In this document: one piece after another, positions 1 through 64,000 of the stretch
Numbering within the stretch: position 1 is the first letter of the stretch
Layout: each line of letters starts with the position of its first letter
Assembly (NCBI GenBank): GCA_044229265.1
Contig: JBGATK010000001.1
Location: forward strand, 35,776-99,775
DNA length: 64,000 nucleotides
Direction: 5' to 3'
Origin: Minisyncoccia bacterium
Lineage (GTDB): Bacteria; Patescibacteriota; Minisyncoccia; Phycocordibacterales; UBA9973
Translations under genes and position numbers: made by a program
Notes under the pieces: model-generated
Seen by the model: the letters and a program-made list of their open reading frames with translations, nothing else
What the model was told of the DNA's origin: nothing
Databases searched by the model: none

Positions 1-434
1 GGAAAATTCTTTGGTCGTGGAGGGTAATTTATCAATCGAAAACTGCTAGTTTTCAACCCACCCATAGCTATGATACTGAGATCTACATTCACAGCTTCAC
101 TCATAATCTCAACCATATCAGACACAATTTTCTTGGCAGGAATAAGTAAATTTTTACCAGTCATGACTAGTTCTATGTCTACAAGTGATGACTTTTTTGG
201 TAATTCATATTCAGATGTAATATGAAAAATTTGCTTATAATCCCTTTTTTCAGGGCCATTGTATTCATAGCCACCTAAATAATCATCAAAGGTGTGAATT
301 AACCTATGTCTCATTGGTTGGGCATAGAACATTTGCCAAGACTTTCTGAATCTAGCAAATTGCTCTGCTAGTTTAGGGGGAATTGGGTATTCAAAATACC
401 CGTTTTCTAAGAAATCTTTTACGAATTGATTCAT
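1..434 (-). CDS. Partial ORF (N-terminal ~144 aa; C-terminus lies beyond the window start); possible 2OG-Fe(II) oxygenase-family protein
   Basis: Own translation of the minus strand from ATG (complement of 432-434) to the window edge: MNQFVKDFLENGYF...SSFRLINYPPRPKNF. The ...RLINYPP... segment resembles the conserved strand preceding the HxD motif in 2OG-Fe(II)/IPNS-type oxygenases. Not in the ORF track because it has no stop codon inside the window. Confidence 0.35.
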   Translation of the reverse strand, partial: MNQFVKDFLENGYFEYPIPPKLAEQFARFRKSWQMFYAQPMRHRLIHTFDDYLGGYEYNGPEKRDYKQIFHITSEYELPKKSSLVDIELVMTGKNLLIPAKKIVSDMVEIMSEAVNVDLSIIAMGGLKTSSFRLINYPPRPKNF

Positions 435-516
435 AAACAATAAATTTTTATGCCAAATTGGCAGTTAGCAATGAATTTCTAATGTTAGATTACCATTAAT
501 ACGGAAAAAGTAAAGA

Positions 517-549
517 AATAAAAAAAGCCGGACACAATGTTGTGCCGGC
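517..549 (-). terminator. Intrinsic terminator downstream of the 1130-aa gene
   Basis: GC hairpin gccggacacaatgttgtgccggc (527-549) preceded on the plus strand by an A-run, so on the minus strand the hairpin is followed by a T-run. Confidence 0.6.
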
Positions 550-610
550 CTTCGCAAACGAAGTCCTGATCGCCTCAGTGGTAACACTGCATGCGCCTCG
601 GGAAAATTTT

Positions 611-3600
611 CTATAATTTTAATACCTTAGCTTGGTATTTCTTAACATCTGTTATAACAGATATTATGTAAACACCGCTAGGGTATTTCTCTAAACTAAC
701 TTCAAGCTTATCACCATTTTGTACTGGCAATACTCTTGTTTCAATGCCTTCTGAACTAATTATGCTGACTTTAGCATTTTGAGTTCCTTTTGGCAAATCG
801 ATAAACAATACTCCCCCTGTTGGGTTTGGATGCACTGATATCTCAAATTTCATGGCATCAATCAAGATTTGGTTTCTTTGATATTCTATTTCAACATCCT
901 CTTTAGAAGAACGTGAAGAAAGTTTCTCATCGTCTCCAGAGGAATTATTAGCACTACCATCCACGTCTCCTATCTTGATGCCAAAAAAGTCAGCATTCAT
1001 GACATCACCTGGAGGTGTGCCGTAAGTAATACTCAAAAATTCAGGGAAATTCCAAGTCATTGAACCTGAAGGAAAAACAAAACTCTGTGGCACAAAGCGC
1101 CATGAATTATTGTTTTGAAACCTTGGGTTAATTCCTAGAATCAATTTCCTAATCTCGGAAATATCAGAGGCAGTGACTGAACCGCTATGGTTCACATCAG
1201 CAGCTATCATTTGATACGGACTAAGAGTATCTTTCCCTAAAACATATCGTTGTATTTTAACGATATCTCTAGTGCTGACACCAAATAACGGATCATCATC
1301 CTTAAAAGGACTTACCTTGTGGGTCTTAGGTGCTAAAGAATCGAACTTGTAAGATCCCGAGCATATCATGCTCGTAGAGTCTAAAGTCATTTTGACATCT
1401 TCAACAATAGAGCCATTTGGCCTTTGTAGCACACCTGCAACCATCAGTGTATCCTTGAAAGCTGTTGGGCAACGTTTAAAATTGTCTTGTATATGTATTT
1501 TTGTTTTGACAAAAGTATAATTGCCATAACAGTCGAAAGCATACACAGTAATATTTCTCCATCCTAAGGAATCACAAGGATAAAGCATTTCAGTAATAAT
1601 TGTATCTTTAAAGAATGAGAACTTAATATCTTCGTTTTTACAACAATTATCGCTGAAACTCTTGATGAATTTTTCCAGAATTACTTTTGCTCCTAATCCC
1701 ATCGGTGGACAATCTTGTATGTCAGTAGCAAGACCATCTAATAATATGAGGCTAGGTGCTTTTTTGTCGCTAACCGTGATATTCATTGAACAAGTCGATG
1801 TGGTACCACAGCTATCATAAACAGTGAAAACAACTTTATGAACACCATTTGGGTATTTACCACTCGCATTAGCTCCTTTGACGAAAGAATATTTAGAATC
1901 ATTACTGATTTTTAGAATACCCCCACAATCGATTGCTGTTACTGATTCTAAGTTTACTACAACTGAATCATTGCAAGCTCCATAGTTGGCAATACTCGTG
2001 TCTTTTGGACAAAAGGTGATTACTGGTTTTGTGGAATCCATTACCTCAATGATCTGAAGATGAGTCCAATATGGACCTGTTTTCGGATTAAAGTTGCACC
2101 AGTCTATAACTTTCCAAGTTCGTAAAATGCCTTTGCATTTTCCGTTCTTACGAAAATTAAAAACTTCGTCAATGTATGACCATGCTATTTGTTTAGAACA
2201 ACCAACATGATCAAACTTTGGATATAATCCTCTGTCCGGACCATAATTAGCATGACAATCCCAAAATACTGTGTCTCGTGGCCATTTGATATTACTTTCG
2301 TCAAACTTTCGGCCATCGATTATAGTGATAGTCTGACTACAAATAGCTGTATTCCCGTTTGATGCAGTTGCCGTAAAAGTACGAACAACAGTCCCGACAT
2401 TACACATAGTTAGAAAATTTATAAAAGTATCTTTTAAAGATACTCCACAACTACTATATGCAACTGCTTTGCCATATTTTGATAAGTTTAAAATATCAAA
2501 AGTATCACAAGCTACGGTTATGTCGCGAGGGCAAGTTATTCTCGGAATACTTTTGTCTTGAAGAGTTATTGTAGAAAAACATTGAGCGATTTGATTTGTG
2601 TCGCACTTACTTCTTGCTTGTAAACAGACTTGAATAGTTTTACCAACATCATTACAACATAATTCCACATACTTACCTTCTTTACCTGTATCGAGTCTTT
2701 TAACGGTAAGAGTATAACCACAGCAAAGACTAACCATATCAATGAAAAAACTTTCAGCATAAACTCTAGAACAACTGTCTGAATTTAAGCTTGTATTTAT
2801 AGCTTTTTCACAAACGATATTAAAGGAGTTGTCTTCCTTTACATTTACCCAATACGAAGAAATCGTTTGATTACCACATCCATCTGTAATGGTGTAAATT
2901 ACCTCAAATTTTTTGATTTGAACTCTAATACCAGCAATATAGCCACCATTACCACGAATATCTCCGTAGTCTGTGTGTATAAACACACTGGCATTTTTGT
3001 CGCAATCATCAAATTGAATCGCTGGAACAAAATATTCCGCTTCGCAATCTGTATTGTTAACATAAATTGTTACATCTTTGGGCTTGTTTGCCACCAAAGG
3101 TGCGTCAAAGTCTGTGAAGATATACTTTGCTACGTATTTTTCTCCACAACTGGAGTTCCATTCATAGTAAACTATTCTCTCACATCCATTAGTTTCCTCC
3201 CAAACTTTTTTGGCAGGTCCCCATTGGCAGAAATTTCCAAGGGCCGAACAAAGAAATTCTATTTTGAAACCATAGAATTCCCAAATCGGTGGATTACATT
3301 GTTGATCAAAAGGATTACACCATCCATGTATAGGATTTGTACCATATACGAGGATATGAAATCCTTTATTTGCGTCGAAATATTTATTAAAAACAAATTC
3401 GACTAAACCAGAAGAATCTTTAGTAAACTTTACATCCACATTTACAGAATCAATTGCCTTTAGATTCCAATTTGCGTCGTAAAGTTCAGCTACGAGCCAT
3501 TTAGGTGCATTGGGTTTATTCTGGTCAGGTCTAGCCATCATGCTTTTGGTTACCCAGACATAATTAACCCAGAATCTGTTTACAACTGTGCCATGCTTGG

Positions 3601-4003
3601 TGTTACCAGTAATATTTACGGTACTATCCTTATCCTTAAACTGCATTACGCAAGTAGGCTTTGGATTAACTAAATTATTACAGCTGTTCCCAAGCTTGTC
3701 TTCAAGGAAACCTTCAGCACACAAACCATTGAATGGCAAGCCTCCTTGTAAATTCAGAGCCACACATGAAAGATTTTTAATCTCAACCATGTCTGTATCA
3801 ATCTCAGGGTAGGGTAAAGGACCCGGAAAAATCTGAAACATTTTTACTTCATCCTTGCAGGATAACGTAATTGCTGTGTCAGCATTTGGCGGACCTCCGG
3901 CCACCACGGCAGAAGCAGGCGGAGCTTCTGGCTTGTAGGTTAAGAAACAAGCACCCACGCCAAGGAGTGCCAAAAAGCCGTTTCGGAAATTTTTTAAATT
4001 CAT
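611..4003 (-). CDS. Giant cysteine-rich secreted lipoprotein with a dockerin-like segment and a T9SS (Por) C-terminal sorting domain
   Basis: 1130-aa ORF. N-terminus MNLKNFRNGFLALLGVGAC is a signal peptide with a lipobox-like GVGAC. Very many Cys residues. The segment DIVKIQRYVLG...ADVNHSGSVTASDISEIRKLILG resembles a dockerin repeat pair. The C-terminus VHPNPTGGVLFIDLP...KVSIISSEGIETRVL...YPSGVYIISVITDVKKYQAKVLKL matches the T9SS C-terminal-domain pattern (YPNP...I.LP...G.Y...K..K). Confidence 0.7.
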   Translation of the reverse strand: MNLKNFRNGFLALLGVGACFLTYKPEAPPASAVVAGGPPNADTAITLSCKDEVKMFQIFPGPLPYPEIDTDMVEIKNLSCVALNLQGGLPFNGLCAEGFLEDKLGNSCNNLVNPKPTCVMQFKDKDSTVNITGNTKHGTVVNRFWVNYVWVTKSMMARPDQNKPNAPKWLVAELYDANWNLKAIDSVNVDVKFTKDSSGLVEFVFNKYFDANKGFHILVYGTNPIHGWCNPFDQQCNPPIWEFYGFKIEFLCSALGNFCQWGPAKKVWEETNGCERIVYYEWNSSCGEKYVAKYIFTDFDAPLVANKPKDVTIYVNNTDCEAEYFVPAIQFDDCDKNASVFIHTDYGDIRGNGGYIAGIRVQIKKFEVIYTITDGCGNQTISSYWVNVKEDNSFNIVCEKAINTSLNSDSCSRVYAESFFIDMVSLCCGYTLTVKRLDTGKEGKYVELCCNDVGKTIQVCLQARSKCDTNQIAQCFSTITLQDKSIPRITCPRDITVACDTFDILNLSKYGKAVAYSSCGVSLKDTFINFLTMCNVGTVVRTFTATASNGNTAICSQTITIIDGRKFDESNIKWPRDTVFWDCHANYGPDRGLYPKFDHVGCSKQIAWSYIDEVFNFRKNGKCKGILRTWKVIDWCNFNPKTGPYWTHLQIIEVMDSTKPVITFCPKDTSIANYGACNDSVVVNLESVTAIDCGGILKISNDSKYSFVKGANASGKYPNGVHKVVFTVYDSCGTTSTCSMNITVSDKKAPSLILLDGLATDIQDCPPMGLGAKVILEKFIKSFSDNCCKNEDIKFSFFKDTIITEMLYPCDSLGWRNITVYAFDCYGNYTFVKTKIHIQDNFKRCPTAFKDTLMVAGVLQRPNGSIVEDVKMTLDSTSMICSGSYKFDSLAPKTHKVSPFKDDDPLFGVSTRDIVKIQRYVLGKDTLSPYQMIAADVNHSGSVTASDISEIRKLILGINPRFQNNNSWRFVPQSFVFPSGSMTWNFPEFLSITYGTPPGDVMNADFFGIKIGDVDGSANNSSGDDEKLSSRSSKEDVEIEYQRNQILIDAMKFEISVHPNPTGGVLFIDLPKGTQNAKVSIISSEGIETRVLPVQNGDKLEVSLEKYPSGVYIISVITDVKKYQAKVLKL

Positions 4004-4116
4004 AAGATTATGATTTTTAAAAGTTAAAAAATATTTTTCAAAAAAACGAATATGTTCAGGGCTGATATTAAAACATATTTGCCAAAAAGTAAAGGGCTCG
4101 TATTCTAATAACTAAT

Positions 4117-4150
4117 ACAAAAAATACACAGGCAAGACCTGTGTATTTTT
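4117..4150 (-). terminator. Intrinsic terminator after rplK (bidirectional-looking)
   Basis: Hairpin atacacaggcaagacctgtgtat (4124-4146) flanked by an A-run upstream and a T-run downstream. The same acacagg/cctgtgt stem recurs at 27045-27064. Confidence 0.6.
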
Positions 4151-4166
4151 GTATGTTTTTATATTA

Positions 4167-4592
4167 TTAGTCTTTTACTTCTATTCCCATACTGCGAGCA
4201 GAGCCAGCTATGATATTTATGAGTCCCTCATCGTCTTTAGCATTTAGATCCACTGCCTTTTTCTTACCAATTTCTAGAGCTTGAGCGCGAGTAATTTTGC
4301 CTACTTTCGAAACTGCATTTTTACCAGAACCTTTTTCTATGCCTGCTGCTTTTAGGATAAGTCCTGAAGCTGGTGAAGTTTTGATATCAAAATCATAAGT
4401 TCTGTCTTCGTATACACGAACTTTTACACCCACCATCTCACCCATCATAGTTTGAGTAGCAGCATTAAACTTAGTAACAAAGTCGCCGATATTAATACCA
4501 GCCTGACCAAGTGCAGGACCAAGTGGTGGAGCTGGAGTTGCCCGGCCACCCATAATTTGAAGTTTTATTTTTTTAGTTATATTCTTTGCCAT
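4167..4592 (-). CDS. rplK: 50S ribosomal protein L11
   Basis: 141 aa; MAKNITKKIKLQIMGGRATPAPPLGPALGQAGINI... is a near-universal L11 sequence. Confidence 0.95.
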   Translation of the reverse strand: MAKNITKKIKLQIMGGRATPAPPLGPALGQAGINIGDFVTKFNAATQTMMGEMVGVKVRVYEDRTYDFDIKTSPASGLILKAAGIEKGSGKNAVSKVGKITRAQALEIGKKKAVDLNAKDDEGLINIIAGSARSMGIEVKD

Positions 4593-4635
4593 GATTTTTA
4601 CTCTACTATAAATTTAATTAAATTGCAAAATTTTC

Positions 4636-4680
4636 TTAACCCCCGACGCATTAAGTCGGGGAGCCGACTTTACGTCGGCT
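4636..4680. repeat. Two consecutive GC-rich hairpins in the nusG-rplK spacer (ccccgac-N7-gtcgggg; agccgac-N5-gtcggct)
   Basis: Read directly. Same style as the ccccgac...gtcgggg hairpins at 40279-40297 and 41554-41585. Possible rplK leader structure or attenuator. Confidence 0.5.
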
Positions 4681-4687
4681 TTGCTAA

Positions 4688-5233
4688 CTAGATTTTCTTC
4701 ACCTGAAGAAAATCTAGCTCGACTGGAGTTTCGCGACCGAACATGGAAACCAAAACCTTTACTTTACCGCGTTCATTATCTACAGCGCCTACTTTACCTT
4801 CGAGGTCTTTAAACGGACCATCAGCAATGCGCACTGTTTCATCTACGGCTAGATCAATATTGTGTTTTGGTGTACCGCCATCCATTTTCTTGAACAAATA
4901 ATCCACTTCTTCCTTCTTGAGTGGTACTGGATTTACCCCTGCACCTACGAAACCTGTAACACGTGGAGTATTGCGCACGATATACCAAGAATCATCATCC
5001 ACTATCATATCTACCAATACATAACCCGGATAAACCTTTTCTTCTACTTCTACTCTTTTCCCAGCTTTGATTTTTATTTTCTTTTCTACAGGAACAATAA
5101 CATTGAAAATCTTTTCTTGCATACCCAAGGATTCGATGCGTTGTTTTAAATTACGCAAGACAACATTTTCATACCCTGCATAAGTATGAATTGCGTACCA
5201 ATTTCTAGATCCATGTGTTTCTTGTTTTGACAT
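4688..5233 (-). CDS. nusG: Transcription termination/antitermination factor NusG
   Basis: 181 aa; NGN and KOW regions (WYAIHTYAGYENVV...; GFVG...PVPL); secE-nusG-rplK synteny. Confidence 0.9.
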   Translation of the reverse strand: MSKQETHGSRNWYAIHTYAGYENVVLRNLKQRIESLGMQEKIFNVIVPVEKKIKIKAGKRVEVEEKVYPGYVLVDMIVDDDSWYIVRNTPRVTGFVGAGVNPVPLKKEEVDYLFKKMDGGTPKHNIDLAVDETVRIADGPFKDLEGKVGAVDNERGKVKVLVSMFGRETPVELDFLQVKKI

Positions 5234-5250
5234 AAAAATTTAAAATAATT

Positions 5251-5436
5251 TTATAAAGTAATTGCTAGGCCAAGTAAGTATGAGAACAAAACATCAAAAG
5301 CACCTAAAAAGTAAGCAACTAAAATAGAAAAAAGAATAACCACTAAAGTATACAAAAAAGTATGCCTACGAGAAGGCCAAACTATATTTTTTGCTTCAGC
5401 TTTTGTTTGTTTTAAATAATCGATAATTTTTGACAT
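5251..5436 (-). CDS. secE: Preprotein translocase subunit SecE
   Basis: 61 aa, single C-terminal transmembrane segment, immediately upstream of nusG. Confidence 0.8.
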   Translation of the reverse strand: MSKIIDYLKQTKAEAKNIVWPSRRHTFLYTLVVILFSILVAYFLGAFDVLFSYLLGLAITL

Positions 5437-5454
5437 TTTTTGAAAATTTATTTT

Positions 5455-5480
5455 ATTAAAAAAGCCCTTTTCGGGGCTCT
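5455..5480 (-). terminator. Intrinsic terminator (hairpin agcccttttcggggct followed on the minus strand by a T-run)
   Basis: Read directly; lies between the SIMPL-domain gene and secE. Confidence 0.5.
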
Positions 5481-5515
5481 TTTAATATTACTCTAGTTTT
5501 TATCGAGAGTCAAGT

Positions 5516-5558
5516 TTTTCAGGTGTTGGACACCTTTGAGGTGTCCAACACCTGAAAA
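5516..5558. repeat. Perfect 20-bp inverted repeat with a 3-nt loop (ttttcaggtgttggacacct ttg aggtgtccaacacctgaaaa)
   Basis: Read directly; starts right after the stop of the 5559-6341 gene. Far longer and more perfect than the other terminators in the window. Confidence 0.8.
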
Positions 5559-6341
5559 TTAACGAATAGAATAAGTAATGCTAACTGATGAACTTATAGT
5601 ATTTTCACCTGGTGGGAGTTCTGCTCTACCAGAAGACTCATTTGCTGAATCTAGACTAGCACTTGTTTTAGCATACTGAATAAAAGGATAACCATCAGAA
5701 TTTTCAGAAAAAGAAGTAATTCTGCCTAGGCGAACACCTAAATCTTTAGCTAAAACTTTTGCTTTTGCCCTAGCATCTTCGATAGCCTTTTTACGAGCCT
5801 CAGCTTTTAAGCCTTCTTCATCATCTATGGCGAAATTTGGACCGTATAAATTACTAACACCAGTTTTTCCTAATTCTTCAATAATAGCACCAGTAGTATC
5901 TAATTTACGAACCTTTACAGAAATAGTTTCGTAAGCTTCGTAGCCAATAATTTTTGGCGACTTTTGAGGACAAGGATAAGTAATACAATATATAGCTGTA
6001 TTATCGTATTTTGGATTAAAAGACGCAGATTCTGTTTTAATATCTTTATCCTCCACTCCAGCAGCACGTAACGCTACGAGGGCTTTGCCCTCTACTTCCG
6101 CCACAGCAGTTTGAGCTTCAGCTACTGTTTTACCTTCTTTGGTAATAGTAAAACTAATATTTGCTATATCTGATTTACCTTGAACTTCGCCTACACCTGT
6201 TACTGTAATTATATTTTTTTCTCCACCATACATACCCGCGAAATCATGCATTTTCCCCATAGGAGAAAATCTTACGAGAACAATGAGAGCCACTAATACT
6301 ACACCGACTTTAAATATAAAAGTTTTATTTTCTTGAAACAT
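5559..6341 (-). CDS. SIMPL/DUF541-domain protein (BP26/OMP28-like), N-terminal membrane anchor
   Basis: 260 aa; ITVTGVGEV...ANISF near the N-terminus and AELPPGENTISSSVSITYSI at the C-terminus, as in SIMPL-domain proteins. Confidence 0.55.
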   Translation of the reverse strand: MFQENKTFIFKVGVVLVALIVLVRFSPMGKMHDFAGMYGGEKNIITVTGVGEVQGKSDIANISFTITKEGKTVAEAQTAVAEVEGKALVALRAAGVEDKDIKTESASFNPKYDNTAIYCITYPCPQKSPKIIGYEAYETISVKVRKLDTTGAIIEELGKTGVSNLYGPNFAIDDEEGLKAEARKKAIEDARAKAKVLAKDLGVRLGRITSFSENSDGYPFIQYAKTSASLDSANESSGRAELPPGENTISSSVSITYSIR

Positions 6342-6351
6342 AAATTAATTC

Positions 6352-6891
6352 TTATTGTTTAGGATTAATAGCAACTAATTCTACTTCAAAAATCAAAGTA
6401 GAATTAGCAGGAATAGAACCAATAGCACGATTACCATAACCTTTCTCAGGAGAAATAGTAAGAGTTTTCTTTTCACCTACTTTCATACCTACGAGACCTT
6501 CATCCCAACCTTGTATTACTTGACCTGCACCCAAGGTAAATACAAATGGCTCTACATGAGAAAACTTTGGATCCACATTGGAATCAAAGACTACTCCATT
6601 TTGCAGACGACCAGTATAATTCATGACTAACACATCCCCGGGTTTTGAAACTACTCCAGTATTTGTACTTGTATTTGCACTAGTATTTGTATTTGCACTA
6701 ACTTCATCCTCGGACTTACCTTCTAACTCATTGTTTGTTGTATTTTGCACGTTTGTTTCTATTGTATTATCTTCTAAAATGTCAGTATTTGAATTTGATC
6801 TGGTACTAAGATAAATTCCAATACCAACTACGACTATAACTATAATTATATATACCCAATTTGCACCGTTTTTTGGTTGATTGTTTTCCAT
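6352..6891 (-). CDS. FKBP-type peptidyl-prolyl cis-trans isomerase, membrane-anchored with a low-complexity N/T/S linker
   Basis: 179 aa; GDVLVMNYTGRLQNGVVFDS...FTLGAGQVIQGWDEGLVGMKVGEKKTL...ANSTLIFEVELV is a canonical FKBP fold sequence. Confidence 0.85.
   Translation of the reverse strand: MENNQPKNGANWVYIIIVIVVVGIGIYLSTRSNSNTDILEDNTIETNVQNTTNNELEGKSEDEVSANTNTSANTSTNTGVVSKPGDVLVMNYTGRLQNGVVFDSNVDPKFSHVEPFVFTLGAGQVIQGWDEGLVGMKVGEKKTLTISPEKGYGNRAIGSIPANSTLIFEVELVAINPKQ
6656..6702. repeat. Short tandem ~18-bp repeat inside the FKBP gene, encoding the NTSANTSTNT linker
   Basis: agtatttgtacttgtatttgcact agtatttgtatttgcact read directly. Confidence 0.4.
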
Positions 6892-6899
6892 AAATTTTC

Positions 6900-6929
6900 C
6901 TTGTCCTCTATAGCTTTAGCGAAAGAGGA
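6900..6929 (+). repeat. Palindromic element copy: cttg tcctct-atagctttagcgaa-agagga
   Basis: 6-bp inverted arms around the GAAGCTTTAGCGAA-like core; member of the family listed in the findings. Confidence 0.6.
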
Positions 6930-6957
6930 AAAAATTAGCCCTTCGGATACCTAAGGG
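6930..6957 (-). terminator. Intrinsic terminator after murB
   Basis: Hairpin cccttcggatacctaaggg, followed on the minus strand by taatttttt. Confidence 0.55.
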
Positions 6958-6996
6958 TGAACTATTAATAATCTTATTCTAAACTAAAAGCCACAT

Positions 6997-8055
6997 TTAC
7001 ACAAAATTGACTTCTGGGGTAATAGTGATGCCGAATTTTTTATGGACAGCAGAGATGATTTTTTCAGCGAGGTTTAAAATATCCTGCCCAGTAGCTTCGC
7101 CATGATTCACTAATACTAAAGCTTGCTTATCATGAACTCCTGCAAAACCAAAAATTTGCCCCTTGAAACCACACTCCTCTATTAGCCACGCTGTGGGGAT
7201 TTTGTATTGTATTTTTTCCCCCTCTCCTTCCAGGAGAGGGGCTAGAGGTGAGGTAATGTCTTCTTTATAATGTGGCATTTGCGGATAAGTTTTCAAAAGT
7301 TCCAAAACTTTTTCTTGTGGCACTATAGTATTTTTAAAAAAGCTCCCGGCATTACCTAGAACCCTCCAATCTGGGAGCTTGCTTCTTCGAACAGCCTCTA
7401 CTGCATTTGCTACATCTTTTGATGTTTTTACTTCTAAATTATTTTGTATTAAATATTCTTTTAAAGCTTTATATTCAATATTTACTCTCGGCACTTTAGA
7501 TAATTTTAAAATTATCGCTGAAATAAAGTACTTGTCTTTAGCTTCTTTTTTAAAAATGCTATCTCTATATCCAAAAGAGCATTCATTGTTTTTAAAAACT
7601 TTTTTCTCTCCTGTAGATAATTCATAAGCTTCAATTTCATACAAAGTATCGCAAAGCTCTATGCCATAAGCACCAATATTTTGTATAGGCGCAGCCCCTA
7701 CAGTGCCGGGCACAAAAGCGAGATTTTCTATACCCCAAAAATTATGCTCCACAGAAAACAAAACTAAATCATGCCAAACTTCACCCCCCATGGCTCTTAA
7801 TAATACGAATTCTGGTTTTTCTTCAATAATTTCTATGCCTTTTAATTCATTTTTAATAACAATACCTTCGTAATCTTTGGTAAATAAAACATTACTACCG
7901 CCACCTAAAAACATATATTTATTTTCTTTAAAAATACTATTATGTAAAAGCTCTATTAAATCCTGTTCCGATTTTAAAAAAGTAAAAAATTTAGCAAATA
8001 CAGATATGCCAAAAGTATTGTGTTCTTTTAAATTAAAATTTTCTTTTAGTTCCAT
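6997..8055 (-). CDS. murB: UDP-N-acetylenolpyruvoylglucosamine reductase
   Basis: 352 aa; FAD-binding N-terminal domain (NTFGIS...LGGGSNVLF) and the MurB C-terminal domain. Confidence 0.85.
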   Translation of the reverse strand: MELKENFNLKEHNTFGISVFAKFFTFLKSEQDLIELLHNSIFKENKYMFLGGGSNVLFTKDYEGIVIKNELKGIEIIEEKPEFVLLRAMGGEVWHDLVLFSVEHNFWGIENLAFVPGTVGAAPIQNIGAYGIELCDTLYEIEAYELSTGEKKVFKNNECSFGYRDSIFKKEAKDKYFISAIILKLSKVPRVNIEYKALKEYLIQNNLEVKTSKDVANAVEAVRRSKLPDWRVLGNAGSFFKNTIVPQEKVLELLKTYPQMPHYKEDITSPLAPLLEGEGEKIQYKIPTAWLIEECGFKGQIFGFAGVHDKQALVLVNHGEATGQDILNLAEKIISAVHKKFGITITPEVNFV

Positions 8056-9320
8056 GCCAAAAATATAATAGCTGTTATACCTATAACTGCCATTAAAATA
8101 AATATTATATAACCTATGATATTTGTAAAAATATTATTTTTGAATTTACCCATAGTATCCATACCAGCAATTCTAACTATAAAATATAATACTATAGGTG
8201 CGATTATGCCATTTAATATTGCAGAATAAAGAAGCATTTTTATAGGGCTAATACCTACAAAATTAATTCCTACACCAAGCAGTATTGCAAAAGCAAGAGT
8301 AATATAAAAAGAAAGTGCATCTTTAAAATTACGATAAAGTCCATGCCTCCATTCTAACGCTTCTGATATAGCATACGATGCCCCACCAGCAAGGACTGGT
8401 ATAGAAAGTAGTCCAGTTCCTAAAATACCTATGGTAAAAAGCAAAAAAGCATATTCACCAGCAAAAGGTCGCAGAGCTTCTGCACCTTGGCTAGCTGTCT
8501 CAATACTAAAAATTCCATTTTTATATAAAGTAGCACCAGCCACTAAAATAATAAAAAACATAACTGTATTTGAAGCAAGCATGCCAAACCAAGTATCTAT
8601 ACGCATATCAGATATGTCATGTTTACTAGTTTTACTTTCAATTTCTTCTGGAGTTGTCTCACCCTCGGAAATTTTTTCTTCGACTTCTTGATCTGTCTGC
8701 CAAAAAAATAAATATGGTGATATTGTAGTTCCAAAAGCAGCACAAATAAGTAATACTGTTTCTTTGTTGAAATAAATTTTTGGATGAAAAATACTATACC
8801 CAACCTCTTTCCAAGAAATATCAATAAAAAAAGCAGTTAAAATATAGGCTATCAAAATGAAAGCTAAATATTTTAAATATTTTGAATATTTTTTATATGG
8901 TATAAAAACTTGCAATACTAAAGAGAAGAAAGCAAAGAAAAAAATTAAAAAAACAAAATTTAATTTTGGAAAAATAAGCTGACTAACTTCAGCCATAGCA
9001 CCTAAATTTGCCCCTATATTAAAAACATTGGCAATAAACAAAAACAAGGTTACAAAAAACAAAACTTTCGCTGAATAATGTTTTTTTATATTTGTTGCGA
9101 GCCCCCTGCCAGTCGCAAGGCCTATGCGTGCACACATTTCTTGAACTACAGACATAAACGGATACAAAAATGGAGCAAGCCAAAGCATATTGAAACCATA
9201 TTTAGCACCCATTTGAGTATAAGTAGCTATACCAGAAGGATCATCGTCAGCTGCACCAGTAGTTAAGCCTGGGCCAATAATACTAGTTATATGCTTAAAT
9301 TTGCGTAAGATTTTTTTCAT
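8046..9320 (-). CDS. mntH: NRAMP-family divalent metal (Mn2+/Fe2+) transporter
   Basis: 424 aa polytopic; GPGLTTGAADDDPSGIATYTQMGAKYGFNMLW is the NRAMP signature region. Overlaps the murB stop by 10 bp. Confidence 0.8.
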   Translation of the reverse strand: MKKILRKFKHITSIIGPGLTTGAADDDPSGIATYTQMGAKYGFNMLWLAPFLYPFMSVVQEMCARIGLATGRGLATNIKKHYSAKVLFFVTLFLFIANVFNIGANLGAMAEVSQLIFPKLNFVFLIFFFAFFSLVLQVFIPYKKYSKYLKYLAFILIAYILTAFFIDISWKEVGYSIFHPKIYFNKETVLLICAAFGTTISPYLFFWQTDQEVEEKISEGETTPEEIESKTSKHDISDMRIDTWFGMLASNTVMFFIILVAGATLYKNGIFSIETASQGAEALRPFAGEYAFLLFTIGILGTGLLSIPVLAGGASYAISEALEWRHGLYRNFKDALSFYITLAFAILLGVGINFVGISPIKMLLYSAILNGIIAPIVLYFIVRIAGMDTMGKFKNNIFTNIIGYIIFILMAVIGITAIIFLAWN

Positions 9321-9883
9321 TATTCTCTAATTATAGACACAGAACCATCTTTATACAAATGAACTATACGTGAAGGGGTGCCACCTATAGGCAAAAATTT
9401 AGAATAAAAAGAAACTTTATCACCAAAATACTCTCTCGCCTCATTCTCATTCTTAGCCACAGGATTACCAACAGTATTAGCTGAAGGTGCTACAATTGGC
9501 CCAACTTCTCTCAAAAAATGGGCGAGATTTTTATTTTTTGGAACCCGAAAAGCAAGTGAATTTTTTCCTCTATGTAAATAGTTTAAATCTTTATTTTCTA
9601 TATCTAACACAAAACTAGTCGGCTTATCTGAAAAAACAATAATTTTATTTTTTTGCAATTCACTTAGAGATATATCAAATTTTAAAAGTTCATCGAAACT
9701 AGAAATTAAAATGATAAAAGGCTTATGCGTATCCCGCTCTCTTATACTATATAGCTTTTCAACTCCGTCTTTATTCAAAGCACTGCATACAATACCTAAA
9801 ATAGTATCAGTGGGTATTATGGCGAAATCACCTTTTAATATAGTTTTTATTAAATTCTGATCTGCCCAATAATCCTCTATCAT
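9320..9883 (-). CDS. tsaC: L-threonylcarbamoyladenylate synthase (YrdC/Sua5/TsaC family)
   Basis: 187 aa; PTDTILGIVCSA...AFRVPKNKNLAHFL...IVAPSANTVG matches YrdC-domain motifs. Confidence 0.75.
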   Translation of the reverse strand: MIEDYWADQNLIKTILKGDFAIIPTDTILGIVCSALNKDGVEKLYSIRERDTHKPFIILISSFDELLKFDISLSELQKNKIIVFSDKPTSFVLDIENKDLNYLHRGKNSLAFRVPKNKNLAHFLREVGPIVAPSANTVGNPVAKNENEAREYFGDKVSFYSKFLPIGGTPSRIVHLYKDGSVSIIRE

Positions 9884-9903
9884 AATAAGAGTATATCAGA
9901 AAA

Positions 9904-10968
9904 TTATTTTAAAGCTTGCATTCCTGGCAATGTGCCTTTCGCTAAAAATTCTAAAGCTGCACCTCCTCCAGTAGATACAAAAGTATATTTTTCTTCTAAT
10001 TTTAATTCATTTACAAGTTCTACAGTATCACCGCCGCCTATGATTGAAGAGATTTTTTTATCTGCAATAGTTTTTAAAATTTTTCGAGTTGCCTTGTCTC
10101 CACCATCTTCATATTTACCAAGTGGACCATTCCAAAGCACAAATTTTGTCTTGGCTAATTTTTCTTCTAACAAAACAATGCTTTCTTTTCCTATATCTAC
10201 GATAGTATCACCCTCATTAATTTCTTCTATTTTTTTATTTTGCAATACGCCACCATTTTCTACCAGCACATCGGTTGGTAATAAAATCTTCTTATTTTTT
10301 AAAATATTTTTTGGTACAGAAAAATTCTTATCTGTGATTGATTTCCCAACAGACAAGCCAGAACTTTCTAAAAATTCATTGAGAAGTGCTCCGCCGATAA
10401 AAATGTGATCAGCTGTGGCCAAAAATTTTTTCACTAATGGTAATTTAGTAGCAAATTTTACACCACCTAATATAAACAAAAATGGATGTTTTGGTTTTTT
10501 AAAAGCTAAGGATAAGTTTTTAATTTCAGCTTCAAATTGAAGTCCCATATATGCTGGCAGAAATTTTGGCAAACCTGATACAGAAGCATGGTTTCTATGA
10601 GAAACTGAAAAAGCATCATTTACATATAAATCAAAACCCTGCGCTAAAGATTTTGCAAAATTTTTATTATTTTCCATTTCACCAGTAAATTTTCTAATAT
10701 TTTCGGAAAAAGTAATTCTATTCTCTGGGAATTTGGTAATTTTAAAAAAATGTTTAATAACTGGACTGATATCTGCACTGCCATCGTCCCCCAGATGCAT
10801 TAATATATGCAGATTTGCCCCCTTACCCAATAAATAAAGTATAGTGGGTACTGATTTTTTAATACGAAAATCATCCTCTACCCTATCATCTTTTATAGGC
10901 ACATTATAATCTACTCGCAAGAGTACTTTTTTATTTTTTAAATTTTTTACTTTTTTAATACTTTGCAT
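9904..10968 (-). CDS. pgk: Phosphoglycerate kinase (short form)
   Basis: 354 aa; KKVLLRVDYNVP near the N-terminus, with hinge and C-domain motifs; adjacent to tpiA. Confidence 0.85.
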   Translation of the reverse strand: MQSIKKVKNLKNKKVLLRVDYNVPIKDDRVEDDFRIKKSVPTILYLLGKGANLHILMHLGDDGSADISPVIKHFFKITKFPENRITFSENIRKFTGEMENNKNFAKSLAQGFDLYVNDAFSVSHRNHASVSGLPKFLPAYMGLQFEAEIKNLSLAFKKPKHPFLFILGGVKFATKLPLVKKFLATADHIFIGGALLNEFLESSGLSVGKSITDKNFSVPKNILKNKKILLPTDVLVENGGVLQNKKIEEINEGDTIVDIGKESIVLLEEKLAKTKFVLWNGPLGKYEDGGDKATRKILKTIADKKISSIIGGGDTVELVNELKLEEKYTFVSTGGGAALEFLAKGTLPGMQALK

Positions 10969-11713
10969 TTTCGGTATTGTTAATAATTTCTAAAAATTTC
11001 TTTGAATTCAAACTATCGCGACCAACTAAAAATCCATCTGCTTTGCCTTCAACCATAAAACCGACAGAATTTTCTGGATGAACTGAACCTCCGTAAATAA
11101 TACGGATACCTTCAATACTCTTTATTCCAAATTTATCACTCAAAATTCTTTTCATAAAAATACTAATTTCTAAAAATTCAGAAGGAGTAGCTTCTCGAAT
11201 AGCTTTTTCGCCTATAGCCCAGATTGGTTCATAAGCTATGATAATTTTATCTAAAGTGGTTTTTGAAACGCCAACAAGAGCAGATTCGATTTGTTCTTTT
11301 ATAAAGAACAAATATTTATGTTCATTATCACGAACACTTTCACCAACACAAAGTATAGGTATAAAACCATTGTAAACTGCATTTTTTATTTTTTTATTTA
11401 CATCAATATTACTCTCTCCCATTGCTCTCCTTTCAGAATGCCCTATTATGCTATAGCGAGCACCGATATCATAAAGCATACCTCCTCCTATTTCACCCGT
11501 AAAAGCTCCAGAATTTTCATAAAAAATATTTTGAATACCGAGAATTATACGCTTAGAAATTTTACGTAAAGCTTCTATGTAAATAGAAGGCGGACAAATT
11601 ACCACATCTACACCCTTCCATTTGCCTTTGCTAATTTGTTTAAAAATTTTTTCTGCCTCTTTTTTTGAGGTAGGATTTTCTTTCCAATTACCAATAACTA
11701 TTCTTTTAGACAT
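10955..11713 (-). CDS. tpiA: Triosephosphate isomerase
   Basis: IVIGNWKEN...IAYEPIWAIG...GGSV motifs. The true start is probably the internal Met (MSKRIVIGNWK), so the start is trimmed from 11731 to 11713. Confidence 0.85.
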   Translation of the reverse strand: MSKRIVIGNWKENPTSKKEAEKIFKQISKGKWKGVDVVICPPSIYIEALRKISKRIILGIQNIFYENSGAFTGEIGGGMLYDIGARYSIIGHSERRAMGESNIDVNKKIKNAVYNGFIPILCVGESVRDNEHKYLFFIKEQIESALVGVSKTTLDKIIIAYEPIWAIGEKAIREATPSEFLEISIFMKRILSDKFGIKSIEGIRIIYGGSVHPENSVGFMVEGKADGFLVGRDSLNSKKFLEIINNTENAKY

Positions 11714-11736
11714 GAGAATATTATAACACAAGAAAA

Positions 11737-13485
11737 TTATTCAGTTTCCTGCCAGCTCTCGACACTCCACCCACCCGAAGGCCCAGAAACGAAATTTGCA
11801 TTTATTAGACCCGAATCGAAAGTAATGACAGCATTATTATTTAAACTTATTTTATACCCATTTACCGATGTCGCTCCAGCATTATTGCTAACACTGACTG
11901 TACCATTCGCAGCATAAAGAACCACTGCTCCAGCATTATTACCAAGAGTTATTGCTGAAGTAGATGTAGATGTAGAAAGCGCCATTATATAACTACCTGC
12001 GGTGCCAGAGCCGTGAAAATCCGCATTATTGCCGACAGTTATAGTACCATCAGCTATAACTGCCCCTTCTCCTGATCCATAACCAGAAGATAGTCTTATA
12101 TCGACATTATTACTAAAAGAAATATTCCCTGTCACCCATAAAGTACCGGTAATAGTAAGGTCGCTATTGTTTTGAACAGTCAAATTCCCAACAATTTTTT
12201 TAGGTCCGAGTGAAGTAGTAGTGCTATCTATAGTCATATTACCTGTATATGTACCTCCGGCTAATGCTTCATCTTTCCAATCTAAAATATTTTGGTCAGA
12301 AATAGGCATCGCAATTGCTGCTGGATCAGCAAGTGATGTGTTGCACGATTTGTTATTTCCACTTCCCGTCTGGCAATAATTCGTGCCTGCGATAGTCGAA
12401 TTATTCACTGTATGAGCGTAAGCATTACCTACTCCACCAGAGCCGACAGTAATACCACTTATAAGCCCAGTGAGTCCTCCTAAATATAATTTGAAAAAGC
12501 CATCCAGCCCTCCCGGTGTAGTATTATTCCAAGTGCTACTATATTGACCTATTTTCCCAGTGCCACTACTATAACCATTTGCATTTGCACCTATATAATA
12601 ATATCTAGAAGAATTTGTTCCGCCATCAATAACTATCCAATACGTAGTACCAGCAGTAAGCTGTGGATTTGTGGACATTGGTACTGACACCCAGCCATAA
12701 GTTGTAGATATGAGCGATGCAGAAAGAGTACCAGAAGCCAGTGTAGTGGTGCTAGGTACGCCACTATTATCAGAAACAATTCGCACGGTTAGATTGCTAG
12801 GTGTGCTTACTTTTTTCAAATAAAGTTCAACCTTATTTACTACATCGGTAATGCTCGGCACAAAACTTTGCGCAAAATCTTGGGTACCATTTGCATTACC
12901 AAATTGCACATCATAAGCTGGTGTGCCGGAACCATTTGTCTGATCTGCGGTAAGAGCAGCAGAATTTGCAGATGTTGCAGATCCAGTAATACTACCAGAA
13001 CCTGTAATATTACCATTGGAATAAACACTACCTATAACACTAGAATTATTAGCCATAGTAAGACCGCCTTGACCCGACTGCACTCCATAATTAAAAGAAA
13101 TACCTGTACCTGCCTCTAAAATTATCTCATTTGCTCTATCTCTATTCCCGACATCACCAGCTGATGTAATTGTTTTTTGATTTCCCGCGTCGATAATATT
13201 TGTAGTAGCACTATAGCCATCTATATCTATAGTTTCTGTTGAGCCAATAGTTTTACCTGAATTAATTCTATAATATGCATCTTCGACGCCAGACTCTGAG
13301 AGATAGAACGATTTTTTAGCTTTTAATCCCGTATCAGCGAGCTTGTATTCAGAAACTGTTGGTGAAACCAAGCCCACAATCAAAGAAGCTGACAAAGCTG
13401 TAAAAAAAACTAGTGATACTATGAGAGCTTGACCCTTTTGATATTCATTATTATATTTATTTTTTGAAAAATTTTTTTTAAACAT
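11737..13485 (-). CDS. PilX-like minor or tip type IV pilus component (large G/S/T/N-rich secreted protein)
   Basis: 582 aa; N-terminus ...YQKGQALIVSLVFFTALSASLIVGLVS fits the PilX_N pattern (Q/R-G-x-ALIV...); last gene of the pilin block. Confidence 0.5.
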   Translation of the reverse strand: MFKKNFSKNKYNNEYQKGQALIVSLVFFTALSASLIVGLVSPTVSEYKLADTGLKAKKSFYLSESGVEDAYYRINSGKTIGSTETIDIDGYSATTNIIDAGNQKTITSAGDVGNRDRANEIILEAGTGISFNYGVQSGQGGLTMANNSSVIGSVYSNGNITGSGSITGSATSANSAALTADQTNGSGTPAYDVQFGNANGTQDFAQSFVPSITDVVNKVELYLKKVSTPSNLTVRIVSDNSGVPSTTTLASGTLSASLISTTYGWVSVPMSTNPQLTAGTTYWIVIDGGTNSSRYYYIGANANGYSSGTGKIGQYSSTWNNTTPGGLDGFFKLYLGGLTGLISGITVGSGGVGNAYAHTVNNSTIAGTNYCQTGSGNNKSCNTSLADPAAIAMPISDQNILDWKDEALAGGTYTGNMTIDSTTTSLGPKKIVGNLTVQNNSDLTITGTLWVTGNISFSNNVDIRLSSGYGSGEGAVIADGTITVGNNADFHGSGTAGSYIMALSTSTSTSAITLGNNAGAVVLYAANGTVSVSNNAGATSVNGYKISLNNNAVITFDSGLINANFVSGPSGGWSVESWQETE

Positions 13486-13497
13486 TTTAAATTTAAA

Positions 13498-13995
13498 TTA
13501 ATAACTACCACGTAAAACTACCGTGTCATAAAATGTAGCTGAATTTACACCGCCATAACGAGTAGAAGTAATAGTGAATTCTATTTTTACGGCTACACTA
13601 TTTGCTGTCGTAATTTGAGTAAAAGTAAGCCCGGAGACAGAAAGAGTGCTGGGATTTAAATTACCCACCAAAACATCATCTTCATAGAAAAGTAAATTAC
13701 TGCCTGAAAGTGTAAATTGTGAGCTATCACCAACTAGGGTGCCGTCTTCAATGCGAACTTTTAAATCAGTGCTGCTAATACTCACGATACTACTTGCCTC
13801 ACGAACTTCGCGAGCTATACGCTCCATAATATTTGCGCCTTCAGCTAATTCTATATTTATTTTTGCATTTCTGAAAGATTTAGTCAGAACTATAGTTGAT
13901 TGTATTATCAGCATTGAAAGCATTAAGAAAATAGCGATATAAAAAATCATTTCAAGTAGCGAGAATCCTTTTTTATTTTTTAAAAAATTTTTCAT
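13498..13995 (-). CDS. Prepilin-type pseudopilin (minor pilin)
   Basis: 165 aa; KKGFSLLEMIFYIAIFLMLS is a class III (prepilin peptidase) cleavage and methylation N-terminus. Confidence 0.7.
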   Translation of the reverse strand: MKNFLKNKKGFSLLEMIFYIAIFLMLSMLIIQSTIVLTKSFRNAKINIELAEGANIMERIAREVREASSIVSISSTDLKVRIEDGTLVGDSSQFTLSGSNLLFYEDDVLVGNLNPSTLSVSGLTFTQITTANSVAVKIEFTITSTRYGGVNSATFYDTVVLRGSY

Positions 13996-14002
13996 TTAAA
14001 TT

Positions 14003-14500
14003 TTAAAATAAATCCGTTATGTAAAATTTTATATTTTTCTCCATAACAGTAGTGCCTTCTGTCCAACCCACTGACACTGTTACTAATTTTGTTCCTGTAT
14101 CGAGTACTCCCCCAGAAGAAACTATATCCTGCGTAGACGCATCACGATACACATCAGAAAAAACAATCCTTCGAGTAAAAATACCTATAGTGGAAGGAGT
14201 TTGACTTACACTCCACGTTCCATTTGAAAATGAAGCATAGTAATAACTAAGTGCAGTTGGGCCAGAAATATTAGTCCAATTATTATCACGCAAAATCCGA
14301 ACTATTTCAGCTCCTTCTTCTAAAATTAAACTAGCTTGCATTTGATGAAGTGATCTACGAGAAACTTCTATTCCTTTTTGTGCTACTGCTGATGCAGAAA
14401 TAATAAGCATTACCAAAACAGCAGCGATTACCAAAAGTTCTACCATCATAAAACCTCCTTTATTTTGTTTTTTATTTTTTAAAAAATAAAACATAAACAT
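14003..14500 (-). CDS. Prepilin-type pseudopilin (minor pilin)
   Basis: 165 aa; KGGFMMVELLVIAAVLVMLII has a G|F processing site followed by a hydrophobic helix. Confidence 0.7.
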   Translation of the reverse strand: MFMFYFLKNKKQNKGGFMMVELLVIAAVLVMLIISASAVAQKGIEVSRRSLHQMQASLILEEGAEIVRILRDNNWTNISGPTALSYYYASFSNGTWSVSQTPSTIGIFTRRIVFSDVYRDASTQDIVSSGGVLDTGTKLVTVSVGWTEGTTVMEKNIKFYITDLF

Positions 14501-14961
14501 TAATTCACACTTATGTGGCCAGTTGGACTAATTGTAATTGTTTTTGTGTATGAATCTGCTGACAAAACAATAGTTCCATTTACATTTGGTGCACCATATA
14601 TTCTACTAAAATACACATCGGTAGCTCCGCCCGTTAAAGAAATAGTTGATATACTAGCAGGAGAAGAAATAGTTGTAATAATATTACTCCCTGCTAGAGC
14701 TGAATAAGTAGTCCCTTCAAAAATTATAACTTGATTATTTGCAAAATGCACACCGTACTCTTTGGAATCAAGAGAAGATATAGTATTTGTGCGAGCTTTA
14801 TTTATAGCTGAAAAAACATCAGCTGTAGAATTTTGCAAACTTTGCAGAGTACGGAAACTGCTAAATTTTGGAATTACCACCACAAGTAAAATGCCAATAA
14901 TAGCTACAACTATTAAAACTTCAATTAAATTTATACCCTTATTAAAATTATTTTTTTTCAT
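14500..14961 (-). CDS. Prepilin-type pseudopilin, GspH/FimT-like
   Basis: 153 aa; KGINLIEVLIVVAIIGILLVVVIPKF matches the GspH/FimT N-terminal consensus. Confidence 0.7.
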   Translation of the reverse strand: MKKNNFNKGINLIEVLIVVAIIGILLVVVIPKFSSFRTLQSLQNSTADVFSAINKARTNTISSLDSKEYGVHFANNQVIIFEGTTYSALAGSNIITTISSPASISTISLTGGATDVYFSRIYGAPNVNGTIVLSADSYTKTITISPTGHISVN

Positions 14962-14968
14962 AATTTAA

Positions 14969-16180
14969 TTAACCTATATTATTTAGAACAGAATAAAGTG
15001 GAGTTATCATAGACAATGCAAAAAAACCAACTCCTGTTCCAATTAAAATCATCAAAATTGGCTCAATAATAGTGGAGAGATTTTTAGTTTTATTTTCAAT
15101 TTCATTTTCATAAAAAATAGCAATTTCTGTGAGCATATCAGCTAATTTACCTGTTTCTTCGCCAACTTGAACCATCTCGGTCATCATAATAGGGTAAAGT
15201 TTTGGATTATCTTCAAAAACTTTTGCAAAAGGTGCTCCTTTTTCTACGGATTTTACTGCATCCTCCATGACTTTTTTATAATAAACATTTTGCACAACAT
15301 CACGAGTAATCTCTATGGCCCGTGTTATAGACACACCAGATAAAATAAGTGAAGAAAGAGTGCGCGCTGTCCGAGCAGTATTGAGCTCGCGTGCCATTGT
15401 ACCAAAAACTGGTAATTTTAAAACTACAAAATCTATATATTTTTGACTAGCTTTTGCAGTAAAAAGAAAATATAATCCTACTCCAAATAAAATTGCTCCT
15501 AGTAAAGTAAGTATTAAATTATTTGATATGAAATCACCAAGCCAAAGCACAAAACGTGTAGTTGGAGGTAATTTTACGCCAAGTTCTTTGAAAGTATTAG
15601 CCAGTGTAGGAACCACGAAAGCAAACATTAATATACCTATTATTACCATAGCGGAAATAATTACCCCTGGGTACATCATCGCGCCTTTAATTTTTTTTGT
15701 AAGAGAATTAGATTTTTCTAAATTCATGCCTATCTCAGTAAGAGCTCCAGCTAAATTACCGGACTCTTCCCCAGCACGAACCATGGAAACAAAAAGTGGC
15801 GAAAAAGCTTTTGGTTTTTTAGCGAGCCCACTCGATAATGTTCCGCCATTATTAATTTCATCGATAAGACTAGCAATTATTTTTTTAAAAAACTCTTTTG
15901 GAGTTTGTTTTTCTAAAACCGAAAGAGCTCTACCTGCTGACAAGCCAGCTTTTAACATGCCTGCTAAATTTTTGGTAAATAAAATTAAATCCTGCATTTT
16001 CACCCCACCAAAAATGCCATCAAAAGAAATATTCCAAGAATTCTTTTTTTGTTCTTCAATTAGAATTGGTATTGAACCTTTTTCTCTAAAATCACGGGCC
16101 ACTGCAAAGCGATCCACAGCTTCTGTAGTGCCTTCTATTATATTTCCCTCTTTATTTTTTATTTTATATTTAAAAAGCAT
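14969..16180 (-). CDS. pilC: Type IV pilus assembly platform protein PilC (GspF family)
   Basis: 403 aa; two repeated GspF domains with three transmembrane segments; N-terminus MLFKYKIKNKEGNIIEG... as in PilC. Confidence 0.9.
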   Translation of the reverse strand: MLFKYKIKNKEGNIIEGTTEAVDRFAVARDFREKGSIPILIEEQKKNSWNISFDGIFGGVKMQDLILFTKNLAGMLKAGLSAGRALSVLEKQTPKEFFKKIIASLIDEINNGGTLSSGLAKKPKAFSPLFVSMVRAGEESGNLAGALTEIGMNLEKSNSLTKKIKGAMMYPGVIISAMVIIGILMFAFVVPTLANTFKELGVKLPPTTRFVLWLGDFISNNLILTLLGAILFGVGLYFLFTAKASQKYIDFVVLKLPVFGTMARELNTARTARTLSSLILSGVSITRAIEITRDVVQNVYYKKVMEDAVKSVEKGAPFAKVFEDNPKLYPIMMTEMVQVGEETGKLADMLTEIAIFYENEIENKTKNLSTIIEPILMILIGTGVGFFALSMITPLYSVLNNIG

Positions 16181-16189
16181 TATATAAAT

Positions 16190-17941
16190 TTACTCAGAAA
16201 CCACTCTAAATACTTCTTCTACGCTAGTATTCCCTAGTGCTGCTTGAAAAATACCATCTTCTATCATGGTCATCATTCCTTCTTTTTTTGCTTGAGCTTC
16301 AATATCGTCTTGTGAAGCACCTTTTAAAACTAATTCCTTGATAGCACCTGAAACCTTTAATACTTCATGAATACCTACACGGCTTTTATAGCCATCTTCC
16401 GATTCAGCACTTTTTACTGGCCGATAAAATGCTACTTTATCCCAACTATCATCTTTGCCAATAATATTTTCAGCTTTTAAAAAACCTAACATTCTATCTA
16501 AATCTACAATTTTAGCTAAATTTGCTAATTCGTCTTTATTCATAAAATATTTTTCTTTTGATGAAGTTAAACGTCGTACAAGACGCTGAGCAATAATAGT
16601 TTTCACAGTAGAAATAATCAGAAATGGCAATGCGCCCATATCTATCATACGAGGAACAGCACCAGCAGCTGAATTAGTGTGAATTGTAGAAAGCACTAAG
16701 TGTCCAGTAAGTGAAGCATTAATAGCAAGAGATACAGTTTCCCCATCACGAATTTCCCCTACCATTACGATATCAGGGTCCTGACGAAGAAGTGCACGTA
16801 GTCCTTGTGCAAAAGTTAAACCTATTTCTGGTTTTACTTGTGTTTGATTTACTCTTGGCATTTGATATTCCACTGGGTCTTCTACCGTAGAAATATTTAC
16901 ATCTGGCTTATTTAACATATCGAGCATAGTGTAAAGCGTAGTAGTTTTACCCGAACCGGTAGGGCCAGTAGCTAGTATCATACCTGTTTTTTGTTTCATG
17001 GATTCATAAATTTTCTCTAATCCTTCACCATGAAAACCTAATCCTTCCAACGAGAAACCATGAGAATTTTCTTTTAAAAGACGAATCACAGTTTTTTCAC
17101 CGAAAAATGTAGGTAGTGTAGAAACACGAAAAGAAACTTTTTCACCATTTTGTTCTATTTTAAAACGACCATCTTGTGGGAGTCTTTTTTCATCAAGCTT
17201 TAAATTCGACAATACTTTTATGCGTGCAGTTATGCCTGGTGCTGCACTTTTATCGAGTGTCATGGCATCATGCAAAATACCATCAATACGGTAGCGCACT
17301 ACTAATTTTTCTTCACCTGGTTCTATGTGAATATCAGAAGCATTTTGCAAAATAGCATGAAAAACTAATGAATCCACGATCTTAACTACAGGCAAATCTT
17401 CAGCCATTTCTTTTAATTCTTGCGCTGATTTTTCTCCTCCACCCTCATCGTTCTTTAATTTTAAAGAATTTGATTCTTCTTGAATAATATTTGAAAATTC
17501 TGCTTGTAAACTTTTGCGATATTGCACAAGAGCACTTTTTATAGATGCACTATCTGTGAGGCGTGGTAAAATTTTGAGCCCGGAACGCTTTTTAATAAAA
17601 TCAATAACAGGCAAATCGTCCACGTCGAGCATAGCTACTTCTAATTCTTTTTCTGTTTTTTTATAACCAATAATATTATAATTTCGAGCAATTGGCTCTG
17701 GGATAAGTGAAAGTATAGCTATATCTATTTTTTCTTTTTCCAAAGAAACAAAAGGTATACCTAGAACATGGGCTTCTATTTTGCGAAGCTCTGTTTCTTT
17801 TAATTTATTTTGAATAAGAAGAGTATCAGAAAGGGTTTGCCCTTTTTCACTCGCAATTTTTGCCATATCATTTAAATCCGATTCTGAAATTAATTTACTA
17901 TCAAGTAAAAATTTCTTGAGTTGTTTTTCATCTATCTCCAT
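16190..17941 (-). CDS. pilB: Type IV pilus assembly ATPase PilB (GspE family)
   Basis: 583 aa; GspE_N-like N-terminus, Walker A GPTGSGKTTTLYTML, Asp and His boxes. Confidence 0.9.
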   Translation of the reverse strand: MEIDEKQLKKFLLDSKLISESDLNDMAKIASEKGQTLSDTLLIQNKLKETELRKIEAHVLGIPFVSLEKEKIDIAILSLIPEPIARNYNIIGYKKTEKELEVAMLDVDDLPVIDFIKKRSGLKILPRLTDSASIKSALVQYRKSLQAEFSNIIQEESNSLKLKNDEGGGEKSAQELKEMAEDLPVVKIVDSLVFHAILQNASDIHIEPGEEKLVVRYRIDGILHDAMTLDKSAAPGITARIKVLSNLKLDEKRLPQDGRFKIEQNGEKVSFRVSTLPTFFGEKTVIRLLKENSHGFSLEGLGFHGEGLEKIYESMKQKTGMILATGPTGSGKTTTLYTMLDMLNKPDVNISTVEDPVEYQMPRVNQTQVKPEIGLTFAQGLRALLRQDPDIVMVGEIRDGETVSLAINASLTGHLVLSTIHTNSAAGAVPRMIDMGALPFLIISTVKTIIAQRLVRRLTSSKEKYFMNKDELANLAKIVDLDRMLGFLKAENIIGKDDSWDKVAFYRPVKSAESEDGYKSRVGIHEVLKVSGAIKELVLKGASQDDIEAQAKKEGMMTMIEDGIFQAALGNTSVEEVFRVVSE

Positions 17942-17954
17942 TACTATAATTATA

Positions 17955-17985
17955 ACAAAAAATTCCCCATACAGGGGAATTTTTT
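17955..17985 (-). terminator. Intrinsic terminator between the surface-protein operon and pilB
   Basis: Hairpin attccccatacaggggaat flanked by an A-run and a T-run. On the minus strand a TATAAT lies just downstream, about 7 nt from the pilB ATG. Confidence 0.55.
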
Positions 17986-18002
17986 GTTAATTATTTTTAT
18001 TT

Positions 18003-20309
18003 TTAATATAAAGTTCGCCAAGCATATGTATTTGCAGCATCTTTGGCGCATACTTCTACATTATCTTTTACACCTGTAGCACCCTGTACCACAAAAAACA
18101 TACCCCGAACACTGGCTGTGCATGATGGTTTAGCAGAATTATTATTATTTACGATAACTCCTCCATTAAAAGTATTTTGTGTTATTGCTGTATTACCAAA
18201 AACCATAGAATTACTTGCACTGACTATAGCTCCATTACCAATTGCTGTAGCATTAGTTAAACCACCAGTAGAAACATCCGCACTATAACCAATAGCTGTA
18301 TTGTTTGTTCCAGTAGTATTTGTTAGTAAGGAAAAATAACCAAAAGCTGTGTTATTTGAACCTGTTGTTGCATTTAAAGAACCATTACCAAATGCAGAAT
18401 TATTATTACCAGCAGTATTTAATTGCAAAGCACCTTTTCCAAAAGCACTATTTCTATCGCCATCTAAATTATTTAAAAGAGCTTGATATCCAAAAGCGGA
18501 ATTTTCGAAACCACCTGTATTTACAGCAAGAGCAGTAGAACCCACAGCTGTATTTCTATACCCTACAGTATTGTCTCTAAGAGCCCATTGTCCAAAACCA
18601 GAGTTAGCATCACCTGTAGTATTTGATTGTAAAACTTGATATCCAACAGCAGTATTATTTGCCAATCCAGAATTATTTCCACCGAGAGCATTAATACCTA
18701 CAGCCAAATTTGTTCCTAATTGGTTAGTGCCTTTACCTACAATTACACTACTGATAGATATATTACCCGAAGTATCTACTCTCATTCTCTCAACCCCACT
18801 CGTAGTTATTGCAAAAATATCAGCTCCTGGAGAAAATGTTCCCGTATTTGTATCACCTAAAAATGTCCGAGTTGGAGCACTTGCTGTGCCTAGTGTGGTA
18901 GCTACTGCTCCAGCCACTTCAAACTTTGAAACAAAAGTAGTTCCTACAGGTTGCCCCACACCAACACTTCCATTAACTGGATTTATTACGACATCTCCTT
19001 TCAAAGAACCATTGCTTGTAGAATCTAAAATTAAATCTCCATTTGCAGTAGAATTTCCATTTATTGTAAAACCAGCCATTTGCAATGCTTGTGTAGCTGT
19101 ATGATTTCCTAAATTATCAGCACCGCCACATGTTTGCCATTCAAAAGTTGCACCTGTAGTTTCGTAAGTTAAACAAAATTCATCAGTAGCAGTACCAGAA
19201 ATACTAACCTTTGATACAGTAACAGCGCCATTTAATATTTTTGTATTTGAAACAGCATTAACTGCTATTTTGGGATCATCTACAGCAAGAGCTGCTATTT
19301 TTCCATTGGTTATAGACAAAGCATCGACAGTCCAAACTGTGCCAGTACCAGAAACAGTAATGTCTCCTTTATCACCATCTGTAATACCACCATTAGCTGT
19401 AAAAGTAATATTACTATTATTTACATCATGAGTAATGGTAATTCCTGAACCGGCTATCAAACCTTTATATTCCAAACTAAGACCAGTATCATCTAAACCT
19501 AGAACCTTATTAGCACCTCCAAAAACTGCAGCTATATCAGTTTTAGATACACCATCAACAGCTATTTTGTCGCTAGTTATAGAATCTGCAGCTAATTCTG
19601 TATTACCAACCACTCCTGCATCTATATTCCAAACACTACCACTAGAGGAAACAGTGATGTCGCCTTTGTCGCCATCTGTTAGAGAATTTAACACTTGCCA
19701 AGATCCGTCGCCTCGCAAATAATTTGTAACGCCAGGAGTGCCTGTAATAGCAGATGAAAATAATGGTATTCTATTTGTATTAATTTCTTGCACAGGACCA
19801 GCTGAATTACCTAAATTCGCTAAAAATCTATTAGCTCCAACATTTTGAATTTTTGAATAGGTAACAGCCAAAGGATCTATAGTCCAAGTAGCTCCACTAC
19901 CAGAAACAGTAATGTCGCCTTTATCACCATCGGAAACACCTCCGGAACTAACATCCCAAGTTAAATTACCTGCACCATCAGTTTTTAAATATCCATTTGC
20001 AGTTTGGTTTGCAGGAAAAGTATATGTTTCTGTATTTAGAGTAAGTGTTTTGCCTGGAAAGATAGTTACATTACCTTTTAAATCTGAAGTTCCGTCTACT
20101 ACTAATACTGTACCAGAGCGTAGTCCACTCCATGCTACTATTCCTCCGTCTTTTGCTTGAGTAGTGGAGCTTGTGTTTATTGGGGGTTCGGTGTTGCCAA
20201 GAGGTGGAATACCGGACGGTGGAACCCAAGTAGCAAAAGCTTGTAAGCTTATACTAAAAAGTGATATCGCTAAAAATGATTTAAGAAAAATTTTCTTTTT
20301 TAAAGACAT
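18003..20309 (-). CDS. Large secreted surface protein with internal repeats (DGDKGDITVSGSG..WTID three times); paralogue of the next gene
   Basis: 768 aa; signal peptide ...SLQAFA|TWVPP; the N-terminal ~130 aa are near-identical to the 20348-22021 product; G/N/T/S-rich beta-solenoid-like composition. Confidence 0.7.
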   Translation of the reverse strand: MSLKKKIFLKSFLAISLFSISLQAFATWVPPSGIPPLGNTEPPINTSSTTQAKDGGIVAWSGLRSGTVLVVDGTSDLKGNVTIFPGKTLTLNTETYTFPANQTANGYLKTDGAGNLTWDVSSGGVSDGDKGDITVSGSGATWTIDPLAVTYSKIQNVGANRFLANLGNSAGPVQEINTNRIPLFSSAITGTPGVTNYLRGDGSWQVLNSLTDGDKGDITVSSSGSVWNIDAGVVGNTELAADSITSDKIAVDGVSKTDIAAVFGGANKVLGLDDTGLSLEYKGLIAGSGITITHDVNNSNITFTANGGITDGDKGDITVSGTGTVWTVDALSITNGKIAALAVDDPKIAVNAVSNTKILNGAVTVSKVSISGTATDEFCLTYETTGATFEWQTCGGADNLGNHTATQALQMAGFTINGNSTANGDLILDSTSNGSLKGDVVINPVNGSVGVGQPVGTTFVSKFEVAGAVATTLGTASAPTRTFLGDTNTGTFSPGADIFAITTSGVERMRVDTSGNISISSVIVGKGTNQLGTNLAVGINALGGNNSGLANNTAVGYQVLQSNTTGDANSGFGQWALRDNTVGYRNTAVGSTALAVNTGGFENSAFGYQALLNNLDGDRNSAFGKGALQLNTAGNNNSAFGNGSLNATTGSNNTAFGYFSLLTNTTGTNNTAIGYSADVSTGGLTNATAIGNGAIVSASNSMVFGNTAITQNTFNGGVIVNNNNSAKPSCTASVRGMFFVVQGATGVKDNVEVCAKDAANTYAWRTLY
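19874..20198. repeat. ~325-bp near-identical tract, copy 1 (within the 5' part of the 768-aa gene)
   Basis: Matches 21583-21907 with about 4 mismatches when read directly. The ORF track shows identical 82-aa shadow ORFs in both places. Confidence 0.85.
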
Positions 20310-20347
20310 ATAAATATTATAACAATAAAAAACTACTAACGAAAGAT

Positions 20348-22021
20348 TTATTTTATCTTTGCTTCGAGGATTTCTAAACGCCTACGCAAATCTTCATTTT
20401 CTTTTTTTAGTTCATTAATTTGAGCTTCATGTTTTTGAGTTTCTTTAAGTAGCAATACTGACAACATTGGATATTTAACAGAATCTGGGATTAGTAAATC
20501 TCTTGTGCTACCGGCAATTACATTCTTCTCTGGAATATAGTCCACCAAAGCAGGCACAACTTTATCTACATCTTCGGCTATAAGACCAAAATACCTAAGT
20601 CCATCACTTTTTGAAGTATAAGAAACTGGTTTCAAATCATAAATTTTTGAAGTATCTATTTCTAAATCCGCGACATCTTTTTTATATCTTATAGAAGAAG
20701 TTGAGCGAAGTAATTTACTAGTACCTGTATCATAATACGCATTTGCAGCATTTGCTGTCGTTCCAATACTTCCAAATGAAGGATTGGTTAGTGTTTTCCC
20801 CGATAGAGTTTGAGTGCCTGTTGTATCTACTGGGGTAAAAGTAGTCCACCCTGTACCTGAATTAACTCTACGTAAAGCATCATTATTACCAGGGCATTTC
20901 TCTACAAGAATACCTGTAGTTTCGGCAGCCAACATACAACCTCCGGTGACGCTTGATACTCCAGTACCTCCTTTACCTACAGGTAAAATACCCGCAACCT
21001 CAGTCGTAGCTAGGTCAACTTGAGCTGTAGTTCCACCACCAGTAGCAAATATGTAATTATTAGCAGTTATAACACCAGCACCAGTTGGACCCAACGTACC
21101 TGAGGTCAGTAGTGCTACTGTATTTGTACCTGTTGTAACACTCGCAAATGATACTGACCCTCCACCTCCAGATGTTCCACAAGAAAAAGTATTTGTAGCA
21201 ATAACATAATTTAAATGATTTCCTCCAGAATCAGGACAATTTAAAAGTGCTTTTGCTTCCCAAGCAGAACCATTTGAAACAAGTAGGGTATCGTCAACAG
21301 CACTTGAAAGGCCTGTGCCACCTTTGGCAAAAGGCACGACATTGTTATAAGTAGTAGAGAGTCCGGTAGAAGTAACGTCCCCAGTTAAGTTTCCCATAGT
21401 AGGTGTTCCCCAAGTATTATCGCCTCGCAAAAAAGTAGTAGAATCTTTTGTGCCAGTAGCTGAGAGCTTTGTAGTCGCTACTATAGTAGCATCAGTAATT
21501 TTTATATTAGTTATTGCATTGTCTGCAATTTTTGAATTTCCTACTGCATTGTCTACAATCTTTCCTGTTGTAATAGTAAGTGGGTCTATAGTCCAAGTAG
21601 CTCCACTGCCAGTAACAGTAATGTCGCCTTTATCACCATCAGAAACACCTCCGGAACTAACATCCCAAGTTAAATTTCCTGCACCATCAGTTTTTAAATA
21701 TCCATTTGCAGTTTGGTTTGCAGGAAAAGTATATGTTTCTGTATTTAGAGTAAGTGTTTTGCCTGGAAAGATAGTTACATTACCTTTTAAATCTGAAGTT
21801 CCGTCTACTACTAATACTGTACCAGAGCGTAGTCCACTCCATGCTACTATTCCTCCGTCTTTTGCTTGAGTAGTGGAGCTTGTGTTTATTGGGGGTTCGG
21901 TGTTGCCTCCTGTTGGAGGAGTGCCTATTGGAGGCACCCACACTGCAAATGCTTGCAAAGCTATTGCAAAGGCTGTGAGGACGAAAACAGATTGAAGAAA
22001 AATTTTTGTTTTATAAGTCAT
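20348..22021 (-). CDS. Tail-fibre-like surface protein with a C-terminal intramolecular chaperone auto-processing (peptidase S74-like) domain
   Basis: 557 aa; signal peptide ...LQAFA|VWVPP; C-terminus RSTSSIRYKKDVADLEIDTSKIYDLKPVSYTSKSDGLRYFGLIAEDVDKVVPALV...YPMLSVLLLKETQKHEAQINELKKENEDLRRRLEILE matches the endosialidase/tail-fibre chaperone domain pattern. Confidence 0.7.
   Translation of the reverse strand: MTYKTKIFLQSVFVLTAFAIALQAFAVWVPPIGTPPTGGNTEPPINTSSTTQAKDGGIVAWSGLRSGTVLVVDGTSDLKGNVTIFPGKTLTLNTETYTFPANQTANGYLKTDGAGNLTWDVSSGGVSDGDKGDITVTGSGATWTIDPLTITTGKIVDNAVGNSKIADNAITNIKITDATIVATTKLSATGTKDSTTFLRGDNTWGTPTMGNLTGDVTSTGLSTTYNNVVPFAKGGTGLSSAVDDTLLVSNGSAWEAKALLNCPDSGGNHLNYVIATNTFSCGTSGGGGSVSFASVTTGTNTVALLTSGTLGPTGAGVITANNYIFATGGGTTAQVDLATTEVAGILPVGKGGTGVSSVTGGCMLAAETTGILVEKCPGNNDALRRVNSGTGWTTFTPVDTTGTQTLSGKTLTNPSFGSIGTTANAANAYYDTGTSKLLRSTSSIRYKKDVADLEIDTSKIYDLKPVSYTSKSDGLRYFGLIAEDVDKVVPALVDYIPEKNVIAGSTRDLLIPDSVKYPMLSVLLLKETQKHEAQINELKKENEDLRRRLEILEAKIK
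21583..21907. repeat. ~325-bp near-identical tract, copy 2 (within the 5' part of the 557-aa gene)
   Basis: See copy 1. Confidence 0.85.
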
Positions 22022-22044
22022 AATTTTTTACTAAATAATAATAA

Positions 22045-23604
22045 TTAATTTTCTTTGTATTTTCTAGTTTGTTTACCAGAACTAGGATTAATATCTAAGG
22101 TTGTGGAATAAATTTGGTTTGAATTACCTGTGCAAGTAATAGTAAATTTATTATTACCTGCTGGAACATCGATATTAACCTCTTCGTGTGAACCATCAGA
22201 ACTGTCTTTAGGATTTGGTGTTTGCCACGAAGGATTGTTTGGCGCGGAAGTAGGGACACAAGAATTTGCCTGCATTCCAAGCACTGTCCATTTGAGCGTG
22301 GTTTTATTTCCCACAACTTTTGTATTAGAAAATGTAAGTTGCTCATTGAAACCCTTATTCACAAAAACAGGCTGGGCATTCACTGGCACTCCCCCATCAA
22401 AACATTGCAAATCAAAACGAACTGGGGCACTGATGTTTGCAATAGAATAATCGTATTTTGTTTGAGTAGTTGTATTTGAAGTAAAAGGACTTACCTTCCA
22501 ATCTGCCTGTGAATTTCCGAAAGAATCAGTAGTGTGTGCTATACAGCCTGTAAGCGGAGCATCAGAATACCAAGTAAGGTCAACATCAAAAGGTGAATAT
22601 GATACAAAGCTATCTGGAGCAAGGAATAATCGTATACCTACGTGAACTACTACACGTTCTACTACAGACCAAATAGTGCCAGTAGTGTCTAGACATTTTA
22701 TTTCATATATATAATCTCCTTTAGTATTCAAAATACCTGTATTAAAAGTGCCACTTGGTGAATTTTTTTCTGGCACTGGATTTATCCATGCTCCTGTATC
22801 CTGTGAACCTGCACCTTGGCTAGCCAAACATCCAGTAGGACTATTTATTAAATTAAGACCATCCCAAAATATTGTAGTTTGACCACCTTGAGGGATATAA
22901 ATATCTTGCGCTGAAATTGTAACCATGGGTTCATTGATAGGATCATAAAAAACATTTGAAAAATCTAACCAACCTACGACTTGTTCATCGTGAATACCTG
23001 AGCCATCATTTCCACCAAAGGCATAACCACCAAAAGTTTTTAAATTAGCATCATAACTGACACCATAGCCAGTGCCACGAAGAGAAAGCCATCCATCCCA
23101 ACCCCCATTTGAAGCATTTTTACCAGCATTGCCAGTACAAAGAGAAGGGACAGCTGAAGGCGAACAAAAACGAGCCCAGCCTCGAACTTCATTTCCGACT
23201 ACTTGGGCATTTTGAGTATAAGTTCCAAAACCAGTAGGCATTTCACTAGTATTTAATCCTCCGAATTTTACCCAACCATAGTGAGCTGAATAAGCATAAC
23301 CTTCTAAATAACCAGTATTTGGATCGAAATTTACACCATAATTTGAATCACTACATCCATTATGAGAGACACAATTAAAAGAAAGCCATTCTGTTCCACC
23401 TCTGACTAAACCATAGCCAAAATCACCTTCATCCATACCCCAAGCTGCACCCTGCAAACTATCTAGAGTGCTACCTTTGACTAAATTATTTGAAAAAGAG
23501 AATAAAAATCCAAAAACAACTACAATTACTAAAAACTTGATTGCTTTTACATGATCAAATTTAATCAAACTAACTTTTTTAAATATTTTTTTAAAAATTT
23601 GCAT
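22045..23604 (-). CDS. Secreted hypothetical protein (N-terminal anchor, Gly/Trp/Cys-rich)
   Basis: 519 aa ORF with an N-terminal hydrophobic segment; no recognisable family. Confidence 0.5.
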   Translation of the reverse strand: MQIFKKIFKKVSLIKFDHVKAIKFLVIVVVFGFLFSFSNNLVKGSTLDSLQGAAWGMDEGDFGYGLVRGGTEWLSFNCVSHNGCSDSNYGVNFDPNTGYLEGYAYSAHYGWVKFGGLNTSEMPTGFGTYTQNAQVVGNEVRGWARFCSPSAVPSLCTGNAGKNASNGGWDGWLSLRGTGYGVSYDANLKTFGGYAFGGNDGSGIHDEQVVGWLDFSNVFYDPINEPMVTISAQDIYIPQGGQTTIFWDGLNLINSPTGCLASQGAGSQDTGAWINPVPEKNSPSGTFNTGILNTKGDYIYEIKCLDTTGTIWSVVERVVVHVGIRLFLAPDSFVSYSPFDVDLTWYSDAPLTGCIAHTTDSFGNSQADWKVSPFTSNTTTQTKYDYSIANISAPVRFDLQCFDGGVPVNAQPVFVNKGFNEQLTFSNTKVVGNKTTLKWTVLGMQANSCVPTSAPNNPSWQTPNPKDSSDGSHEEVNIDVPAGNNKFTITCTGNSNQIYSTTLDINPSSGKQTRKYKEN

Positions 23605-23607
23605 AAT

Positions 23608-23913
23608 TTACTGTGTAATATTTAGTAGATCTTGCTTGGAATCTGTTTCATTTCTAGTGTATATATCTTTAGGAGGTGCGACTCTATTCAAATCTTTCTT
23701 CGCTTCAACATCAGATTTTAAATCTGCTGGAGGCTGAAAAGAATTCAAAGTTTCAAGACTTTTCGCATTTTTTTCTTCTTGAGTAAGCTCGGTATTCGGC
23801 ACAACTTGTTCAATCCTAGGAGCAGAATCTTTCTTGATTAAGAAATAAAAAATACCGGCAATTAACAAAACTACTAAAATGCCTACAAAAATAAAAATTT
23901 TTTGTTTTGCCAT
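23608..23913 (-). CDS. Small membrane-anchored hypothetical protein
   Basis: 101 aa; single N-terminal transmembrane segment (IFIFVGILVVLLIAGIFYFLI); first gene of the minus-strand surface-protein operon. Confidence 0.45.
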   Translation of the reverse strand: MAKQKIFIFVGILVVLLIAGIFYFLIKKDSAPRIEQVVPNTELTQEEKNAKSLETLNSFQPPADLKSDVEAKKDLNRVAPPKDIYTRNETDSKQDLLNITQ

Positions 23914-24017
23914 ACAAATATATTATATAAAATAAACGCTATAAAATTTAACTTATATGTGGATAACTAAAAAGTATTTGCCTTTTAGTTTTAAATTTGA
24001 TATTATATGCATATTAA

Positions 24018-24046
24018 AGTCCTGTCGAAAAAGGGACTTTTTTTAT
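24018..24046 (+). promoter_or_regulatory. Terminator-like hairpin plus T-run in the nusA 5' leader (possible attenuator)
   Basis: aagtcc tgtcgaaaaag ggactt followed by ttttttt, ~65 nt upstream of the nusA ATG. No plus-strand gene ends upstream of it. Confidence 0.35.
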
Positions 24047-24073
24047 TCCTCCTACGCCAAAGGCTACGGAGGA
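24047..24073 (-). repeat. Palindromic element copy (variant, reverse orientation): tcctcc-tacgccaaaggctac-ggagga
   Basis: Arms tcctcc/ggagga; the core is related to ttcgccaaagcttc at 35370. Confidence 0.5.
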
Positions 24074-24110
24074 TAAATAAAAATTTAATAGTTAATATAA
24101 AATTAAATAT

Positions 24111-25295
24111 ATGTTAGATATAAAAACATTCAAATCAGCCTTAGACCAATTAGAACTCGAACGAAAAATCCCAAAAGAAAAAATACTAGACGCCATCGAA
24201 CAAGCCATGGCTGCCGCTTATAAAAAAGATTACGGTAAAAAGGGGCAAATAGTTCGTGCTAAATTTGATCTTGAAACAGGTAAAACTGATTTCTATCAAG
24301 TAAAAATAGTCGTCGATGAAAGTATCGCTCGTATCGCACCTGTCGCAGAAGAAGAAACTGAATACGAAATAGCGGAGGAAAATGGCGATGAACGTGTTCG
24401 TTTCAATGAAGAGCACCACATTATGCTTGAAGACGCTCGCTTAATTAAAAAAGACGCTGAAATAAACGATGAAATAGTTTTCCCTCTTGATGCAAAAGAA
24501 GACTATGGCCGTATTGCTGCTCAAACCGCAAAGCAAGTCATAATTCAACGTATTCGTGAAGCAGAACGCACAAGTATTATGGATGAATATGGCACCAAAG
24601 AAGGTGAAATTATCTCTGGTATCGTTCAAAAAATTGAACGCGGAAATGCTTTTGTGGATTTTAATCGTGCAACAGGAATACTCCCAGCTGAAGAACAAAT
24701 TCCAGGCGAATACCTCGCTCGTGGTCAAAGAATAAAGGCATATTTATACTCTGTTGAAGATTCACCTCGTGGTGTTTCCCTGCGTCTTTCTCGCACACAT
24801 CCAAAATTTGTTGAGAAATTATTCTCTATCGAAGCTCCAGAAATAGAATCTGGAGTAGTAGAAATAAAATCCGTGTCTCGTGAAGCAGGTTCACGAAGTA
24901 AAATCGCAGTATTTTCAAACGATGAACATATAGACCCAGTAGGTTCTTGTGTTGGTCAAAAAGGTACACGCGTAAATACTGTGACTTCCGAATTAGGCGG
25001 AGAAAAAATCGATATTATCCCTTGGTCAACCGATCCAAAAGTATATGTAGCAAATTCTCTCTCTCCAGCAAAAGTACTTTCTATAGAAATAGATGAAAAA
25101 GAACACAAAGCTCTGATTGAAGTAGCTGAAGACCAACTATCTCTTGCTATTGGTAAAGGCGGACAAAATGTTCGTTTAGCGGCAAAATTAACTGGCTGGA
25201 GAATAGATATCAAAGGCAATGGTGCAGTAGAAAATAAAGAAGAAAATTCAGATGAAAATTCTGAATCTAAAGAAGAAGTTGCGGAAGAAAATTAA
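24111..25295 (+). CDS. nusA: Transcription termination/antitermination factor NusA
   Basis: 394 aa; N-terminal domain, S1 and tandem KH regions (…GEIISGIVQKIERGNAFVDF…; …GSCVGQKGTRVNTV…). Confidence 0.95.
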   Translation: MLDIKTFKSALDQLELERKIPKEKILDAIEQAMAAAYKKDYGKKGQIVRAKFDLETGKTDFYQVKIVVDESIARIAPVAEEETEYEIAEENGDERVRFNEEHHIMLEDARLIKKDAEINDEIVFPLDAKEDYGRIAAQTAKQVIIQRIREAERTSIMDEYGTKEGEIISGIVQKIERGNAFVDFNRATGILPAEEQIPGEYLARGQRIKAYLYSVEDSPRGVSLRLSRTHPKFVEKLFSIEAPEIESGVVEIKSVSREAGSRSKIAVFSNDEHIDPVGSCVGQKGTRVNTVTSELGGEKIDIIPWSTDPKVYVANSLSPAKVLSIEIDEKEHKALIEVAEDQLSLAIGKGGQNVRLAAKLTGWRIDIKGNGAVENKEENSDENSESKEEVAEEN

Positions 25296-25337
25296 TAAAT
25301 CTATAATTTAATTATTAATTAAATAAAAAATAAAACT

Positions 25338-25880
25338 ATGAGTTTAAATCTTTGGCACGATATAGAAATAGGAAAAAATGCACCAGAAGAATTCAATTGC
25401 ATAATTGAAATTCCAAAAGGTTCACACAATAAATACGAAATAGACAAAGCAACAGGTATTATCAAGCTCGACCGAGCAAATTACAATGCTTCACCTTATC
25501 CATGTGAATACGGCTTTATTCCTCAAACATTATGGGAAGATGGCGACGCTATCGATGTTTTACTACTTGCTACATACCCTATACATCCAGGTATATTAGT
25601 AGAGGCTAGACCTGTCGGACTCATGGAATTAGTAGATGAAGATGAATCAGACTACAAAATAATCGCAGTGCCAGTAGATGATCTAAGATGGAATGACGTA
25701 AAAGACATTGAGGATGTGAATAAACATACTTTAAAAGAATTTAAACACTATTGGGAAGTTATAAAACACTTAAAACCAAAACCTTCTACGGGAGTAATCA
25801 ATGCTTTTAAGGGCAAAACAGAAGCCATGGAAGCTATAAAACGTTCTCAAGAATTATATAAAGAGAAATTTGGTAAATAA
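25338..25880 (+). CDS. ppa: Inorganic pyrophosphatase
   Basis: 180 aa; EIPKGSHNKYEIDKATG...DGDAIDVLLL are family I PPase motifs. Confidence 0.95.
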   Translation: MSLNLWHDIEIGKNAPEEFNCIIEIPKGSHNKYEIDKATGIIKLDRANYNASPYPCEYGFIPQTLWEDGDAIDVLLLATYPIHPGILVEARPVGLMELVDEDESDYKIIAVPVDDLRWNDVKDIEDVNKHTLKEFKHYWEVIKHLKPKPSTGVINAFKGKTEAMEAIKRSQELYKEKFGK

Positions 25881-25912
25881 TATAAATTTTACCCAATACG
25901 AAATATGCTATA

Positions 25913-25944
25913 ATAGACTACGGAGCTAATCCATAGTCTATTTT
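25913..25944 (+). terminator. Putative intrinsic terminator after ppa
   Basis: tagact-N15-agtcta hairpin followed by tttt. Confidence 0.4.
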
Positions 25945-25976
25945 AGCTTCAAATTAGAAATAACATTAAAATAAAT

Positions 25977-26753
25977 ATGAAAAATACATTAAAATTATTC
26001 TTAATACTGTCCTTGGTTTTTGCTTTAGGGGCAAATACAGCAAAAGCTCGTGAAGAAGAGCCAGGAGACGATCGTGGAAGTGATAGGTCAACGTTAGAAG
26101 ATAGTTCTGAAAGGAATCTTCCCCCACCAGTGCCTGGTCGCGAAGAAGAATTTCAAAAAGCATTACAAGCTTTTATTGAATCACAAAAAGCCAAAGGTTT
26201 TTCCGAAGCTGAAGTGAAAAAATTCATAAATTTAAAAGCTGAAGATAGAAAAGAAAAAATAGAGAAACTTCATGATGAATTGAAAGAAAAACGTGAAGAA
26301 AATAAACAAAAGCTCGAAGATTTCAAAGAAAAGGCAAAAACAGAAAAAATTAAAAGTGTAATCGAAGGTCGCAAGCAAGCCCTAGAGAGATTTGAGAAAA
26401 GCGTAGACCGCCTAGAAGAATTACAAGACAAAGTGCAAACTATAATAGACAGAGTAAGTGCTAAAGGCGTTGATACCACAAATGGAGTAAAAGCAATTAG
26501 TGAAGTTGATGCGAAAATCATTACTATAGAAAGTAAAGTAAATGAAATGCATGCTATTCTTTCAAAATCTACTTCTGACCTTACAAAAGCTGACAAAGAA
26601 GCTTTATTAAAATTACAAAAAGAAGTTCGAACGCTGGTGACAGATTCACAAAAATTATTGCAAACAGCAATCAAAAATCTAAAAGATGCTATTAAAGTAA
26701 AAACCTCAAATTCATCATCTTCAAATACATCTACTAGCACAACTACACAATAA
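25977..26753 (+). CDS. Secreted coiled-coil protein with a Ser/Thr-rich tail
   Basis: 258 aa; signal peptide MKNTLKLFLILSLVFALGANTAKA; K/E-rich heptad-like sequence; ends SSSSNTSTSTTTQ. Confidence 0.55.
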   Translation: MKNTLKLFLILSLVFALGANTAKAREEEPGDDRGSDRSTLEDSSERNLPPPVPGREEEFQKALQAFIESQKAKGFSEAEVKKFINLKAEDRKEKIEKLHDELKEKREENKQKLEDFKEKAKTEKIKSVIEGRKQALERFEKSVDRLEELQDKVQTIIDRVSAKGVDTTNGVKAISEVDAKIITIESKVNEMHAILSKSTSDLTKADKEALLKLQKEVRTLVTDSQKLLQTAIKNLKDAIKVKTSNSSSSNTSTSTTTQ

Positions 26754-26777
26754 TTATTATTTAACTAAAACAAAAAT

Positions 26778-27020
26778 ATGGAAAACGATAAAAAATCAAA
26801 TGGTGCGTTCATAGGAGCAGTTGTAGTTATTATTCTTATAGTTGTCGGTGCTATCTACATGTGGAACAAAAAATCAGAACCAGTAGAATCACCTGTAGAA
26901 AATAATGAAGTTTCTGAGGATGCAACAGTAATAAATGCTTACGAAGAATTAAATACTATAGAGGGCGATGTAAATGCCATGAATACAACTGAACTAAATT
27001 TAGATAGTTCTGTGCAATAA
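26778..27020 (+). CDS. Small single-pass membrane protein
   Basis: 80 aa; one transmembrane segment (AFIGAVVVIILIVVGAIYMW). Confidence 0.45.
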   Translation: MENDKKSNGAFIGAVVVIILIVVGAIYMWNKKSEPVESPVENNEVSEDATVINAYEELNTIEGDVNAMNTTELNLDSSVQ

Positions 27021-27039
27021 AAATATATACTAAATAAAT

Positions 27040-27070
27040 TAAAAACACAGGCAAAAACCTGTGTTTTTAA
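27040..27070 (+). terminator. Intrinsic terminator
   Basis: acacaggcaaaaacctgtgt followed by ttttt. Confidence 0.6.
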
Positions 27071-27075
27071 TTTAT

Positions 27076-27104
27076 TTGAAAATTCTAAAAATTTAATGTA
27101 AGAT
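27076..27104 (+). promoter_or_regulatory. Sigma70-type promoter TTGAAA-N17-TAAGAT, 9 nt upstream of the tig ATG
   Basis: Hexamers and spacer read directly; there is no Shine-Dalgarno between the -10 and the ATG. Confidence 0.45.
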
Positions 27105-27113
27105 ACGAGAACT

Positions 27114-28172
27114 ATGACCATACAAATAAAAATAAACAAATTACCAAAAAGCGCAGTAGAGATTGAGGGCGAACTAGAAGCTAATGCCTTTGAAAGCTAT
27201 TTCGACAAAGCAGTAAAGCACTTGGGCGAACATTTTGAATTAGATGGTTTCCGCAAAGGCAAAGTGCCTACTGATGTAATGCTATCCAATATTCCCGAAA
27301 TTCGTATTTTAGAAGAAATGGCACAGTTAGCTATAAGCGAGCATTACCCAAAAGCCATAGCCGAGCAAAAACTAGACATTATTTCACAACCAGAAATTTC
27401 TATCACTAAACTCGCTCGTAATAATCCACTAAATTTTAAAATTAAAGTTGCTGTTCTACCAGAATTTTCTTTGCCAGATTATAAATCTATCGCTAAGAAA
27501 ACTTTAGCTAGTTTAACTGAAGCTGATAAATCTACTGAAATTACAGAAGCTGAAGTAGAGCAAACTATTATGGATATTCGTAAATCTCGCGCTCCTAAAG
27601 TAAAAACAGAAGATTTAGCAAATAACACACCAAACTCTGAAGTTAAAGAAGAATTACCGGACTTTAATGATGAATTCGTGCAAGCTCTTGGACCGTTTGA
27701 AAACATAGCTGACTTCACAGAAAAGTTAAAAGAAAATTTAAAACTTGAAAAAACAAATCTAGTTCGTGAAAAAACTCGCCTAAAAATCATGGAAGCCATA
27801 ATAGAGGCTACCACTATTGAAGTACCAGAAATAATAGTTGCATTAGAAACTGAAAAAATACTTTATAGAATGGAGTCCGACATTACCCAAATGGGTATGA
27901 AGTTCGAGGACTATTTAAAACATTTAAATAAAACCAAAGAAGATCTTAAAAAAGAATTTGAAAAAGATGCTGAGAAAAAAGCTATCCTTTCCCTCATCTT
28001 AAACCAAATAGCTAAAGTCGAAAACCTAGAACCAAATCAAGAAGATGTAGAAAAAGAAGTTTCCCATATCATGGAGCACTACAAAGACGCGGACAAATCT
28101 CGCGCCGAAGCTTATGCTCATAATATGCTAACAAATGAAAAGATTTTCCAATTCTTGGAAGAGCAGAAATAA
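27114..28172 (+). CDS. tig: Trigger factor (short form lacking the central PPIase domain)
   Basis: 352 aa; N-terminal ribosome-binding domain with GFRKGKVP; the sequence then passes directly into a C-terminal-arm-like region; clpP lies downstream. Confidence 0.8.
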   Translation: MTIQIKINKLPKSAVEIEGELEANAFESYFDKAVKHLGEHFELDGFRKGKVPTDVMLSNIPEIRILEEMAQLAISEHYPKAIAEQKLDIISQPEISITKLARNNPLNFKIKVAVLPEFSLPDYKSIAKKTLASLTEADKSTEITEAEVEQTIMDIRKSRAPKVKTEDLANNTPNSEVKEELPDFNDEFVQALGPFENIADFTEKLKENLKLEKTNLVREKTRLKIMEAIIEATTIEVPEIIVALETEKILYRMESDITQMGMKFEDYLKHLNKTKEDLKKEFEKDAEKKAILSLILNQIAKVENLEPNQEDVEKEVSHIMEHYKDADKSRAEAYAHNMLTNEKIFQFLEEQK

Positions 28173-28174
28173 AA
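28140..28174. repeat. Direct repeat copy 1 (tig 3' end, aagattttccaattcttggaagagcagaaataaaa)
   Basis: Repeated at 29507-29539 with a single-base indel. Confidence 0.8.
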
Positions 28175-28256
28175 TCTCAAACTTCACTCTTGCTTTAAAG
28201 CAGGCAAAACTTTGACAAACTATTCTGAAAGAGTTAGATTTTAAGAAAATTAAAAA

Positions 28257-28898
28257 ATGAATAAAGAAAAAATGATTGAACTGGCCCACGCTAATCGCGT
28301 GCTCCAAATTAATTTTACCGATCAAATTACTACCAGCCAAGGAGATTTAGTCCCTATTTATTTTGATTGGCGAAACAGTGGAGAATCTCCAGAACTTATG
28401 AATTTGATCTCTGACGCAATTTACGAAAAAATGTGGAGACTGGAGGTTGATGTGATTGTTGGTGTAGCAAACGGAGGTTCTTTGCATGCTGACTGGTTGG
28501 CTTCAAGGATTAACCACAAGATCGCGTTCGTAAGACCTAAGGCCGAGCCGAAGGGACACGGATTTAGAAACGTGATCGAAGGAGCTATGGTGAAAGATCG
28601 TAAAGTTTTCGTAATAGAAGACGTACTGACCACAGGCACCTCGCTCGAACAAGCTATTTGGGCTCTTAAAAAAGAAGGGGCTATAATTGTTAAGGCATGT
28701 GCTATATACGCTCGTAATAGAAATATTATTGACGTATTTAATAATAAAGGCATAAAATTGGATTTATTATTAGACTTGAATGATTTTTCTGAATTATTTA
28801 ACAGTATTTTTAGTCCAGAAGATCACAAGGCTTTCAATGCTTGGATATACAAGCAAATGTCAGAAGGCATGAAGCCAAGACCTAGGCTTCATAGTTAA
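28257..28898 (+). CDS. pyrE: Phosphoribosyltransferase, orotate phosphoribosyltransferase-like
   Basis: 213 aa; ...SQGDLVPIYFDWRNSG... (PRPP/orotate loop-like) and VFVIEDVLTTGTS (PRPP-binding motif). Confidence 0.55.
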   Translation: MNKEKMIELAHANRVLQINFTDQITTSQGDLVPIYFDWRNSGESPELMNLISDAIYEKMWRLEVDVIVGVANGGSLHADWLASRINHKIAFVRPKAEPKGHGFRNVIEGAMVKDRKVFVIEDVLTTGTSLEQAIWALKKEGAIIVKACAIYARNRNIIDVFNNKGIKLDLLLDLNDFSELFNSIFSPEDHKAFNAWIYKQMSEGMKPRPRLHS

Positions 28899-28925
28899 AT
28901 CTCTATTATTCTCTTTGAACAATTA

Positions 28926-28954
28926 AGCGGAAATTCGTATTTCCGCTTTTTTTA
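28926..28954 (+). terminator. Intrinsic terminator
   Basis: agcggaaattcgtatttccgct followed by ttttttt. Confidence 0.6.
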
Positions 28955-28955
28955 T

Positions 28956-29516
28956 TTAGGTAAATAATATATAGTTAAAACTTAAATTTATTAGAAAATG
29001 AGAAACTGAAATCAAATAAATATTTCTAAATTTCAAGAAATGCTGACCCCAGAAATAACCTGCTATAAAAGTTAACCCGGCAAAAATAACTCCGGTAGTA
29101 GTCCAAGTATATGGAGCAATTAAATGGAAAAGTACGAAAATGGCTATGCTTATCCATAATGCTTTCTTTTCACCAAATTTTTCAAAATAATTTATTATTA
29201 AACTTCTAAATAATATTTCTTGAAAAAATGTGATTGCAAATAATGGTAAAATAGGGTCTTTATCTAGCACCCATTCCGGTAAATTAATGAATTTAGTATA
29301 AATTGCCAGTTGCACTGAAACAAAAACAAGAATATTAAATAACAAAACTTGCCACCAACCAGCAGTAAATTTATGTGGAGCAAATCCAAACTTTTTCCAA
29401 TTAATATTTTTAACAAAAATAATTAAAAAAATAAAAACCAAACCACTTAAACATATAAAGATATTCTCTGCAAAAGTCATACTGGTCATACTAGCATACA
29501 CAAAAAAGATTTTCAA
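28956..29516 (-). CDS. CPBP-family intramembrane metalloprotease (CAAX protease/Abi)
   Basis: 186 aa polytopic; motifs FFQEILFRS (EExxxR), FVLFHL (FxxxH), VSHFLINL (HxxxN). The track start corresponds to TTG; an ATG lies 9 codons downstream. Confidence 0.7.
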   Translation of the reverse strand: MKIFFVYASMTSMTFAENIFICLSGLVFIFLIIFVKNINWKKFGFAPHKFTAGWWQVLLFNILVFVSVQLAIYTKFINLPEWVLDKDPILPLFAITFFQEILFRSLIINYFEKFGEKKALWISIAIFVLFHLIAPYTWTTTGVIFAGLTFIAGYFWGQHFLKFRNIYLISVSHFLINLSFNYILFT

Positions 29517-29539
29517 TTCTTGGAAGAGCAGAAATAAAA
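29507..29539. repeat. Direct repeat copy 2 of the tig 3' end
   Basis: See 28140-28174. Confidence 0.8.
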
Positions 29540-29566
29540 AAAGCGCTCAATCATTTATAAGCGCTG
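29533..29566 (-). terminator. Terminator overlapping the coaE stop codon
   Basis: agcgct-N12-agcgct stem followed on the minus strand by ttttttt; the TAA stop lies in the loop. Confidence 0.45.
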
Positions 29567-30170
29567 TTTTGGAAACTATTTTTTTTATTTGATTATAAAG
29601 TTCTTGAACTCTTTTTGGCATTTCTTTGAGCTCACATTCTGTGTTTATTACCAGAGTAGTTTCAGACTCTAAATCAGGGCGATCCTTTTGAGAAGACATC
29701 CTGCTCTCAATATCAGTTAAGCTCATATTGCGATAAAGCTCTAACCTTCTCACCCTCTCAACTTTGTCGCAAACTGTAGAAATAACACCAAGCTCAAATT
29801 TACTTTGGCTATTTGTTTCATAAAGCATTGCCATCTCTACAATGCAAATATGGTCTTTAGAATAAAATGCCACAATTTCTTTAATCCTTTGCCAAACCTT
29901 TGGGTGAATAAAAAGCTCAAGTTTGGTTTTTTTACCGATATCATTAAAAATGATTTCAGCGACAAGTTTTGTTTGTAAAATCCCATCCCAAAAAACTTCT
30001 TTGCCTAAAATTTGGGAAATTATTCTTTGGTTTTGTACCTCCGACATTATTTGTTTAGCTATGTCGTCAGTATTAATTGTGTGAATATCACAATAATGGG
30101 CTAATAGTGTGGCCACGGTTGACTTTGCTGAACCTATCGGCCCAGTCAAAGCAAAAGCGTTTAATTCCAT
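29547..30170 (-). CDS. coaE: Dephospho-CoA kinase
   Basis: 207 aa; ALTGPIGSAKSTV P-loop at the N-terminus, typical of CoaE. Confidence 0.8.
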   Translation of the reverse strand: MELNAFALTGPIGSAKSTVATLLAHYCDIHTINTDDIAKQIMSEVQNQRIISQILGKEVFWDGILQTKLVAEIIFNDIGKKTKLELFIHPKVWQRIKEIVAFYSKDHICIVEMAMLYETNSQSKFELGVISTVCDKVERVRRLELYRNMSLTDIESRMSSQKDRPDLESETTLVINTECELKEMPKRVQELYNQIKKIVSKTALIND

Positions 30171-30247
30171 TTATTTCAAATTTTCCCCATACTAATACTT
30201 AATTAGACTTTTTGCAAACACAATTGCACTCTATGTTTTGTATTAAC

Positions 30248-30276
30248 TTGAAAATTTTAAGATTAAAGTATAAGAT
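30248..30276 (+). promoter_or_regulatory. Sigma70-type promoter TTGAAA-N17-TAAGAT, 6 nt upstream of the clpP ATG (leaderless geometry)
   Basis: Same hexamers as the tig promoter; the expected transcription start coincides with the ATG. Confidence 0.45.
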
Positions 30277-30282
30277 AAACTT

Positions 30283-30876
30283 ATGTTAATACCAACAGTT
30301 ATAGAAAAATCACAATTTGGCGAAAGGGCGTATGATATATACTCTCGCCTGCTTCGCGAACGCATAGTATTTATGGCAGGACCCATAGACGACAATACTG
30401 CAAATATCGTCATAGCTCAGCTACTCTTCCTCGAGAGCGAAGACCCAAAGAAAGATATTTTCCTTTATATCAATTCCCCAGGTGGCTCTGTCACTAGCAC
30501 TATGGCTATCGTAGACACTATGAACCATATTCGCCCTGATGTTTCGACTGTATGCGTAGGACTCGCTGCTTCGGGTGGAGCTATCATACTCTCTGCAGGT
30601 AAAAAAGGTAAACGCATGATATTGCCAAATGCAGAAGTCATGATTCATCAACCGCTCGGTGGCGCTGAAGGTCAAGCTACAGATATTGCCATCTCTGCAA
30701 AACACATTCTAAAAACTAAAGACAATTTGAATAAACTACTAGCAAAAAATACAGGAAAATCCCTTTCTCAAATAGAAAAGGATGTAGAGAGAGACTTTTT
30801 TATGGATGCAGTTGAAGCCAAAGCTTACGGTATAGTAGATGACCTACTAACTAAGAGCAAAGCTCCAACAAAATAA
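30283..30876 (+). CDS. clpP: ATP-dependent Clp protease proteolytic subunit
   Basis: 197 aa; catalytic Ser in GLAASGGA, plus His and Asp context (MIHQPLGG). Confidence 0.95.
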
Positions 30877-30878
30877 TT

Positions 30879-31616
30879 TTACTTCTTAACGAAACCTTCT
30901 AAAGCTTTTAAAGCTTCTATTGGAACCATATATACTACAGTGTTTGATTGGTCAGAAGACATATCATTTATGGATTGAAGGGTGCGCAAATGCAGTGCAC
31001 CAGGAGTAGCTGCTAGCATTGCGGCAGCTTTTGAAATATTTTCTGAAGCTGCTAGCTCTCCTTCAGAATTTATAATTACAGCCCTCTTCTCACGTTCTGC
31101 TTCTGCTTGTTTACCTATAGTGCGCTCCATTTCAGCTGGAAGACTTACATCTTTGAGTTCTACATTTTGAACTTTTAGACCCCAAGCATCGGTTTCTTTA
31201 TCTACAATTTCTCTTATTCTATCTGCAATTTTATCTCTACTAGAAAGAAGCTCATCCAAAGTCACTTCACCTACGATATTTCGCATAGTGGTTTGTGCGT
31301 ATTGAGAAATTGCATAGCGAAAATCTTCCACTTCTATAATAGCTTTCTGCGCTTCTGAGACTTTGTAGTAGATAACTGCATTTACTCGCACAGAAACATT
31401 ATCCCGAGTAATGGCATTCTGATCTGGCACGTCTACTGCTTTAGTGCGCACATCTACCTTTTGATAACTTTGAATAACTGGAAATACTAGTCTCCACCCT
31501 GGCTCCATCATTCCGGTAAATTTACCCAAAGTAAAACGCACACCTTTTTCGTATTGATTTATTTGACGAATACTTACGAGAACTATAAGTAGAACAAAAA
31601 TTATTACATATATCAT
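30879..31616 (-). CDS. SPFH/band 7 (stomatin/prohibitin-like) protein
   Basis: 245 aa; N-terminal transmembrane segment then QYEKGVRFTLGKF...PDQNAITRDNVSVRVNAVIYYKV is the SPFH core. Confidence 0.85.
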   Translation of the reverse strand: MIYVIIFVLLIVLVSIRQINQYEKGVRFTLGKFTGMMEPGWRLVFPVIQSYQKVDVRTKAVDVPDQNAITRDNVSVRVNAVIYYKVSEAQKAIIEVEDFRYAISQYAQTTMRNIVGEVTLDELLSSRDKIADRIREIVDKETDAWGLKVQNVELKDVSLPAEMERTIGKQAEAEREKRAVIINSEGELAASENISKAAAMLAATPGALHLRTLQSINDMSSDQSNTVVYMVPIEALKALEGFVKK

Positions 31617-31640
31617 AAAAAAATAAATAAAACTTAAAAA

Positions 31641-32267
31641 TTAATAAATATATTCTAACACATTATCCAAATCTAAAATACCGAAAATATCTAAAATATG
31701 AGATAAAACCAAGATACTACCTACAATAATACTGATTATATTAATAATACCGATCATTTTATTCCTATTTTTTGGTATTAAATAAAATCCCCACATTGCG
31801 AGAAGTAAAGTTTCTTTATTTTTAAAATCTAAACTAGTTTCCGTGGATACTTCTTTCATCACAGGAAATCCTTTAATTGTTTTAAAACTCATGACAATTT
31901 GATCATTTGAATCTTTCCACGCATATGATGTTGAAAAAATATTTTTTGAAGAAAATTTATAAATTTTGCCATTGTATTCAAGCATAGTACCTTTGGCATC
32001 TTTCTTTGGCAAAATAGTTGCTTTTGATAACAATTTTTTTTCTTTATCAAACAAAGATAAATAGGTGTACTGACTAAGCATTTTGGTTATCTTTTCTTCT
32101 GTAATTTCAAAAATCTCCCCCTGCATTTCTATCTTTGCATTACCAAAAGAAATCACAATAGACCTTGAGTTGGATTTTTGGTAATTTATAGAAGACCACA
32201 CATTATGCCCATCTGAAAACACATATTCATCTTCACCTTTTAGCTTTATTGAGAAATTCATATACAT
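31641..32267 (-). CDS. Hypothetical protein with a C-terminal membrane anchor
   Basis: 208 aa ORF; hydrophobic C-terminus; no family recognised. Confidence 0.45.
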   Translation of the reverse strand: MYMNFSIKLKGEDEYVFSDGHNVWSSINYQKSNSRSIVISFGNAKIEMQGEIFEITEEKITKMLSQYTYLSLFDKEKKLLSKATILPKKDAKGTMLEYNGKIYKFSSKNIFSTSYAWKDSNDQIVMSFKTIKGFPVMKEVSTETSLDFKNKETLLLAMWGFYLIPKNRNKMIGIINIISIIVGSILVLSHILDIFGILDLDNVLEYIY

Positions 32268-32454
32268 ATTATATGCCAGCTAGACACAATATGCTATATT
32301 TGGTATATTAAAGATGTTGAATTTTAGAAATTTTATTGAAATCGGCTTATAGGAATACTCCAATGATATTGAAAGTTTTGAACAAAATTTACTTAGTAAA
32401 ACAGGCAAATAAACTACAAATATAGTGGTTGTTTTTATAAGCTGAAAAAAGCTT

Positions 32455-33984
32455 ATGAGTATATTACAAATAATATTGATCGGGGCAGGCGCTCTTTCTT
32501 TGGGCGTTCTTGTTGGTTATTATTTGCGAAGACTTGTAGCTTTGAGTAAACGCCGAAGTATAGAAATAGACATCAAGCAAATGATGGTCGGCGCTAAAGA
32601 AGAAGCTCAAAGACTATTAGATGAAGCAAAAAATAAATCCGAAGAGAGGCTCCAGAAATTAAAAGAAGAGGAAGAAAAGAAAACCGAAGAATGGCGCACT
32701 AAAGAAGAACGTCTTGCAAAAAAAGACGAGTTCTTGGATGCCCGTCAGTTAGATATCGACAAAGAAGTCGAAAATATTAAAAACAAAGTCGAAGAAATAA
32801 AAAAAATACAGGAAAAAGCGCAAAATATTGAGCTGGAAAAATCACGTGAATTAGAACGTGTATCTCAACTCTCACAAGAAGAAGCAAAAGAAGAACTTTT
32901 GCATGATATCGAGAAAAAATACGAACAAGATTTACTTATTCGTATGCAAAAAATGGAAACAGCTAATGATGAAAAATTAGACAGAAGGGCTAAAGACATC
33001 TTGGCTACTTCTATCCAACGCTTAGCCTCTTCTACCGCTTCAGACCTTATGACAACTTCGGTAAATATTCCGAATAATGACATAAAAGGTAAGATTATCG
33101 GTAAAGAAGGCCGAAATATTCGTGCTTTTGAACGCGCCGCGGGGGTAGAATTAATTGTAGACGATACTCCAGGAACTATTATAATCTCATCTTTCGACCC
33201 AGTACGCAGGCAAGTAGCCCGCCTTGCTCTTGAGAATCTAATTTTAGACGGTCGTATTCAACCAGCTAAAATAGAAGAACTGGTAGAGAAAGCTCGTGAA
33301 GATATAAATAAAATCATTAAGGAAAAAGGTGAACAAGCAGTATACGAATGTGGAATTTATAATTTCGATCCACGCATTGTAGCTATTATCGGTCGCTTAT
33401 ACTTCCGCACTAGTTATGGACAAAATGTTTTGCAACACTCTATCGAGATGGCACATATAGCAGGCATGCTTGCAGAAGAGCTGGGTGCTGATGTGGCTAT
33501 AGCCAAAGCTGGAGCTCTGGTGCACGACATAGGTAAAGCTCTCGACCACGAAGTTCAAGGTACTCACGTAGAGATAGGTATGCGTATTTTGCAAAAATTC
33601 GGAGCAGATGAACGCATAGTAACAGCTATGAAATCTCACCATGAGGATTACCCTTATGAAACTGTCGAATCTGTAATAGTCCAAACCGCAGATGCTATTT
33701 CTGGTGGTAGACCAGGTGCTCGCCGAGATAGTGTTGAAAATTACTTGAAACGCTTAAAAGAATTAGAAACTCTAGTAGCAGGCTTCCCTGCTGTCGAAAA
33801 ATCTTACGCACTATCAGCTGGCCGTGAAATCCGCATCTTTGTAACTCCAGAAAAAATTACAGATGCTGAGTGCAAACTCCTAGCCCGTGAAATAGCCGAA
33901 AAGATAGAGCAAGAGCTAAAATATCCGGGTGAAATCCGCGTAACCATGATCCGCGAAACTAGAATTATCGATTACGCAAGGTAA
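32455..33984 (+). CDS. rny: Ribonuclease Y
   Basis: 509 aa; N-terminal transmembrane segment, coiled coil, KH (IIGKEGRNIRAFE) and HD domain (HSIEMAHIAGMLA...LVHDIGKA). Confidence 0.9.
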   Translation: MSILQIILIGAGALSLGVLVGYYLRRLVALSKRRSIEIDIKQMMVGAKEEAQRLLDEAKNKSEERLQKLKEEEEKKTEEWRTKEERLAKKDEFLDARQLDIDKEVENIKNKVEEIKKIQEKAQNIELEKSRELERVSQLSQEEAKEELLHDIEKKYEQDLLIRMQKMETANDEKLDRRAKDILATSIQRLASSTASDLMTTSVNIPNNDIKGKIIGKEGRNIRAFERAAGVELIVDDTPGTIIISSFDPVRRQVARLALENLILDGRIQPAKIEELVEKAREDINKIIKEKGEQAVYECGIYNFDPRIVAIIGRLYFRTSYGQNVLQHSIEMAHIAGMLAEELGADVAIAKAGALVHDIGKALDHEVQGTHVEIGMRILQKFGADERIVTAMKSHHEDYPYETVESVIVQTADAISGGRPGARRDSVENYLKRLKELETLVAGFPAVEKSYALSAGREIRIFVTPEKITDAECKLLAREIAEKIEQELKYPGEIRVTMIRETRIIDYAR

Positions 33985-34007
33985 AATAATTAAATGAAAA
34001 TACAAAA

Positions 34008-34037
34008 AGCCACCGAAATGGGTGGCTTTTTGTTTTA
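34008..34037 (+). terminator. Intrinsic terminator after rny
   Basis: agccaccgaaatgggtggct followed by ttttgtttt. Confidence 0.65.
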
Positions 34038-34163
34038 AATCAAAAAGTTTTTTGTAATTTTGTCAATGTTTAAAACATTTGCATTAAAAAACCCTTATTA
34101 TATAATGGTTATGTAAAGAAAAGGGTCGAAATATTTTTTAAAAGACTTTATTAAAAACAAAAA

Positions 34164-34436
34164 ATGAATAAACAATCATTAGTTGAGTTAGTTCAAGGGA
34201 AATTAGGAGGCACAAAAGTGCAAGCAGAAGAAGTAGTAGACACTATTTTCGATGGCATCACAGGTGCTATGAAGAAAGGTGGCGAAGTTTCAATCGCTGG
34301 CTTCGGAATCTTCTCTGTAAAGGGTCGTGCGGCTCGTATGGCTCGCAATCCGAAAACTGGTGAGCAAGTAAAAGTTGCTGCTAAAAAAGTTCCGAAATTC
34401 CGCCCTGCGAAAGCTCTAAAGGACGCAGTGGAATAA
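34164..34436 (+). CDS. hup: DNA-binding protein HU
   Basis: 90 aa; ...GFGIFSVKGRAARMARNPKTGE... is the HU/IHF arm. Confidence 0.9.
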   Translation: MNKQSLVELVQGKLGGTKVQAEEVVDTIFDGITGAMKKGGEVSIAGFGIFSVKGRAARMARNPKTGEQVKVAAKKVPKFRPAKALKDAVE

Positions 34437-34470
34437 AAAATTGTGCAAACGTTTTCACACTTACAAAAAT

Positions 34471-34499
34471 ACCCGCTTTATGCGGGTGTTTTTGTTTTT
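34471..34499. terminator. Intrinsic terminator between the convergent hup and lexA
   Basis: acccgctttatgcgggt with an A-run before and a T-run after. Confidence 0.6.
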
Positions 34500-35058
34500 A
34501 GTATTTTCTAATTACAGCTTTGACTATGCCTACTATCTTCAGATCATACTCAGGGTAAATAGGTTTGTATTTTTTATTAGCAGGTTGTAGCCACATTTTA
34601 GCGCCTTTGATTCGCAAATATTTCATAGTGAACTCGCCATCGATGTTTGCGATCACTATATCCATATCTTTCCCTGTATTTACTTTTTCTACTAATACCA
34701 TGTCGCCTTTTTCTATGTGAGCTTCTATCATAGAATCACCATCGACTTCGAGCATATAAGTATTTTCTTTTTTTGGAGCAAGCATAGCAGTTATGTCCAC
34801 GCGATCAGTTAACTCCGCATCTACATCAGCTGGCAAACCTGCGGTCACATATCCGAGCATCGGAATTTCATTTTGATTTTGATTCGGCACTAGTCTGCCT
34901 AAATGATCTTTCTCTACTGCACCTTCTTCTACTAAATGATTTACTATTTTATAAATAGCATTTTTAGAACGCAAACCAAAAAGCTTCAGCATTTCCGTAT
35001 AGGTGGGCATTCTACTATTGCTATCGTAAAAAGAGTAAATTTTTTTCTTGTAGTCCAT
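34498..35058 (-). CDS. lexA: LexA repressor (S24 peptidase)
   Basis: 186 aa; N-terminal wHTH; C-terminal domain with EVDGDSMIEAHIEKGD and a downstream Lys. Confidence 0.85.
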   Translation of the reverse strand: MDYKKKIYSFYDSNSRMPTYTEMLKLFGLRSKNAIYKIVNHLVEEGAVEKDHLGRLVPNQNQNEIPMLGYVTAGLPADVDAELTDRVDITAMLAPKKENTYMLEVDGDSMIEAHIEKGDMVLVEKVNTGKDMDIVIANIDGEFTMKYLRIKGAKMWLQPANKKYKPIYPEYDLKIVGIVKAVIRKY

Positions 35059-35087
35059 TTGTTTTTATTTAATATATTTTACCAAAT

Positions 35088-35282
35088 TTAAAACTGAAAC
35101 ACACTTGGTAAAAATTTAGACAAGAAGCTACGATGAGTGTGATAGCGCAATCTGCGAAGCATGAGCCTGTGGTCATGCGCTTCCCTGCGATAATCCTCAC
35201 CACGCATTATCTTGAAATCGATCTTTTTATTTATCTTTTGTATCTCTTTTTCTAAAATTTTTAGATATTGTTTTTGTGACAT
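35088..35282 (-). CDS. Small basic protein upstream of lexA and co-oriented with it, behind a LexA box
   Basis: 64 aa ORF; a Cheo-type box lies 42 bp upstream of its start. Confidence 0.45.
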   Translation of the reverse strand: MSQKQYLKILEKEIQKINKKIDFKIMRGEDYRREAHDHRLMLRRLRYHTHRSFLSKFLPSVFQF

Positions 35283-35323
35283 ATGTTTATATAAATGTTA
35301 ATTACTAATATCTATATTATAGA

Positions 35324-35338
35324 TGAACGAGCGTTCAC
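35324..35338. promoter_or_regulatory. LexA operator (Cheo-box type, GAAC-N4-GTTC): tGAACgagcGTTCac
   Basis: Perfect GAAC-N4-GTTC palindrome read directly, immediately followed on the minus strand by TATAAT. Confidence 0.65.
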
Positions 35339-35363
35339 CTGTCAAACATACCTCTGTGGAAAA

Positions 35364-35389
35364 CCCTGCTTCGCCAAAGCTTCGCAGGG
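35364..35389 (-). repeat. Palindromic element copy (reverse orientation): ccctgc-ttcgccaaagcttc-gcaggg
   Basis: The core is the reverse complement of GAAGCTTTGGCGAA. Lies just 3' of the comM stop; may also act as its terminator (followed on the minus strand by tttt). Confidence 0.6.
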
Positions 35390-35395
35390 CAGGCT

Positions 35396-36940
35396 CTAAG
35401 TATTCAATTTCGGTCTATACTGCAATGCTTCGAGTATGTGATTCTCAGATATATTAGGTACTCCTTCTAAATCCGCAATTGTGCGAGCGAGTTTTATGAC
35501 ACGATGGTAAGCCCTGGCCGAGAGTGCAAACCTCTCTGCAGACTTATCTAAAACATCTCTTACATTTTGAGAAAGGATTGCGAAAGTATCTAAATCTTTG
35601 GCAGACATTTCACTATTGGATTTTATTTTTTTAGAAAAATTTTTAAAACGTTCTTGTTGTATTTTGCGAGCACTCTCTACCCTCTTTTTTATTTCACTAC
35701 TCTTCTCGCCTTCTTCTCCTCCCGAAAGTTTTTTATAATCAACTTGCGATACAGGTACCCACATATCTATACGATCCATTATTGGTCCCGAAAGTTTTCT
35801 TTTATATCTATCGAGATCACTTGGTTTACAAATACAAGCTCGAATTTTTGAATCTAAGTTTCCACAAGGACAAGGGTTCATGGCCGCGACTAAAATAAAA
35901 TTACTTGGAAAAATTGCATTACCTTTTGCACGAGAAATAGAAACTATGTTGTCTTCGAGTGGTTGGCGCAAACTCTCGATAACTCTTTTTTCAAATTCTG
36001 GAAATTCGTCTAGAAAAAGCACTCCGCGGTGTGCCAGTGTAACCTCACCGGGTTTTGGAAAAGTTCCACCACCAATTAGTGAAACGTAAGAAGAGGTATG
36101 GTGTGGGGAGCGAAAGGGTGGATAACAAACTAGCTCACCTTGGTTGGCGCCAACTATAGAATGTATCCCTGTGACTTCTAAAATTTCATCCAGAGATAAA
36201 TTCGGAAGTAATCCTGCGAATGCTCGCGCTAGCATTGTCTTGCCTGTGCCTGGAGGTCCATACATAGCTATGTTATGCCCACCAGCTGCTGCAATTTCAA
36301 GACCTCGTTTTGCACTCTCTTGTCCACGCACTTCAGCAAAGTCTAAATAAATTTTATTTTTATCAAATACAACTTCTATTTTTGGTGCAGGTAATAATTT
36401 TTTGCTATCCATTTTTTCTCTACTCTTTTCTAAATGATCTATAACTTCACGTAAATTTTTAGCGCCAAAAATTTTTATACCACCCACAAGTGATGCTTCG
36501 TAAACATTATCAATAGGTAAAAATATTTCTATGAAACCCACTTCACGTGCTTCAAGCACTATAGGTAAAATTCCTCGCACTGGCCGAAGAGTGCCATCGA
36601 GTCCTAGTTCGCCTATAAATAATTTTCCTTCACTATCAAAATCTATCTCATTGGCTGAGAGTAGAAAACCTAGTGCAATAGCCAAATCAAAAAAAGGTCC
36701 TTCTTTTTTTATATCAGCTGGTGAAAGTGAAACCACGATTTTTTGGTTTAATGATTTTGGAGATTTAAAATCTGAATTCTTGATTGCCGATGAAACACGA
36801 TCCCTTGCTTCGTCTACTGCTTTATCTGGTAAACCCACAACGGAAAACGCATGCAGTCCACGTGACATGTCTACCTCAACAACAACAATATTACCTTTTA
36901 GTAGTGAAACCTGTGCGGAATATACTTTAGCGAATGACAT
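35396..36940 (-). CDS. comM: YifB/ComM-family Mg-chelatase-like AAA+ ATPase
   Basis: 514 aa; Lon-like N-terminal domain, Walker A GPPGTGKT, Mg-chelatase-like C-terminus. Confidence 0.9.
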   Translation of the reverse strand: MSFAKVYSAQVSLLKGNIVVVEVDMSRGLHAFSVVGLPDKAVDEARDRVSSAIKNSDFKSPKSLNQKIVVSLSPADIKKEGPFFDLAIALGFLLSANEIDFDSEGKLFIGELGLDGTLRPVRGILPIVLEAREVGFIEIFLPIDNVYEASLVGGIKIFGAKNLREVIDHLEKSREKMDSKKLLPAPKIEVVFDKNKIYLDFAEVRGQESAKRGLEIAAAGGHNIAMYGPPGTGKTMLARAFAGLLPNLSLDEILEVTGIHSIVGANQGELVCYPPFRSPHHTSSYVSLIGGGTFPKPGEVTLAHRGVLFLDEFPEFEKRVIESLRQPLEDNIVSISRAKGNAIFPSNFILVAAMNPCPCGNLDSKIRACICKPSDLDRYKRKLSGPIMDRIDMWVPVSQVDYKKLSGGEEGEKSSEIKKRVESARKIQQERFKNFSKKIKSNSEMSAKDLDTFAILSQNVRDVLDKSAERFALSARAYHRVIKLARTIADLEGVPNISENHILEALQYRPKLNT

Positions 36941-36955
36941 ATTTTTAATAAAATA

Positions 36956-36979
36956 AAAACGCCAGTCTGGCGTTTTTAT
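36956..36979. terminator. Bidirectional-looking intrinsic terminator
   Basis: aaaac gccagtctggc gtttt. Confidence 0.55.
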
Positions 36980-36983
36980 TTAT

Positions 36984-37223
36984 TTACATATTTTTTAATT
37001 TTTCTTCTACGTCTTTTAAACGCTCTTCTAATACTGCAAGGACTGAAGATCTAGATTCAAAATCTTCTGCTCTGTCTGCCATATCACTTTCATCAGCTTC
37101 GCCATATTCTTGTGAGAATGGCACAGCATTCCAGCGACCCGTTGCTGGATCCATAACACCGAGACTTTTCATTTCTTCTAAAAGCAAATCGTATTCTTGT
37201 TGTAATTCTTCTTTTTGATTCAT
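36984..37223 (-). CDS. Small acidic hypothetical protein
   Basis: 79 aa ORF with predicted helical ends; no family recognised. Confidence 0.4.
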   Translation of the reverse strand: MNQKEELQQEYDLLLEEMKSLGVMDPATGRWNAVPFSQEYGEADESDMADRAEDFESRSSVLAVLEERLKDVEEKLKNM

Positions 37224-37260
37224 GCCTAAATAATAACAATTATTAATTTTAATGCAATAT

Positions 37261-38148
37261 CTATTTGCGAATATTAGAGGAAGATTTTCTTTCTATAATC
37301 TCATCTGCTATACCAGCATAATTACTGATGAGCACAGTTGTGTCGTCGAGATAAACATACATGATAACTATAGAGCCAAGATCATCGTAAAGGACGCGTG
37401 CATTTTTATTTTGAATAATTTCATCTTCAAAATCTCTGGTTAACAATTGCTGAGTATTTGGAGAAATTTCATAATTAAAAATCTGTCCTAAATCATAGAG
37501 CATTTTATTTTCCCAATTACGCATCGTAGTAAAAGCATCATTCATACTTTTTACTTTAAAAACAAAAAATGGGTGATTACCTTTATTACTAAAAACTCCA
37601 TACATAAAATCAGAGCTAAAAATATTCCCTTCTGGTAGAGATATATTTGCCTCAGTAATTTGCAAAAATCTAGCAAGAGAAAGTTGTTTCTTATTTTCGA
37701 CAAGATTAAAAGCTTGAATTTGCCCTTCTGGTAAGACAACTTTTTCTGACTCATCAGCTATGATTTTTAAAGATTTTGTTTTGTTTAAACCTGCAATTTC
37801 GATACTATCCAATTTATCAACTAAAAACATATTTTTTGCATCTTGAACAAATTGATTTTCCCCGCTATTATTTTTTACTGCTATAAAAAAAATAAAATAA
37901 TAAAGAAGTCCTACAGAAAGTATAAGTGCAACAAAACCAAAAATCATATACAGTTGATTTACACTGTAGCCAATTTTCATATGTTCTTTTTCATTCTCTC
38001 TACCTTCTTCAGCATCGATAATAGCGCGAATAGTTCCTGGTGTTCCAGCCTCAGCCTCATGAGCTATGTCATTACTCAAAGTATGCACGCCTTTGCGTGG
38101 CACTTCGAGTGTATCGTTATTTTTATTTTGATTAGAATTAATTTCCAT
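37261..38148 (-). CDS. Membrane-anchored hypothetical protein
   Basis: One transmembrane segment (IFGFVALILSVGLLYYFIFFIAV). The start is trimmed from 38199 to the internal Met at 38148 to limit overlap with pnp; the start is uncertain. Confidence 0.4.
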   Translation of the reverse strand: MEINSNQNKNNDTLEVPRKGVHTLSNDIAHEAEAGTPGTIRAIIDAEEGRENEKEHMKIGYSVNQLYMIFGFVALILSVGLLYYFIFFIAVKNNSGENQFVQDAKNMFLVDKLDSIEIAGLNKTKSLKIIADESEKVVLPEGQIQAFNLVENKKQLSLARFLQITEANISLPEGNIFSSDFMYGVFSNKGNHPFFVFKVKSMNDAFTTMRNWENKMLYDLGQIFNYEISPNTQQLLTRDFEDEIIQNKNARVLYDDLGSIVIMYVYLDDTTVLISNYAGIADEIIERKSSSNIRK

Positions 38149-40267
38149 TTTTATCAGGTGCAAAAAAGTTTTTGTCTGCTTCTTTGATTGAAAGTCCAAC
38201 TTTACCTCTTTCTTTGTCTACAGAAATAACTTTCACTGGGACTATCATACCTGCTTTTATTATACTATCTACTCGTTCAACACGGAAAGGTGCTATCTCA
38301 GATACATGCACCATACCATCAGTAAAATCATTGAGTTTTACAAAAGCTCCAAATTCTGCGATGCGAACAACTTCTCCTTTTAACATTTCACCTACTTCAA
38401 ATTCGTGAGTCATTTCTTCGACTATGGCTTTAGCTTTTCCGGCAGATCCACCCTTGCCAGTAAAATACACTGTGCCGTCTTCATCGATATCTATGTCCGC
38501 ACCGGAGCGTTCTTTTATTTCTTTAATAGTTTTACCACCAGAACCTATGACCATACCTATCTTGTCTGGATTTATTTTTGTAATTAAAATTTCTGGTGCA
38601 TTTGGCGAAATATTTGGCCTGTGAGTAGGTATTTCTTTTGTAATAGTTTCGAGGATTGTGTGTCTTGCTTTCTTACCAGCCTCAAGAGCTTCTGCAAGAA
38701 TTTTTATCGGCACACCATCTACCTTTACGTCGAGTTGTATTGCTGTAACTCCTTCCTTTGTTCCTGCAACTTTGAAATCCATATCACCATGATGGTCTTC
38801 AGGGCCTTGGATGTCAGTGAGGACTTTGTACGCGTTATCATTTTCATACATCAGCCCCATCGCAATTCCAGCCACAGGATTTTTTATTGGCACACCGCCG
38901 TCCATGAGGGCAAGAGTTGATGCACAAATACTTGCCTGTGAAGTCGAACCATTGGAAGCCATACTTTCAGAAACAATACGGACAGTATATGGGAATTCTT
39001 CTTTACTTGGTAGAACCATAAGTAATGCTTTTTCTGCGAGTGCTCCGTGCCCCACTTCACGACGATTTGTGAATCCTGATCTTCCCGGTTCGCCAGCAGA
39101 AAATGGAGGAAAGTTATAGTGATGCATAAACCTACGAGAAGACGTAACGTCCATACCATTTACTTCTTGTTTATCACCAGGACCTCCGAGAGTGAGTGCC
39201 GAGAGCACATGTGTTCCACCTCTGTAAAAAATACCAGATCCGTGAAGTATAGAGGAAAGTCCTCCGGCTTGCGCATACAGCTCGCGAACTTCGTCCATAG
39301 CTCTACCGTCTGCTCTTTTATTTTCTTTGATAGCTTTCTCGTGCAAAATATTGTTTTCTGTTTCATCAAATAGATTTTCTTCAGGAGCAAAGCTATCACG
39401 GTCGCTATTTGCATATTTTTCTTTAAATAATTTTTTCCATTCATCATGCAATGCTTCTATTTTTACTTTTCCAGCACCTGCAAAAATCGCTTCTTCCATT
39501 TTTGGCAAAATATTTTCATTAAAAAGCGCTGCAGACTCAGCTGAAATCTCTTCATGCTCTATTACCCTTTTTATTTTGCCTATTTCAGCAACGATTTTCT
39601 TTTGAAATTCTTCGAGTTTTGTAATTTCAGCACTTGCGAGCTCAAGCGCCTGCACTAATTCAGCTTCAGGTACTTGCCGAGCTGCCGCTTCGATCATATT
39701 TATGGTTCCAGCGCGTCCGCACACAGTCAGGTCGTACTGATACGGGTATTCTTCGGCGCGCAGTGTCATACCAGCATTGATTTGCATATTTTGACCATCG
39801 TATTTCCCAACTCTCACACAACCAATAGGTCCAGCCCAAGGAATATCAGATACTGCAAGGGCGAGGGACGCTGCATTTACTGCAAGCATTGCTGTATCAT
39901 TATCATCACAAGCGAGCACAGTAGTTATTACTTGCACGGCATGACGAATTCTTTGATCAAAAAGTGGGCGAATTGTTCGGTCTATAACTCGACTAGCTAG
40001 TATAGCTTCAGTAGAAGGTTTACCTTCACGGCGCACATATTGTGAACCCAAGATTTTACCTGAAGCATAAAACTTCTCCGCATAATCTACAGTTAAATTA
40101 AAAAAACCGAGTCCTGCTTGAGGCTCTTTGCTCATACAAGCAGTAGCGAGCACGATACTCTCGCCATATTTAAGCATTACCGAACCATGAGCTTGGTCTG
40201 TCAAATCACTAAAAATAGCAGTAAGCATCTTGCCCCCTATCTCTACACTAAATTCTTTTTTATTCAT
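38138..40267 (-). CDS. pnp: Polyribonucleotide nucleotidyltransferase (PNPase)
   Basis: 709 aa; two RNase PH domains, KH (...GSGGKTIKEIKERSG...) and S1 (GEMLKGEVVRIAEFGAFVKL). Confidence 0.95.
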   Translation of the reverse strand: MNKKEFSVEIGGKMLTAIFSDLTDQAHGSVMLKYGESIVLATACMSKEPQAGLGFFNLTVDYAEKFYASGKILGSQYVRREGKPSTEAILASRVIDRTIRPLFDQRIRHAVQVITTVLACDDNDTAMLAVNAASLALAVSDIPWAGPIGCVRVGKYDGQNMQINAGMTLRAEEYPYQYDLTVCGRAGTINMIEAAARQVPEAELVQALELASAEITKLEEFQKKIVAEIGKIKRVIEHEEISAESAALFNENILPKMEEAIFAGAGKVKIEALHDEWKKLFKEKYANSDRDSFAPEENLFDETENNILHEKAIKENKRADGRAMDEVRELYAQAGGLSSILHGSGIFYRGGTHVLSALTLGGPGDKQEVNGMDVTSSRRFMHHYNFPPFSAGEPGRSGFTNRREVGHGALAEKALLMVLPSKEEFPYTVRIVSESMASNGSTSQASICASTLALMDGGVPIKNPVAGIAMGLMYENDNAYKVLTDIQGPEDHHGDMDFKVAGTKEGVTAIQLDVKVDGVPIKILAEALEAGKKARHTILETITKEIPTHRPNISPNAPEILITKINPDKIGMVIGSGGKTIKEIKERSGADIDIDEDGTVYFTGKGGSAGKAKAIVEEMTHEFEVGEMLKGEVVRIAEFGAFVKLNDFTDGMVHVSEIAPFRVERVDSIIKAGMIVPVKVISVDKERGKVGLSIKEADKNFFAPDKNGN

Positions 40268-40274
40268 ATTTTTT

Positions 40275-40320
40275 CTTGCCCCGACCTTGCGTCGGGGTTG
40301 TGTCCATACCCGGTATGGAC
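40275..40320. repeat. pnp 5' leader hairpins: cttg ccccgac-cttgc-gtcgggg, then gtccatacc-cgg-tatggac
   Basis: Read directly; first hairpin 40279-40297 (with the cttg prefix, 40275-40297), second 40302-40320; GC-rich structures immediately upstream of the pnp ATG. Confidence 0.5.
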
Positions 40321-40469
40321 ATTAGTTCGTGGACAGACTGGAGTATTGTTTCATACATATATATATGTACAAACACTACTATGTGTCTACCCGCGAACCG
40401 ATTAACTTGTAAAATATCTCAATACTCTTGAAATATGTTTTTATACTAGCATTTTGAAGATTTAAAATC

Positions 40470-40497
40470 AAAAAAAACCTCATACAAATACGAGGTC
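40470..40497 (-). terminator. Intrinsic terminator after the 124-aa gene
   Basis: acctcatacaaatacgaggt preceded on the plus strand by aaaaaaaa. Confidence 0.5.
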
Positions 40498-40521
40498 TTT
40501 CTATAATGACTAATAATGAAT

Positions 40522-40896
40522 TTAGTGAACCATTGATACTGTTCTTCCTTCAATTTTTGATACATAAAGAAAAAATTCAACCCAATCCTCTTTTAGGTAA
40601 CCTAAAAACATGCCTTCATTAAATTCACACCATCTTACACAATCTTTTTCCCACTGTTCTTTAGTGAGTTTACATTTACTTGATCTACCAATTTGGAAAC
40701 GAATAATTCCTAATGACAAACACTCTTTAATCTCTTTTTCCTTAGTATGATCAAAATCTTTGGATTCTAAAAACATTTTGATAATACCTTCTTTAAACCC
40801 TGTGTGATCAGCAAGTGTAGCTAACATTGAAAAGTTTTCAGTACTTATGTTTTGATTTTTAAGTAAAGAAATAGCCATTTCTCTAAAATTTTTCAT
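40522..40896 (-). CDS. Hypothetical protein (Cys-containing)
   Basis: 124 aa ORF; no family recognised; sits between rpsO and pnp. Confidence 0.45.
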   Translation of the reverse strand: MKNFREMAISLLKNQNISTENFSMLATLADHTGFKEGIIKMFLESKDFDHTKEKEIKECLSLGIIRFQIGRSSKCKLTKEQWEKDCVRWCEFNEGMFLGYLKEDWVEFFLYVSKIEGRTVSMVH

Positions 40897-40972
40897 ATCT
40901 GTGTTTTTAATTATAAATTAAACAATATAAATTCCCCCTATTTTTAACACTAAATAAAAAATAATGCAAACT

Positions 40973-41004
40973 AAAAAACCTGAATATGATGTTCAGGTTT
41001 TTTA
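40973..41004. terminator. Bidirectional-looking terminator after the NYN gene
   Basis: aacctgaatatgatgttcaggtt flanked by aaaaa and tttt. Confidence 0.55.
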
Positions 41005-41019
41005 GTTTATTTTTACAAT

Positions 41020-41529
41020 TTATCTAGCGCCGATGATGTATTTGCGAGGATTGTCGGATAGGTCGACGAAGTCGTCGACTGTTTCGATCAGTGCTGAGGA
41101 AGTTGATTTTCCAAAGGAAACCACTTCGACTTGCACACCCATAGTCTGCAAATATTCTACGAGGGGTATATAGTCGCCATCACCACTAATGATGACTACA
41201 GAGTCTAGTCGTGGAGCCATCTTGATGGCATCCACAGTCAAGCCTACATCCCAATCACCCTTTTTTGTACCAGAGTGAAATACTTGCAGGTCTTTTGTCT
41301 TGGTTTCAATGCCGAGCTTTGTAAGGGCTTCGAAAAAATTCTTCTCGTCACCTGCTTCGGTAGTGATGACATAAGCCACAGCTCGCACGAGCTTGCGCCC
41401 TGCTACTGCATCTTTCAAAACCACACCAAAATTTACCCGTCCTTTATATAAATTGCGAGCAGAGTGATACAAATTTTGTGTATCTATGAACACGCCCACA
41501 CGTTGTTCTTTATGTTTAATTACAGTCAT
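41020..41529 (-). CDS. NYN-domain (LabA-like) predicted RNase
   Basis: 169 aa; RVGVFIDTQNLYHSARNLY...VITTEAGDEKNFFEAL...VIISGDGDYIPLVEYLQ shows the NYN acidic motifs; visibly GC-richer than its flanks. Confidence 0.75.
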   Translation of the reverse strand: MTVIKHKEQRVGVFIDTQNLYHSARNLYKGRVNFGVVLKDAVAGRKLVRAVAYVITTEAGDEKNFFEALTKLGIETKTKDLQVFHSGTKKGDWDVGLTVDAIKMAPRLDSVVIISGDGDYIPLVEYLQTMGVQVEVVSFGKSTSSALIETVDDFVDLSDNPRKYIIGAR

Positions 41530-41549
41530 ATATTTAAATTTGTTCTTTA

Positions 41550-41585
41550 CTTGCCCCGTATGAAGCCTATGGCTTTCGTTCGGGG
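41550..41585 (+). repeat. GC hairpin element: cttg ccccg-(tatgaagcctatggctttcgtt)-cgggg
   Basis: Read directly; ccccg/cgggg arms as at 4641 and 40279. Confidence 0.45.
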
Positions 41586-41619
41586 TGTTTTATTACTGTC
41601 ATATATTTTATTAAAAATT

Positions 41620-41681
41620 CTTGTCCTGCGTAGCTTCTTGTCCTCCCGAAACTTTACGTGAAGGAGGATAGCGAAGCAGGG
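41620..41681 (+). repeat. Nested pair of palindromic elements: tcctgcgtagctt [cttg tcctcc-cgaaactttacgtgaa-ggagga] tagcgaagcaggg
   Basis: The outer copy is interrupted between gtagctt and tagcgaa (compare the intact copy at 47450) by a complete inner copy carrying its own cttg prefix. Confidence 0.6.
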
Positions 41682-41710
41682 ATTAAATTCGACCTTTGTT
41701 ATATTTTAGC

Positions 41711-41743
41711 ATACAAATAAATAAACTCCTTTTGAAGGAGTTT
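41711..41743 (-). terminator. Intrinsic terminator after rpsO
   Basis: aaactccttttgaaggagttt adjoining the stop codon, followed on the minus strand by atttatttg. Confidence 0.55.
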
Positions 41744-42005
41744 ATTTAAGTTCTAATTTTTTAGTTAAAGCGTCGTAGCGAGCTTTGTCTTTTCTTTCTA
41801 AGTATTTCAGATGTCCACGGCGATCCGCAACCATCTTGATAAGACCTCGGCGTGAGCCATTGTCTTTCTTGTGCTTCTTCAAATGTTTTGAAAGTTCATC
41901 AATTTGAGCAGACAAAACAGAAACTTGCACTTCGGCAGAGCCAGTATCCTTCTCGTGAACTTGGCTTTTCTTTATTATTGCTTGTTTTTTCTTTGTAGCT
42001 AACAT
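41742..42005 (-). CDS. rpsO: 30S ribosomal protein S15
   Basis: The track ORF extends to 42128; the S15 sequence proper starts at the internal Met (MLATKKKQAIIKK...LKKHKKDNGSRRGLIKMV...RYDALTKKLELK, 88 aa). The upstream extension has no S15 homology. Confidence 0.85.
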   Translation of the reverse strand: MLATKKKQAIIKKSQVHEKDTGSAEVQVSVLSAQIDELSKHLKKHKKDNGSRRGLIKMVADRRGHLKYLERKDKARYDALTKKLELK

Positions 42006-42150
42006 GCTTATAATATAGCATATTTCATAAAAAAATGCAAGGTCTCTGCATTTAATGTGCAGACCGCAGTCCTGAACCGAGCTTTGCTCTGGTTTAGGGC
42101 AATACCTACCCCAAATATTGGGCGACACAATAATATGCTAAAATAATACT

Positions 42151-43098
42151 ATGAAAAACGAGTTATCTAACCTAAAAAGACAATTTCTAGAATACCTGGA
42201 AATAGAAAAAGGTTCTGCGTTGCGCACTATAGAGAATTATGACCATTATTTAACGAAGATTTTTGAAAATGGGGGTTTTGAAAAAGTAGATGATATCACT
42301 CCTGAAGCAATTCGTGAATATCGCCTCAAATTAAATCGCCAAATTAGTGGCAATAACAAAAAATCTGGCAAAACCACTAGCAAAAAAACTCAAAATTACT
42401 ACATGATAGCTCTGCGCATGTTTTTAAAATACTTAGCCAAGCGAGATATCACTGCTATGCCAGCCGATAAAATAGAACTTGCAAAGATTCCCGAACGTTC
42501 ACTCGACTTAATAACTCCCGCTGAACTCTCGCGCCTACTAAACGCACCTCTGCTTCGTCAAGACTTCGCAGGGCAAGCCAAAAATATAGACATAAAAACA
42601 CTTAGAGATAAAGCAATATTGGAATTACTTTTTTCTACAGGACTTCGTGTTTCCGAACTATGCTCACTGACAAATGACATAGATATAAATACCGAAGAGT
42701 TTGCAATTCGTGGAAAAGGCGGAAAGGTTCGCGTGGTGTTCGTATCCGATGAAGCACGCAGTGCTGTAAAAGCTTACCAAAATGCTCGCAAAGACATGAA
42801 TGATGCGATGTTTGTGCAAGTAGGCAAAGAAATAAAAAGCAAAGAACCTACCCCGCTGACCCGCCGATCAATCGAAAGAATTGTAAAAAGTTATGCTACT
42901 AAAGCTGGTATTTATAAAAAAGTTACCCCGCACGTACTGCGACACTCATTTGCCACTGATCTACTTAGTAATGGTGCGGATATTCGCAGTGTGCAAATAA
43001 TGCTCGGCCACGCTAGTATTTCAACTACTCAAGTTTACACTCACCTTACCGACAAACAACTTCGTGATACACATAAAAAATTCCACGGAAAAAGATAA
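42151..43098 (+). CDS. Tyrosine site-specific recombinase XerC/XerD-like
   Basis: 315 aa; N-terminal SAM-like domain; catalytic region ...RDKAILELLFSTGLRVSEL...HVLRHSFATDLLSNGADIRSVQIMLGHASISTTQVYTH. Confidence 0.85.
   Translation: MKNELSNLKRQFLEYLEIEKGSALRTIENYDHYLTKIFENGGFEKVDDITPEAIREYRLKLNRQISGNNKKSGKTTSKKTQNYYMIALRMFLKYLAKRDITAMPADKIELAKIPERSLDLITPAELSRLLNAPLLRQDFAGQAKNIDIKTLRDKAILELLFSTGLRVSELCSLTNDIDINTEEFAIRGKGGKVRVVFVSDEARSAVKAYQNARKDMNDAMFVQVGKEIKSKEPTPLTRRSIERIVKSYATKAGIYKKVTPHVLRHSFATDLLSNGADIRSVQIMLGHASISTTQVYTHLTDKQLRDTHKKFHGKR
42547..42573 (-). repeat. Degenerate palindromic element copy inside the xerC-like CDS (cctctgc-ttcgtcaagacttc-gcaggg)
   Basis: Core ttcgtcaagacttc against ttcgccaaagcttc at 35370; translates in-frame as PLLRQDFAGQA in a variable loop between the two Xer motifs. 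Confidence 0.4.
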
Positions 43099-43234
43099 TA
43101 AATAAATCCAACTTTTGGTAATAATTTTTTAGAGACATTGCGCAGGCGGACGCGCCGAGCATAGCAAATTTTCAGCAGAAAATTATGTGTGTCGATAAAA
43201 AATTGATTAGCAAAAGTTATGCTATTATTAAAAC

Positions 43235-44020
43235 ATGAAAATCATCAGCTGGAACACAAATGGCCTACGCGCTACTATAAAGCAAGGACACTTTGAACCC
43301 TTATTCAAAAAATACAAACCAGACATAGTGTGTTTCCAAGAAACTAAATCTGAAGAAATTCAAATTCCTGAAAAATACAGAAATTTTCTAGGTTATCATT
43401 CTTATTTCTCACATTCCAAAGAAAGAAAGGGCTACAGCGGCACCGCTATTTATTCTAAAGAAAAACCAATAGAAGTTTTTGAAGGCATGGAGAAAATTCT
43501 CGGAAAAAGTGCAAAAATTTTCGATACCGAAGGGCGTCTCCTGACTGCTCGCTATAAAGATTTTACTCTTATCACTGGATACTATCCAAATGGGGGCCAA
43601 GGTCCACACCGCCTCGAATACAAATTAAAATTTTATGATATGTTTTTGAAATTTATTTTAAAACTCCGCGCTGCTGGCGAAAATGTTATTTTCTGCGGAG
43701 ATGTAAACACTGCGCACGAAGCCATCGACCTCGCCCGCCCAAAAGCCAACGAAGAAAATACTGGCTTCCTCCCCATCGAGCGCGCATGGATTACAAAAGT
43801 CATCAAAAATAATTTCCTCGATGTCTGGCGAGAAATGAACCCAAATAAAAAAGATGTCTATACATACTGGGATCAAAAGACTGCTTCGAGGGAACGCAAT
43901 GTCGGCTGGCGTATAGATTACTTTTTTGCAGACAAGCCCCTGATGAAAAAAATAAAATCTGCTGGAATGCTTAGCGACTACATGGGCTCAGACCACTGCC
44001 CTATCTTGCTTGAACTATAA
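43235..44020 (+). CDS. xth: Exodeoxyribonuclease III / AP endonuclease
   Basis: 261 aa; MKIISWNTNGLRA...DIVCFQETK...SDHCPI are ExoIII/EEP motifs. Confidence 0.9.
   Translation: MKIISWNTNGLRATIKQGHFEPLFKKYKPDIVCFQETKSEEIQIPEKYRNFLGYHSYFSHSKERKGYSGTAIYSKEKPIEVFEGMEKILGKSAKIFDTEGRLLTARYKDFTLITGYYPNGGQGPHRLEYKLKFYDMFLKFILKLRAAGENVIFCGDVNTAHEAIDLARPKANEENTGFLPIERAWITKVIKNNFLDVWREMNPNKKDVYTYWDQKTASRERNVGWRIDYFFADKPLMKKIKSAGMLSDYMGSDHCPILLEL
43940..44004. repeat. xth 3' end segment that is duplicated at 45337-45401
   Basis: 65-bp identical match read directly. Confidence 0.8.
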
Positions 44021-44040
44021 AAATAGCTATACTAAAGAAT

Positions 44041-44931
44041 ATGTACAATAACATAGAGAATCCAAATTCCAACAAACAAGTAAGTAGCCAAGTAATGGAA
44101 TCGACAGAAATAGATTTAGATGAAATAAAAATATCTAAATTAAAATCACAAAAGGAAGACATTTTAAATTCAAATAATTTTTCATCTAAGAAAGAAATCT
44201 TGGGTGGCAATATTGGTGACGCAACTTTTGTATCCATAGAAGGTGACGGTAATGGAGTATTTAAACCACACACTAAATATAATTATGACCCAGAAAGAAA
44301 AATGAATTTTATCAATAGCGAGCGAGCAGCATATTTATTTAGTCAGTTTTTAGGTTTTGACATTGTTCCACTCACAATAGTAAAAAATGTAGAATATCGA
44401 AATACTGAGGATAATGATAATGATGTCATCACCCAAATAGGAAGCTTGCAAGAATTTATAGAAAATGCCGAGGAAGGTCGTGAATGCAACATAGCCGAAA
44501 TTCCTAAATTAGAAATTTTAAAACTTCATATTTTTGATATTATTATTGCCAACGACGATAGGCATGGAGCAAATTTTTTAATTAAAAACAATAAAATTTA
44601 TGCTATTGATAACGGATTAGCCCTAAAAAAAACAGACCTTCTTGATATAAATATTGAAAGTAATAGACCGTTAGTAAATAATGACTACTTAATAAAAATT
44701 TCACAAAATGATGAATTACCTGCTGAAATTACTAATAAAATAAAAGAATTACTAAAATGGGAAAATGGTGTAAAAATTTTAAAGCAACAAATAGAAGAGT
44801 TATTAGGGAAAGAAGTAGCAGAAATATCTATAGAAAGATTAAAAATCTTATCAGATTGCATCAATGAAGAAAATAAATTTGACATAAATAATTTTAAACA
44901 ATCAATTCGTGAATTAAAAAGGAAGTCTTAA
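44041..44931 (+). CDS. PI3/PI4-kinase-like atypical kinase domain protein
   Basis: 296 aa; IFDIIIANDDRHGANFLIKNNKIYAIDNGLAL reproduces the catalytic-loop DRHxxN and the activation-loop IDNG(L) spacing typical of type II PI4-kinase-like catalytic domains. Confidence 0.5.
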   Translation: MYNNIENPNSNKQVSSQVMESTEIDLDEIKISKLKSQKEDILNSNNFSSKKEILGGNIGDATFVSIEGDGNGVFKPHTKYNYDPERKMNFINSERAAYLFSQFLGFDIVPLTIVKNVEYRNTEDNDNDVITQIGSLQEFIENAEEGRECNIAEIPKLEILKLHIFDIIIANDDRHGANFLIKNNKIYAIDNGLALKKTDLLDINIESNRPLVNNDYLIKISQNDELPAEITNKIKELLKWENGVKILKQQIEELLGKEVAEISIERLKILSDCINEENKFDINNFKQSIRELKRKS

Positions 44932-44956
44932 ATAGACACACTAACTAATAAAAAAT

Positions 44957-45217
44957 ATGAAATACGTAGAAATATATAAATTGCAAAATAATGGGGATCA
45001 AAAGGTAGTGTTAAAATGCTTTTTACGTGGAGAAAATGTAGAGTTTGAAGGTGAAGGAGAACAATTAGCAAAAAACTTAATCACTGATGGAATCAAGAAC
45101 TATCTTGAAGAATCCATTGAAGCCTTGTATCCCAAAGATGGCTTAAAATTTCTACAAAACATGATGTATAATTTCACTTCTGGATATTTAAATGCATCTG
45201 ATGTGCTAGAACAATAG
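44957..45217 (+). CDS. Small hypothetical protein
   Basis: 86 aa ORF; no family recognised. Confidence 0.35.
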   Translation: MKYVEIYKLQNNGDQKVVLKCFLRGENVEFEGEGEQLAKNLITDGIKNYLEESIEALYPKDGLKFLQNMMYNFTSGYLNASDVLEQ

Positions 45218-45233
45218 AAACCCAGAAACTCAA

Positions 45234-45326
45234 ATCCTAGCGACAAAAAATAAACTTTTGCTATAATATAAATATGCTTAAATCAACAAGGCTCGATGAA
45301 CTCGCCGACGGTATCTTTGCTATTTT
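45234..45326. repeat. Duplicate of the MscS-3'/DUF1211-5' junction (copy of 46332-46424)
   Basis: 93 bp with one mismatch; includes the TATAAT and ATG of the DUF1211 gene. Confidence 0.8.
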
Positions 45327-45420
45327 AATGACAACTCTGATGAAAAAAATAAAATCTGCTGGAATGCTTAGCGACTACATGGGCTCAGACCACTGCCCTA
45401 TAAGTCTTGAATTAAAATAA
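45274..45420 (+). pseudogene. Chimeric remnant ORF: the first ~22 codons of the DUF1211 gene fused to the last ~26 codons of xth
   Basis: Own translation MLKSTRLDELADGIFAILMTTLMKKIKSAGMLSDYMGSDHCPISLELK; the junction lies in a shared ctgatgaaaaaaataaaatc microhomology. Confidence 0.55.
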
Positions 45421-45429
45421 AATTTAACA

Positions 45430-45478
45430 TTTAGAATTTTTGTGTTATACCCGTACACTTAAATTTGTAAAAAATTAA
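45430..45478 (+). promoter_or_regulatory. Imperfect 17-bp inverted repeat with a 12-nt spacer upstream of the MscS-like gene (candidate operator)
   Basis: tatacccgtacacttaa - atttgtaaaaaa - ttaagtgttggggtata. Confidence 0.25.
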
Positions 45479-45491
45479 GTGTTGGGGTATA

Positions 45492-46352
45492 TTGAAAAAT
45501 ATGGATATTTTTGAATTTTTTGGACAATTTAATACCCACCAAACTACAATACTTTGGGTTTTGTTTGGACTTCTTATCATAGAAGTTTATTTACGCATAG
45601 CCAAAAAGAAACTCAAAGTAAAATATAAATACAATAAAGATAAAGTCGAAGATTTTGAAGACATGGAAAAGATCTGGATTGAGTATTACAAAAAGAATCA
45701 AAATTTATTCGTCATTCGTGTTATCAGTATTTTTATCGCCATAGCGGTAATATTGGTGAGTTTTGATGTAAATGCTTTTAATTTGCTCGCAGTAGTAGCC
45801 GGTGCGACGATAATTATTTTCCGTGATTATATATTTTCTTTTATTACATTTTTCTATATAATTTCTATCTATAAAATCGGTGATGACGTAAAAACAGATA
45901 CAATCTTAGGAGAAATACTACGCATCAATCCCCTGTATGTAGCCATAGCCGGTAAAGATGAAGATGGTGAATACAATGGCAAATTACATCGTGTTCCAAA
46001 TAGTATTTTCATTACTCAAAAAATAGAAGCCCAAGAACTAAAAGCAGATGATTATCGTAGAGTAATGATAACTGCAGTATTTTCAACTGAAAAATTCATG
46101 GATGGTTTTAGTATATGGTTAGACAAAGTAAGAAATTTCTTAGAAGAAACATTGCCAGCTCGCACACTAGAACGTGTAGGACATTTTAAAGGATATCTAG
46201 GTGTAAAATATAAAATTAATTTTGATTATAATGATAAAGGTGATACAGTGGTGCGCATTTCATTCATTGCTCGCCCACCAAAAAATATAGAACTAAAAGA
46301 AAAAATCATAGAATATATTGAAACTCTACGTAATCCTAGCGACAAAAAATAA
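45492..46352 (+). CDS. Mechanosensitive ion channel, MscS family
   Basis: 286 aa; transmembrane helices, then IYKIGDDVKTDTILGEILRINPLYVAIAGKDEDGEYNGKLHRVPNSIF matches the MscS beta-domain pattern (V.IG...G.V..I.LR.T..R..DG....IPNS). Confidence 0.7.
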   Translation: MKNMDIFEFFGQFNTHQTTILWVLFGLLIIEVYLRIAKKKLKVKYKYNKDKVEDFEDMEKIWIEYYKKNQNLFVIRVISIFIAIAVILVSFDVNAFNLLAVVAGATIIIFRDYIFSFITFFYIISIYKIGDDVKTDTILGEILRINPLYVAIAGKDEDGEYNGKLHRVPNSIFITQKIEAQELKADDYRRVMITAVFSTEKFMDGFSIWLDKVRNFLEETLPARTLERVGHFKGYLGVKYKINFDYNDKGDTVVRISFIARPPKNIELKEKIIEYIETLRNPSDKK

Positions 46353-46424
46353 ACTTTTGCTATAATATAAATATGCTCAAATCAACAAGGCTCGATGAAC
46401 TCGCCGACGGTATCTTTGCTATTG
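46332..46424. repeat. Original MscS-3'/DUF1211-5' junction (duplicated at 45234-45326)
   Basis: See 45234-45326. Confidence 0.8.
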
Positions 46425-46999
46425 TGATGACGATACTGGTTTTTGAAATAAAAATTCCAGATGCTCTCGGAGAAATTTCAAATTTTGAACTTTGGAAACA
46501 CTTGGTAAACCTTATTCCTTCTATGCTTTCTTATATACTTTCTTTTGCTTTACTATTTACTTACTGGCGAGCACACCACTTCTTTATATCTGTATATGCA
46601 AAAAATATCGACACTGCCCTTATGAATATAAATGGTTTCTTTTTCATGATCATTGCTCTCATCCCCTTTTCAGCCAGCGTTCTTGGTCAGCACAGTAATA
46701 ATGAACTTTCTATAATTCTTTTTGGTAGCAATATCGTAATCATTGGTCTTACTCTTTATTTTATGCGTAGATATGTACTATACTCACCTCATATTAAAAA
46801 TCCTGAAATAACTCATCGTGAACTTTTTGGATCCACTGTTCGAACCATGGTGCCAGTGATATTCGCGCTCATAGCTATATCACTTTCTTTTTGGAATACG
46901 ACTTTATCACTCGCTCTTTTTACACTAGCGGTAATATTTAATTTACTACCACAAAGCACAACACTAGCCGAAAAATTCTTCCATCATGAAGAAGAATAA
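46373..46999 (+). CDS. DUF1211/TMEM175-like potassium channel family membrane protein
   Basis: 208 aa; RLDELADGIFAIVMTILVFEI is the DUF1211 signature (RxxxFSDGVFAIAxTLLVLE); 6 predicted transmembrane segments; TATAAT sits 8 nt before the ATG. Confidence 0.75.
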   Translation: MLKSTRLDELADGIFAIVMTILVFEIKIPDALGEISNFELWKHLVNLIPSMLSYILSFALLFTYWRAHHFFISVYAKNIDTALMNINGFFFMIIALIPFSASVLGQHSNNELSIILFGSNIVIIGLTLYFMRRYVLYSPHIKNPEITHRELFGSTVRTMVPVIFALIAISLSFWNTTLSLALFTLAVIFNLLPQSTTLAEKFFHHEEE

Positions 47000-47025
47000 C
47001 AAATAACTAAGGCTTTTTTTATTAA

Positions 47026-48633
47026 TTATTTTCTAACTCCGTGCTTGCTATGCAATTTTTCTACCTCAGCTTCTTCAAGCTCTTCTTTTTTTTCTTTAGC
47101 TTTTTCGCCTAGGGCTCGCAGGTCTGCATCAGAAAGTTGCTCTAGTTCCCCTACTCTATTTTTTAAATATTCTATTTCATTCTTTTCTGGATTTTCCAAT
47201 ACTTCTTCTAGTAATGCATTTAATATCCATCCCATTCTCGGCCCCGGCTTCATTTGCATATCTTTCATAAGAAAATTTCCATCAATTTTTAATTGAGATA
47301 CCGATATAGGGTCCCGCAGGCATTCCTCTATCATCGCATGATATTTGCGCAAGCGGTAAGGTGCCTCTTTTTTGGCCATACCTACCCTGTCGCATTCTCG
47401 CACTTTCATTAAAGTCCAAATCGGATGTTCGTAAGAATCATCCGATTTGTCCTGCGTAGCTTTATGCGAAGCAGGACCCTTGTCCTCCGAAGCTTTAGCG
47501 AAGGAGGATACTTTCACAATTATTCGGCGCACTGCAGAAAGAGTGATCTGCTCTGTATCAGAGAAAAACATATGATTCCTCACCAAACTCTCCACCATAT
47601 TTATTTCATCACGAGAAAATTTCATCCGCTCCATTATCTTCTTTGCCATCCGCGCACCCACTACTTCATGACCATAAAATGTATAAGCTTTCTTTTCCCC
47701 CCTCCTGCGAGTTCTCGGCTTGCCTATATCGTGCATAAGGGCAGACATACGAATAACAAACGACCAATTTTTATCTGCCGCGTGGCCGAGTGCCTGAACT
47801 AAGTGTTCAAACACATCATACCTATGTGCACCTCCCTGCTCACAATTTATTCCTTCTTCGAGTTCTGGGATAATATATTTTAATAAACCAAATTTTTGCA
47901 ACATTCCAATTCCAGACATTGGATTATTCGACATAATTATTTTTACAAATTCATCTCTAATTCTTTCTTGCGAAATATTTTTTATCAAATCTGCATTTTT
48001 TACGATACTTGTCATCGTCTCGCCTGATATAGCAAAATCAAGTTCGCAAGCAAAACGAACTGCGCGAAGCATTCGAAGTGCATCCTCATTGAATCTCTCA
48101 TCCGCATTACCTACTGTTCTTATTACTTTGTCCTTTATGTCCTTTATACCCCCAAACATGTCTGTTATGCTTATTTTTTCTTTTGCACTATTAGACATAG
48201 CGAGTGAATTCACTGTAAAATCACGTCTTTTAAGATCATCTTCTATGTTTTGACTAAACCTTACCTCGTCTGGGTGCCTATTATCACTATATTTACCTTC
48301 TAGTCGATACGGAGTAACCTCTATAGTTTCATAAGAAACATCTTCTTCTTGTCCAGATCCGACTTGGACAGATGTTTCAAGTGAAACTTTAGGTATAAAT
48401 ACTGCCACAGTACCAAATTTATTTTCATAAACAGTTTTTTCAAATAAAGATATAATCTGATCTGGTGTAGCATTAGTTGTCAGATCCCAATCCTTTGGTT
48501 TTCTATCTAAAATCAAATCTCTAACACAACCACCAACTAAAAAGGCTGAAAAACCTCCCTGAGAGAGCTTTTCTATCACGATCAATACTTCTTTCGGAAT
48601 GTTTCTTGTGAAATTGTTTGAGTTATTTTCCAT
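47026..48633 (-). CDS. cca: CCA-adding enzyme / poly(A) polymerase-family tRNA nucleotidyltransferase with an HD domain
   Basis: 535 aa; head domain GGCVRDLILDRKPKDWDLTT; HD region HDIGKP; contains a low-complexity insert at residues ~371-393 encoded by the palindromic elements. Confidence 0.85.
   Translation of the reverse strand: MENNSNNFTRNIPKEVLIVIEKLSQGGFSAFLVGGCVRDLILDRKPKDWDLTTNATPDQIISLFEKTVYENKFGTVAVFIPKVSLETSVQVGSGQEEDVSYETIEVTPYRLEGKYSDNRHPDEVRFSQNIEDDLKRRDFTVNSLAMSNSAKEKISITDMFGGIKDIKDKVIRTVGNADERFNEDALRMLRAVRFACELDFAISGETMTSIVKNADLIKNISQERIRDEFVKIIMSNNPMSGIGMLQKFGLLKYIIPELEEGINCEQGGAHRYDVFEHLVQALGHAADKNWSFVIRMSALMHDIGKPRTRRRGEKKAYTFYGHEVVGARMAKKIMERMKFSRDEINMVESLVRNHMFFSDTEQITLSAVRRIIVKVSSFAKASEDKGPASHKATQDKSDDSYEHPIWTLMKVRECDRVGMAKKEAPYRLRKYHAMIEECLRDPISVSQLKIDGNFLMKDMQMKPGPRMGWILNALLEEVLENPEKNEIEYLKNRVGELEQLSDADLRALGEKAKEKKEELEEAEVEKLHSKHGVRK
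47450..47508 (+). repeat. Tandem pair of palindromic elements inside the cca CDS: tcctgc-gtagctttatgcgaa-gcagga, spacer cccttg, tcctcc-gaagctttagcgaa-ggagga
   Basis: Read directly; on the coding (minus) strand it translates in-frame as VKVSSFAKASEDKGPASHKATQD. Confidence 0.7.
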
Positions 48634-48644
48634 TGGGAAAAATG

Positions 48645-48715
48645 TGCGGCGTAGGAGAATCGAACTCCTGTCTCATCCTTGGCAAGGACGTGTTCTACCA
48701 CTAAACCAACACCGC
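48645..48715 (-). tRNA. tRNA-Gly (anticodon GCC)
   Basis: Cloverleaf folded by hand: acceptor GCGGTGT/ACGCCGC, anticodon loop TTGCCAA, T-loop TTCGATT; no encoded CCA. Confidence 0.8.
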
Positions 48716-48863
48716 ATTTTGTTAATATTTATAAAATAACCTATATATTATATACCTTTTTAGTATAAATGCAAAACTTTAAAAAAAGCTTATAAAATAA
48801 AGCTATTTGTATATATTAAAAATATATTATATAATTTGTTAGTTATTATTTTATTATATTTTC

Positions 48864-48935
48864 GCACCCGTAGTGAAATGGATATCACTACAGTCTTCGG
48901 AACTGTCGTTCCAGGTTCGAATCCTGGCGGGTGCA
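48864..48935 (+). tRNA. tRNA-Arg (anticodon TCG)
   Basis: Acceptor GCACCCG/CGGGTGC, anticodon loop CTTCGGA, T-arm CCAGG-TTCGAAT-CCTGG; no encoded CCA. Confidence 0.75.
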
Positions 48936-49229
48936 CATTAAAGTCCTTGAAACAAATTAAATTTCTGTCCCATAGTTATACCCATATAAAATAAGGATTT
49001 TGTTCAAAACTGTGGATAACTATGTGGGTATTGTTTATAAATGTCCTTTATCAAAATGTCTTTTAAATAGACAATTTCCTAAAATATCCTTTAAAATCAA
49101 GACAAAATGATAAAAGACTATAAATTTTCACACTTTTCATTAATTCTTTCACGTGAAACATATTAAATAGTTTCATCTGAAACATTATAAAGATATGCTG
49201 TTTAATTAAAGAATAAGGCTTACTATTTT

Positions 49230-49655
49230 ATGCCAAAAGTATTTACTTCTAAAACTCAACAAACAGGTGAACTAGGAGAAAACATTGCTTGTAAGTTTCT
49301 CATGAAACAAGGTTTCGCTATTGTTGAAAGAAATTATACTAAAAAGTGGGGAGAAATAGATATTATTGCTAAAAAAGAAGAAAAACTCTATTTTATTGAG
49401 GTAAAAAGTGTTTCCAGAGAGGTCTTACCTGTAAAGGACACTAAAAATAGTGTATCGGACATAAATGGAGAATACAAAGCAGAAGATAATATGCATCCTT
49501 GGAAATTAAAACGTCTATCAAGGACAATACAAACATATTTACTGTCTAAAAATGTTTCAGATGAAACAGATTGGCAATTAGATCTTTTAATTGTTTATTT
49601 GGATTTAAATAACAAAAAAGCACGTATAAAAATAATCAACGATATAATTTTATAG
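49230..49655 (+). CDS. YraN-family (UPF0102) predicted endonuclease
   Basis: 141 aa; GELGENIACKFLMKQGFAIVERNYTKKWGEIDIIAKKEEKLYFIEVKS fits the UPF0102 PD-(D/E)xK core. Confidence 0.75.
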   Translation: MPKVFTSKTQQTGELGENIACKFLMKQGFAIVERNYTKKWGEIDIIAKKEEKLYFIEVKSVSREVLPVKDTKNSVSDINGEYKAEDNMHPWKLKRLSRTIQTYLLSKNVSDETDWQLDLLIVYLDLNNKKARIKIINDIIL

Positions 49656-49666
49656 ATAATTATCTG

Positions 49667-49737
49667 TGCGGGATAGGGGAATCGAACTCCTAACCTCAGT
49701 TTGGAAAACTGATGTTTTACCATTAAACTAATCCCGC
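49667..49737 (-). tRNA. tRNA-Gly (anticodon TCC)
   Basis: Acceptor GCGGGAT/ATCCCGC, anticodon stem TCAGT/ACTGA with loop TTTCCAA; the T-stem has one mismatch in my hand fold. Confidence 0.65.
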
Positions 49738-49770
49738 CTTCGCTAAAGCTTCGTCGGGCAGGCCCGCAAA
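49738..49770 (-). repeat. Degenerate palindromic-element copy between two tRNA genes (core ttcgctaaagcttcg, then cgggcaggcccg)
   Basis: The core is the exact reverse complement of GAAGCTTTAGCGAA. Confidence 0.45.
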
Positions 49771-49781
49771 AAACTCTAGTG

Positions 49782-49852
49782 TCGGGCCGCCGCGAATCGA
49801 ACGCGGTCTAAACGGTCCCAAACCGCTTGTACTACCGGTATACTACGGCCCG
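49782..49852 (-). tRNA. tRNA-Pro (anticodon TGG)
   Basis: Acceptor CGGGCCG/CGGCCCG, anticodon loop TTTGGGA, T-arm CCGCG-TTCGATT-CGCGG. Confidence 0.75.
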
Positions 49853-49944
49853 ATGTATATTTTCAATACTGAACAAAGAATATTCTAGCATAGAAATATT
49901 AATTTTGCCAAATAAAAAAGCCCTAAAGGGAAAAGGGCTTTAAA

Positions 49945-50730
49945 TCAAACTAATTGAGTATTAATTTTAATTTCAAATTTAATAATTCCTAACCAGCGTA
50001 GGAATCTAAGAATTTGAAAGAATGGATCAATTTCACCTTTCTTTACAGCAAAATTTGCACGTTCTGGATGTTTATGATGATTATTTTGAAACCACTCACC
50101 GCCAAGTGCAAAATCAGCATGGAGAACATTTTGTGAATCATCCTCTAATTCAAAATTTCTATAACTAAGCAAGCTTTTTTTGTGTCCATACCAATTTACT
50201 AGAGAGCCTTGTATAGCACCAGAAAAAATATTTAGTAAAATCAGGGGCCAAAGCCACACAGTAGGGCAGAACATGTAGTATAAATAAATGTACAAAAATA
50301 TAAAACCATACATGGAAATACTACTATTTGCAATATTTTCAAAATCTGGCCAACTAGGAAATTTTTTGTCTTTCCAAAGCTTTATTAAGCTGCTTTTACC
50401 TTTATTTATTTCTTCTAAAATTTTTAAAGCTCTGTGCATCATACGCACAACGTCAAAGAAAAAACTTTTCCAAAATCTAGGCGAATGTGGATCGCCTTTT
50501 TCATCAGAATGTAAATGATGTGTTAAATGCATTATTGCATAAGATTTCGGGCACATATAAGCTGAGCCCATGGTAAGATAAGTCTTAATCCAAAATAACT
50601 TTTCCCAAAATAAATTTGTAAAAGATATGGATTTGTGAGTAGCGTATCGATGAATAAAAACACTATGATAAAAAAGCGTTATTCCATACCAAAATACACC
50701 AAAAATCAAGAAAAATAAAAAAGGAGTCAT
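49945..50730 (-). CDS. Membrane fatty-acid desaturase, acyl-CoA delta-9 (stearoyl-CoA desaturase)-like
   Basis: 261 aa; histidine boxes HRYATHKS, HLTHHLHSDEKGDPHSP, NWYGHKK and QNNHHKHPERA match the HxxxxH/HxxHH/QxxHH arrangement of delta-9 desaturases. Confidence 0.75.
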   Translation of the reverse strand: MTPFLFFLIFGVFWYGITLFYHSVFIHRYATHKSISFTNLFWEKLFWIKTYLTMGSAYMCPKSYAIMHLTHHLHSDEKGDPHSPRFWKSFFFDVVRMMHRALKILEEINKGKSSLIKLWKDKKFPSWPDFENIANSSISMYGFIFLYIYLYYMFCPTVWLWPLILLNIFSGAIQGSLVNWYGHKKSLLSYRNFELEDDSQNVLHADFALGGEWFQNNHHKHPERANFAVKKGEIDPFFQILRFLRWLGIIKFEIKINTQLV

Positions 50731-50840
50731 AATATTTTAATTTAAATTTTCAAGAACTAAAACCATCTCTGAAATTATAACACAATGCTAAATCTAAAAA
50801 ATTATTTGCAATAAATATAAAAATATGGAAAACTATCGAT

Positions 50841-51044
50841 ATGGAACACGAAACTTTTTGGGACCTCTTTAATAGTGCTGCGCATTGGCAGTTTGAGATC
50901 TTTTTAATCATTATTTTTGATGGTATTATTGGTTTACTAATTTGGCCAAAAATTAAAAAATGGTTTACTCATCATGAAGAAGACGATGCAAAAATAGCTT
51001 CACTAGAAAAAAGGCTAGATATGTTAGAAAGAAAAGACAAATAA
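50841..51044 (+). CDS. Small membrane protein
   Basis: 67 aa; one transmembrane segment, then a charged coiled tail. Confidence 0.35.
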   Translation: MEHETFWDLFNSAAHWQFEIFLIIIFDGIIGLLIWPKIKKWFTHHEEDDAKIASLEKRLDMLERKDK

Positions 51045-51048
51045 TCTG

Positions 51049-51097
51049 GGCAAAATAAAAATCCTCTTACATTGTAGAGGATTTTTATTTTGCCCAG
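51049..51097. terminator. 21-bp perfect inverted repeat with a 5-nt loop between convergent genes (gggcaaaataaaaatcctcta cattg tagaggatttttattttgccc)
   Basis: Read directly; overlaps the last codons of the M23 peptidase gene. Confidence 0.6.
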
Positions 51098-52236
51098 CTA
51101 TTATCAAAACCCGGATTCTTTGCACCTCGAACTTCAAAGTGTAAATGCGGACCAGTCGAGCGACCAGTATTACCTACATAACCAATTACTTGACCTTGAA
51201 TAACTTCATCTCCAACACCTACAGCCAATTTGGATTGATGAGCGTAGAAAGTTTGAGTGCCATTTGGATGAGCAATAATTATAAGATTTCCATAAGCACC
51301 ATTCCATCCATATTTTGCAAAGATTACCTTACCCGAAGCTGCTGCATAAATAGGTGTGCCGATTTTACCGCAAGCTAAGTCCACAGCGTATGTATCATGC
51401 TTACCTTGAGTTTGGATACCACATTTAAGCGGTCTAATATAATAACCACCGGAAAACTTATTATTATCACTGGATTGATTTGTATTTGAAGGTTTCTTCG
51501 GAGCTATAGTTTCTACATGAATTTCAGCACCGGGGACGATTATTTCATCACCAATAGCGAGTTTAGCGTCTTCGTCCAAGTTATTAAATGCAAATATATC
51601 ATCTGGATCAACTTTGTAAAGTTTAGCAATACTTTTAATGGTTTGCCCTTTAACGACAATGTGTTTTACTCCAGAAATTGGCAAAATAATCAGGGCATCA
51701 CCTTCTTTTAATTTTTCACCAGCCTTAAGGCCATTTGCCCAAAGTATCGTATTATTTGTTACTCCGAATAGTTTAGCTATAGTGGGCACAGTATCACCCT
51801 TACGAACTACATATATACTTATATCTTCAGAAGTATAATCACCATCTTTGCCAGTAAGGGCTCCGAGAGGGCTAACTGTCGGTAAAAGGGCATTTTCTGA
51901 TAAAATGTTAATTTCTTTAGATTCATCAATCTTAGAGTCTTTGGAGTTTTTATCTTCTACAATAGAAGAGCTAGACACATTGGCTTGCAAAAGGTTCAGG
52001 TTTTGAGAATTTTGGTCTGAAACAGGCTCGGTTTCTTCAATTTCTTTTTCATCACTGCCAATGCCAAACAAATCAGCGAAGAATCCGGCTTGGGCTCGCG
52101 GTGGAAAAGCAAAAATCCCTATTGCGAGGAATAGAGTAAATATCTGAATAAATAAGGATATTTTAGAGATTTTTTTTATAAAACAATTTTGTATCGCAAG
52201 AAATCTATCTGGCTTCAGGCATAAATATGCGAACAA
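51085..52236 (-). CDS. LysM-domain M23-family peptidoglycan endopeptidase
   Basis: 383 aa; N-terminal transmembrane segment; two LysM-like segments (DTVPTIAKLFGV...; QTIKSIAKLYKV...); M23 core ...HDTYAVDLA...GNLIIIAHPNGTQTFYAHQSKL...GNTGRSTGPHLHFEV. Confidence 0.85.
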   Translation of the reverse strand: MFAYLCLKPDRFLAIQNCFIKKISKISLFIQIFTLFLAIGIFAFPPRAQAGFFADLFGIGSDEKEIEETEPVSDQNSQNLNLLQANVSSSSIVEDKNSKDSKIDESKEINILSENALLPTVSPLGALTGKDGDYTSEDISIYVVRKGDTVPTIAKLFGVTNNTILWANGLKAGEKLKEGDALIILPISGVKHIVVKGQTIKSIAKLYKVDPDDIFAFNNLDEDAKLAIGDEIIVPGAEIHVETIAPKKPSNTNQSSDNNKFSGGYYIRPLKCGIQTQGKHDTYAVDLACGKIGTPIYAAASGKVIFAKYGWNGAYGNLIIIAHPNGTQTFYAHQSKLAVGVGDEVIQGQVIGYVGNTGRSTGPHLHFEVRGAKNPGFDNSWAK

Positions 52237-52423
52237 GCTTATACAGAACGACCATATGAATATGTGCTGTAAAAAATAAAGTTCTTACGAAATTACTGTC
52301 CTTCTAGCGTATCAGCCATGTAAACCCTGCTATCTATCTGTGTAAATTCATACTATCATAAAAACCATCCTAGCTCAATACTATGCAATAATTGCTGTGG
52401 ATAAGCAAAATGGGGTATAATTA

Positions 52424-54115
52424 ATGTATCTTATGAATCTAGATAAACACAACCCATCAAGAACCACTAAAATAAAAAAAATTGAGGAGGCTGAGGGCTT
52501 TGGACATATTGATAGTTTCGCAGATCTTAAAAACTCTTTAAATTTAGAAAAAAATGAACAAGGAGAAAAACCTACCGAAAACACAACAAAAGAAATTCTA
52601 GAGCGAGAAAAGGATGAGGCTCAAATTATCGAATGGCTAAAAAATGAAAAGATCGCGCAGATAGTAATTCATGGAGGCAAAAGAGAAAAAGGGGAAAATG
52701 GGGAAGATATTTGGGATTTAACTCCTGATTTAGATGCGCAAAGTGCTTCTATCTTTTTAAGTGAATACAATAAAAAGAAAGGTAAAGATCTTTACACAGA
52801 AAATGCTGTTTCTTCTATAGTACCAAAAGGCGGAAATGAGAAAGATTTAGATATAAATAAAGAAAAAGATGGTCTGCAAATTTGGCTAGATACTGGAAAT
52901 CGCTGGATGGAAGTAGAAAAGGACGGTGAAAAAAAGAAAATTTATTTTGATCATCATGGTGAAGGCAAAAAAAAATGGACTTCATCCACAGAAATGGTTT
53001 ACAACATGATGAAAAACGCAAATATACTAAAGGAAGAAAAGTGGATGAAAAATTATGTTCACAATTTAACCAGTTTTGATAACCTGGCTTATGCTTTCAG
53101 CAAAAAAGAACCTTGGACTACGGAAAAATTTCAACACGAATGGCCAAAAACACTAAACCATTTGGCTCGCGAAATGGAACCACTCGATGTTATAGAAATT
53201 TTCAAAAGAGGTATTGTTAGAAACTTTAACACTGAATTTACAGAAAAAGATTTAAATGGAGATATAAGCAAAATAGTATTAAAAAATGGAAGAACTCTAA
53301 AAGAACAAATTGAAAAAGAATCCAGTTTGGATCCAACAGTAAGTGAAGTTGCAAAAACTGAAGAAGCTATCCAAAATTCTGCTGTATATGCCATAAATGA
53401 AAAATTAGATATTACAGACACAAGAGTAGGTAATTTAATCTACAACAATATCCCAACAATAAATGGAAAAAGGAATATAATTCCTCATCATTTAGCATTC
53501 CTAGGAGCTAGAGCAAATAATTTTGATACTTATCTAATACTAAATCATCCTAAAGGTAAAGATAGAAATAGAACATTTTTTATAAATTCTAATTATCCAG
53601 GATTTGAAAAAGTATTAAAAAGATTAAAGAGACATAAAAGAATTAAACTTACCGACGTGCGTGGGGTAATGATTCACGGTGAGACAAACTTAACAGAAAG
53701 AGATTTTTTAGGAGAAATTGATCCAAAAATAATTGAAAATGCAAATTTTGCTAAAAATGGTGAACTCCGAAAAAATATCGAAAATGAAATATTAAAAAAA
53801 GAAAAAGCTAGAAATGAAAAAATTAATGAATCGGCGGAGAAAACAGAACCTGTGGTAGAAAAAGTAAAAGAAACAAAACCTGAAGCATTAGAAACTGCAC
53901 CTGTAGTAGAAGTAGAAAACAAAACAATAACTGAAGCAAAAGAAGAAAGTAAAATAGAAACAAAAACAGATATAGAAAAAGTACGCGAAGAAAAATTAAA
54001 AAAAATAGAGGAAATAAAAATTCGCGAAACAGAATTACAAACAAAAATTAAAGAGGTAGAAGCTAATCTGCAAAAAATTCTAGAAAAAATTGAGAAAATG
54101 GAGAAAAAAAATTAA
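52424..54115 (+). CDS. Hypothetical protein with a DHH-phosphoesterase-like N-terminal region and a K/E-rich coiled-coil tail
   Basis: 563 aa; candidate DHH motifs DLTPDLDAQSAS, IWLDTGNR and YFDHHGE spaced as DHH motifs I-III; C-terminus strongly K/E-rich. Weak call. Confidence 0.35.
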   Translation: MYLMNLDKHNPSRTTKIKKIEEAEGFGHIDSFADLKNSLNLEKNEQGEKPTENTTKEILEREKDEAQIIEWLKNEKIAQIVIHGGKREKGENGEDIWDLTPDLDAQSASIFLSEYNKKKGKDLYTENAVSSIVPKGGNEKDLDINKEKDGLQIWLDTGNRWMEVEKDGEKKKIYFDHHGEGKKKWTSSTEMVYNMMKNANILKEEKWMKNYVHNLTSFDNLAYAFSKKEPWTTEKFQHEWPKTLNHLAREMEPLDVIEIFKRGIVRNFNTEFTEKDLNGDISKIVLKNGRTLKEQIEKESSLDPTVSEVAKTEEAIQNSAVYAINEKLDITDTRVGNLIYNNIPTINGKRNIIPHHLAFLGARANNFDTYLILNHPKGKDRNRTFFINSNYPGFEKVLKRLKRHKRIKLTDVRGVMIHGETNLTERDFLGEIDPKIIENANFAKNGELRKNIENEILKKEKARNEKINESAEKTEPVVEKVKETKPEALETAPVVEVENKTITEAKEESKIETKTDIEKVREEKLKKIEEIKIRETELQTKIKEVEANLQKILEKIEKMEKKN

Positions 54116-56196
54116 TGTCAGAGAAAATAAAAAAAGAAAATATAGAGGCAAATAAAGAATGGACCACAGAAGACGAGGAGACTCTGAATAATTTGCTCAT
54201 GCTTATAGAAAAAACAAAAGCTCGTATCGAAGAAATCGATAAGAAGTTAGAAACTTTAGAGACACAAGAAGAACAATCTATACCAGAAATTATAGAACAA
54301 GAAATAACTCAAGTTGAGGAAAAAATAGAAATAGTAAATGAAAAGATAATTGAAGAAAAAATAAATGAAAGCTTAGATGAAGAAAAAGATCCTGTAATAA
54401 AAACGAAAACAAAAAATAAAATCTTCAAAATCCCAAAATTTCTGAGAAGTAAACTTATGAAGTATATCGTCATTCCACTTGGTCTCGCTACTAGCGTAGC
54501 TAGTGTTTACCATACCCCTCAAGAATATTATGAGATGTTTAAAAATTACAAAGAAAGACATATAGATAAAAATGAAACTGATGACCCAAATATAGTGGGT
54601 ATTGATGAATTTTATGCTGATAAAGTAGACACAGAAAAAAGCACTATGGACTTTTTGGGTGAACAAAAAATTGATTACAAATTTGGATACTATCGATCTT
54701 CGGTATTTGATTTATCTGACAGAACTCCTCCTAAATTTAAAATAATAAATGGTAGAGAAAATTATTCAAAAATTGATTCTGCTGCAGGAATTACCACAAA
54801 TTTCTTTAAACCTTTTCAAAAATTTGGTGAATTTACTCCTGTATTGAAAGGTCACCAAGAAAAGAATACTGATGAAGCAAAAGGTGACATACCTGTAATT
54901 GGATATAATAAAAATAGCCAAACAATAAAGGCTGGACATTATAAAGAATTTAACGACGACTGGCTTGTATCAGAAACTTACGAAATACCTTTAAATTTTA
55001 AATTAAATGCTGACAGTACTATCAACTTAGCTTATCACGATCAAGCCATGAGGATGGTTCCCTTAACTACAAATGAACAAGGAAAACAAATACCTTTTCC
55101 GATAGGAATAACTTATGACAAGAAAATTAAAAATATCAAACCTGAAGATTGTACACGTTTTGGCACGCTAGAAGGAGGTAAGGTATTGATGTCATGCGGT
55201 GAAAAACAAGTGCAGGTTAATGGTAATTTTTCTGACATGTATCGTGTATATCAAAGATTACAAAAAGAAAATCCTGCAACCCCAATTCAAGCATATTTAC
55301 TAGACAATGGGTCCTATAATTTACCAATATGGGACAATGATAATATCATCACTAAAGAAGAAATAAATAGCCATTTACTTAGAAATAGAGATGGCGGTAC
55401 CGCCTTAGTCCTTATTAACGATGGCAAAATCTCTCCTTTCGAATATAAAAATAAATATAAAGAACAAGAACATTACACTATAAACTTCACGAAGGATTCT
55501 GTCACGGGTAAACCGGTAATAAATGAAAAGTCTGTTATTGTGTTACATCACACAGGGTATTACCCGAACTCAAGTACAATTATTAAACAATTTGAAAGTG
55601 ATACCACTATGGGAAATGCTCATGTTCTTATCTTGAAAGATGGCACTAGACATATATTCAATAATGATGATTATGTATTAGCTCATGCTGGTAAAAGCAA
55701 ATTTAATGGGAGAGATAAGGTAAATTTCTTTTCTATTGGAATTGAAATGGAAGGCGATTCTAGAGATAAAAATGCTTTTACAATAGCTCAAATAGAAAGC
55801 ATGCTTGAATATATTCGCCCGAGAGTAGAAAAATACAACATAAAATTTGATAATATTACTGACCACAAGCGAATTCGTGACAATTGGCTAAAAGCAAATC
55901 CGTCGGGTGTGGACGAAAAGGGTAATAAGGTTTTTGAAAAAGAGGATATGGATGATAAAGTTTGGCTACAATTACAAAAACTCATAAAGGAAAAGGTCTA
56001 TACAAAAACAGAAAATAAAGACTTAGGTATGAATGAACAGAAATTACTTGGAATGCTGGCTTTCCAAGATGAATACAGAAGAACTGCAGACTCCAAGCTA
56101 TCGCTATTAAAATCTAGTAAAATATTGAAAGATTGTGGCGTATCACAAAAATATATAAAGCAAGTTTTAAAAAATATAGAAAGTAAATTAGTTTAA
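54115..56196 (+). CDS. Membrane-anchored protein with an N-acetylmuramoyl-L-alanine amidase (amidase_2/PGRP-like) domain
   Basis: 693 aa; N-terminal coiled coil, transmembrane segment (YIVIPLGLATSVASVY); IVLHHTGYYPNS...GNAHVLILKDGTRH...LAHAGKSKFNGRDKVNFFSIGIEMEGD matches amidase_2; its start overlaps the previous stop (TAATG). Confidence 0.65.
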   Translation: MSEKIKKENIEANKEWTTEDEETLNNLLMLIEKTKARIEEIDKKLETLETQEEQSIPEIIEQEITQVEEKIEIVNEKIIEEKINESLDEEKDPVIKTKTKNKIFKIPKFLRSKLMKYIVIPLGLATSVASVYHTPQEYYEMFKNYKERHIDKNETDDPNIVGIDEFYADKVDTEKSTMDFLGEQKIDYKFGYYRSSVFDLSDRTPPKFKIINGRENYSKIDSAAGITTNFFKPFQKFGEFTPVLKGHQEKNTDEAKGDIPVIGYNKNSQTIKAGHYKEFNDDWLVSETYEIPLNFKLNADSTINLAYHDQAMRMVPLTTNEQGKQIPFPIGITYDKKIKNIKPEDCTRFGTLEGGKVLMSCGEKQVQVNGNFSDMYRVYQRLQKENPATPIQAYLLDNGSYNLPIWDNDNIITKEEINSHLLRNRDGGTALVLINDGKISPFEYKNKYKEQEHYTINFTKDSVTGKPVINEKSVIVLHHTGYYPNSSTIIKQFESDTTMGNAHVLILKDGTRHIFNNDDYVLAHAGKSKFNGRDKVNFFSIGIEMEGDSRDKNAFTIAQIESMLEYIRPRVEKYNIKFDNITDHKRIRDNWLKANPSGVDEKGNKVFEKEDMDDKVWLQLQKLIKEKVYTKTENKDLGMNEQKLLGMLAFQDEYRRTADSKLSLLKSSKILKDCGVSQKYIKQVLKNIESKLV

Positions 56197-56236
56197 TTGA
56201 TTTAGAAGCTACAAAAAGCTATTATTAATAAACAAT

Positions 56237-59191
56237 ATGTCAAAAGATTCTATGCCTACAAAAGAAGAGCTCAAAAAAGAAAAAGCTGAAGCTTTAGAGA
56301 TTTTAAAGAATGCAACCGATGCCGCTAATGCTTTAACTGCAAAAAAAGAAAGTGCGAATAAATCTAAAGCAGAGACAAGCAACTCAGAGCTAGAAGATTT
56401 AAAGAAAATGGTATTAGAACAACAAGCTAGTCTTTCAGGCATGAAAGGTGAGCTCAGCGCACTAGGGGAAGAAAGGCAAAAACTCGAACAAGAAGTAATA
56501 CCGGTAGCAGAAATAGAAGAAACAAAACCTGAAATAACAGAAATAAAAGAAGAAATTACAACTCCAGAAGAAACTCCAGAAAATACAGAGGTAAAACAAG
56601 AGGAAATAAAAGCAATACCTGAACCAGAAAAAATTCCAGAAAATAAGTCAAAAACTAAAGCTGAAAAAAGAGCTGAAAACAGAAAAAAGAATGGCATAGA
56701 AGAAAAACCTAAAAAAGATAAGCAGAAAATAGATGAAACTCGCGAAAAAGTTTTAGCGAGCATGGAGCAAAAAGAAGAAGAAAAAGAAGAAATAAAAAAT
56801 TTAGATTTGGAAGACAAAAAAGATGCTGATAAGGATACTTTAGAACAAAAGGTAGAATATTTTAATCTAACTGGTAAAGATATAAATAGAATAGCTCAAA
56901 AAATAAAAGATAAAGAATATTTAGAAGCAGACGACCGTGCTTTGTATGAACAGAATCCACAACTATTCGAATCAGCAGTAAAAACAAAATGGCGCAGTGC
57001 TACAAGCTGGCTTGCTGGTGGATACCTTTGGTTGCAACAGAAATTTCTAACGACTCCAAAAACAGAAAAAATAGTAATTACTGATGAAGAAATTGCGGAA
57101 AATCATCCGGAAACTGTAGTAGATGAGGATAAAGAAACTAAAAAAGCAGAGTATGCTAAAAGGCTTCATGAAACTCTTAGTATTACAGACATGGGGGCGG
57201 CTTATGGTATTGAAAGAGCAAAAATGGCAACTGATGCTCCAGAAATACAAGAAGAAAATAAAAAACCAAAGAAAGAATCTAGCAAAGAAAGAGAGGCTCG
57301 CTTAACTCAAGAATTTATAGAGAAAGTTCAAAACCAAATCGATGCAAAAATGACAGGCGAGTGGAAAGGCGCGAGCGAAAATGAGCGAGCAGAAAAAGCT
57401 CGTGCTCTGTATGTTTCAGAAAAACAAATTTTTGATAAAGAAAAAATTGAACGCGCAGGTATATTTACAAAAAGCTTGCACGCCACAGAAAATTGGTGGA
57501 AGAATTTAGAAAATAAAAAAGGTGGTGCGTTTTGGAAAACTGCTATTAGCTCTTCGATGGTGGGCACAGGAATTGTTCTTGGTGGAATAGCTACTGGTAG
57601 CCTAGAAGCAAGCTTTGGAAAAATAGCTTGGCGTTTAGGCTCACGCATAGGCCTCGCTACTGGACTAAACTCGATGTTAGCTTCAAATAGAATGAAGACT
57701 ATAATTTCTGGTTTAAAGCCAAAAGACCAAGCAGATATCAAGAAAATGAAATATGTATTAGCCGGGACAGGAATTGCAGTTTCTGGAATTATGGGTGGTT
57801 GGGTAGTAGCAGGTATTGCTGCTGGTGGTTATGGAGTAAGGCAAATACTAAATAAAATAGACCAATACGGTGTAAAAAAAATAGCTGAACAAAAAATGGA
57901 AACAGAGAAAATTCTTAAATCAGCAGATTTTAAAGATGGTTATGATAGAAATAAAATGATAAAAAACATTTCTGTATTTAATGATGCTTACAATAAATTA
58001 GAAAAAACGATCAGACTTGAAAATAGATACAGTGCTGCAACAAAATATATTCTTTCTACTGGTATTGGTTTAGCCACACTTACAGCGATGACTCCATCAG
58101 TAGCTCATGCACAACATGACACTACTAGCGAAGTGCATAAAGACATGATTCAAGACAAAAATGGAAGCTGGATCGAGAAGCCAAAATTATCTGATGCACA
58201 CGGAACACAACCTACAGACCAAAACACAACAGCTCCGATAACTAATCCAGAAACAAAAACTCCAGAAATAGAATTTACAGAAGTAAAAGCTGGTGATGGA
58301 GTAACTCAAACCTTAAAACGACTTGTCGATGAAGACAAAGCTCCAAAATGGGTGCTCGATGAACTTGGTAAAAATCCAAAAGCTGATGATTATGCAAAAT
58401 TCGCAGAAAAATTCGGCATGCTTCACGCCAAAGATTTTGAAGATAGTATTCGTGTATCGAAGGGCGATAGTTTTGGTTTCGATGAAAAAGAAAATTTCAT
58501 CTGGAAACATGGTGACCAAAATTACACAGTAATAGAGATAGATAAAAATGGTGATGCCGAGGAAGGTGATTGGATGGATAAAATGCAAGATGAGAAGTTT
58601 ATTCACTCTCAAAGTAATCATATAAATAGTGTTGAAAATTCTAATCAAGATCTAAATGCAGAGAATCCAGAAACTGGAGATAAGTCTGTAGATACAGGTG
58701 GGGAAGGTAATCCAAGTGAAGAAAAAATTGATCCAAATAAAATAGTTGAACCAGAGCCTCTCGACAATAAAAATGCTCCAATTGAAAATACTCCAGAGAA
58801 TACTACAGGGCCAACTGTACCACCTGAAACAAATATAGAGCCTACAAATATGAATCCTTATAGCCTACCGCAAGAACAATTAGATTATGTAAATGATATT
58901 TATAAAAATTATTTAGAAAGAATGTTTCCAAATAATGAATCATTAAAATATTGGTCAGGTATTCAAAACAATAGCGCTCTTGATTTAATTCAAGTCAAAG
59001 CAGATGTTGTTGCTACAGAGAGTAGGGGATTATACCGTTTAGCTCAGACTATTTTCCACCAAACAGGATTAGAACCAAAGCATCCTACCCTAGCAAATCC
59101 ACTTGAAGAAAAAGAAACTATCAAAAATTACATTATTCGTGGTATGCAATATGCAGCTTCAAAAAATAACTTAAACCAAATAACATTATAA
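56237..59191 (+). CDS. Giant K/E-rich protein with central Gly-rich transmembrane segments
   Basis: 984 aa ORF; long charged low-complexity N-terminal half; transmembrane helices (GIVLGGIATGSL; GIAVSGIMGGWVVAGIAAGG); no family recognised. Confidence 0.55.
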   Translation: MSKDSMPTKEELKKEKAEALEILKNATDAANALTAKKESANKSKAETSNSELEDLKKMVLEQQASLSGMKGELSALGEERQKLEQEVIPVAEIEETKPEITEIKEEITTPEETPENTEVKQEEIKAIPEPEKIPENKSKTKAEKRAENRKKNGIEEKPKKDKQKIDETREKVLASMEQKEEEKEEIKNLDLEDKKDADKDTLEQKVEYFNLTGKDINRIAQKIKDKEYLEADDRALYEQNPQLFESAVKTKWRSATSWLAGGYLWLQQKFLTTPKTEKIVITDEEIAENHPETVVDEDKETKKAEYAKRLHETLSITDMGAAYGIERAKMATDAPEIQEENKKPKKESSKEREARLTQEFIEKVQNQIDAKMTGEWKGASENERAEKARALYVSEKQIFDKEKIERAGIFTKSLHATENWWKNLENKKGGAFWKTAISSSMVGTGIVLGGIATGSLEASFGKIAWRLGSRIGLATGLNSMLASNRMKTIISGLKPKDQADIKKMKYVLAGTGIAVSGIMGGWVVAGIAAGGYGVRQILNKIDQYGVKKIAEQKMETEKILKSADFKDGYDRNKMIKNISVFNDAYNKLEKTIRLENRYSAATKYILSTGIGLATLTAMTPSVAHAQHDTTSEVHKDMIQDKNGSWIEKPKLSDAHGTQPTDQNTTAPITNPETKTPEIEFTEVKAGDGVTQTLKRLVDEDKAPKWVLDELGKNPKADDYAKFAEKFGMLHAKDFEDSIRVSKGDSFGFDEKENFIWKHGDQNYTVIEIDKNGDAEEGDWMDKMQDEKFIHSQSNHINSVENSNQDLNAENPETGDKSVDTGGEGNPSEEKIDPNKIVEPEPLDNKNAPIENTPENTTGPTVPPETNIEPTNMNPYSLPQEQLDYVNDIYKNYLERMFPNNESLKYWSGIQNNSALDLIQVKADVVATESRGLYRLAQTIFHQTGLEPKHPTLANPLEEKETIKNYIIRGMQYAASKNNLNQITL

Positions 59192-59227
59192 TTTAACAAA
59201 ACTCTAAAAAGAGAGTAAAATAAATAT

Positions 59228-59539
59228 ATGCTCACAAATAAAAATGAAGTTCGTCAAAATATCATCGACCTGTTTGAGATAGACAAAATGCCAGAAGATA
59301 AACAAGAAGAGATGATAGCTAAAATAGGTGGAATTATTTTCCAATCAGTAATTATGCGAATATTGCCACTAATGCCCGAGGAAGATTTAGCAGAATACAA
59401 TAAAATGATGGAAGAAAATGCTAACCCTGAAAAAGTTTTTGATTTTCTTTTTGAAAAAGTTCCAAATTTCTTTGGTATTATAGCCGAAGAATCCGAGAAT
59501 TTCCGCAAAGAAGCTGGTGAAGTTTTAAGTAAAATATAA
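59228..59539 (+). CDS. Small hypothetical protein, translationally coupled to uvrD (TAAATG)
   Basis: 103 aa ORF. Confidence 0.45.
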   Translation: MLTNKNEVRQNIIDLFEIDKMPEDKQEEMIAKIGGIIFQSVIMRILPLMPEEDLAEYNKMMEENANPEKVFDFLFEKVPNFFGIIAEESENFRKEAGEVLSKI

Positions 59540-61579
59540 ATGCTACACTTAGAAGGATTAAATGAAAAACAAAAACAAGCAGCGCTCCACACAACTGGAG
59601 CGCTCTTAGTTATCGCTGGCGCAGGTGCTGGTAAAACCAAAACCATTACCCACAGAATTGTAAATTTAATTCATACTGGTGTGGCGCCCGAAAATATTTT
59701 AGCTGTCACATTTACTAACAAATCTGCTAAAGAAATGCGCGAGCGTATAATAAATGAAATAGCAAAAAATGCTAAAGGTCAAAATACTCATCCTTTTGTA
59801 TCTACATTTCACTCGCTCGGGGTTTATATCATAAAAGAATGGGCGAGCATGCTTTCTCTAACAAAACACTTCTCAATACTCGATGAAGATGATGCTATAA
59901 AAATAATAAAAAATATAATCAAAGAGCTCGGCCTCGATCCCAAAGAAAACGAACCGCGTAAAATAAAAGGTGCTATATCTCGTGAAAAAGGTAAGTTTGT
60001 AAATTTTGAAAATTATCGCGAGCGCGCTCAAAGCTATTTTGAAAAAACTGTAGGTGAAATTTGGGCATTATACGAAACACAAAAACACAAAGAAAATTCG
60101 CTCGATTTTGATGACCTATTATTAAAAAGCGTCGAACTTTTGCGTAAAAATCCTCATATATTAGAGCATTATCAAAACAAATGGAGTCATATTCATATCG
60201 ATGAATATCAAGATACAAATGAAGTGCAGTATTTGATGTCAAAAATGCTTTCCGCTAAACACAAAAATATTTGTGTAGTTGGCGACGCTGACCAAAATAT
60301 ATATTCTTGGCGCGGGGCAAATTTAAAAAATATTTTGAATTTTGAAAAAGATTATCCAGGTGCTACTGTAATATTTCTCGAACAAAATTATCGTTCAACA
60401 CAAAATATTTTACTCGCTGCTAATGAAGTAATAAAGAAAAATAAATTCCGTCCTGAGAAAAATTTATTTACGAAAAATATTGAAGGCGAGAAACTCGGCC
60501 TATACGAAGCACTCGACGAAGGCGATGAGGCGGATTTTGTGGCAACTAAAATCCTAGAGATTATAGACAGCGAAGGGAAAAGTGTTTTTGAGGGAACCCT
60601 TGGTAGGAGCGACGGCGACGGACAGAGAAAATCTTCAGCAGAAGATTTTCGTGGTGAGTCCAAAAATAATTTTCCCGTAGCTAGAGAAATTGCCGTACTA
60701 TATCGTGCCAATTTTCAATCTCGCGCGCTCGAAGAAGCGATGCTACGATACAATATCCCATATCAAGTTCTAGGAACAAAATTTTTCGAAAGAAAAGAAA
60801 TCAAAGACACGCTCGCATACCTGCGCTCTGCACTCAATCCGGCAAACCTCGCCGACATAAAACGCATTATAAATTTCCCAGCTCGTGGCATAGGTAAAAC
60901 TACTTTGGTAAAACTTTTTGCTGGGGAACAAGAAGGTTTGCCAATTAAAATGCAAATAAAAATAAAAAGTTTTTATGAATTACTAGAGGATATAAAAAAT
61001 AAAATTACAGAAATGAAGCCGAGTGAAGTCATACAATATGTAGTCAAAAAATCCGGCATAGAAAGAGAACTCAAAGAAGGTGGGGAAGAAGAACTAGAAA
61101 GACTCGAGAATATAAAAGAACTCGCAACACTAGCTATCAAATACGACAATTTAGAAAATGGTCTCGGTGTCGAAAAATTACTCGAGGACGCATCACTGGC
61201 TTCTGATCAAGACAGCTTAATAGACAGTGATAAAAACCAAAAAGAAAAAAATAAAAATGCCATAAAACTCATGACTGTGCACGCTTCAAAAGGCCTTGAA
61301 TTTGATTCTGTGTTTTTAGTAGGCCTCGAAGAAGGGCTTTTCCCTCATGAGCGTATGGGTGAGCGCATGAATGAAGAAGATGCTGAAGAAGAACGCAGGC
61401 TTTTTTATGTAGCACTCACTCGCGCTCGCCACAAACTTTACCTATCATTTGCAAACTTCCGCACAATATTCGGTTCTCGCCAAATTAATTCTCCATCATC
61501 ATTTCTATCTGACATACCAAATGATATAATCGAAGGTGAAAATAAAAGCGAAGGCAGAATAAAGACTATTTATATATAA
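59540..61579 (+). CDS. uvrD: ATP-dependent DNA helicase UvrD/PcrA
   Basis: 679 aa; motif I AGAGAGKTKTITHRI; motif II DEYQDTN; motif VI VALTRAR. Confidence 0.9.
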   Translation: MLHLEGLNEKQKQAALHTTGALLVIAGAGAGKTKTITHRIVNLIHTGVAPENILAVTFTNKSAKEMRERIINEIAKNAKGQNTHPFVSTFHSLGVYIIKEWASMLSLTKHFSILDEDDAIKIIKNIIKELGLDPKENEPRKIKGAISREKGKFVNFENYRERAQSYFEKTVGEIWALYETQKHKENSLDFDDLLLKSVELLRKNPHILEHYQNKWSHIHIDEYQDTNEVQYLMSKMLSAKHKNICVVGDADQNIYSWRGANLKNILNFEKDYPGATVIFLEQNYRSTQNILLAANEVIKKNKFRPEKNLFTKNIEGEKLGLYEALDEGDEADFVATKILEIIDSEGKSVFEGTLGRSDGDGQRKSSAEDFRGESKNNFPVAREIAVLYRANFQSRALEEAMLRYNIPYQVLGTKFFERKEIKDTLAYLRSALNPANLADIKRIINFPARGIGKTTLVKLFAGEQEGLPIKMQIKIKSFYELLEDIKNKITEMKPSEVIQYVVKKSGIERELKEGGEEELERLENIKELATLAIKYDNLENGLGVEKLLEDASLASDQDSLIDSDKNQKEKNKNAIKLMTVHASKGLEFDSVFLVGLEEGLFPHERMGERMNEEDAEEERRLFYVALTRARHKLYLSFANFRTIFGSRQINSPSSFLSDIPNDIIEGENKSEGRIKTIYI

Positions 61580-62355
61580 TGACTTACAAACATAAAGCAA
61601 AAAAGAGCTTAGGGCAGAATTTCCTTAAATCTGGGGCTATTTTGAATAAGATTATTGCCGGTGCAGAACTAAAAGAAAATGACATTATCTTAGAAATAGG
61701 TCCCGGAAAAGGTGCTTTAACTGAAAAACTACTAGAAAAAGTGGGAAAAGTGATAGCAGTCGAGAAAGACGATGCACTTTTTGCATTTTTGCAAGAAAAA
61801 TTTGCTGAAAACATAAAAAAAGGTAAATTAATCTTATTAAATCAAGACATTTTGGAATTTGAGATAAAAAGTTTATTTATTTTAAACTATAAAATAGTAG
61901 CAAATATACCTTATAACATTACAGGAGCAATTTTAAAGAAGTTTTTAACTAATAAATGCCAACCAGAGAGTATGACCTTGCTTGTGCAGAAAGAAGTTGC
62001 TCAGAGAATAGTGGCAAATGATAAAAAAGAGAGTCTTTTATCTATATCTGTAAAAGCTTATGGAGAGCCTAAAGTTCTTTTTAAGGTTCAAGCACGTTTT
62101 TTTAGCCCAGCACCAAAAGTTGATTCAGCAGTAATACACATAAAAGACATTTCTCGTGAACTTTTTGAAAAAAACAACATAAAAGAAGAAGATTTTTGGG
62201 AAGTTTTACGAGCCGGTTTTGCTCAAAAACGTAAAAAACTCAGTAATAATCTAAAAAAAGTAGTAAAAAAGGAAATTTTAGAAGAATACAAAGACAAAAG
62301 AGCAGAAGACCTCACCGTTCATGACTGGATTAATATTACAAAAGGGAATAATTAA
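61579..62355 (+). CDS. rsmA: 16S rRNA (adenine1518/1519-N6)-dimethyltransferase
   Basis: 258 aa; LGQNFL...ILEIGPGKGALT; ...NIPYNIT. Confidence 0.9.
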   Translation: MTYKHKAKKSLGQNFLKSGAILNKIIAGAELKENDIILEIGPGKGALTEKLLEKVGKVIAVEKDDALFAFLQEKFAENIKKGKLILLNQDILEFEIKSLFILNYKIVANIPYNITGAILKKFLTNKCQPESMTLLVQKEVAQRIVANDKKESLLSISVKAYGEPKVLFKVQARFFSPAPKVDSAVIHIKDISRELFEKNNIKEEDFWEVLRAGFAQKRKKLSNNLKKVVKKEILEEYKDKRAEDLTVHDWINITKGNN

Positions 62356-62399
62356 CTTTTTCACAGCTTGTTTTATAGAAAAAATGATATAATTATATT

Positions 62400-62786
62400 A
62401 TGCGAAAAATTTTTGCATATGTATTTATAATATCTTTAGGATTTTTGGCAATTTTTAATTTTACTTCTGCATCTAGCCAGTCTTTTGGTGGAACCGTAGC
62501 CGAAACAAAAGCTGATGCAATAAAAAGGGCAGAAGAAGCAGGATATAAATGCGAAGTTCGAGGAAAAACAACAAAAATCAAGCTAACTAGTGGAGCTTCT
62601 TTGGATTTTTACATTCCTAGTTCTGTAAAATCAGCGACAGGTAATGAATTATCAAAAGATCAACAATTTTTAGGAAATAGAAGTGGTGCTTATTCTACAA
62701 TAACATGTACTAAGAAAGATTCTGATGGTAAAAAAGTGTATAAACAAGTAAAATTAAGGAAGGTTAACTATTACGGTAATCAATAA
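62400..62786 (+). CDS. Small secreted hypothetical protein
   Basis: 128 aa; signal peptide MRKIFAYVFIISLGFLAIFNFTSA. Confidence 0.45.
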   Translation: MRKIFAYVFIISLGFLAIFNFTSASSQSFGGTVAETKADAIKRAEEAGYKCEVRGKTTKIKLTSGASLDFYIPSSVKSATGNELSKDQQFLGNRSGAYSTITCTKKDSDGKKVYKQVKLRKVNYYGNQ

Positions 62787-62796
62787 TTTCATAAAT

Positions 62797-63735
62797 ATGC
62801 ATAAGTATAAAAAATACCTACCTAGCAAAAAATTTTCAATAATGATGGGCTCTATAGTTTTTGTCTTACTCTTAACTTTTGGTTTATTTTATTATTTTTC
62901 AAAAAAACAAACTTTTAAAACAGAAAATTCTGATTTAAAAGTAACCAATGCTTTAACCGAGAGTAAAGACATCGTGGACCTTATAGGAAGTGATACAGAT
63001 AATGACGGTGTTTTAGATTGGGAAGAAGCATTGTGGGGTACTGACAAGAACAAAAGAGCTACATTTGAAGGTAAAAGCGACGCATCATATATTGCCGAAA
63101 AGAAAAAAGCACTAAATATTGAGACAGATTTAAATAATGAAAAAAATATCAGTGAGACAGATTTATTTGCTAGAGAATTTTTTACAGCATACACTGCTCT
63201 CAAAGCTTCTGGTCAAGTCGACAGTAATACTATAAATGAATTTTCCAGTGTTCTTGGAGAGAGAGTATCAAATCCAAATCTTGTAGATATATATACCACA
63301 GAAAATATAAAATACACCCTAGTCGATAGCGATACGCCACGAAATACTTATTATAATACTCTGAAAAAATACTTCGATCAGCAAAGTGCAAATGGCTTGG
63401 GTGATGAAATAAACATTATTTCAGGAGGTCTTTTAGAATACGCGGAAAATGGTTCAGAGGGTAAATATGAACAATTAAATATAATAGCTGATTCTTATAA
63501 AGAATTTGCAAAGAAAGTTATATCTACTCCTGTACCTGAAGGCTTAGCTACTATACATCTAAAGATAGCGAACTCTGCTTACAATACTGGCATAAGCGTT
63601 GGCAATATGACAAAAATTACTTCCGATCCGATTATAGGAATATCTGGCTTATCTCAGTATGAACAGTACAGCGAAGCATTGATTCAAGCGGTTGCGGATT
63701 TAGATACAGCGATAGATACCGGTGCTTCGGAATAA
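62797..63735 (+). CDS. Membrane-anchored hypothetical protein
   Basis: 312 aa; N-terminal transmembrane segment; no family recognised. Confidence 0.45.
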   Translation: MHKYKKYLPSKKFSIMMGSIVFVLLLTFGLFYYFSKKQTFKTENSDLKVTNALTESKDIVDLIGSDTDNDGVLDWEEALWGTDKNKRATFEGKSDASYIAEKKKALNIETDLNNEKNISETDLFAREFFTAYTALKASGQVDSNTINEFSSVLGERVSNPNLVDIYTTENIKYTLVDSDTPRNTYYNTLKKYFDQQSANGLGDEINIISGGLLEYAENGSEGKYEQLNIIADSYKEFAKKVISTPVPEGLATIHLKIANSAYNTGISVGNMTKITSDPIIGISGLSQYEQYSEALIQAVADLDTAIDTGASE

Positions 63736-63813
63736 TAATTAACAATTTATATTATTCATAATTCGAAACAGTGTTATAATATAATGGCAAGTTTTAAAAA
63801 CGAGATATATTAA

Positions 63814-64000
63814 ATGGAAAAAATTTTTAAAAAAATTATATCTTTGACTCTAATTTTGAGTTTTGTTTTTTCGCCATACCTACTGGCAATACAAAAAGTA
63901 AATGCGCAATCTTACAATGCAAATGGTTCTTATCAATACGGTAATTCATTTAGTAGTTCTAGCCTTGGAGTATCAGCGTATTTGACGGGCCTTGCTCCTG
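63814..64000 (+). CDS. Partial ORF (N-terminus only), probably a secreted protein
   Basis: Own translation MEKIFKKIISLTLILSFVFSPYLLAIQKVNAQ...; runs off the window end. Confidence 0.3.
   Translation, partial: MEKIFKKIISLTLILSFVFSPYLLAIQKVNAQSYNANGSYQYGNSFSSSSLGVSAYLTGLAP

Follow-up and report, generated by a model that had tools for sequence, protein, structure and literature searches.

The locus lies within a window of 64,000 nt (the whole stretch of DNA that was analysed) and consists of an intact xth gene followed by a kinase-like gene, a small open reading frame (orf86), a head-to-tail joint, an MscS-like channel gene and an intact TMEM175/DUF1211 gene. The 3' end of xth and the MscS–TMEM175 junction are each present twice, and the two units so formed hold different cargo, as the first-pass annotation had observed: the kinase-like gene with orf86 in one, the MscS-like gene in the other. 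The features, in window coordinates, are these.

42151–43098, + strand: gene for an Xer-type tyrosine recombinase (xerC), outside the scar and given for context only
43235–44020, + strand: intact xth (exodeoxyribonuclease III), 261 aa, ending HCPILLEL-stop; TIGR00633, 291 bits
43940–44004, + strand: repeat X, the final 65 nt that xth has in common with the sister allele (xth codons 236–257)
44005–44016, + strand: tail a, an xth 3' tail allele of another lineage (ATCTTGCTTGAA, encoding ILLE)
44017–45225, + strand: novel cargo DNA, without a counterpart in any sister strain
44041–44931, + strand: PI3/4-kinase-like (HipA-fold) gene, predicted, 296 aa, with DRHxxN and IDNG catalytic motifs
44957–45217, + strand: orf86, a small acidic open reading frame that accompanies the kinase-like gene
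45233–45324, + strand: repeat Y', duplicating the final 21 nt of the MscS-like gene, the promoter of TMEM175 and its codons 1–17
45274–45420, + strand: 48-codon chimeric open reading frame, TMEM175 N-terminus fused to xth C-terminus, behind the duplicated promoter
45325–45339, + strand: stretch b' and the joint, degenerate TMEM175 codons 18–22 ending in the common CTG
45337–45401, + strand: repeat X', where the 3' end of xth recurs
45402–45449, + strand: tail a' (ISLELK-stop) and the resident xth–MscS spacer, fitting sister L029
45450–45491, + strand: 42-nt hairpin insertion directly upstream of the MscS-like start, in this strain only
45501–46352, + strand: resident gene for an MscS-like channel, 283 aa counted from the ATG at which its homologues start (29 homologues)
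46332–46423, + strand: repeat Y, the 3' end of the resident MscS-like gene with the promoter and start of TMEM175
46373–46999, + strand: intact TMEM175/DUF1211 gene; PF06736, 76.6 bits

Repeats X and X' were identical at 65 of 65 positions, bearing out the exact xth copy described earlier, and the nucleotides flanking each copy differ on both sides, so the repeat is exactly 65 bp long. Both carry a variant, CTGGAATG, that is private to them and absent from L029, L031, L035 and L040, which marks X and X' as copies of one resident sequence. Y' and Y, which contain a promoter-like GCGACA-16-TATAAT with TG in front, differ at a single position (45279 T versus 46378 C). The first-pass annotation had placed a 93-bp copy of Y at 45234–45326; the duplication and its one mismatch are real, but its true extent is 92 bp, as the earlier start was one base off and the earlier end took in the first of five mismatches beside the joint. 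Ten shuffles of the window gave longest exact repeats of only 15–19 nt, which excludes a chance origin for the repeats. Y was the same as in L029, and a core of about 71 nt was also the same in L031 and L032, but not in L035. The idea that Y is an ultra-conserved dedicated element was rejected, as the L035 lineage differs there at 15–16 positions per 100 nt.

A plain order of xerC, xth, MscS-like gene and TMEM175 was found in seven sister-strain contigs, and the single-copy xth–MscS-like–TMEM175 arrangement in L029, L031, L032, L035–L039 and L043, the last being the closest other TMEM175 contig, with an MscS-like gene and an N gap spanning xth. Aligned to L029, the window amounts to the sister sequence plus 1,397 bp (43217–44004 corresponding to L029 7156–7943, and 45337–47388 to L029 7879–9888): the sister-strain sequence is present in full, with 65 nt duplicated and nothing deleted. 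By comparison with these sisters, the unit with tail a' and the MscS-like gene is the resident one, and the kinase-like gene and orf86 are the newcomers.

The edges of the insert carry alleles from elsewhere. Up to 44004, xth had 96.6% nucleotide identity to L029; beyond this point, tail a is identical to the xth tail of L031 and L032, whereas the resident and L029 type reads ATAAGT(C/A)TTGAA. At tail a', the L029 counterpart encodes ISIEIK-stop and its spacer is identical. The T at Y' position 45279 is the normal allele of L035, L036 and L039. Because tail a and this T are other-lineage alleles, the insert appears to derive from this locus in a second haplotype. Divergence between the window and L029 was a mosaic of stretches with 0–1 and with 6–80 differences per 100 nt, which points to frequent homologous exchange among strains. 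Exact-protein look-ups for the xth and TMEM175 products of the window returned neither on record.

The resident channel gene lies in a region with 96.6% nucleotide identity to L028 (45488–47388) and 94.2% to L029 (45337–47388). Its product scored 16.8 against the MscS Pfam profile (threshold 20.2), and a profile search of the PDB gave a weak match (MSL10, E = 0.007), but an AF2 model (pLDDT 78) retrieved MscS-family channels as all of its top 48 Foldseek PDB matches (E <= 1e-6), and the predicted structure confirmed an MscS-family fold, in which a pore helix precedes a beta-domain and an alpha/beta domain. The hairpin upstream of this gene folds at −21.8 kcal/mol (z = −4.5); it is missing from L029, L031, L035, L036 and L039 and occurs once in the window.

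The cargo DNA gave no alignment with any of L028–L043 and has a GC content of 28%, compared with 34.6% for the window and about 39–40% for xerC and xth. The kinase-like protein matched PF00454 with 31 bits (cutoff 27.1), TIGR03843 with 45.6 bits, under its cutoff, and phrog_3162 with E = 1e-8. An exhaustive HMMER search found 2005 relatives, and eight of the ten closest themselves pass PF00454. DDRHGAN and IDNG are conserved with one relative, P0031 (41% identity), the only other one with genomic context, which adjoins an aminoacyl-tRNA synthetase gene, not xth. From the PF00454 match, the DRHxxN loop and the DxG motif we predict a PI3/PI4-kinase-like fold; a structure model built from two sequences reached a pLDDT of 36. 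The kinase-like gene itself was found in this sample alone, where orf86 lies with it on one Logan contig. Searches of Pfam, NCBIfam and PHROG gave no match for orf86, and those databases together with PADLOC revealed no transposase or integrase inside the insert. A PADLOC defence search returned only sub-significant matches, tblastn against phage genomes no match, and Rfam no match over 43000–47100.

Alternative gene content between xth and TMEM175 had been proposed as a check on the locus, and the clade indeed has at least five states of this gap: empty; murI; murI with an MscS-like gene; the MscS-like gene; and kinase, orf86 and MscS-like gene. The earlier view of a locus where cargo is exchanged thus holds for the variable content, but the slot is not special, as the adjoining gaps pnp–NYN and TMEM175–CCA vary just as much.

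That slot content differs between genomes, and that X is preceded, at a distance of 0.8 kb, by a tyrosine recombinase gene, could suggest insertion of a cargo cassette by a site-specific (XerC-like; integron- or IMEX-like) system or by a transposon. We consider such an insertion extremely improbable, and several observations already contradict it. The xerC product is a clear family member (Pfam Phage_integrase, 142 bits; NCBIfam XerD/XerC/XerA, 224–238 bits), but the gene adjoins xth in the order rpsO–xerC–xth in about 20 relatives whatever the slot holds, and so belongs to core synteny rather than to a variable element. No inverted-repeat core sites beyond A/T runs were found at the boundaries of X, Y' and Y or at the joint, and the GC skew has its minimum near 50 kb, where it resembles an origin and not a terminus or dif region; a dif/terminus link for xerC was rejected on these two grounds. 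A transposon, IS or MITE fares no better: the insert carries no transposase, the 65-nt 'target duplication' is coding sequence, and the homology of its right end to the downstream gene is predicted by no cassette or transposon mechanism. The suggested tie between the scar and the XerC-like gene was therefore dropped, the join itself being a 3-nt one within coding sequence. Nothing at the locus points to machinery dedicated to gene exchange.

At the joint, Y' and X' meet head-to-tail at 45337–45339, where TMEM175 codon 22 passes in frame into xth codon 236 at a leucine codon, CTG, common to TMEM175 L22 and xth L236. As proposed before, this is the kind of novel joint that a tandem duplication or a circular intermediate produces. 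The 20-nt microhomology ascribed to it was overstated: CTG is the sole overlap that is exact in both parents, the remainder of the patch being imperfect (CTGgtttttgAAATAAAAaT versus CTGatgaaaaAAATAAAAT). The predicted 48-codon chimeric frame is present, joining TMEM175-like residues 1–22 to xth residues 237–261 of the sister-type allele; its exact protein is on record in no other assembly, and it is probably a by-product.

Just ahead of the joint, b' departs from TMEM175 at 5 of 15 nt (45325, 45327, 45333, 45335 and 45336), a clustering with P = 1.6e-4 for at least five of six differences falling within the last 15 of 107 nt. Its residues, ILMTTL, occur in 0 of 115 close TMEM175 homologues, and the two altered residue positions are almost invariant among TMEM175 homologues; b' as a functional donor allele was rejected on this evidence. 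Compared by hand with the parents, three of four informative changes agree with the xth sequence ahead of X, at p about 0.1, and two changes fit neither parental sequence, so that a patchwork of both parents is suggested at most. The five differences look like junction damage, of a kind that would fit junction-associated repair.

The joint was observed in one assembly from one sample, on a single metagenome-assembled contig from one run, and an assembly artefact or a mixed population has to be weighed, in which the repeats of 65 nt and 92 nt led two strains, or a chromosome and a free 1.4-kb circle, to be merged into one contig. In the Logan assembly at k = 31, contigs L030 and L033 end exactly 30 nt inside the repeats, all k-mers are common to the sister-type and merodiploid paths, and the linkage of branches is undecidable from that graph. 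However, the exact overlap between b' and X' is 3 nt, which no de Bruijn assembler could invent and which must exist in the reads, and ordinary short reads span the 65-nt repeat. A 1.4-kb circle without a replication gene is an implausible replicon, although excision from the integrated form would be expected to yield one. We regard an artefact as unlikely.

The repeats and joint are a real recombination scar, and a mechanistically ordinary one, with no new mechanism or genetic element. That it formed by one illegitimate join together with homologous exchange between two haplotypes, whether in one episode or by duplication and then a swap, is highly probable. The course we favour, with a confidence just short of even, is a merodiploid-type scar left by a single recombination episode, probably following DNA uptake. 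The starting locus would have been sister-like (xerC–xth–MscS-like–TMEM175), and second-haplotype DNA of the same locus would have been added alongside the resident cassette, with no replacement. In the donor haplotype, the MscS-like gene would earlier have been swapped for the kinase-like gene and orf86, an exchange that spared the TMEM175 promoter and, of the MscS-like gene, its final 21 nt. Homologous recombination in the final 65 nt common to both xth alleles would have made the left end; about 22 codons into TMEM175, an illegitimate join to xth codon 236 at the common CTG, within a patch of imperfect similarity, would have made the right. The product would read xth–X–a–kinase–orf86–Y'–b', joined to X'–a'–MscS–Y–TMEM175, a topology attainable by a single crossover with a circularized fragment or by interchromatid integration of imported DNA. 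Such a donor haplotype (xth–kinase–orf86–TMEM175) was absent from all collections searched, and JGI metagenomes scanned with the joint and with the Y core gave no match. Natural competence and homology-driven integration are known in Patescibacteria, with com genes conserved across the CPR (PMC10633639); the demonstration was in Saccharibacteria, not Nomurabacteria.

The same end state could have been reached by tandem duplication in situ of the resident unit (1,102 bp, from the 3' end of xth through the MscS-like gene to the 5' end of TMEM175), with the CTG/AAATAAAA patch as the site of slippage or illegitimate recombination, after which the interior of the first copy was swapped, with a–kinase–orf86 entering by a double homologous crossover with kinase-haplotype DNA. 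The match of X to X', down to their common private variant, and that of Y' to Y both follow directly from such a duplication, b' is equally a junction scar, and tail a and the T at 45279 could be markers of crossovers within X and Y'. We hold this order of events to be possible but doubtful: it needs two rare events, between which an unstable 1.1-kb tandem repeat must survive, a plain duplication was seen in 0 of 7 sister contigs, and the same unsampled kinase haplotype is still required. All features but parsimony fit it equally well. The tandem duplication with later replacement that had been put forward from the first pass thus keeps its place among the candidates, but is no better supported than the single recombination episode.

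From the merodiploid state, homologous recombination between X and X' would give the sister-type locus again, and between Y' and Y an xth–kinase–orf86–TMEM175 locus; both products regain intact genes and promoters. With two resolvable repeat pairs, the present state would be an intermediate of an allele swap, not yet resolved. One might instead see a maintained recombinational switch, a form of bet-hedging in which selection keeps both direct-repeat pairs and the locus passes between channel-only, kinase-only and both states by RecA-dependent deletion and re-duplication, a circle of 1.4 kb or 1.1 kb being excised and re-integrated via the 65-nt and 92-nt repeats. The intact resolution products favour this, and other bacteria are known to have RecA-dependent duplication switches (PMC9946442). 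We think a switch very unlikely, as the structure is present in a single sample while each of the seven sister contigs, which come from elsewhere, has the channel alone. In the L035 lineage Y shows no unusual conservation, and the fused reading frame and b' resemble accidents. If true, it would mean that a genome-reduced Patescibacterium with few mobile elements can both keep and trade accessory genes by homology alone at a core-gene junction.

Read as a merodiploid scar, the locus would be a natural snapshot of an accessory gene pair entering the tiny, mobile-element-poor CPR genome of an uncultivated, ultra-small member of the Nomurabacteria (Patescibacteria). Entry would have required just inter-strain homologous exchange and one illegitimate join, at a core-gene gap, and the scar is consistent with the recent evidence for natural competence in Patescibacteria. 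Repeats of this kind usually break metagenome assemblies, and a two-allele state is rarely caught in metagenome-assembled genomes. Recombination and resolution at this locus can be tested by PCR in an uncultivated lineage.

Among known systems, integration hotspots likewise have a variable slot between conserved core genes, with five or more states here, but the present slot has no integrase, tRNA or mobile element and its neighbouring gaps vary too. Spontaneous tandem duplications share the head-to-tail joint, downstream then upstream sequence, at a short imperfect repeat; their units are copies, whereas here the units have only 65 nt and 92 nt in common, differ in content, and one is edged by other-lineage alleles. 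Transformation produces tandem-duplication merodiploids, by a proposed route of interchromatid integration and then dimer resolution (Johnston et al. 2013, PMC3784515), and there too imported DNA leads to two versions of a region in tandem, but over 100–900 kb and with long IS-derived repeats at both ends, compared with ~1.1–1.4 kb and one illegitimate end here. Homology-facilitated illegitimate recombination (HFIR), which occurs in transformation or conjugation, resembles the scar in having one homologous end (here X) and the other at a microhomology, reported as 3–10 nt and here CTG; it normally deletes about an insert's length of recipient DNA, whereas the scar has no deletion and a 65-nt duplication, and a homologous segment that ends up duplicated is the mark of single crossing-over with a circle (PMC3240628). 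This is the pattern of Campbell-type integrants, the merodiploid intermediates of allelic exchange, in which the homology segment is directly repeated on either side of the new DNA and the two alleles stand next to each other; here the 65/65 X repeat bounds the 1,397-bp insertion relative to L029. The scar differs from them in being a natural event, not an engineered one, with no vector backbone, and the circle would have been a 1.4-kb locus fragment whose ends met in an illegitimate join of 3 nt. Like those integrants, the scar could be resolved to either allele by a second crossover.

The 3′ end of xth and the junction between the MscS-like gene and the TMEM175/DUF1211 gene were each found twice at this locus, which also holds a PI3/4-kinase-like gene and an 86-codon ORF (orf86), referred to here as the cargo. 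The annotated genes bearing on the locus were as follows.
42151–43098, Xer-type tyrosine recombinase gene (xerC)
43235–44020, xth (TIGR00633, 291 bits)
44041–44931, PI3/4-kinase-like gene (Pfam PI3_PI4_kinase, 31 bits versus a threshold of 27.1)
46373–46999, TMEM175/DUF1211 protein gene

The two copies of the xth end (X, 43940–44004, and X′, 45337–45401) were identical at 65 of 65 positions, as the first-pass annotation had reported, with different flanking bases on both sides. The MscS-like 3′ end plus TMEM175 5′ end (Y′, 45233–45324, and Y, 46332–46423) matched over 92 nt with one mismatch (T at 45279, C at 46378); this duplication, too, had been recognized with its single mismatch, but the Y′ copy had been placed one base off at its start and two bases too far at its end. 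Chance can be excluded as the source of these repeats because the longest exact repeats in ten shuffles of the window were only 15–19 nt. Elsewhere in the window, a 300-nt direct repeat of 97% identity (19861–20160 and 21570–21869, 1.7 kb apart) has weaker copies at 19297 and at 19594, lies among 95-nt repeat units and probably represents internal repeats of large surface-protein genes.

Beyond the 92-nt Y′ match, five mismatches fall within 12 nt (45325, 45327, 45333, 45335 and 45336), directly 5′ of the joint with X′. A chimeric 48-codon ORF noted earlier is indeed present (45274–45420), as an in-frame fusion at a CTG Leu codon common to TMEM175 codon 22 and xth codon 236. The 20-nt microhomology described at the joint was found as an overlap of the parental sequences, but one that is exact for CTG only and imperfect for the remainder. 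A duplicated promoter-like site (GCGACA-16-TATAAT with TG before it, the ATG lying six bases further) should drive the fused ORF, and its transcription may continue toward the MscS-like gene; nothing suggests selection on the ORF itself. Only 6 nt separate the extended −10 (TGCTATAAT; sites 45262–45276 and 46361–46375) from the TMEM175 start codon, and the MscS-like start lies 8–9 nt past TGTGTTATAT in sister strains (window site 45484–45503), spacings that suggest leaderless transcripts for both genes.

The kinase-like protein keeps the DRHxxN and DxG motifs, has 2,005 relatives in an exhaustive HMMER search (PF00454 being passed by 8 of the 10 closest) and matches phrog_3162 (E=1e-8), a phage family whose function is unknown. 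The MscS-like protein scored 16.8 against Pfam, under the 20.2 threshold, but its label is supported by the predicted fold: for an AlphaFold model made with 23 homologs (pLDDT 78), the 48 best PDB matches were MscS-family channels. Matches to orf86 were sought among Pfam, NCBIfam and PHROG, and none was found.

The source is a Nomurabacteria/Paceibacterota (CPR) bacterium; in xth, it is 77% identical to the closest species-level genomes. The gene order pnp–NYN–rpsO–xerC–xth–[gap]–TMEM175–[gap]–CCA–yraN is preserved in ~20 relatives. Comparison of these relatives, a course that the first-pass annotation had advised, revealed that gene content between xth and TMEM175 does differ: the gap is empty in five genomes, holds an opposite-strand murI in at least eight (contigs L011 and L014 besides six in which TMEM175 follows downstream), in the L040 lineage contains murI and an MscS-like gene, and carries the MscS-like gene alone in the closest strains. 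These strains (the sister strain L029, at 94–98% nucleotide identity, with L031/L032, L035–L039 and L043) all have a single-copy xerC–xth–MscS-like–TMEM175 arrangement, and none has the kinase-like gene, orf86 or the duplication. The window corresponds, base by base, to L029 with an addition of 1,397 bp that is bounded by X (43217–44004 of the window aligns with L029 7156–7943, and 45337–47388 with L029 7879–9888). The kinase-like gene is on record only in the source contig and in a Logan contig from one run; the novel DNA (44017–45225) has a GC content of 28%, the window 34.6%, and xerC and xth ~39–40%.

This slot is not unique, the pnp–NYN and TMEM175–CCA gaps being equally variable. The former holds one 124-aa ORF (orf124) in the window (40268–41019) and a RelB/ParE toxin–antitoxin pair with four more ORFs in L029 (2190–5235, ~3 kb), and spans 0.15 to 3.3 kb in genus-level relatives; at the latter, which measures 0–3.9 kb overall, the genes adjoin in the window (46999–47026), and relatives have 0.1–3.9 kb of extra genes, such as a 199–209-aa ORF in L031 and L040. 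The xerC–xth spacer contains a structured element of ~70 nt (43126–43200, + strand) with a conserved core, CGCAGG-CGGACGCGCCGAG ... TCAGCAGA, which also occurs at L040 4250–4333, L031 825–910, L006 8812–8896 and L011 6355–6440 (relatives have it in further spacers too, xth–TMEM175 in L006 and NYN–rpsO in L011) and is absent from L029, where the spacer measures 4 nt at this point. RNAalifold predicted 28 pairs, 12 of which stay paired despite changes on both sides; there was no match in Rfam. A small RNA not yet described and a mobile hairpin of REP-like type are both possible identities for the element.

Allelic differences at the edges of the insert bear on its origin. Downstream of X′, the tail (ISLELK*) and the spacer that follows are of the L029 type, identifying X′, this tail and the MscS-like gene as the resident unit. 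The intact xth end in the window is ATCTTGCTTGAA (ILLE), an L031/L032 allele that differs from that of the sister strain, and the T at 45279 in Y′ is the usual allele in the L035 lineage, so that the inserted unit has other-lineage markers at both sides of the cargo. As it also retains the TMEM175 promoter and the final 21 nt of an MscS-like gene, the inserted unit must, judged by these sequence markers, derive from a second haplotype of the same locus, a presumed earlier source in which the kinase-like gene and orf86 must already have displaced the channel gene. X and X′ have in common a private CTGGAATG variant, absent from all other lineages compared, indicating that each is a copy of the same resident sequence.

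The diverged TMEM175 codons 18–22 before the joint (b′, 45325–45339) were considered as a donor allele, which we rejected: none of 115 close TMEM175 proteins carries ILMTTL, these having IVMTILV or IVMTVLV at this stretch. Of the six Y′/Y differences, five are confined to the final 15 of 107 positions (P=1.6e-4), a clustering that points to damage or patchy repair during joint formation. Three of four informative changes in b′ match xth just upstream of X (hand comparison of three sequences; p ~0.1), which would fit, without establishing, a mismatched heteroduplex. This strain alone has a 42-nt perfect-stem hairpin insertion (45450–45491; dG −21.8 kcal/mol, z −4.5), single copy in the window, which lies after the remnant of the resident xth tail and before the start codon of the MscS-like gene. 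It splits a promoter-like TGTGTTATATT found in all sister strains and interrupts the region upstream of the MscS-like gene itself.

Two k=31 Logan contigs of SRR28480387 match the window exactly (45372–46361 and 43975–45262), each covering a unique segment and reaching exactly 30 nt into each repeat. The read graph thus holds the branches implied by the contig, though not their linkage. The b′–X′ overlap is only 3 nt, so that the joint cannot be assembler-made; we consider it very improbable that mixed strains, or an excised circle in the free state, were threaded into the contig.

An earlier link to the nearby recombinase gene was not supported, because xerC adjoins xth in ~20 relatives irrespective of slot content, no repeat boundary has an inverted-repeat core, no transposase or integrase encoded by the insert was found in Pfam, NCBIfam, PADLOC and PHROG searches, and the cumulative GC-skew minimum near 50 kb appears origin-like, as expected at a replication origin, and not a dif region. 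Skew is mostly negative over 1–50 kb and positive from ~50 kb on.

Arranged as X ... Y′–X′ ... Y, the repeats bear the signature of a tandem-duplication join point and, equally, of a circularly permuted fragment that a single crossover has integrated. Divergence between the window and L029 is a mosaic of 0–1 and 6–80 differences per 100 nt, indicating frequent homologous exchange among these strains. Within xth, 17, 0 and 10 differences from L029 fall in blocks 43222–43404, 43405–43839 and 43840–43965, and 43921–43965 mixes L029-like and L035-like alleles, a patchiness reflecting a fine-scale recombination mosaic of co-occurring strains. Our best, still tentative, reading is a single episode in which a segment of the second haplotype would have recombined by homology at the end of X while its other end would have been joined illegitimately to xth codon 236. 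The route proposed in the first-pass annotation, in-situ tandem duplication followed by replacement of the interior of one copy, accounts for the same features and fits the join-point signature, but we rank it below the single episode, as rather unlikely. Taking both routes together, it is probable that the scar is real and that a single illegitimate join, along with homologous exchange involving two haplotypes, produced it. The original observation is confirmed and its interpretation partly supported. If X recombined with X′, the sister-type xth (...HCPISLELK) and locus would be restored, while recombination between Y′ and Y would leave xth–kinase–orf86 followed by an intact TMEM175 gene; the present state is an allele-swap intermediate that has yet to resolve.

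Classical homology-facilitated illegitimate recombination usually removes recipient DNA, whereas duplication of the segment of homology was the mark of a single crossover with a circular molecule (PMC3240628). Tandem-duplication merodiploids can arise from imported DNA by interchromatid integration and then dimer resolution (PMC3784515). Natural competence and homology-driven integration are known in cultivated Patescibacteria, and com genes are conserved across CPR (PMC10633639). The scar is a new, well-documented case of a known event type in a poorly studied lineage.

What the first reader, a model, noticed from the sequence alone, without database searches (positions are those of the whole stretch)
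44041..44931. Bacterial protein with a PI3/PI4-kinase-like catalytic core
IFDIIIANDDRHGANFLIKNNKIYAIDNGLAL matches the catalytic-loop DRHxxN and the IDNG(L)A activation-loop start, spaced as in type II PI4-kinase-like domains. The gene sits inside the rearranged cargo interval. Such domains are uncommon in bacteria and are typical of host-interaction proteins. The assignment rests on short motifs only.
Basis: partly seen in the sequence, partly recalled or inferred. Interest (0 to 1): 0.55.

Follow-up and report, generated by a model that had tools for sequence, protein, structure and literature searches.

The report
Minimal PI4K-like kinase with small partner
The gene does encode a compact bacterial kinase built like the human type II phosphatidylinositol 4-kinases, but it belongs to an uncharacterised family of ultra-small (Patescibacteria) bacteria that almost always travels with a strongly conserved 86-residue partner protein, and nothing points to a host-directed lipid kinase.

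Summary
ORF 44041-44931 (+, 296 aa) carries the quoted motifs. It passes Pfam PF00454 (31 bits against a cut-off of 27.1). Its family profile hits PI4KII-beta and PI4KII-alpha sequences in the PDB (E 1.5e-15 and 2.7e-14). Its AlphaFold model (pLDDT 87) has human PI4KII-alpha as best Foldseek match (E 6.6e-9). The Gly-rich loop, Lys75, Glu94, the D173-R-H-x-x-N178 loop and the I-D190-N-G motif are invariant or nearly so across 82 relatives, so it is probably an active kinase.

The next gene (44957-45217, 86 aa) sits directly downstream of the kinase in 14 of 16 informative kinase-side loci, and the kinase sits directly upstream in 3 of 3 informative partner-side loci. This partner has no Pfam family and no significant PDB fold match. 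It is more conserved than the kinase and ends in an invariant SGYLNAS motif.

The sister subfamily (SCO1664/TIGR03843; Actinomycetota and Chloroflexota) instead pairs with DUF3090 and a histidine phosphatase.

The protein is soluble, has no signal peptide, and lies among housekeeping genes, although a local duplication scar flanks it. My best reading is a cytoplasmic two-protein kinase module, with the partner as regulator or substrate. Substrate and function remain untested.

The parts
44041..44931 (+). Kinase gene, 296 aa: a minimal type II PI4K-like (PF00454) kinase of the Patescibacteria subfamily
   Evidence: ORF; Pfam PF00454 31 bits against cut-off 27.1; family profile against PDB hits PI4KII-beta at 1.5e-15; model pLDDT 87.4; Foldseek top hit 4hnd PI4KII-alpha E 6.6e-9
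44203..44223 (+). Gly-rich (nucleotide-binding) loop G55-G-N-I-G-D-A61
   Evidence: Aligned with GSSGSYFV of PI4KII-beta in the profile alignment; conserved with the 41%-identical homologue; consensus GGxNxxxFV
44263..44265 (+). Codon of Lys75 (FKP motif), the predicted ATP-binding lysine
   Evidence: Invariant in 82 sequences; aligned with GVFKPK of PI4KII-beta
44557..44574 (+). Catalytic loop D173-R-H-G-A-N178
   Evidence: D173, R174 and N178 conserved in at least 90% of 82 sequences; aligned with DRGNDN of PI4KII-beta
44605..44616 (+). I189-D190-N-G192, the metal-binding 'DFG-equivalent' motif
   Evidence: I189 invariant; D190 and G192 conserved in at least 90%; aligned with AIDNGLAF of PI4KII-beta
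44957..45217 (+). Partner gene, 86 aa: conserved small alpha/beta protein always found directly downstream of kinases of this subfamily
45179..45199 (+). C-terminal motif S75-G-Y-L-N-A-S81 of the partner
   Evidence: S75, G76, Y77, A80 and S81 invariant in 70 sequences. In divergent copies position 81 is T, E or G, while S75, Y77, L78 and A80 persist
43942..44003 (+). Repeat D2a: 3' end of the exonuclease III gene, repeated at 45337-45398
   Evidence: the repeat finder family D2; a run of about 65 nt is identical in the alignment
45237..45343 (+). Repeat D1a: copy of the TMEM175 promoter region plus its first ~22 codons (original at 46336-46442), joined at 45336/45337 to repeat D2b
   Evidence: the repeat finder family D1; about 97% identity in the alignment; sequence read
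45337..45398 (+). Repeat D2b: fragment of the exonuclease III 3' end. Together with D1a it forms an in-frame chimeric 48-aa ORF (45275-45421)

Best explanation
The gene encodes a soluble, catalytically competent phosphotransferase with the type II PI4-kinase fold, stripped of the eukaryotic membrane-anchoring insertions. It belongs to a Patescibacteria-wide subfamily that is sister to the actinobacterial SCO1664 family. It works as a two-gene module with the 86-residue protein encoded directly downstream. I infer that the two proteins are made together, bind each other, and that the partner is either the kinase's regulator or its phospho-acceptor, through its invariant C-terminal S-G-Y-L-N-A-S segment. 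That would make it a cytoplasmic protein phospho-switch rather than a phosphoinositide kinase.

Shown: fold, family, conservation of the catalytic residues, gene linkage, and the partner's conservation.

Inferred: kinase activity, physical interaction, and a protein (not lipid) substrate.
For: Fold and family:
- PF00454 is above its threshold.
- The family profile hits PI4KII-beta and PI4KII-alpha at 1.5e-15 and 2.7e-14, with all motifs aligned.
- Foldseek's top twelve hits are PI4KII-alpha and PI4KII-beta, from a model with pLDDT 87.4.

Active site: K75, E94, D166 and I189 are invariant. D173, R174, N178, D190 and G192 are conserved in at least 90% of 82 relatives that share only 26-43% identity with the query.

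Linkage:
- The partner lies directly downstream on the same strand in 4 of 4 looked-up contigs.
- It is present in 14 of 16 informative distinct loci.
- From the partner side, a PF00454 gene lies directly upstream in 3 of 3 informative contigs.
- The surrounding genes differ in every locus.

Partner conservation: mean column identity is 47% and identity to the window copy 42-60%, against 25% mean column identity for the kinase. There are many invariant polar residues.

Subfamily logic: clustering of 87 loci gives a Patescibacteria group (21 loci, 18 with the partner, 0 with DUF3090) and an Actinomycetota/Chloroflexota group (62 loci, 0 with the partner, 60 with DUF3090, plus a His_Phos_1 phosphatase in the loci inspected). 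Each kinase subfamily therefore has its own dedicated adjacent protein.

Position 81 of the partner is S in nearly all copies, T in one locus and E in two. That pattern is compatible with a phospho-site.

Localisation: both proteins are soluble and acidic, with no signal peptide or membrane segment.
Against: - No activity, complex or phospho-site has been observed. No complex prediction could be run.
- The closest characterised relatives are lipid kinases, so a lipid or inositol-like substrate cannot be excluded.
- Two loci of the subfamily (L015, L018) lack the partner, so it is not strictly obligatory.
- Kinases whose partner has Glu at position 81 keep intact catalytic motifs. Ser81 therefore cannot be the only target.
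- No phosphatase is consistently linked in Patescibacteria loci.
Confidence: 0.45

Rival explanations
1. It is a small-molecule kinase acting on an inositol-, sugar- or other metabolite-like substrate, and the 86-aa protein is an accessory or substrate-presenting subunit.
For: The nearest characterised enzymes phosphorylate an inositol hydroxyl. The sister SCO1664 family is reported as invariably linked to mycothiol (inositol-containing thiol) biosynthesis genes (PMC4255298). It also sits next to a histidine phosphatase, which could mean a metabolite phosphorylation/dephosphorylation pair.
Against: No metabolic genes are conserved around the Patescibacteria cassette. The only conserved neighbour is a small, very conserved protein with no ligand-binding family match.
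Confidence: 0.2
2. It is a HipT/HipS-like toxin-antitoxin pair. The kinase arrests growth by phosphorylating an essential protein, and the small partner neutralises it by binding the active site.
Confidence: 0.12
3. It is a true phosphoinositide 4-kinase used on host or own membranes.
For: The best sequence and structure matches are PI4KII-alpha and PI4KII-beta. Patescibacteria are generally thought to live attached to other cells (general knowledge).
Against: There is no signal peptide or membrane segment. The protein has only two isolated cysteines, so there is no CCPCC-type palmitoylation motif. The long C-lobe segment of PI4KII after IDNGLAF is not matched, and the corresponding loop is short, variable and low-confidence. 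The conserved cytoplasmic partner and the housekeeping context argue against it. The nearest relatives by score are the bacterial SCO1664 family, not the eukaryotic enzymes.
Confidence: 0.1
4. It is a catalytically dead pseudokinase that acts only as a scaffold for the partner.
For: Pseudokinases occur in the related Fam20 family; Fam20A is among the matches.
Against: All residues expected for catalysis are present in the window protein and conserved across the family.
Confidence: 0.03

Closest known systems
Eukaryotic type II phosphatidylinositol 4-kinases (human PI4KII-alpha and PI4KII-beta; PDB 4hnd, 4hne, 4wtv)
   Same: The bilobal fold is the same and these are the best structural matches (Foldseek E 6.6e-9, 21-26% identity). 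The motif set and order are the same: Gly-rich loop, FKP lysine, E-x-x-AYLVD helix, GSxQxF hinge, DYIIxNxDRxxxN catalytic loop and AIDNGL.
   Different: The window protein is 296 aa; the crystallised PI4KII constructs are longer, at 337-353 residues for 4hnd. It lacks a cysteine-rich palmitoylation motif and the long segment after IDNGLAF. It is soluble, bacterial and paired with a small partner. Lipid kinase activity is untested.
SCO1664 family (NCBIfam TIGR03843) of Actinomycetota and Chloroflexota
   Same: This is the closest bacterial family by sequence. TIGR03843 gives E 5e-12, and the Patescibacteria profile scores 90-143 bits on these genes. It is of similar size and is also uncharacterised. 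It is also linked to a dedicated adjacent protein.
   Different: The window protein scores 45.6 bits against a family cut-off of 172.4. The partner there is DUF3090, located upstream, plus a His_Phos_1 phosphatase, not the downstream 86-aa protein. The two partners show no detectable homology (hhalign probability 0.1%).
HipBST toxin-antitoxin system (HipT kinase with HipS, ~100 aa)
   Different: The gene order is reversed and there is no HipB. There is no sequence similarity and no Foldseek support. The kinase is closer to PI4KII than to HipA. The conservation pattern is unlike that of an antitoxin.
Fam20C/Fam20A secretory-pathway kinases
   Same: This is the second-best structural and profile match (Foldseek E 2.4e-5; profile E 5.5e-11). 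Fam20C works with a partner protein, the pseudokinase Fam20A, as seen in the complex structures among the hits.
   Different: The Fam20 proteins are secreted eukaryotic enzymes. The window protein has no signal peptide, and its partner is not a kinase paralogue.

Membership tests
Pfam PF00454 PI3_PI4_kinase superfamily | Score above the curated gathering threshold of the family HMM | tested here: met
   31.0 bits against a cut-off of 27.1, E 3.2e-7, residues 94-204. Most relatives carry the same precomputed annotation.
Type II PI4-kinase family | Kinase fold closest to PI4KII-alpha/beta | tested here: met
   Foldseek ranks 1-12 are all PI4KII-alpha or PI4KII-beta, E 6.6e-9 to 1.5e-6, probability 1.00, using a model with pLDDT 87.4.
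Type II PI4-kinase family | Catalytic motif set: Gly-rich loop, FKP lysine, DRxxxN catalytic loop, IDNG metal-binding motif | tested here: met
   GGNIGD at 55, FKP at 74, DRHGAN at 173, IDNG at 189. All align to the PI4KII-beta motifs and are conserved in the family.
Type II PI4-kinase family | Membrane anchoring through a palmitoylated cysteine-rich (CCPCC) insertion (from established knowledge of PI4KII-alpha) | tested here: not met
   The only cysteines are the isolated C149 and C273. There is no hydrophobic segment; the maximum 19-residue hydropathy is 1.53.
Type II PI4-kinase family | Phosphorylation of phosphatidylinositol at the 4-position | not testable with these tools
   This needs an enzyme assay.
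SCO1664 family (TIGR03843) | Score above the NCBIfam cut-off | tested here: not met
   45.6 bits against a cut-off of 172.4.
SCO1664 family (TIGR03843) | Adjacent DUF3090 gene, with a histidine phosphatase also present in the loci inspected | tested here: not met
   DUF3090 is present in 60 of 62 loci of that cluster and in 0 of 21 loci of the window's cluster. The window has exonuclease III upstream.
HipA/HipT kinases with HipS-type partner | HipA_C / HipA_2 domain above threshold | tested here: not met
   HipA_2 E 0.008, 15.9 bits against a cut-off of 27.
HipA/HipT kinases with HipS-type partner | Small partner with the HipS (HipA N-subdomain, Couple_hipA) fold | tested here: inconclusive
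Known anti-phage defence systems (PADLOC) | Significant match of either protein to a defence-system model | tested here: not met
   The best E-values are 0.0012 (kinase) and 0.0024 (partner), at 15-16 bits.

The most novel reading that the evidence does not exclude
The kinase and the 86-residue protein form a previously undescribed two-protein phospho-switch that is widespread in Patescibacteria. It is built on a minimal type II PI4K fold and a partner of a new fold. Together with the SCO1664-DUF3090 pair, it would represent a prokaryotic 'kinase plus dedicated small protein' lineage related to the ancestor of the eukaryotic type II PI4-kinases.
Probability: 0.3. Interest if true: 0.7.

Novelty: new variant of a known kind. 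Interest (0 to 1): 0.5.

Why it matters
Type II PI4-kinases are usually treated as eukaryotic membrane-trafficking enzymes. This work shows a stripped-down bacterial version with all catalytic residues. It sits in organisms with tiny genomes, where conserved genes are likely to matter, and it is locked to a small protein that no database describes.

If the pair is a phospho-switch, it would add a signalling module to the very sparse known regulatory repertoire of Patescibacteria. It would also give a tractable minimal model for the PI4KII fold. The parallel with SCO1664-DUF3090, which is conserved in mycobacteria and streptomycetes, means that solving one pair would probably explain the other. 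If it turns out to be an ordinary metabolite kinase, the interest is modest.

Tried and rejected
- Single-sequence search of the PDB with the kinase found only chance hits to DNA ligase at E 0.7. A family profile was needed.
- I tested the idea that the 86-aa partner is a shortened DUF3090. hhalign gives probability 0.1%, so I rejected it.
- Fusion proteins joining kinase and partner, which would have shown a functional link: none among 341 retrieved proteins.
- Defence-system models (PADLOC): nothing significant.
- The Foldseek search against afdb50 could not be run because the library was unavailable.
- Literature searches for SCO1664, DUF3090, Rv2133c, PF00454 in the candidate phyla radiation, and PI4KII bacterial homologues found no functional study. 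The only relevant statement was a gene-linkage remark on SCO1664 and mshC.
- Naming the organism failed. The genome-contig scan used a peptide pattern that the window's own protein does not match, and the cluster look-up returned no accession or name. Assignment to Patescibacteria rests on the labels of homologues and on gene content.
- Promoter and terminator scans around the cassette were at background level.

Full report
**Observation**

A Gly-rich loop GGNIGD starts at residue 55. An FKP motif at residue 74 gives Lys75. ERAAY is at 94, QEF at 137, DRHGAN at 173 and IDNG at 189.

**Is it a PI3/PI4-kinase-like protein?**

Yes, and specifically of the type II PI4K kind.
- Pfam PF00454 scores 31.0 bits against a curated cut-off of 27.1 (E 3.2e-7). 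HipA_2 and Fam20C are only sub-threshold echoes.
- A single-sequence search of PDB sequences found nothing.
- A profile of 82 family members hit PI4KII-beta (E 1.5e-15) and PI4KII-alpha (2.7e-14). Fam20A/C followed at about 1e-10 and Vps34 at 4e-3.
- The printed alignment puts GxxGxxFV...GVFKP, ExxAYLVD, GSxQxF, DYIIxNxDRxxxN and AIDNGL in register.
- An AlphaFold2 model built on that alignment is confident (pLDDT 87.4, pTM 0.85).
- Its twelve best Foldseek matches in the PDB are all human PI4KII-alpha or PI4KII-beta (E 6.6e-9 to 1.5e-6, 21-26% identity). Fam20C/Fam20A come next, and ordinary protein kinases, Rio2 and COQ8A come far behind.

**Is it likely active?**

In the 82-sequence alignment, whose members share only 26-43% identity with the query, K75, E94, Y98, P110, T112, Q137, D166 and I189 are invariant. 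D173, R174, N178, D190 and G192 are conserved in at least 90% of sequences. These correspond to the ATP-binding lysine, its helix-C glutamate, the catalytic loop and the metal-binding aspartate. This mapping comes from established knowledge of PI4KII-alpha and of kinases in general. Activity itself is inferred, not shown.

**What family is it?**

The word-indexed protein search found only the identical protein and one homologue at 41% identity. Searching again with the pair as a profile gave 443 proteins. They are mostly 250-290 aa, mostly pre-annotated PF00454 and all unnamed. Where a label exists it is Patescibacteria, Minisyncoccia, Harrisonbacteria or Staskawiczbacteria. A full HMMER scan of 1.84 billion cluster representatives gave 795 hits at E<=1e-3 and 220 at E<=1e-10. 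So the domain is not rare in bacteria.

NCBIfam's nearest model is TIGR03843, the SCO1664 family (E 5e-12). The score of 45.6 bits is far below its 172.4-bit cut-off. A scan of species-representative genomes recovered both Patescibacteria loci and many Actinomycetota and Chloroflexota loci.

**The main new finding: a conserved partner**

In all four homologue contigs I looked up, the kinase is followed directly by an 85-88 aa gene with no Pfam hit, while every other neighbour differs. The window has the same gene at 44957-45217, 25 nt after the kinase stop.

These small proteins are homologous and strikingly conserved, at 47-59% identity to the window copy. An HMM of them finds a hit directly downstream of the kinase, on the same strand, in the window and in 13 further distinct loci. 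It is absent in two (L015, L018), and one contig (L002) ends too early to tell.

Starting instead from the partner, a PF00454 gene lies directly upstream in three of three informative contigs. In the fourth, the partner sits at the contig start.

The partner family has 350 members at E<=0.1. The 120 listed are 83-114 aa, none has a Pfam domain, and every name a source gives is 'hypothetical protein'. Across 70 of them, Y7, Q15, C21, G32, G45, G62, F65, L66, S75, G76, Y77, A80 and S81 are invariant. Mean column identity is 47%, against 25% for the kinase.

**The sister family behaves analogously but with a different partner**

In Chloroflexota and Actinomycetota loci, the kinase is preceded by a DUF3090 protein and a His_Phos_1 phosphatase. 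Clustering the kinases of 87 loci separates two main groups:
- A Patescibacteria group: 21 loci, 18 with the 86-aa partner and none with DUF3090.
- An Actinomycetota/Chloroflexota group: 62 loci, none with the partner and 60 with DUF3090.

The two partner types are not detectably homologous (hhalign probability 0.1%). Each kinase subfamily thus has its own dedicated adjacent protein. I take this as the strongest available hint that these kinases act on or with a protein.

Nothing functional is published on either family in the searchable literature. The only relevant statement is that SCO1664 is always linked to mshC (PMC4255298; other searches).

**Context in the window**

The neighbourhood is ordinary Patescibacteria chromosome:
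- Upstream of the cassette: RNase Y, an S24 peptidase, ComM, PNPase, a NYN protein, ribosomal protein S15, a XerC/D-type recombinase and exonuclease III.
- Downstream of it: a weak MscS-like ORF, a TMEM175-type channel, CCA-adding enzyme and four tRNAs, followed by UvrD and KsgA.
- Elsewhere in the window: MurB, Nramp, a PilB-type ATPase, NusA and trigger factor.

Both cassette proteins are acidic and soluble, with no signal peptide and no membrane segment. PADLOC gives nothing significant. The idea of a host-directed effector therefore has no support.

The last ~62 nt of the exonuclease III gene (43942-44003) recur at 45337-45398, with a run of about 65 nt identical. The TMEM175 promoter region plus its first ~22 codons (46336-46442) recur at 45237-45343 at about 97% identity. 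The two fragments are joined at 45336/45337 and form an in-frame 48-aa chimeric ORF.

The stretch 45337-46999 (xth 3' end, MscS-like ORF, TMEM175) looks like an uninterrupted older arrangement. The kinase-partner cassette lies in the other copy of the duplicated frame.

GC content is 27.5% for the kinase, 31% for the partner and 30% for the MscS-like ORF. It is 40% for xth, 35% for TMEM175 and 34.6% for the whole window.

The pattern fits two models: a microhomology-mediated tandem duplication followed by loss, or Campbell-type integration of a circularised alternative allele. I could not decide between them. An independent short-read contig (L001) is identical to window 43975-45262 and ends inside both repeats. 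That is what repeats do to assemblies, but it does not confirm the junction.

**Mechanism**

My best reading (confidence 0.45) is a cytoplasmic two-protein module. An active minimal PI4KII-fold kinase binds the co-expressed 86-aa protein, which is its regulator or its phospho-acceptor.

One small pointer concerns position 81 of the partner. It is Ser in nearly all copies, Thr in L014 and Glu in L019 and L044. S75, Y77, L78 and A80 never change.

Rivals:
- A metabolite (inositol- or sugar-type) kinase with an accessory subunit (0.2).
- A true phosphoinositide kinase (0.1). The missing membrane-anchoring features and the cytoplasmic context argue against it.
- A pseudokinase (0.03).

**Verdict**

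The kinase itself is a new member of a known superfamily and is already caught by automatic Pfam annotation. The conserved kinase-partner cassette, and a partner with no family and no recognisable fold, are to my knowledge undescribed. I rate it a new variant of a known kind, of moderate interest (0.5). Function remains to be tested experimentally.

Noticed in passing
window 43942-44003 / 45337-45398 and 45237-45343 / 46336-46442: There are two pairs of direct repeats. The 3' end of the exonuclease III gene and the promoter plus first ~22 codons of the TMEM175 gene are each duplicated and joined head-to-tail at 45336/45337, bracketing the kinase-partner cassette and the MscS-like ORF. This looks like a tandem-duplication or Campbell-integration scar. 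The three enclosed genes have 27-31% GC against 35-40% for the flanks.
   Followed up: partly
window 45275-45421 (+): An in-frame chimeric 48-aa ORF (MLKSTRLDELADGIFAILMTTLMKKIKSAGMLSDYMGSDHCPISLELK) is formed by the TMEM175 5' fragment fused to the exonuclease III 3' fragment. It lies behind a copy of the TMEM175 promoter-like sequence.
   Followed up: no
proteins P0123 (3184 aa) and P0162 (1553 aa): These are giant relatives with three or four tandem PI4KII-like kinase domains in one polypeptide. One also carries DUF4347 and the other HipA_C-like signals. Their origin and context are unknown.
   Followed up: partly
window 45044-45046 (partner residue 30): The window's partner protein has Phe where at least 90% of 70 homologues have Cys (C30). 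The invariant C21 is kept. If the two cysteines form a pair, this copy lacks it.
   Followed up: no
L044:4632-6045: A contig labelled as a Thermoplasmatales archaeon MAG carries a divergent kinase (138 bits) followed by a weak partner homologue (E 5e-7) ending in FKSPYLRAE. The cassette may extend beyond Patescibacteria, or the bin label may be wrong.
   Followed up: no
window 611-4003, 11737-13485, 18003-20309, 22045-23604 (all - strand): Several large ORFs (519-1130 aa) have no Pfam match. They cluster around a PilB-type T2SSE ATPase (16190-17941) and an ORF with a Peptidase_S74 chaperone domain (20348-22021). This is possibly a pilus or surface-protein region typical of Patescibacteria.
   Followed up: no
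window 45492-46352 (+): A 286-aa ORF with hydrophobic stretches has only a sub-threshold match to the MscS beta-domain (E 0.008). It starts with TTG in the ORF list, but an ATG lies 9 nt downstream.
   Followed up: no

Follow-up and report, generated by a model that had tools for sequence, protein, structure and literature searches.

Probable mobile hairpin repeats of 30 nt in frame within the gene of a predicted CCA-adding enzyme of a Minisyncoccia bacterium

To our knowledge, the insertion of palindromic repeats in frame is a known route to new protein loops for which there are few well-documented cases, in Rickettsia, some REP hosts, cyanobacteria and yeast mitochondria. The mobile GC clusters of yeast mitochondria are short GC-rich palindromes of an AT-rich genome that are found in frame in var1 and that insert into one another; they are organellar, belong to other sequence classes and have short AT-rich target duplications. 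In cyanobacteria, Elhai and co-workers reportedly described in 2008 mobile hairpin repeats of ~21-27 nt that are nested and, on comparison of orthologues, lie inside genes. We know of no association of these small dispersed repeats with the 5' ends of tRNA genes, nor of any identity across phyla. REP and REPIN are palindromic repeats with a GTAG or CGTC tag that are mobilised by RAYT transposases (PMC3733652; REPINs PMC3116915), and REPs within genes, including those of tRNA-related enzymes, are on record (PMC3733652). Rickettsia palindromic elements (RPEs) are repeats that lie in frame in many unrelated genes, frequently essential ones, at sites that the fold of the protein allows (PMC10969869).

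The window, that is, the whole stretch of 64 kb analysed here, comes from an AT-rich Minisyncoccia bacterium and contains an intact ORF of 535 aa at 47026..48633 on the minus strand (cca). Its product is assigned from sequence as a CCA-adding enzyme or a related tRNA nucleotidyltransferase; it has the Pfam domains PolyA_pol (5.5e-35), PolyA_pol_RNAbd, HD and tRNA_NucTran2_2, and is 61-75% identical to homologues from Nomurabacteria/Paceibacteria. The identity to the nearest relative is only 73-75%, and the polymorphism described below is that among orthologues, not among strains. An earlier note on this DNA had described two palindromes lying in frame within this gene, and the sequence is indeed as described there. 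Copy A (47446..47476, plus strand) belongs to a TCCTGC subfamily and reads tttg-TCCTGC-gtagctttatgcgaa-GCAGGA, with a score of 39.5 bits (E 1.8e-7) against a covariance model of the family. Its foot TTTG is at 47446-47449 and its arms are at 47450-47455 and 47471-47476, and the loop between them (47456-47470) starts with GTAGC and has one additional T. Copy B (47479..47508, plus strand; 50.1 bits, E 4.9e-10) belongs to a TCCTCC subfamily and reads cttg-TCCTCC-gaagctttagcgaa-GGAGGA, with the foot CTTG at 47479-47482, an arm at 47483-47488, the loop GAAGCTTTAGCGAA at 47489-47502 and the arm GGAGGA at 47503-47508. Both arm pairs are perfectly complementary, and only two bases (cc) separate the copies. 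The unit includes the 4-nt foot (CTTG or TTTG) 5' of the hairpin, which goes beyond what had been noted before. When folded as DNA, the 63-nt stretch with both copies reaches -13.9 kcal/mol versus -6.2 +/- 1.7 for shuffles (z = -4.4), and the interval 47410-47515 reaches -24.8 kcal/mol (z = -5.8). The palindromes are far from anything that chance would produce.

On the coding strand, the palindromic part of the block is translated without a stop, as had also been claimed, into the peptide VKVSSFAKASEDKGPASHKATQD (residues 373-395), where copy A reads (G)PASHKATQDK and copy B reads SSFAKASEDK. From the alignments, it is seen that the whole block missing from orthologues with an empty site is longer (47422..47508, minus strand), with 29 codons (SSFAKASEDKGPASHKATQDKSDDSYEHP) against 4 (GKEN) in those orthologues. 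A third hairpin adjoins copy A (47417..47449, plus strand), where a repeat search revealed an 11-nt perfect inverted repeat with the arms CAAATCGGATG / CATCCGATTTG, in which 47417-47427 pairs with 47439-47449 across an 11-nt spacer. On the coding strand, its downstream arm encodes the conserved HPIW and its upstream arm is the inverted copy (KSDD). This hairpin is outside the 30-nt family and was found in the window genome only.

The repeat unit is a GC-rich hairpin of 30 nt with the plus-strand consensus C[C/T]TG, a 6-nt arm, GAA-GC-TTTA-GC-GAA and the complementary arm. When it is folded, the 4-nt foot leads into a stem of 6 bp, above which lie a symmetric internal loop (GAA/GAA), a GC helix of 2 bp and, at the tip, a tetraloop of the TTTA type; the feet tallied were CTTG (12), CCTG (4) or variants of these. 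For the 15 matches to the loop with at most one mismatch, the flanks are complementary at four or more of six positions in every case and at five or more in 14, while 5/6 complementarity is reached by only 0.8% of random flank pairs. Changes on both sides are observed in six of eight pairs, with none of 500 shuffles equalling the observed values, and the inner 2-bp helix covaries as well, from GC/GC to AC/GT or GT/AC. A scan of the window with the covariance model gave 8 strong matches plus the outer copy of a nested pair, and the window holds at least nine copies, three of them coding. The exact 15-nt core of the cca copies is found again at 49738-49752, and in 1.26 Mb of related genomes there are ~36 matches with E < 0.05. 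In Rfam 15, four tRNAs were the sole matches of the window at the gathering score, leaving the element unmatched, and no family overlapping it was obtained at E up to 10 for four loci that bear it. Full-text searches of the literature with the DNA core, its complement, its RNA form and four encoded peptides returned no papers, and a search on candidate-phyla bacteria and palindromic insertions returned nothing relevant. The 30-nt repeat is, apparently, undescribed.

The other copies in the window occupy varied surroundings. In the spacer between rpsO(S15) and NYN, a nested pair (41620..41681, plus strand) is formed by an inner copy (41637-41668; cttg TCCTCC cgaaactttacgtgaa GGAGGA) that splits an outer one (cttg TCCTGC gtagctt...tagcgaa GCAGGG) at its loop centre. 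When the same spacer was compared in the related contigs L081 and L082, the nested pair was not present and no covariance-model match was obtained. A copy of 39 bits (42548..42577, minus strand; peptide PLLRQDFAGQA) lies in frame in the gene of a Xer-type tyrosine recombinase (42151..43098, plus strand; Pfam Phage_integrase), at a site that is a variable loop on comparison with L081 and L082. It occupies the frame in which the loop of the consensus gives a TAA stop, and its loop has been altered to CAA, while the inner 2-bp helix is kept as GT/AC. Intergenic copies are found just beyond the stop of a Mg-chelatase/ComM-like gene (35396..36940, minus strand), at 35364..35393 (minus strand, 47.3 bits) and followed by TTTTCC; at 6900..6929 (plus strand, 42.7 bits), 9 nt upstream of the start of an FKBP gene (6352..6891, minus strand), where the foot region provides AAGGA directly ahead of the ATG; and at 24047..24077 (minus strand, 28.5 bits, TCCTCC/GGAGGA arms), upstream of an ORF (24111..25295) that, from reading its sequence alone, we take to be nusA-like. 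The element is often observed just downstream of genes.

Compared with the described systems, the element is similar to REP and REPIN in being a GC-rich imperfect palindrome of 20-40 nt with a conserved foot tetranucleotide and many dispersed copies. These may stand alone, follow one another in tandem or form inverted doublets (L154, L101, L108, L161), and they are often downstream of genes. It differs in its tag, which is CTTG/CCTG and not GTAG/CGTC (GTAG is found solely within the loops of some copies, never as a foot), in the conservation of the loop and the internal GAA/GAA motif beyond the stem and tag, and in that no RAYT was seen with it, in a search limited to partial genomes and an approximate query. 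It is also not mainly extragenic, since among the matches listed from low-GC contigs 22 of 36 consensus copies (~60%) lie within open stretches of at least 100 codons. The families of REP are, as far as we know, species-specific, whereas the 30-mer of this element is shared by very different hosts. The analogy with RPE that had been proposed in the earlier note holds for behaviour, with palindromes in frame in loops of essential proteins, here at structurally tolerated sites of cca, MnmA, PPDK, aminoacyl-tRNA synthetases and others, but it does not extend to membership. RPEs are ~100-150 bp with a conserved peptide of ~30-50 residues and are confined to Rickettsia; the element has 30-31 nt, or 10 codons, occurs in Patescibacteria and beyond, and is unrelated in sequence and host, and for this reason it is not a member of that family. 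The cyanobacterial small dispersed repeats are alike in size, hairpin and nesting but differ in sequence and host, and the yeast mitochondrial GC clusters are alike in behaviour but nothing ties them to bacteria. Set against MITEs, the element has two arms that form inverted repeats; an insertion sequence that could be its parent is not known, and no duplication is consistent.

Comparison with orthologues, which had been set beforehand as the test of whether the block is an insert, favours an insert. Among the 120 closest CCA proteins, 104 have the motif KVG-KEN-IW without any block, and the same holds for 77 of 80 species-representative genomes; in the closest empty allele (L082), the DNA is gtt ggt aaa gaa aat att tgg. 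Given that most orthologues have only three residues at this place, the block in cca is an insert, and orthologues without the element do not share its residues, so that the proposed refutation by ancestral protein sequence is not met. Two positions in cca, 3 nt apart, are occupied in different genomes, V^G and G^K. Copy B separates the codons that specify Val and Gly at the empty site, as does the single unit of L081 (P0001), where only this first position is used; copy A lies 3' of the Gly codon, as in L012, L053 and L059, which use only the second.

It could be argued that the block is ancestral or local protein sequence, with a low-complexity linker that was duplicated in tandem (33 nt) and is palindromic by chance, given that the two units are direct repeats with a spacing of 33/32 nt and an identity of 81-89%, and that the sister allele P0001/L081 has one unit. 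Nonetheless, most orthologues lack such residues, the two units differ by compensated changes of their arms, the two insertion points are each used singly in other genomes, and identical cores are present at tRNA and intergenic sites. Furthermore, within the window copy A finds its best match in the outer member of the nested pair (41620; 28 of 30-31 positions) and copy B in the inner one, so that both are more similar to a unit at a distance of 5.8 kb than to the one beside them. The assignment to different subfamilies and this closer resemblance to distant copies indicate that copies A and B are separate insertions and not a tandem duplication, which makes the duplication hardly credible.

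The insertion site is a 3-residue linker joining LSAVRR..KVG and IWxLMxVRECDR. These flanks are among the most conserved stretches of the protein family, contrary to the view, expressed in the earlier note, that these enzymes have no conserved sequence at this place. In the AF2 model of the protein (mean pLDDT 82), values below 50 are confined to residues 1-3 and to two insertion hot spots, 84-98 and 381-400. Residues 381-400 are without secondary structure in this model, with helices on either side (365-380 and 405-415), and the insert is thus predicted to sit in a disordered loop separating two conserved helices. No solved structure spans the insert, given that PDB homologues cover residues 10-304 only.

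Mobility is also supported by the 13 occupied alleles, which are dispersed over the protein tree with a Fitch minimum of 13 changes; P0001 and P0002, though 92% identical, differ in occupancy. At the same time, all 16 occupied alleles at site C carry an extra HP and, five residues downstream from the point of insertion, a K/R (IWxLM[K/R]), a feature that independent insertions of 30 nt do not explain, while their upstream flanks track their own lineage. The shared HP and K/R point to one or a few old events together with recombination, and not to many new insertions at site C. A three-sequence site-pattern scan speaks for recombination: within residues 361-400, there are 11 informative sites common to the window and L081 and only 2 common to L081 and L082, the reverse of the pattern in the N-terminal two-thirds of cca (residues 81-280), and other C-terminal stretches are also mosaic. 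Recent sharing of the occupied alleles was considered and rejected because the synonymous similarity downstream of the insert is barely higher among them (0.79 versus 0.75), even though the scan reveals a mosaic.

From the shared HP and K/R, the lineage-specific upstream flanks and the mosaic around the site, it might be inferred that no transposition occurred at cca, and that one ancient insertion allele has been moved only by homologous recombination through short-tract gene conversion. This is quite unlikely as a full account, given that two insertion points and two subfamilies are found at the site, that the synonymous similarity is so little raised, and that recombination fails to explain the unrelated loci, the nesting and the two orientations at one site. 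It complements, and does not replace, the explanation by insertion of a mobile hairpin.

This explanation is supported by the distribution of the element beyond the window gene. Copies are in frame at three cca sites, in both orientations and several frames, and also in genes of Xer, a MurI-like protein, UPF0102, MnmA, PPDK, ValRS, AspRS, TsaD, DnaG and others, where all host names except cca, Xer and UPF0102 are presumptive, having been read from motifs only. The peptides encoded include LPAEALAKAG, LARRSFSEGG, PAFAKASAGK and PPSLKLRRA, and opposite orientations are found at one and the same site of PPDK (L088 versus L147) and MnmA (L100 versus L120). The use of both orientations and several frames means that the element acts as DNA and not as a peptide module, and this same fact rules out a selected peptide module of the PADAKALAGK type. 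More than 120 exact consensus matches in metagenome contigs are among the matches listed, and contigs that range from 30 to 72% GC, including one from Acidobacteriota, carry the identical 30-mer. Diverged, compensated copies occupy orthologous positions in assemblies made independently (NCBI, JGI, ENA and Logan), which excludes an artefact of assembly or adapters.

A further setting of the element is the 5' end of tRNA genes, where it adjoins tRNA-Gly, tRNA-Pro and tRNA-Cys. In the window, a copy of 47.6 bits (49733..49762, minus strand) lies between tRNA-Pro(UGG) and tRNA-Gly(UCC), and it shares the last nucleotides of its 3' arm GGCGGG with the start of tRNA-Gly (49666-49737), whose first 5 nt are GCGGG; a second GCGGG stands ahead of its CCTG foot. 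The same configuration is found in 13 related loci, and 14 tRNA 5' ends with the element in metagenome contigs are among the matches listed. Such copies immediately 5' of three kinds of tRNA may suggest that the hairpin is a functional nucleic-acid signal kept in place, either a processing or stability element of tRNA precursors or mRNA or a DNA site for a protein, with the coding copies being by-products or put to use. Pairing between the left arm and the upstream GCGGG is possible and would free the tRNA 5' end, some copies are at terminator-like or ribosome-binding-site-like places, and covariation is present in both helices. Moreover, neither the foot nor the inner loop varies among hosts of 30-72% GC, Acidobacteriota included, and a loop so nearly invariant across phyla could mean a cellular role, as a protein-binding or RNA-processing signal, and not a purely selfish one. 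Nonetheless, only 10 of 58 tRNA-Gly(UCC) and 3 of 59 tRNA-Pro(UGG) genes in related loci have the element, which is therefore dispensable there. Its orientation relative to transcription is variable, Rfam offers no match, and copies in loops of unrelated enzymes have no plausible shared regulatory role. Given that a function would be compatible with mobility and would leave the origin of the copies unexplained, we regard this proposal as unlikely, though it is the strongest of the alternatives.

In the window and 1.3 Mb of related loci, which represent partial genomes, the search for a transposase, RAYT or reverse transcriptase able to mobilise the element was negative, although this is a weak test. 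A tblastn search for IS200 TnpA, made with an approximate query, gave no match in the window and 82 loci (1.33 Mb, incomplete genomes), and Pfam revealed no transposase among ten ORFs of the window. The neighbour contig L081 carries genes of a reverse transcriptase and bAvd that resemble a diversity-generating retroelement, and tblastn found no counterpart of them in the window. The flanks of the element were inspected for a uniform target-site duplication or for palindromic sequence, and no duplication was consistent; their left side is enriched in GCGGG or GG, which is the unit's own 3' end, and only a few insertions are at the centre of another palindrome.

The explanation that we favour, with a probability of roughly 70%, is that a non-autonomous mobile hairpin, similar to REP and small dispersed repeats, was inserted twice and independently in the cca linker, with a local inverted duplication adjoining it. 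Family membership, the status of the block as an insert, the covariation of the hairpin, the loop location, the polymorphism among orthologues and the recombination mosaic at the site are demonstrated here. From comparison of the copies, the element also behaves as mobile: close relatives differ in whether a given site is occupied, and the element is nested in itself, divided into subfamilies and found in either orientation. In the course of events proposed, a miniature GC-rich hairpin would have entered the 3-residue surface linker of the enzyme on two occasions, and the local inverted duplication would have arisen beside the two copies. Movement would be of the DNA itself, probably folded as a single strand whose conserved foot and inner loop serve for recognition, and would depend on an enzyme acting in trans that is inferred and of which none was identified. 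Survival inside genes would require a whole number of codons, avoidance of the stop-containing frame of each orientation, and landing in a loop; the cca insert would be in frame because only copies of this kind survive in genes. It would then be translated into a short disordered peptide that leaves the enzyme intact, and occupied alleles may also have spread among lineages by homologous recombination.

A broader reading is possible and is put forward only tentatively, as something short of probable: that this is an undescribed mobile hairpin of 30 nt, near-invariant from Patescibacteria (~35% GC) to Acidobacteriota (68% GC) and phage-like contigs, which colonises essential genes in frame as well as the 5' ends of tRNA genes, where its 3' arm would restore the first nucleotides of the tRNA, and whose foot and GAA/GAA loop are read by unidentified machinery. 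If true, the distribution of the element across phyla could trace the exchange of DNA between ultra-small episymbionts and other bacteria.

With this locus, the creation of protein loops from in-frame palindromic repeats is extended to candidate-phyla bacteria with tiny genomes, where it affects essential enzymes of translation and replication through a unit of 10 codons, with clear empty and occupied alleles. The element accounts for part of the puzzling length variation and of the low-complexity loops in such proteins, and annotators and structure predictors should be cautioned that these loops are derived from repeats. Two features, the way in which the element remakes the start of tRNA genes and its conserved inner loop, offer starting points in the search for an enzyme that moves or binds it, and a single 30-mer offers a compact, searchable marker for insertion, recombination and possible flow of DNA among very different bacteria.

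The plus strand at 47446-47508 reads tttg TCCTGC gtagctttatgcgaa GCAGGA cc cttg TCCTCC gaagctttagcgaa GGAGGA, with perfect complementarity between the arms of the first hairpin unit (copy A, 47446-47476) and between those of the second (copy B, 47479-47508), the two being direct repeats at a spacing of 33/32 nt. Both are located within a 535-aa ORF on the minus strand (cca, 47026..48633) that contains PolyA_pol head, PolyA_pol_RNAbd, HD and tRNA_NucTran2_2 domains, and whose homologues, from Candidatus Nomurabacteria, Paceibacteria and related groups, are annotated as tRNA nucleotidyltransferases or HD-domain proteins. On the coding strand the stretch is translated as VKVSSFAKASEDKGPASHKATQD, cca residues 373-395. 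The sequence read, the complementary arms and the ORF with its domains confirm the proposal of an earlier note that palindromic elements lie in frame within cca, and both the observation and the interpretation made there stand, with corrections. As single-stranded DNA, the 63-nt stretch folds into two hairpins of -13.9 kcal/mol, compared with -6.2 +/- 1.7 for shuffles, and a third hairpin adjoins them as an 11-nt perfect inverted repeat (47417-47427 / 47439-47449). The G+C content of the units is 48-67%, versus 34.6% for the window.

Alignment of the cca protein with its 120 best homologues (61-75% identical) using MAFFT revealed that 104 of these have KVG-KEN-IW or a closely similar sequence, in which precisely three residues separate the conserved Gly from Ile-Trp, and that 29 residues stand in the window protein in place of the GKEN of the short form. 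The short form is also present in 77 of the 80 species-representative genomes fetched with their DNA, and in the closest short allele (locus L082, protein P0002) the site reads gtt ggt aaa gaa aat att tgg. The orthologues thus support the view that the block is an insert. They do not support the accompanying claim that CCA enzymes have no conserved sequence at this site: the sequences on either side, LSAVRR..KVG and IWxLMxVRECDR, rank with the best-conserved segments of the family, and therefore the insert splits a tight linker and not a variable tail. AlphaFold2, run on an alignment of 28 sequences, gave a model with mean pLDDT 82 in which values drop under 50 in just three segments, residues 1-3, 84-98 and 381-400. 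The third of these is the insert, which has no secondary structure and is flanked by helices 365-380 and 405-415.

An exact second copy of the 15-nt core GAAGCTTTAGCGAAG is present at 49738-49752, and slightly changed forms occur elsewhere. From 26 aligned copies the consensus CTTG CCCGCC GAA GC TTTA GC GAA GGCGGG was obtained, together with a covariance model that, when run on the window, detected copy B (50.1 bits), copy A (39.5 bits) and units at 49733-49762, 35364-35393, 6900-6929, 42548-42577, 41637-41668 and 24047-24077; counting an outer copy at 41620-41681, the 64-kb window contains nine. That the hairpin is an artefact of the way copies were selected is ruled out by 15 loop matches (at most one mismatch) chosen blind to their flanks, which are complementary in at least 4/6 positions in all 15 and in at least 5/6 in 14; of random flank pairs, no more than 0.8% reach 5/6. 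Changes in the arms are compensated (CCCGCC/GGCGGG, TCCTCC/GGAGGA, TCCTGC/GCAGGA, CCCTGC/GCAGGG, CCCGTC/GACGGG), as are those in the inner 2-bp helix (GC/GC, AC/GT, GT/AC); both-sided changes occur in six of the eight pairs, and the observed values were reached by 0/500 shuffles. Among the intergenic copies, that at 6900-6929 places AAGGA a few bases 5' of the ATG of an FKBP gene, where a ribosome-binding site would be expected, and that at 35364-35393 lies behind a stop codon with TTTTCC next to it, resembling a terminator. The element may have been co-opted for expression signals in these two cases.

The two cca units occupy different positions. The sister allele (locus L081, protein P0001), 92% identical to P0002 outside the insert region, holds a single unit, tcctcc tccgctaaagctac ggcgga cgaa, which separates the Val codon from the Gly codon, as copy B does in the window. 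Copy A follows the Gly codon, a position that is singly filled in L012, L053 and L059 (in the last by ggc CCCGCC gacgctaaagcttt GGCGGG CAAG). A nested pair at 41620-41681 has its inner unit splitting the outer loop exactly at the centre (GTAGCTT^TAGCGAA), and removal of this 32-nt unit returns the outer loop to the consensus. The outer copy at 41620 is matched by copy A in 28 positions and by copy B in only 26, and the inner copy at 41637 shares 28 positions with copy B. Given that each is closest to a different nested copy, two subfamilies exist in this genome, each with one member at the cca locus and one at the nested locus. Duplication of a single unit within cca is ruled out by the two insertion positions and these subfamily matches. 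In both L081 and L082 the S15-NYN spacer, which holds the nested pair in the window, lacks the element. The window spacer also contains, adjoining the pair at 41545-41590, a diverged hairpin with its CAAG foot on the minus strand (ccccg-aacgaaagccataggcttcata-cgggg-caag) that matches the covariance model weakly (8.2 bits).

The linker site is occupied in 13 of 121 proteins, scattered on a neighbour-joining tree made without the insert region, with a Fitch minimum of 13 changes, and every occupied allele has a nearest neighbour without the insert. Compared with L082, the L081 cca has three further GC-rich palindromic inserts, indicating rapid turnover; these include a 21-nt in-frame palindrome, GCCTGCCTGCCGGTCAGGCAG, near the N terminus (1030-1060 region), and in-frame nested palindromes, such as CTCCCCCTTAGTAAGGGGGAG, piled up over about 120 nt (1260-1400, cca residues ~80-100), one of which is a member of the 30-nt family. 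Palindromes of the form GTTTC-N4-GAAAC (peptide VSxET) were also noted at five sites in the window (48326-49567; 0.11 expected), all in the 5' part of cca, a UPF0102/YraN-like gene and the intervening spacer, and at about 9000-10300 in most of L001-L080; in several loci the 30-nt element lies at the centre of such a palindrome.

Independent 30-nt insertions would not be expected to share flanking changes, and yet in all 16 occupied alleles Ile-Trp is preceded by two additional residues, HP, and a Lys/Arg stands five positions downstream of the point of insertion. On the upstream side, the flanks of these alleles track their own lineages. In site patterns of the window, L081 and L082, the last two agree most often over residues 81-280 (with 11-27 sites in common in each 40-residue bin), and the pattern flips at residues 361-400, where 11 sites are common to the window and L081 versus two to L081 and L082 (binomial tail about 5e-5, our own estimate). 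Residues 281-320 and 401-440 are also mosaic, and such segments away from the insert indicate, as inferred from these patterns, that homologous recombination is frequent among these lineages. Together, the shared residues and flipped patterns point to recombination reshuffling cca, which probably carries occupied alleles between lineages in addition to genuine insertion events at two positions. Any exchange of alleles is old, given that occupied alleles show hardly any increase in synonymous similarity.

Insertion in frame is not restricted to this site. In related loci the covariance model found in-frame copies at three sites of cca (residues about 80-100, about 150 and 376), at two of a MurI-like gene, and in Xer and the UPF0102/YraN-like gene; host names other than cca, Xer and UPF0102 were read off sequence motifs with no tool run. 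In the window, the copy at 42548-42577 lies in the Xer gene (Pfam Phage_integrase) in the frame in which the consensus reads TAA, with the loop changed to CAA and the inner helix retained. A degenerate-consensus scan of metagenome contigs gave at least 120 stretches. Among the matches listed, the in-frame hosts, which by motif only we take to be PPDK, MnmA, ValRS, AspRS, TsaD, TatD, UvrD, DnaG, Map, ArgJ, GyrB and IF-2, include two, PPDK and MnmA, where one protein site holds opposite orientations in different contigs; 22 of the 36 consensus copies in low-GC contigs fall within open stretches of at least 100 codons, 16 of these 22 in the orientation yielding PAFAKASAGK-type or PPSLKLRRA-type peptides. 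Selection for one particular peptide is ruled out by the use of both orientations and several frames. No coding copies were seen in stop frames, which shows, as far as reading frames can tell, that the coding inserts are translated.

At 49733-49762 a copy is located between tRNA-Pro(UGG) and tRNA-Gly(UCC) (49666-49737), its 3' arm GGCGGG including bases 1-5 of tRNA-Gly. In related loci the element lies upstream of 10/58 tRNA-Gly(UCC) and 3/59 tRNA-Pro(UGG) genes, immediately 5' of tRNA genes as in the window in L004, L011, L014, L019, L022, L025, L046, L053, L062 and L073, with no copy at any of the adjoining tRNA-Gly(GCC) or tRNA-Arg genes of these loci. In metagenome contigs it is found at no fewer than 14 tRNA 5' ends, belonging to Gly (UCC, GCC, CCC), Pro and Cys tRNAs. 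The sequence at these copies is aGCGGG-CTTG-CCCGCC-loop-G|GCGGG..., the 3' arm supplying or overlapping the initial 4-5 bases of the tRNA, with another GCGGG upstream of the CTTG foot. On sequence grounds, this layout is exactly what would be expected of a one-unit insertion after tRNA base 5, the start of the tRNA being rebuilt by the 3' arm. Pairing of the upstream GCGGG with the left arm could give a hairpin capped by CUUG, which would leave the tRNA 5' end free. A cellular function of the hairpin, for instance in tRNA precursor processing, is possible for the intergenic copies and would help to account for the invariant loop. GCGGG is enriched in the five bases left of the foot: among the matches listed, low-GC contigs have G 51, C 56, G 41, G 59 and G 61% at -5..-1, and high-GC contigs have G at -1 in 86%. 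Target preference, an incomplete unit upstream or a direct repeat could each account for this.

The G+C content of contigs with exact copies has two modes and spans 30-72% (among the matches listed). The PNPase encoded by L164 (68% G+C) has 90-92% identity to proteins with the names Vicinamibacterales or Acidobacteriota; L164 is the only high-GC host assigned, and the cross-phylum claim therefore rests on this contig and on base composition. Two IMG/VR viral contigs, L083 and L084, also carry the element, and an identical 30-mer lies between genes in all three (L164 496-525, L083 1431-1460, L084 7621-7650). L084 has ORFs that, read from sequence alone with no tool, are presumably phage terminase- and portal-like, its copy lying just 3' of the presumed terminase. 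Several high-GC contigs contain additional diverged copies, REPIN-like head-to-head inverted doublets and tandem arrays, with a 45-nt period and fixed 15-nt spacer or a 30-nt period without spacer (arrays or doublets at L158 760-935, L161 319-360, L154 2512-2573, L101 67-140, L108 46-127).

The element is inferred to be a non-autonomous mobile element, probably processed as a folded single strand, and would be recognised via the foot tetranucleotide and the GAA/GAA-GC-tetraloop core, in the way that repetitive extragenic palindromes (REPs) are recognised by their RAYT transposases (PMC3733652). No candidate mobilising enzyme was found by tblastn and Pfam on window ORFs and related loci. L081 carries adjacent bAvd and reverse transcriptase genes (9394-10759), resembling a diversity-generating retroelement, between the NYN and PNPase genes of this closest relative; neither the window nor L082 has the pair at the syntenic position, and no link between it and the element was found. 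No Rfam family covers the element in the window or in four element-bearing loci, and a literature search found no paper with its sequence or encoded peptides. The analogy drawn earlier with Rickettsia palindromic elements holds, given that the behaviour of the element is the phenomenon described for them, although it is five times shorter. Its anatomy is closest to REPs and very small dispersed repeats, yet it lacks the defining GTAG or CGTC tag of REPs and does not keep to their extragenic rule. The results demonstrate a 30-nt structured DNA unit that is gained and lost at defined points, nests, has subfamilies and is tolerated in frame in protein loops.
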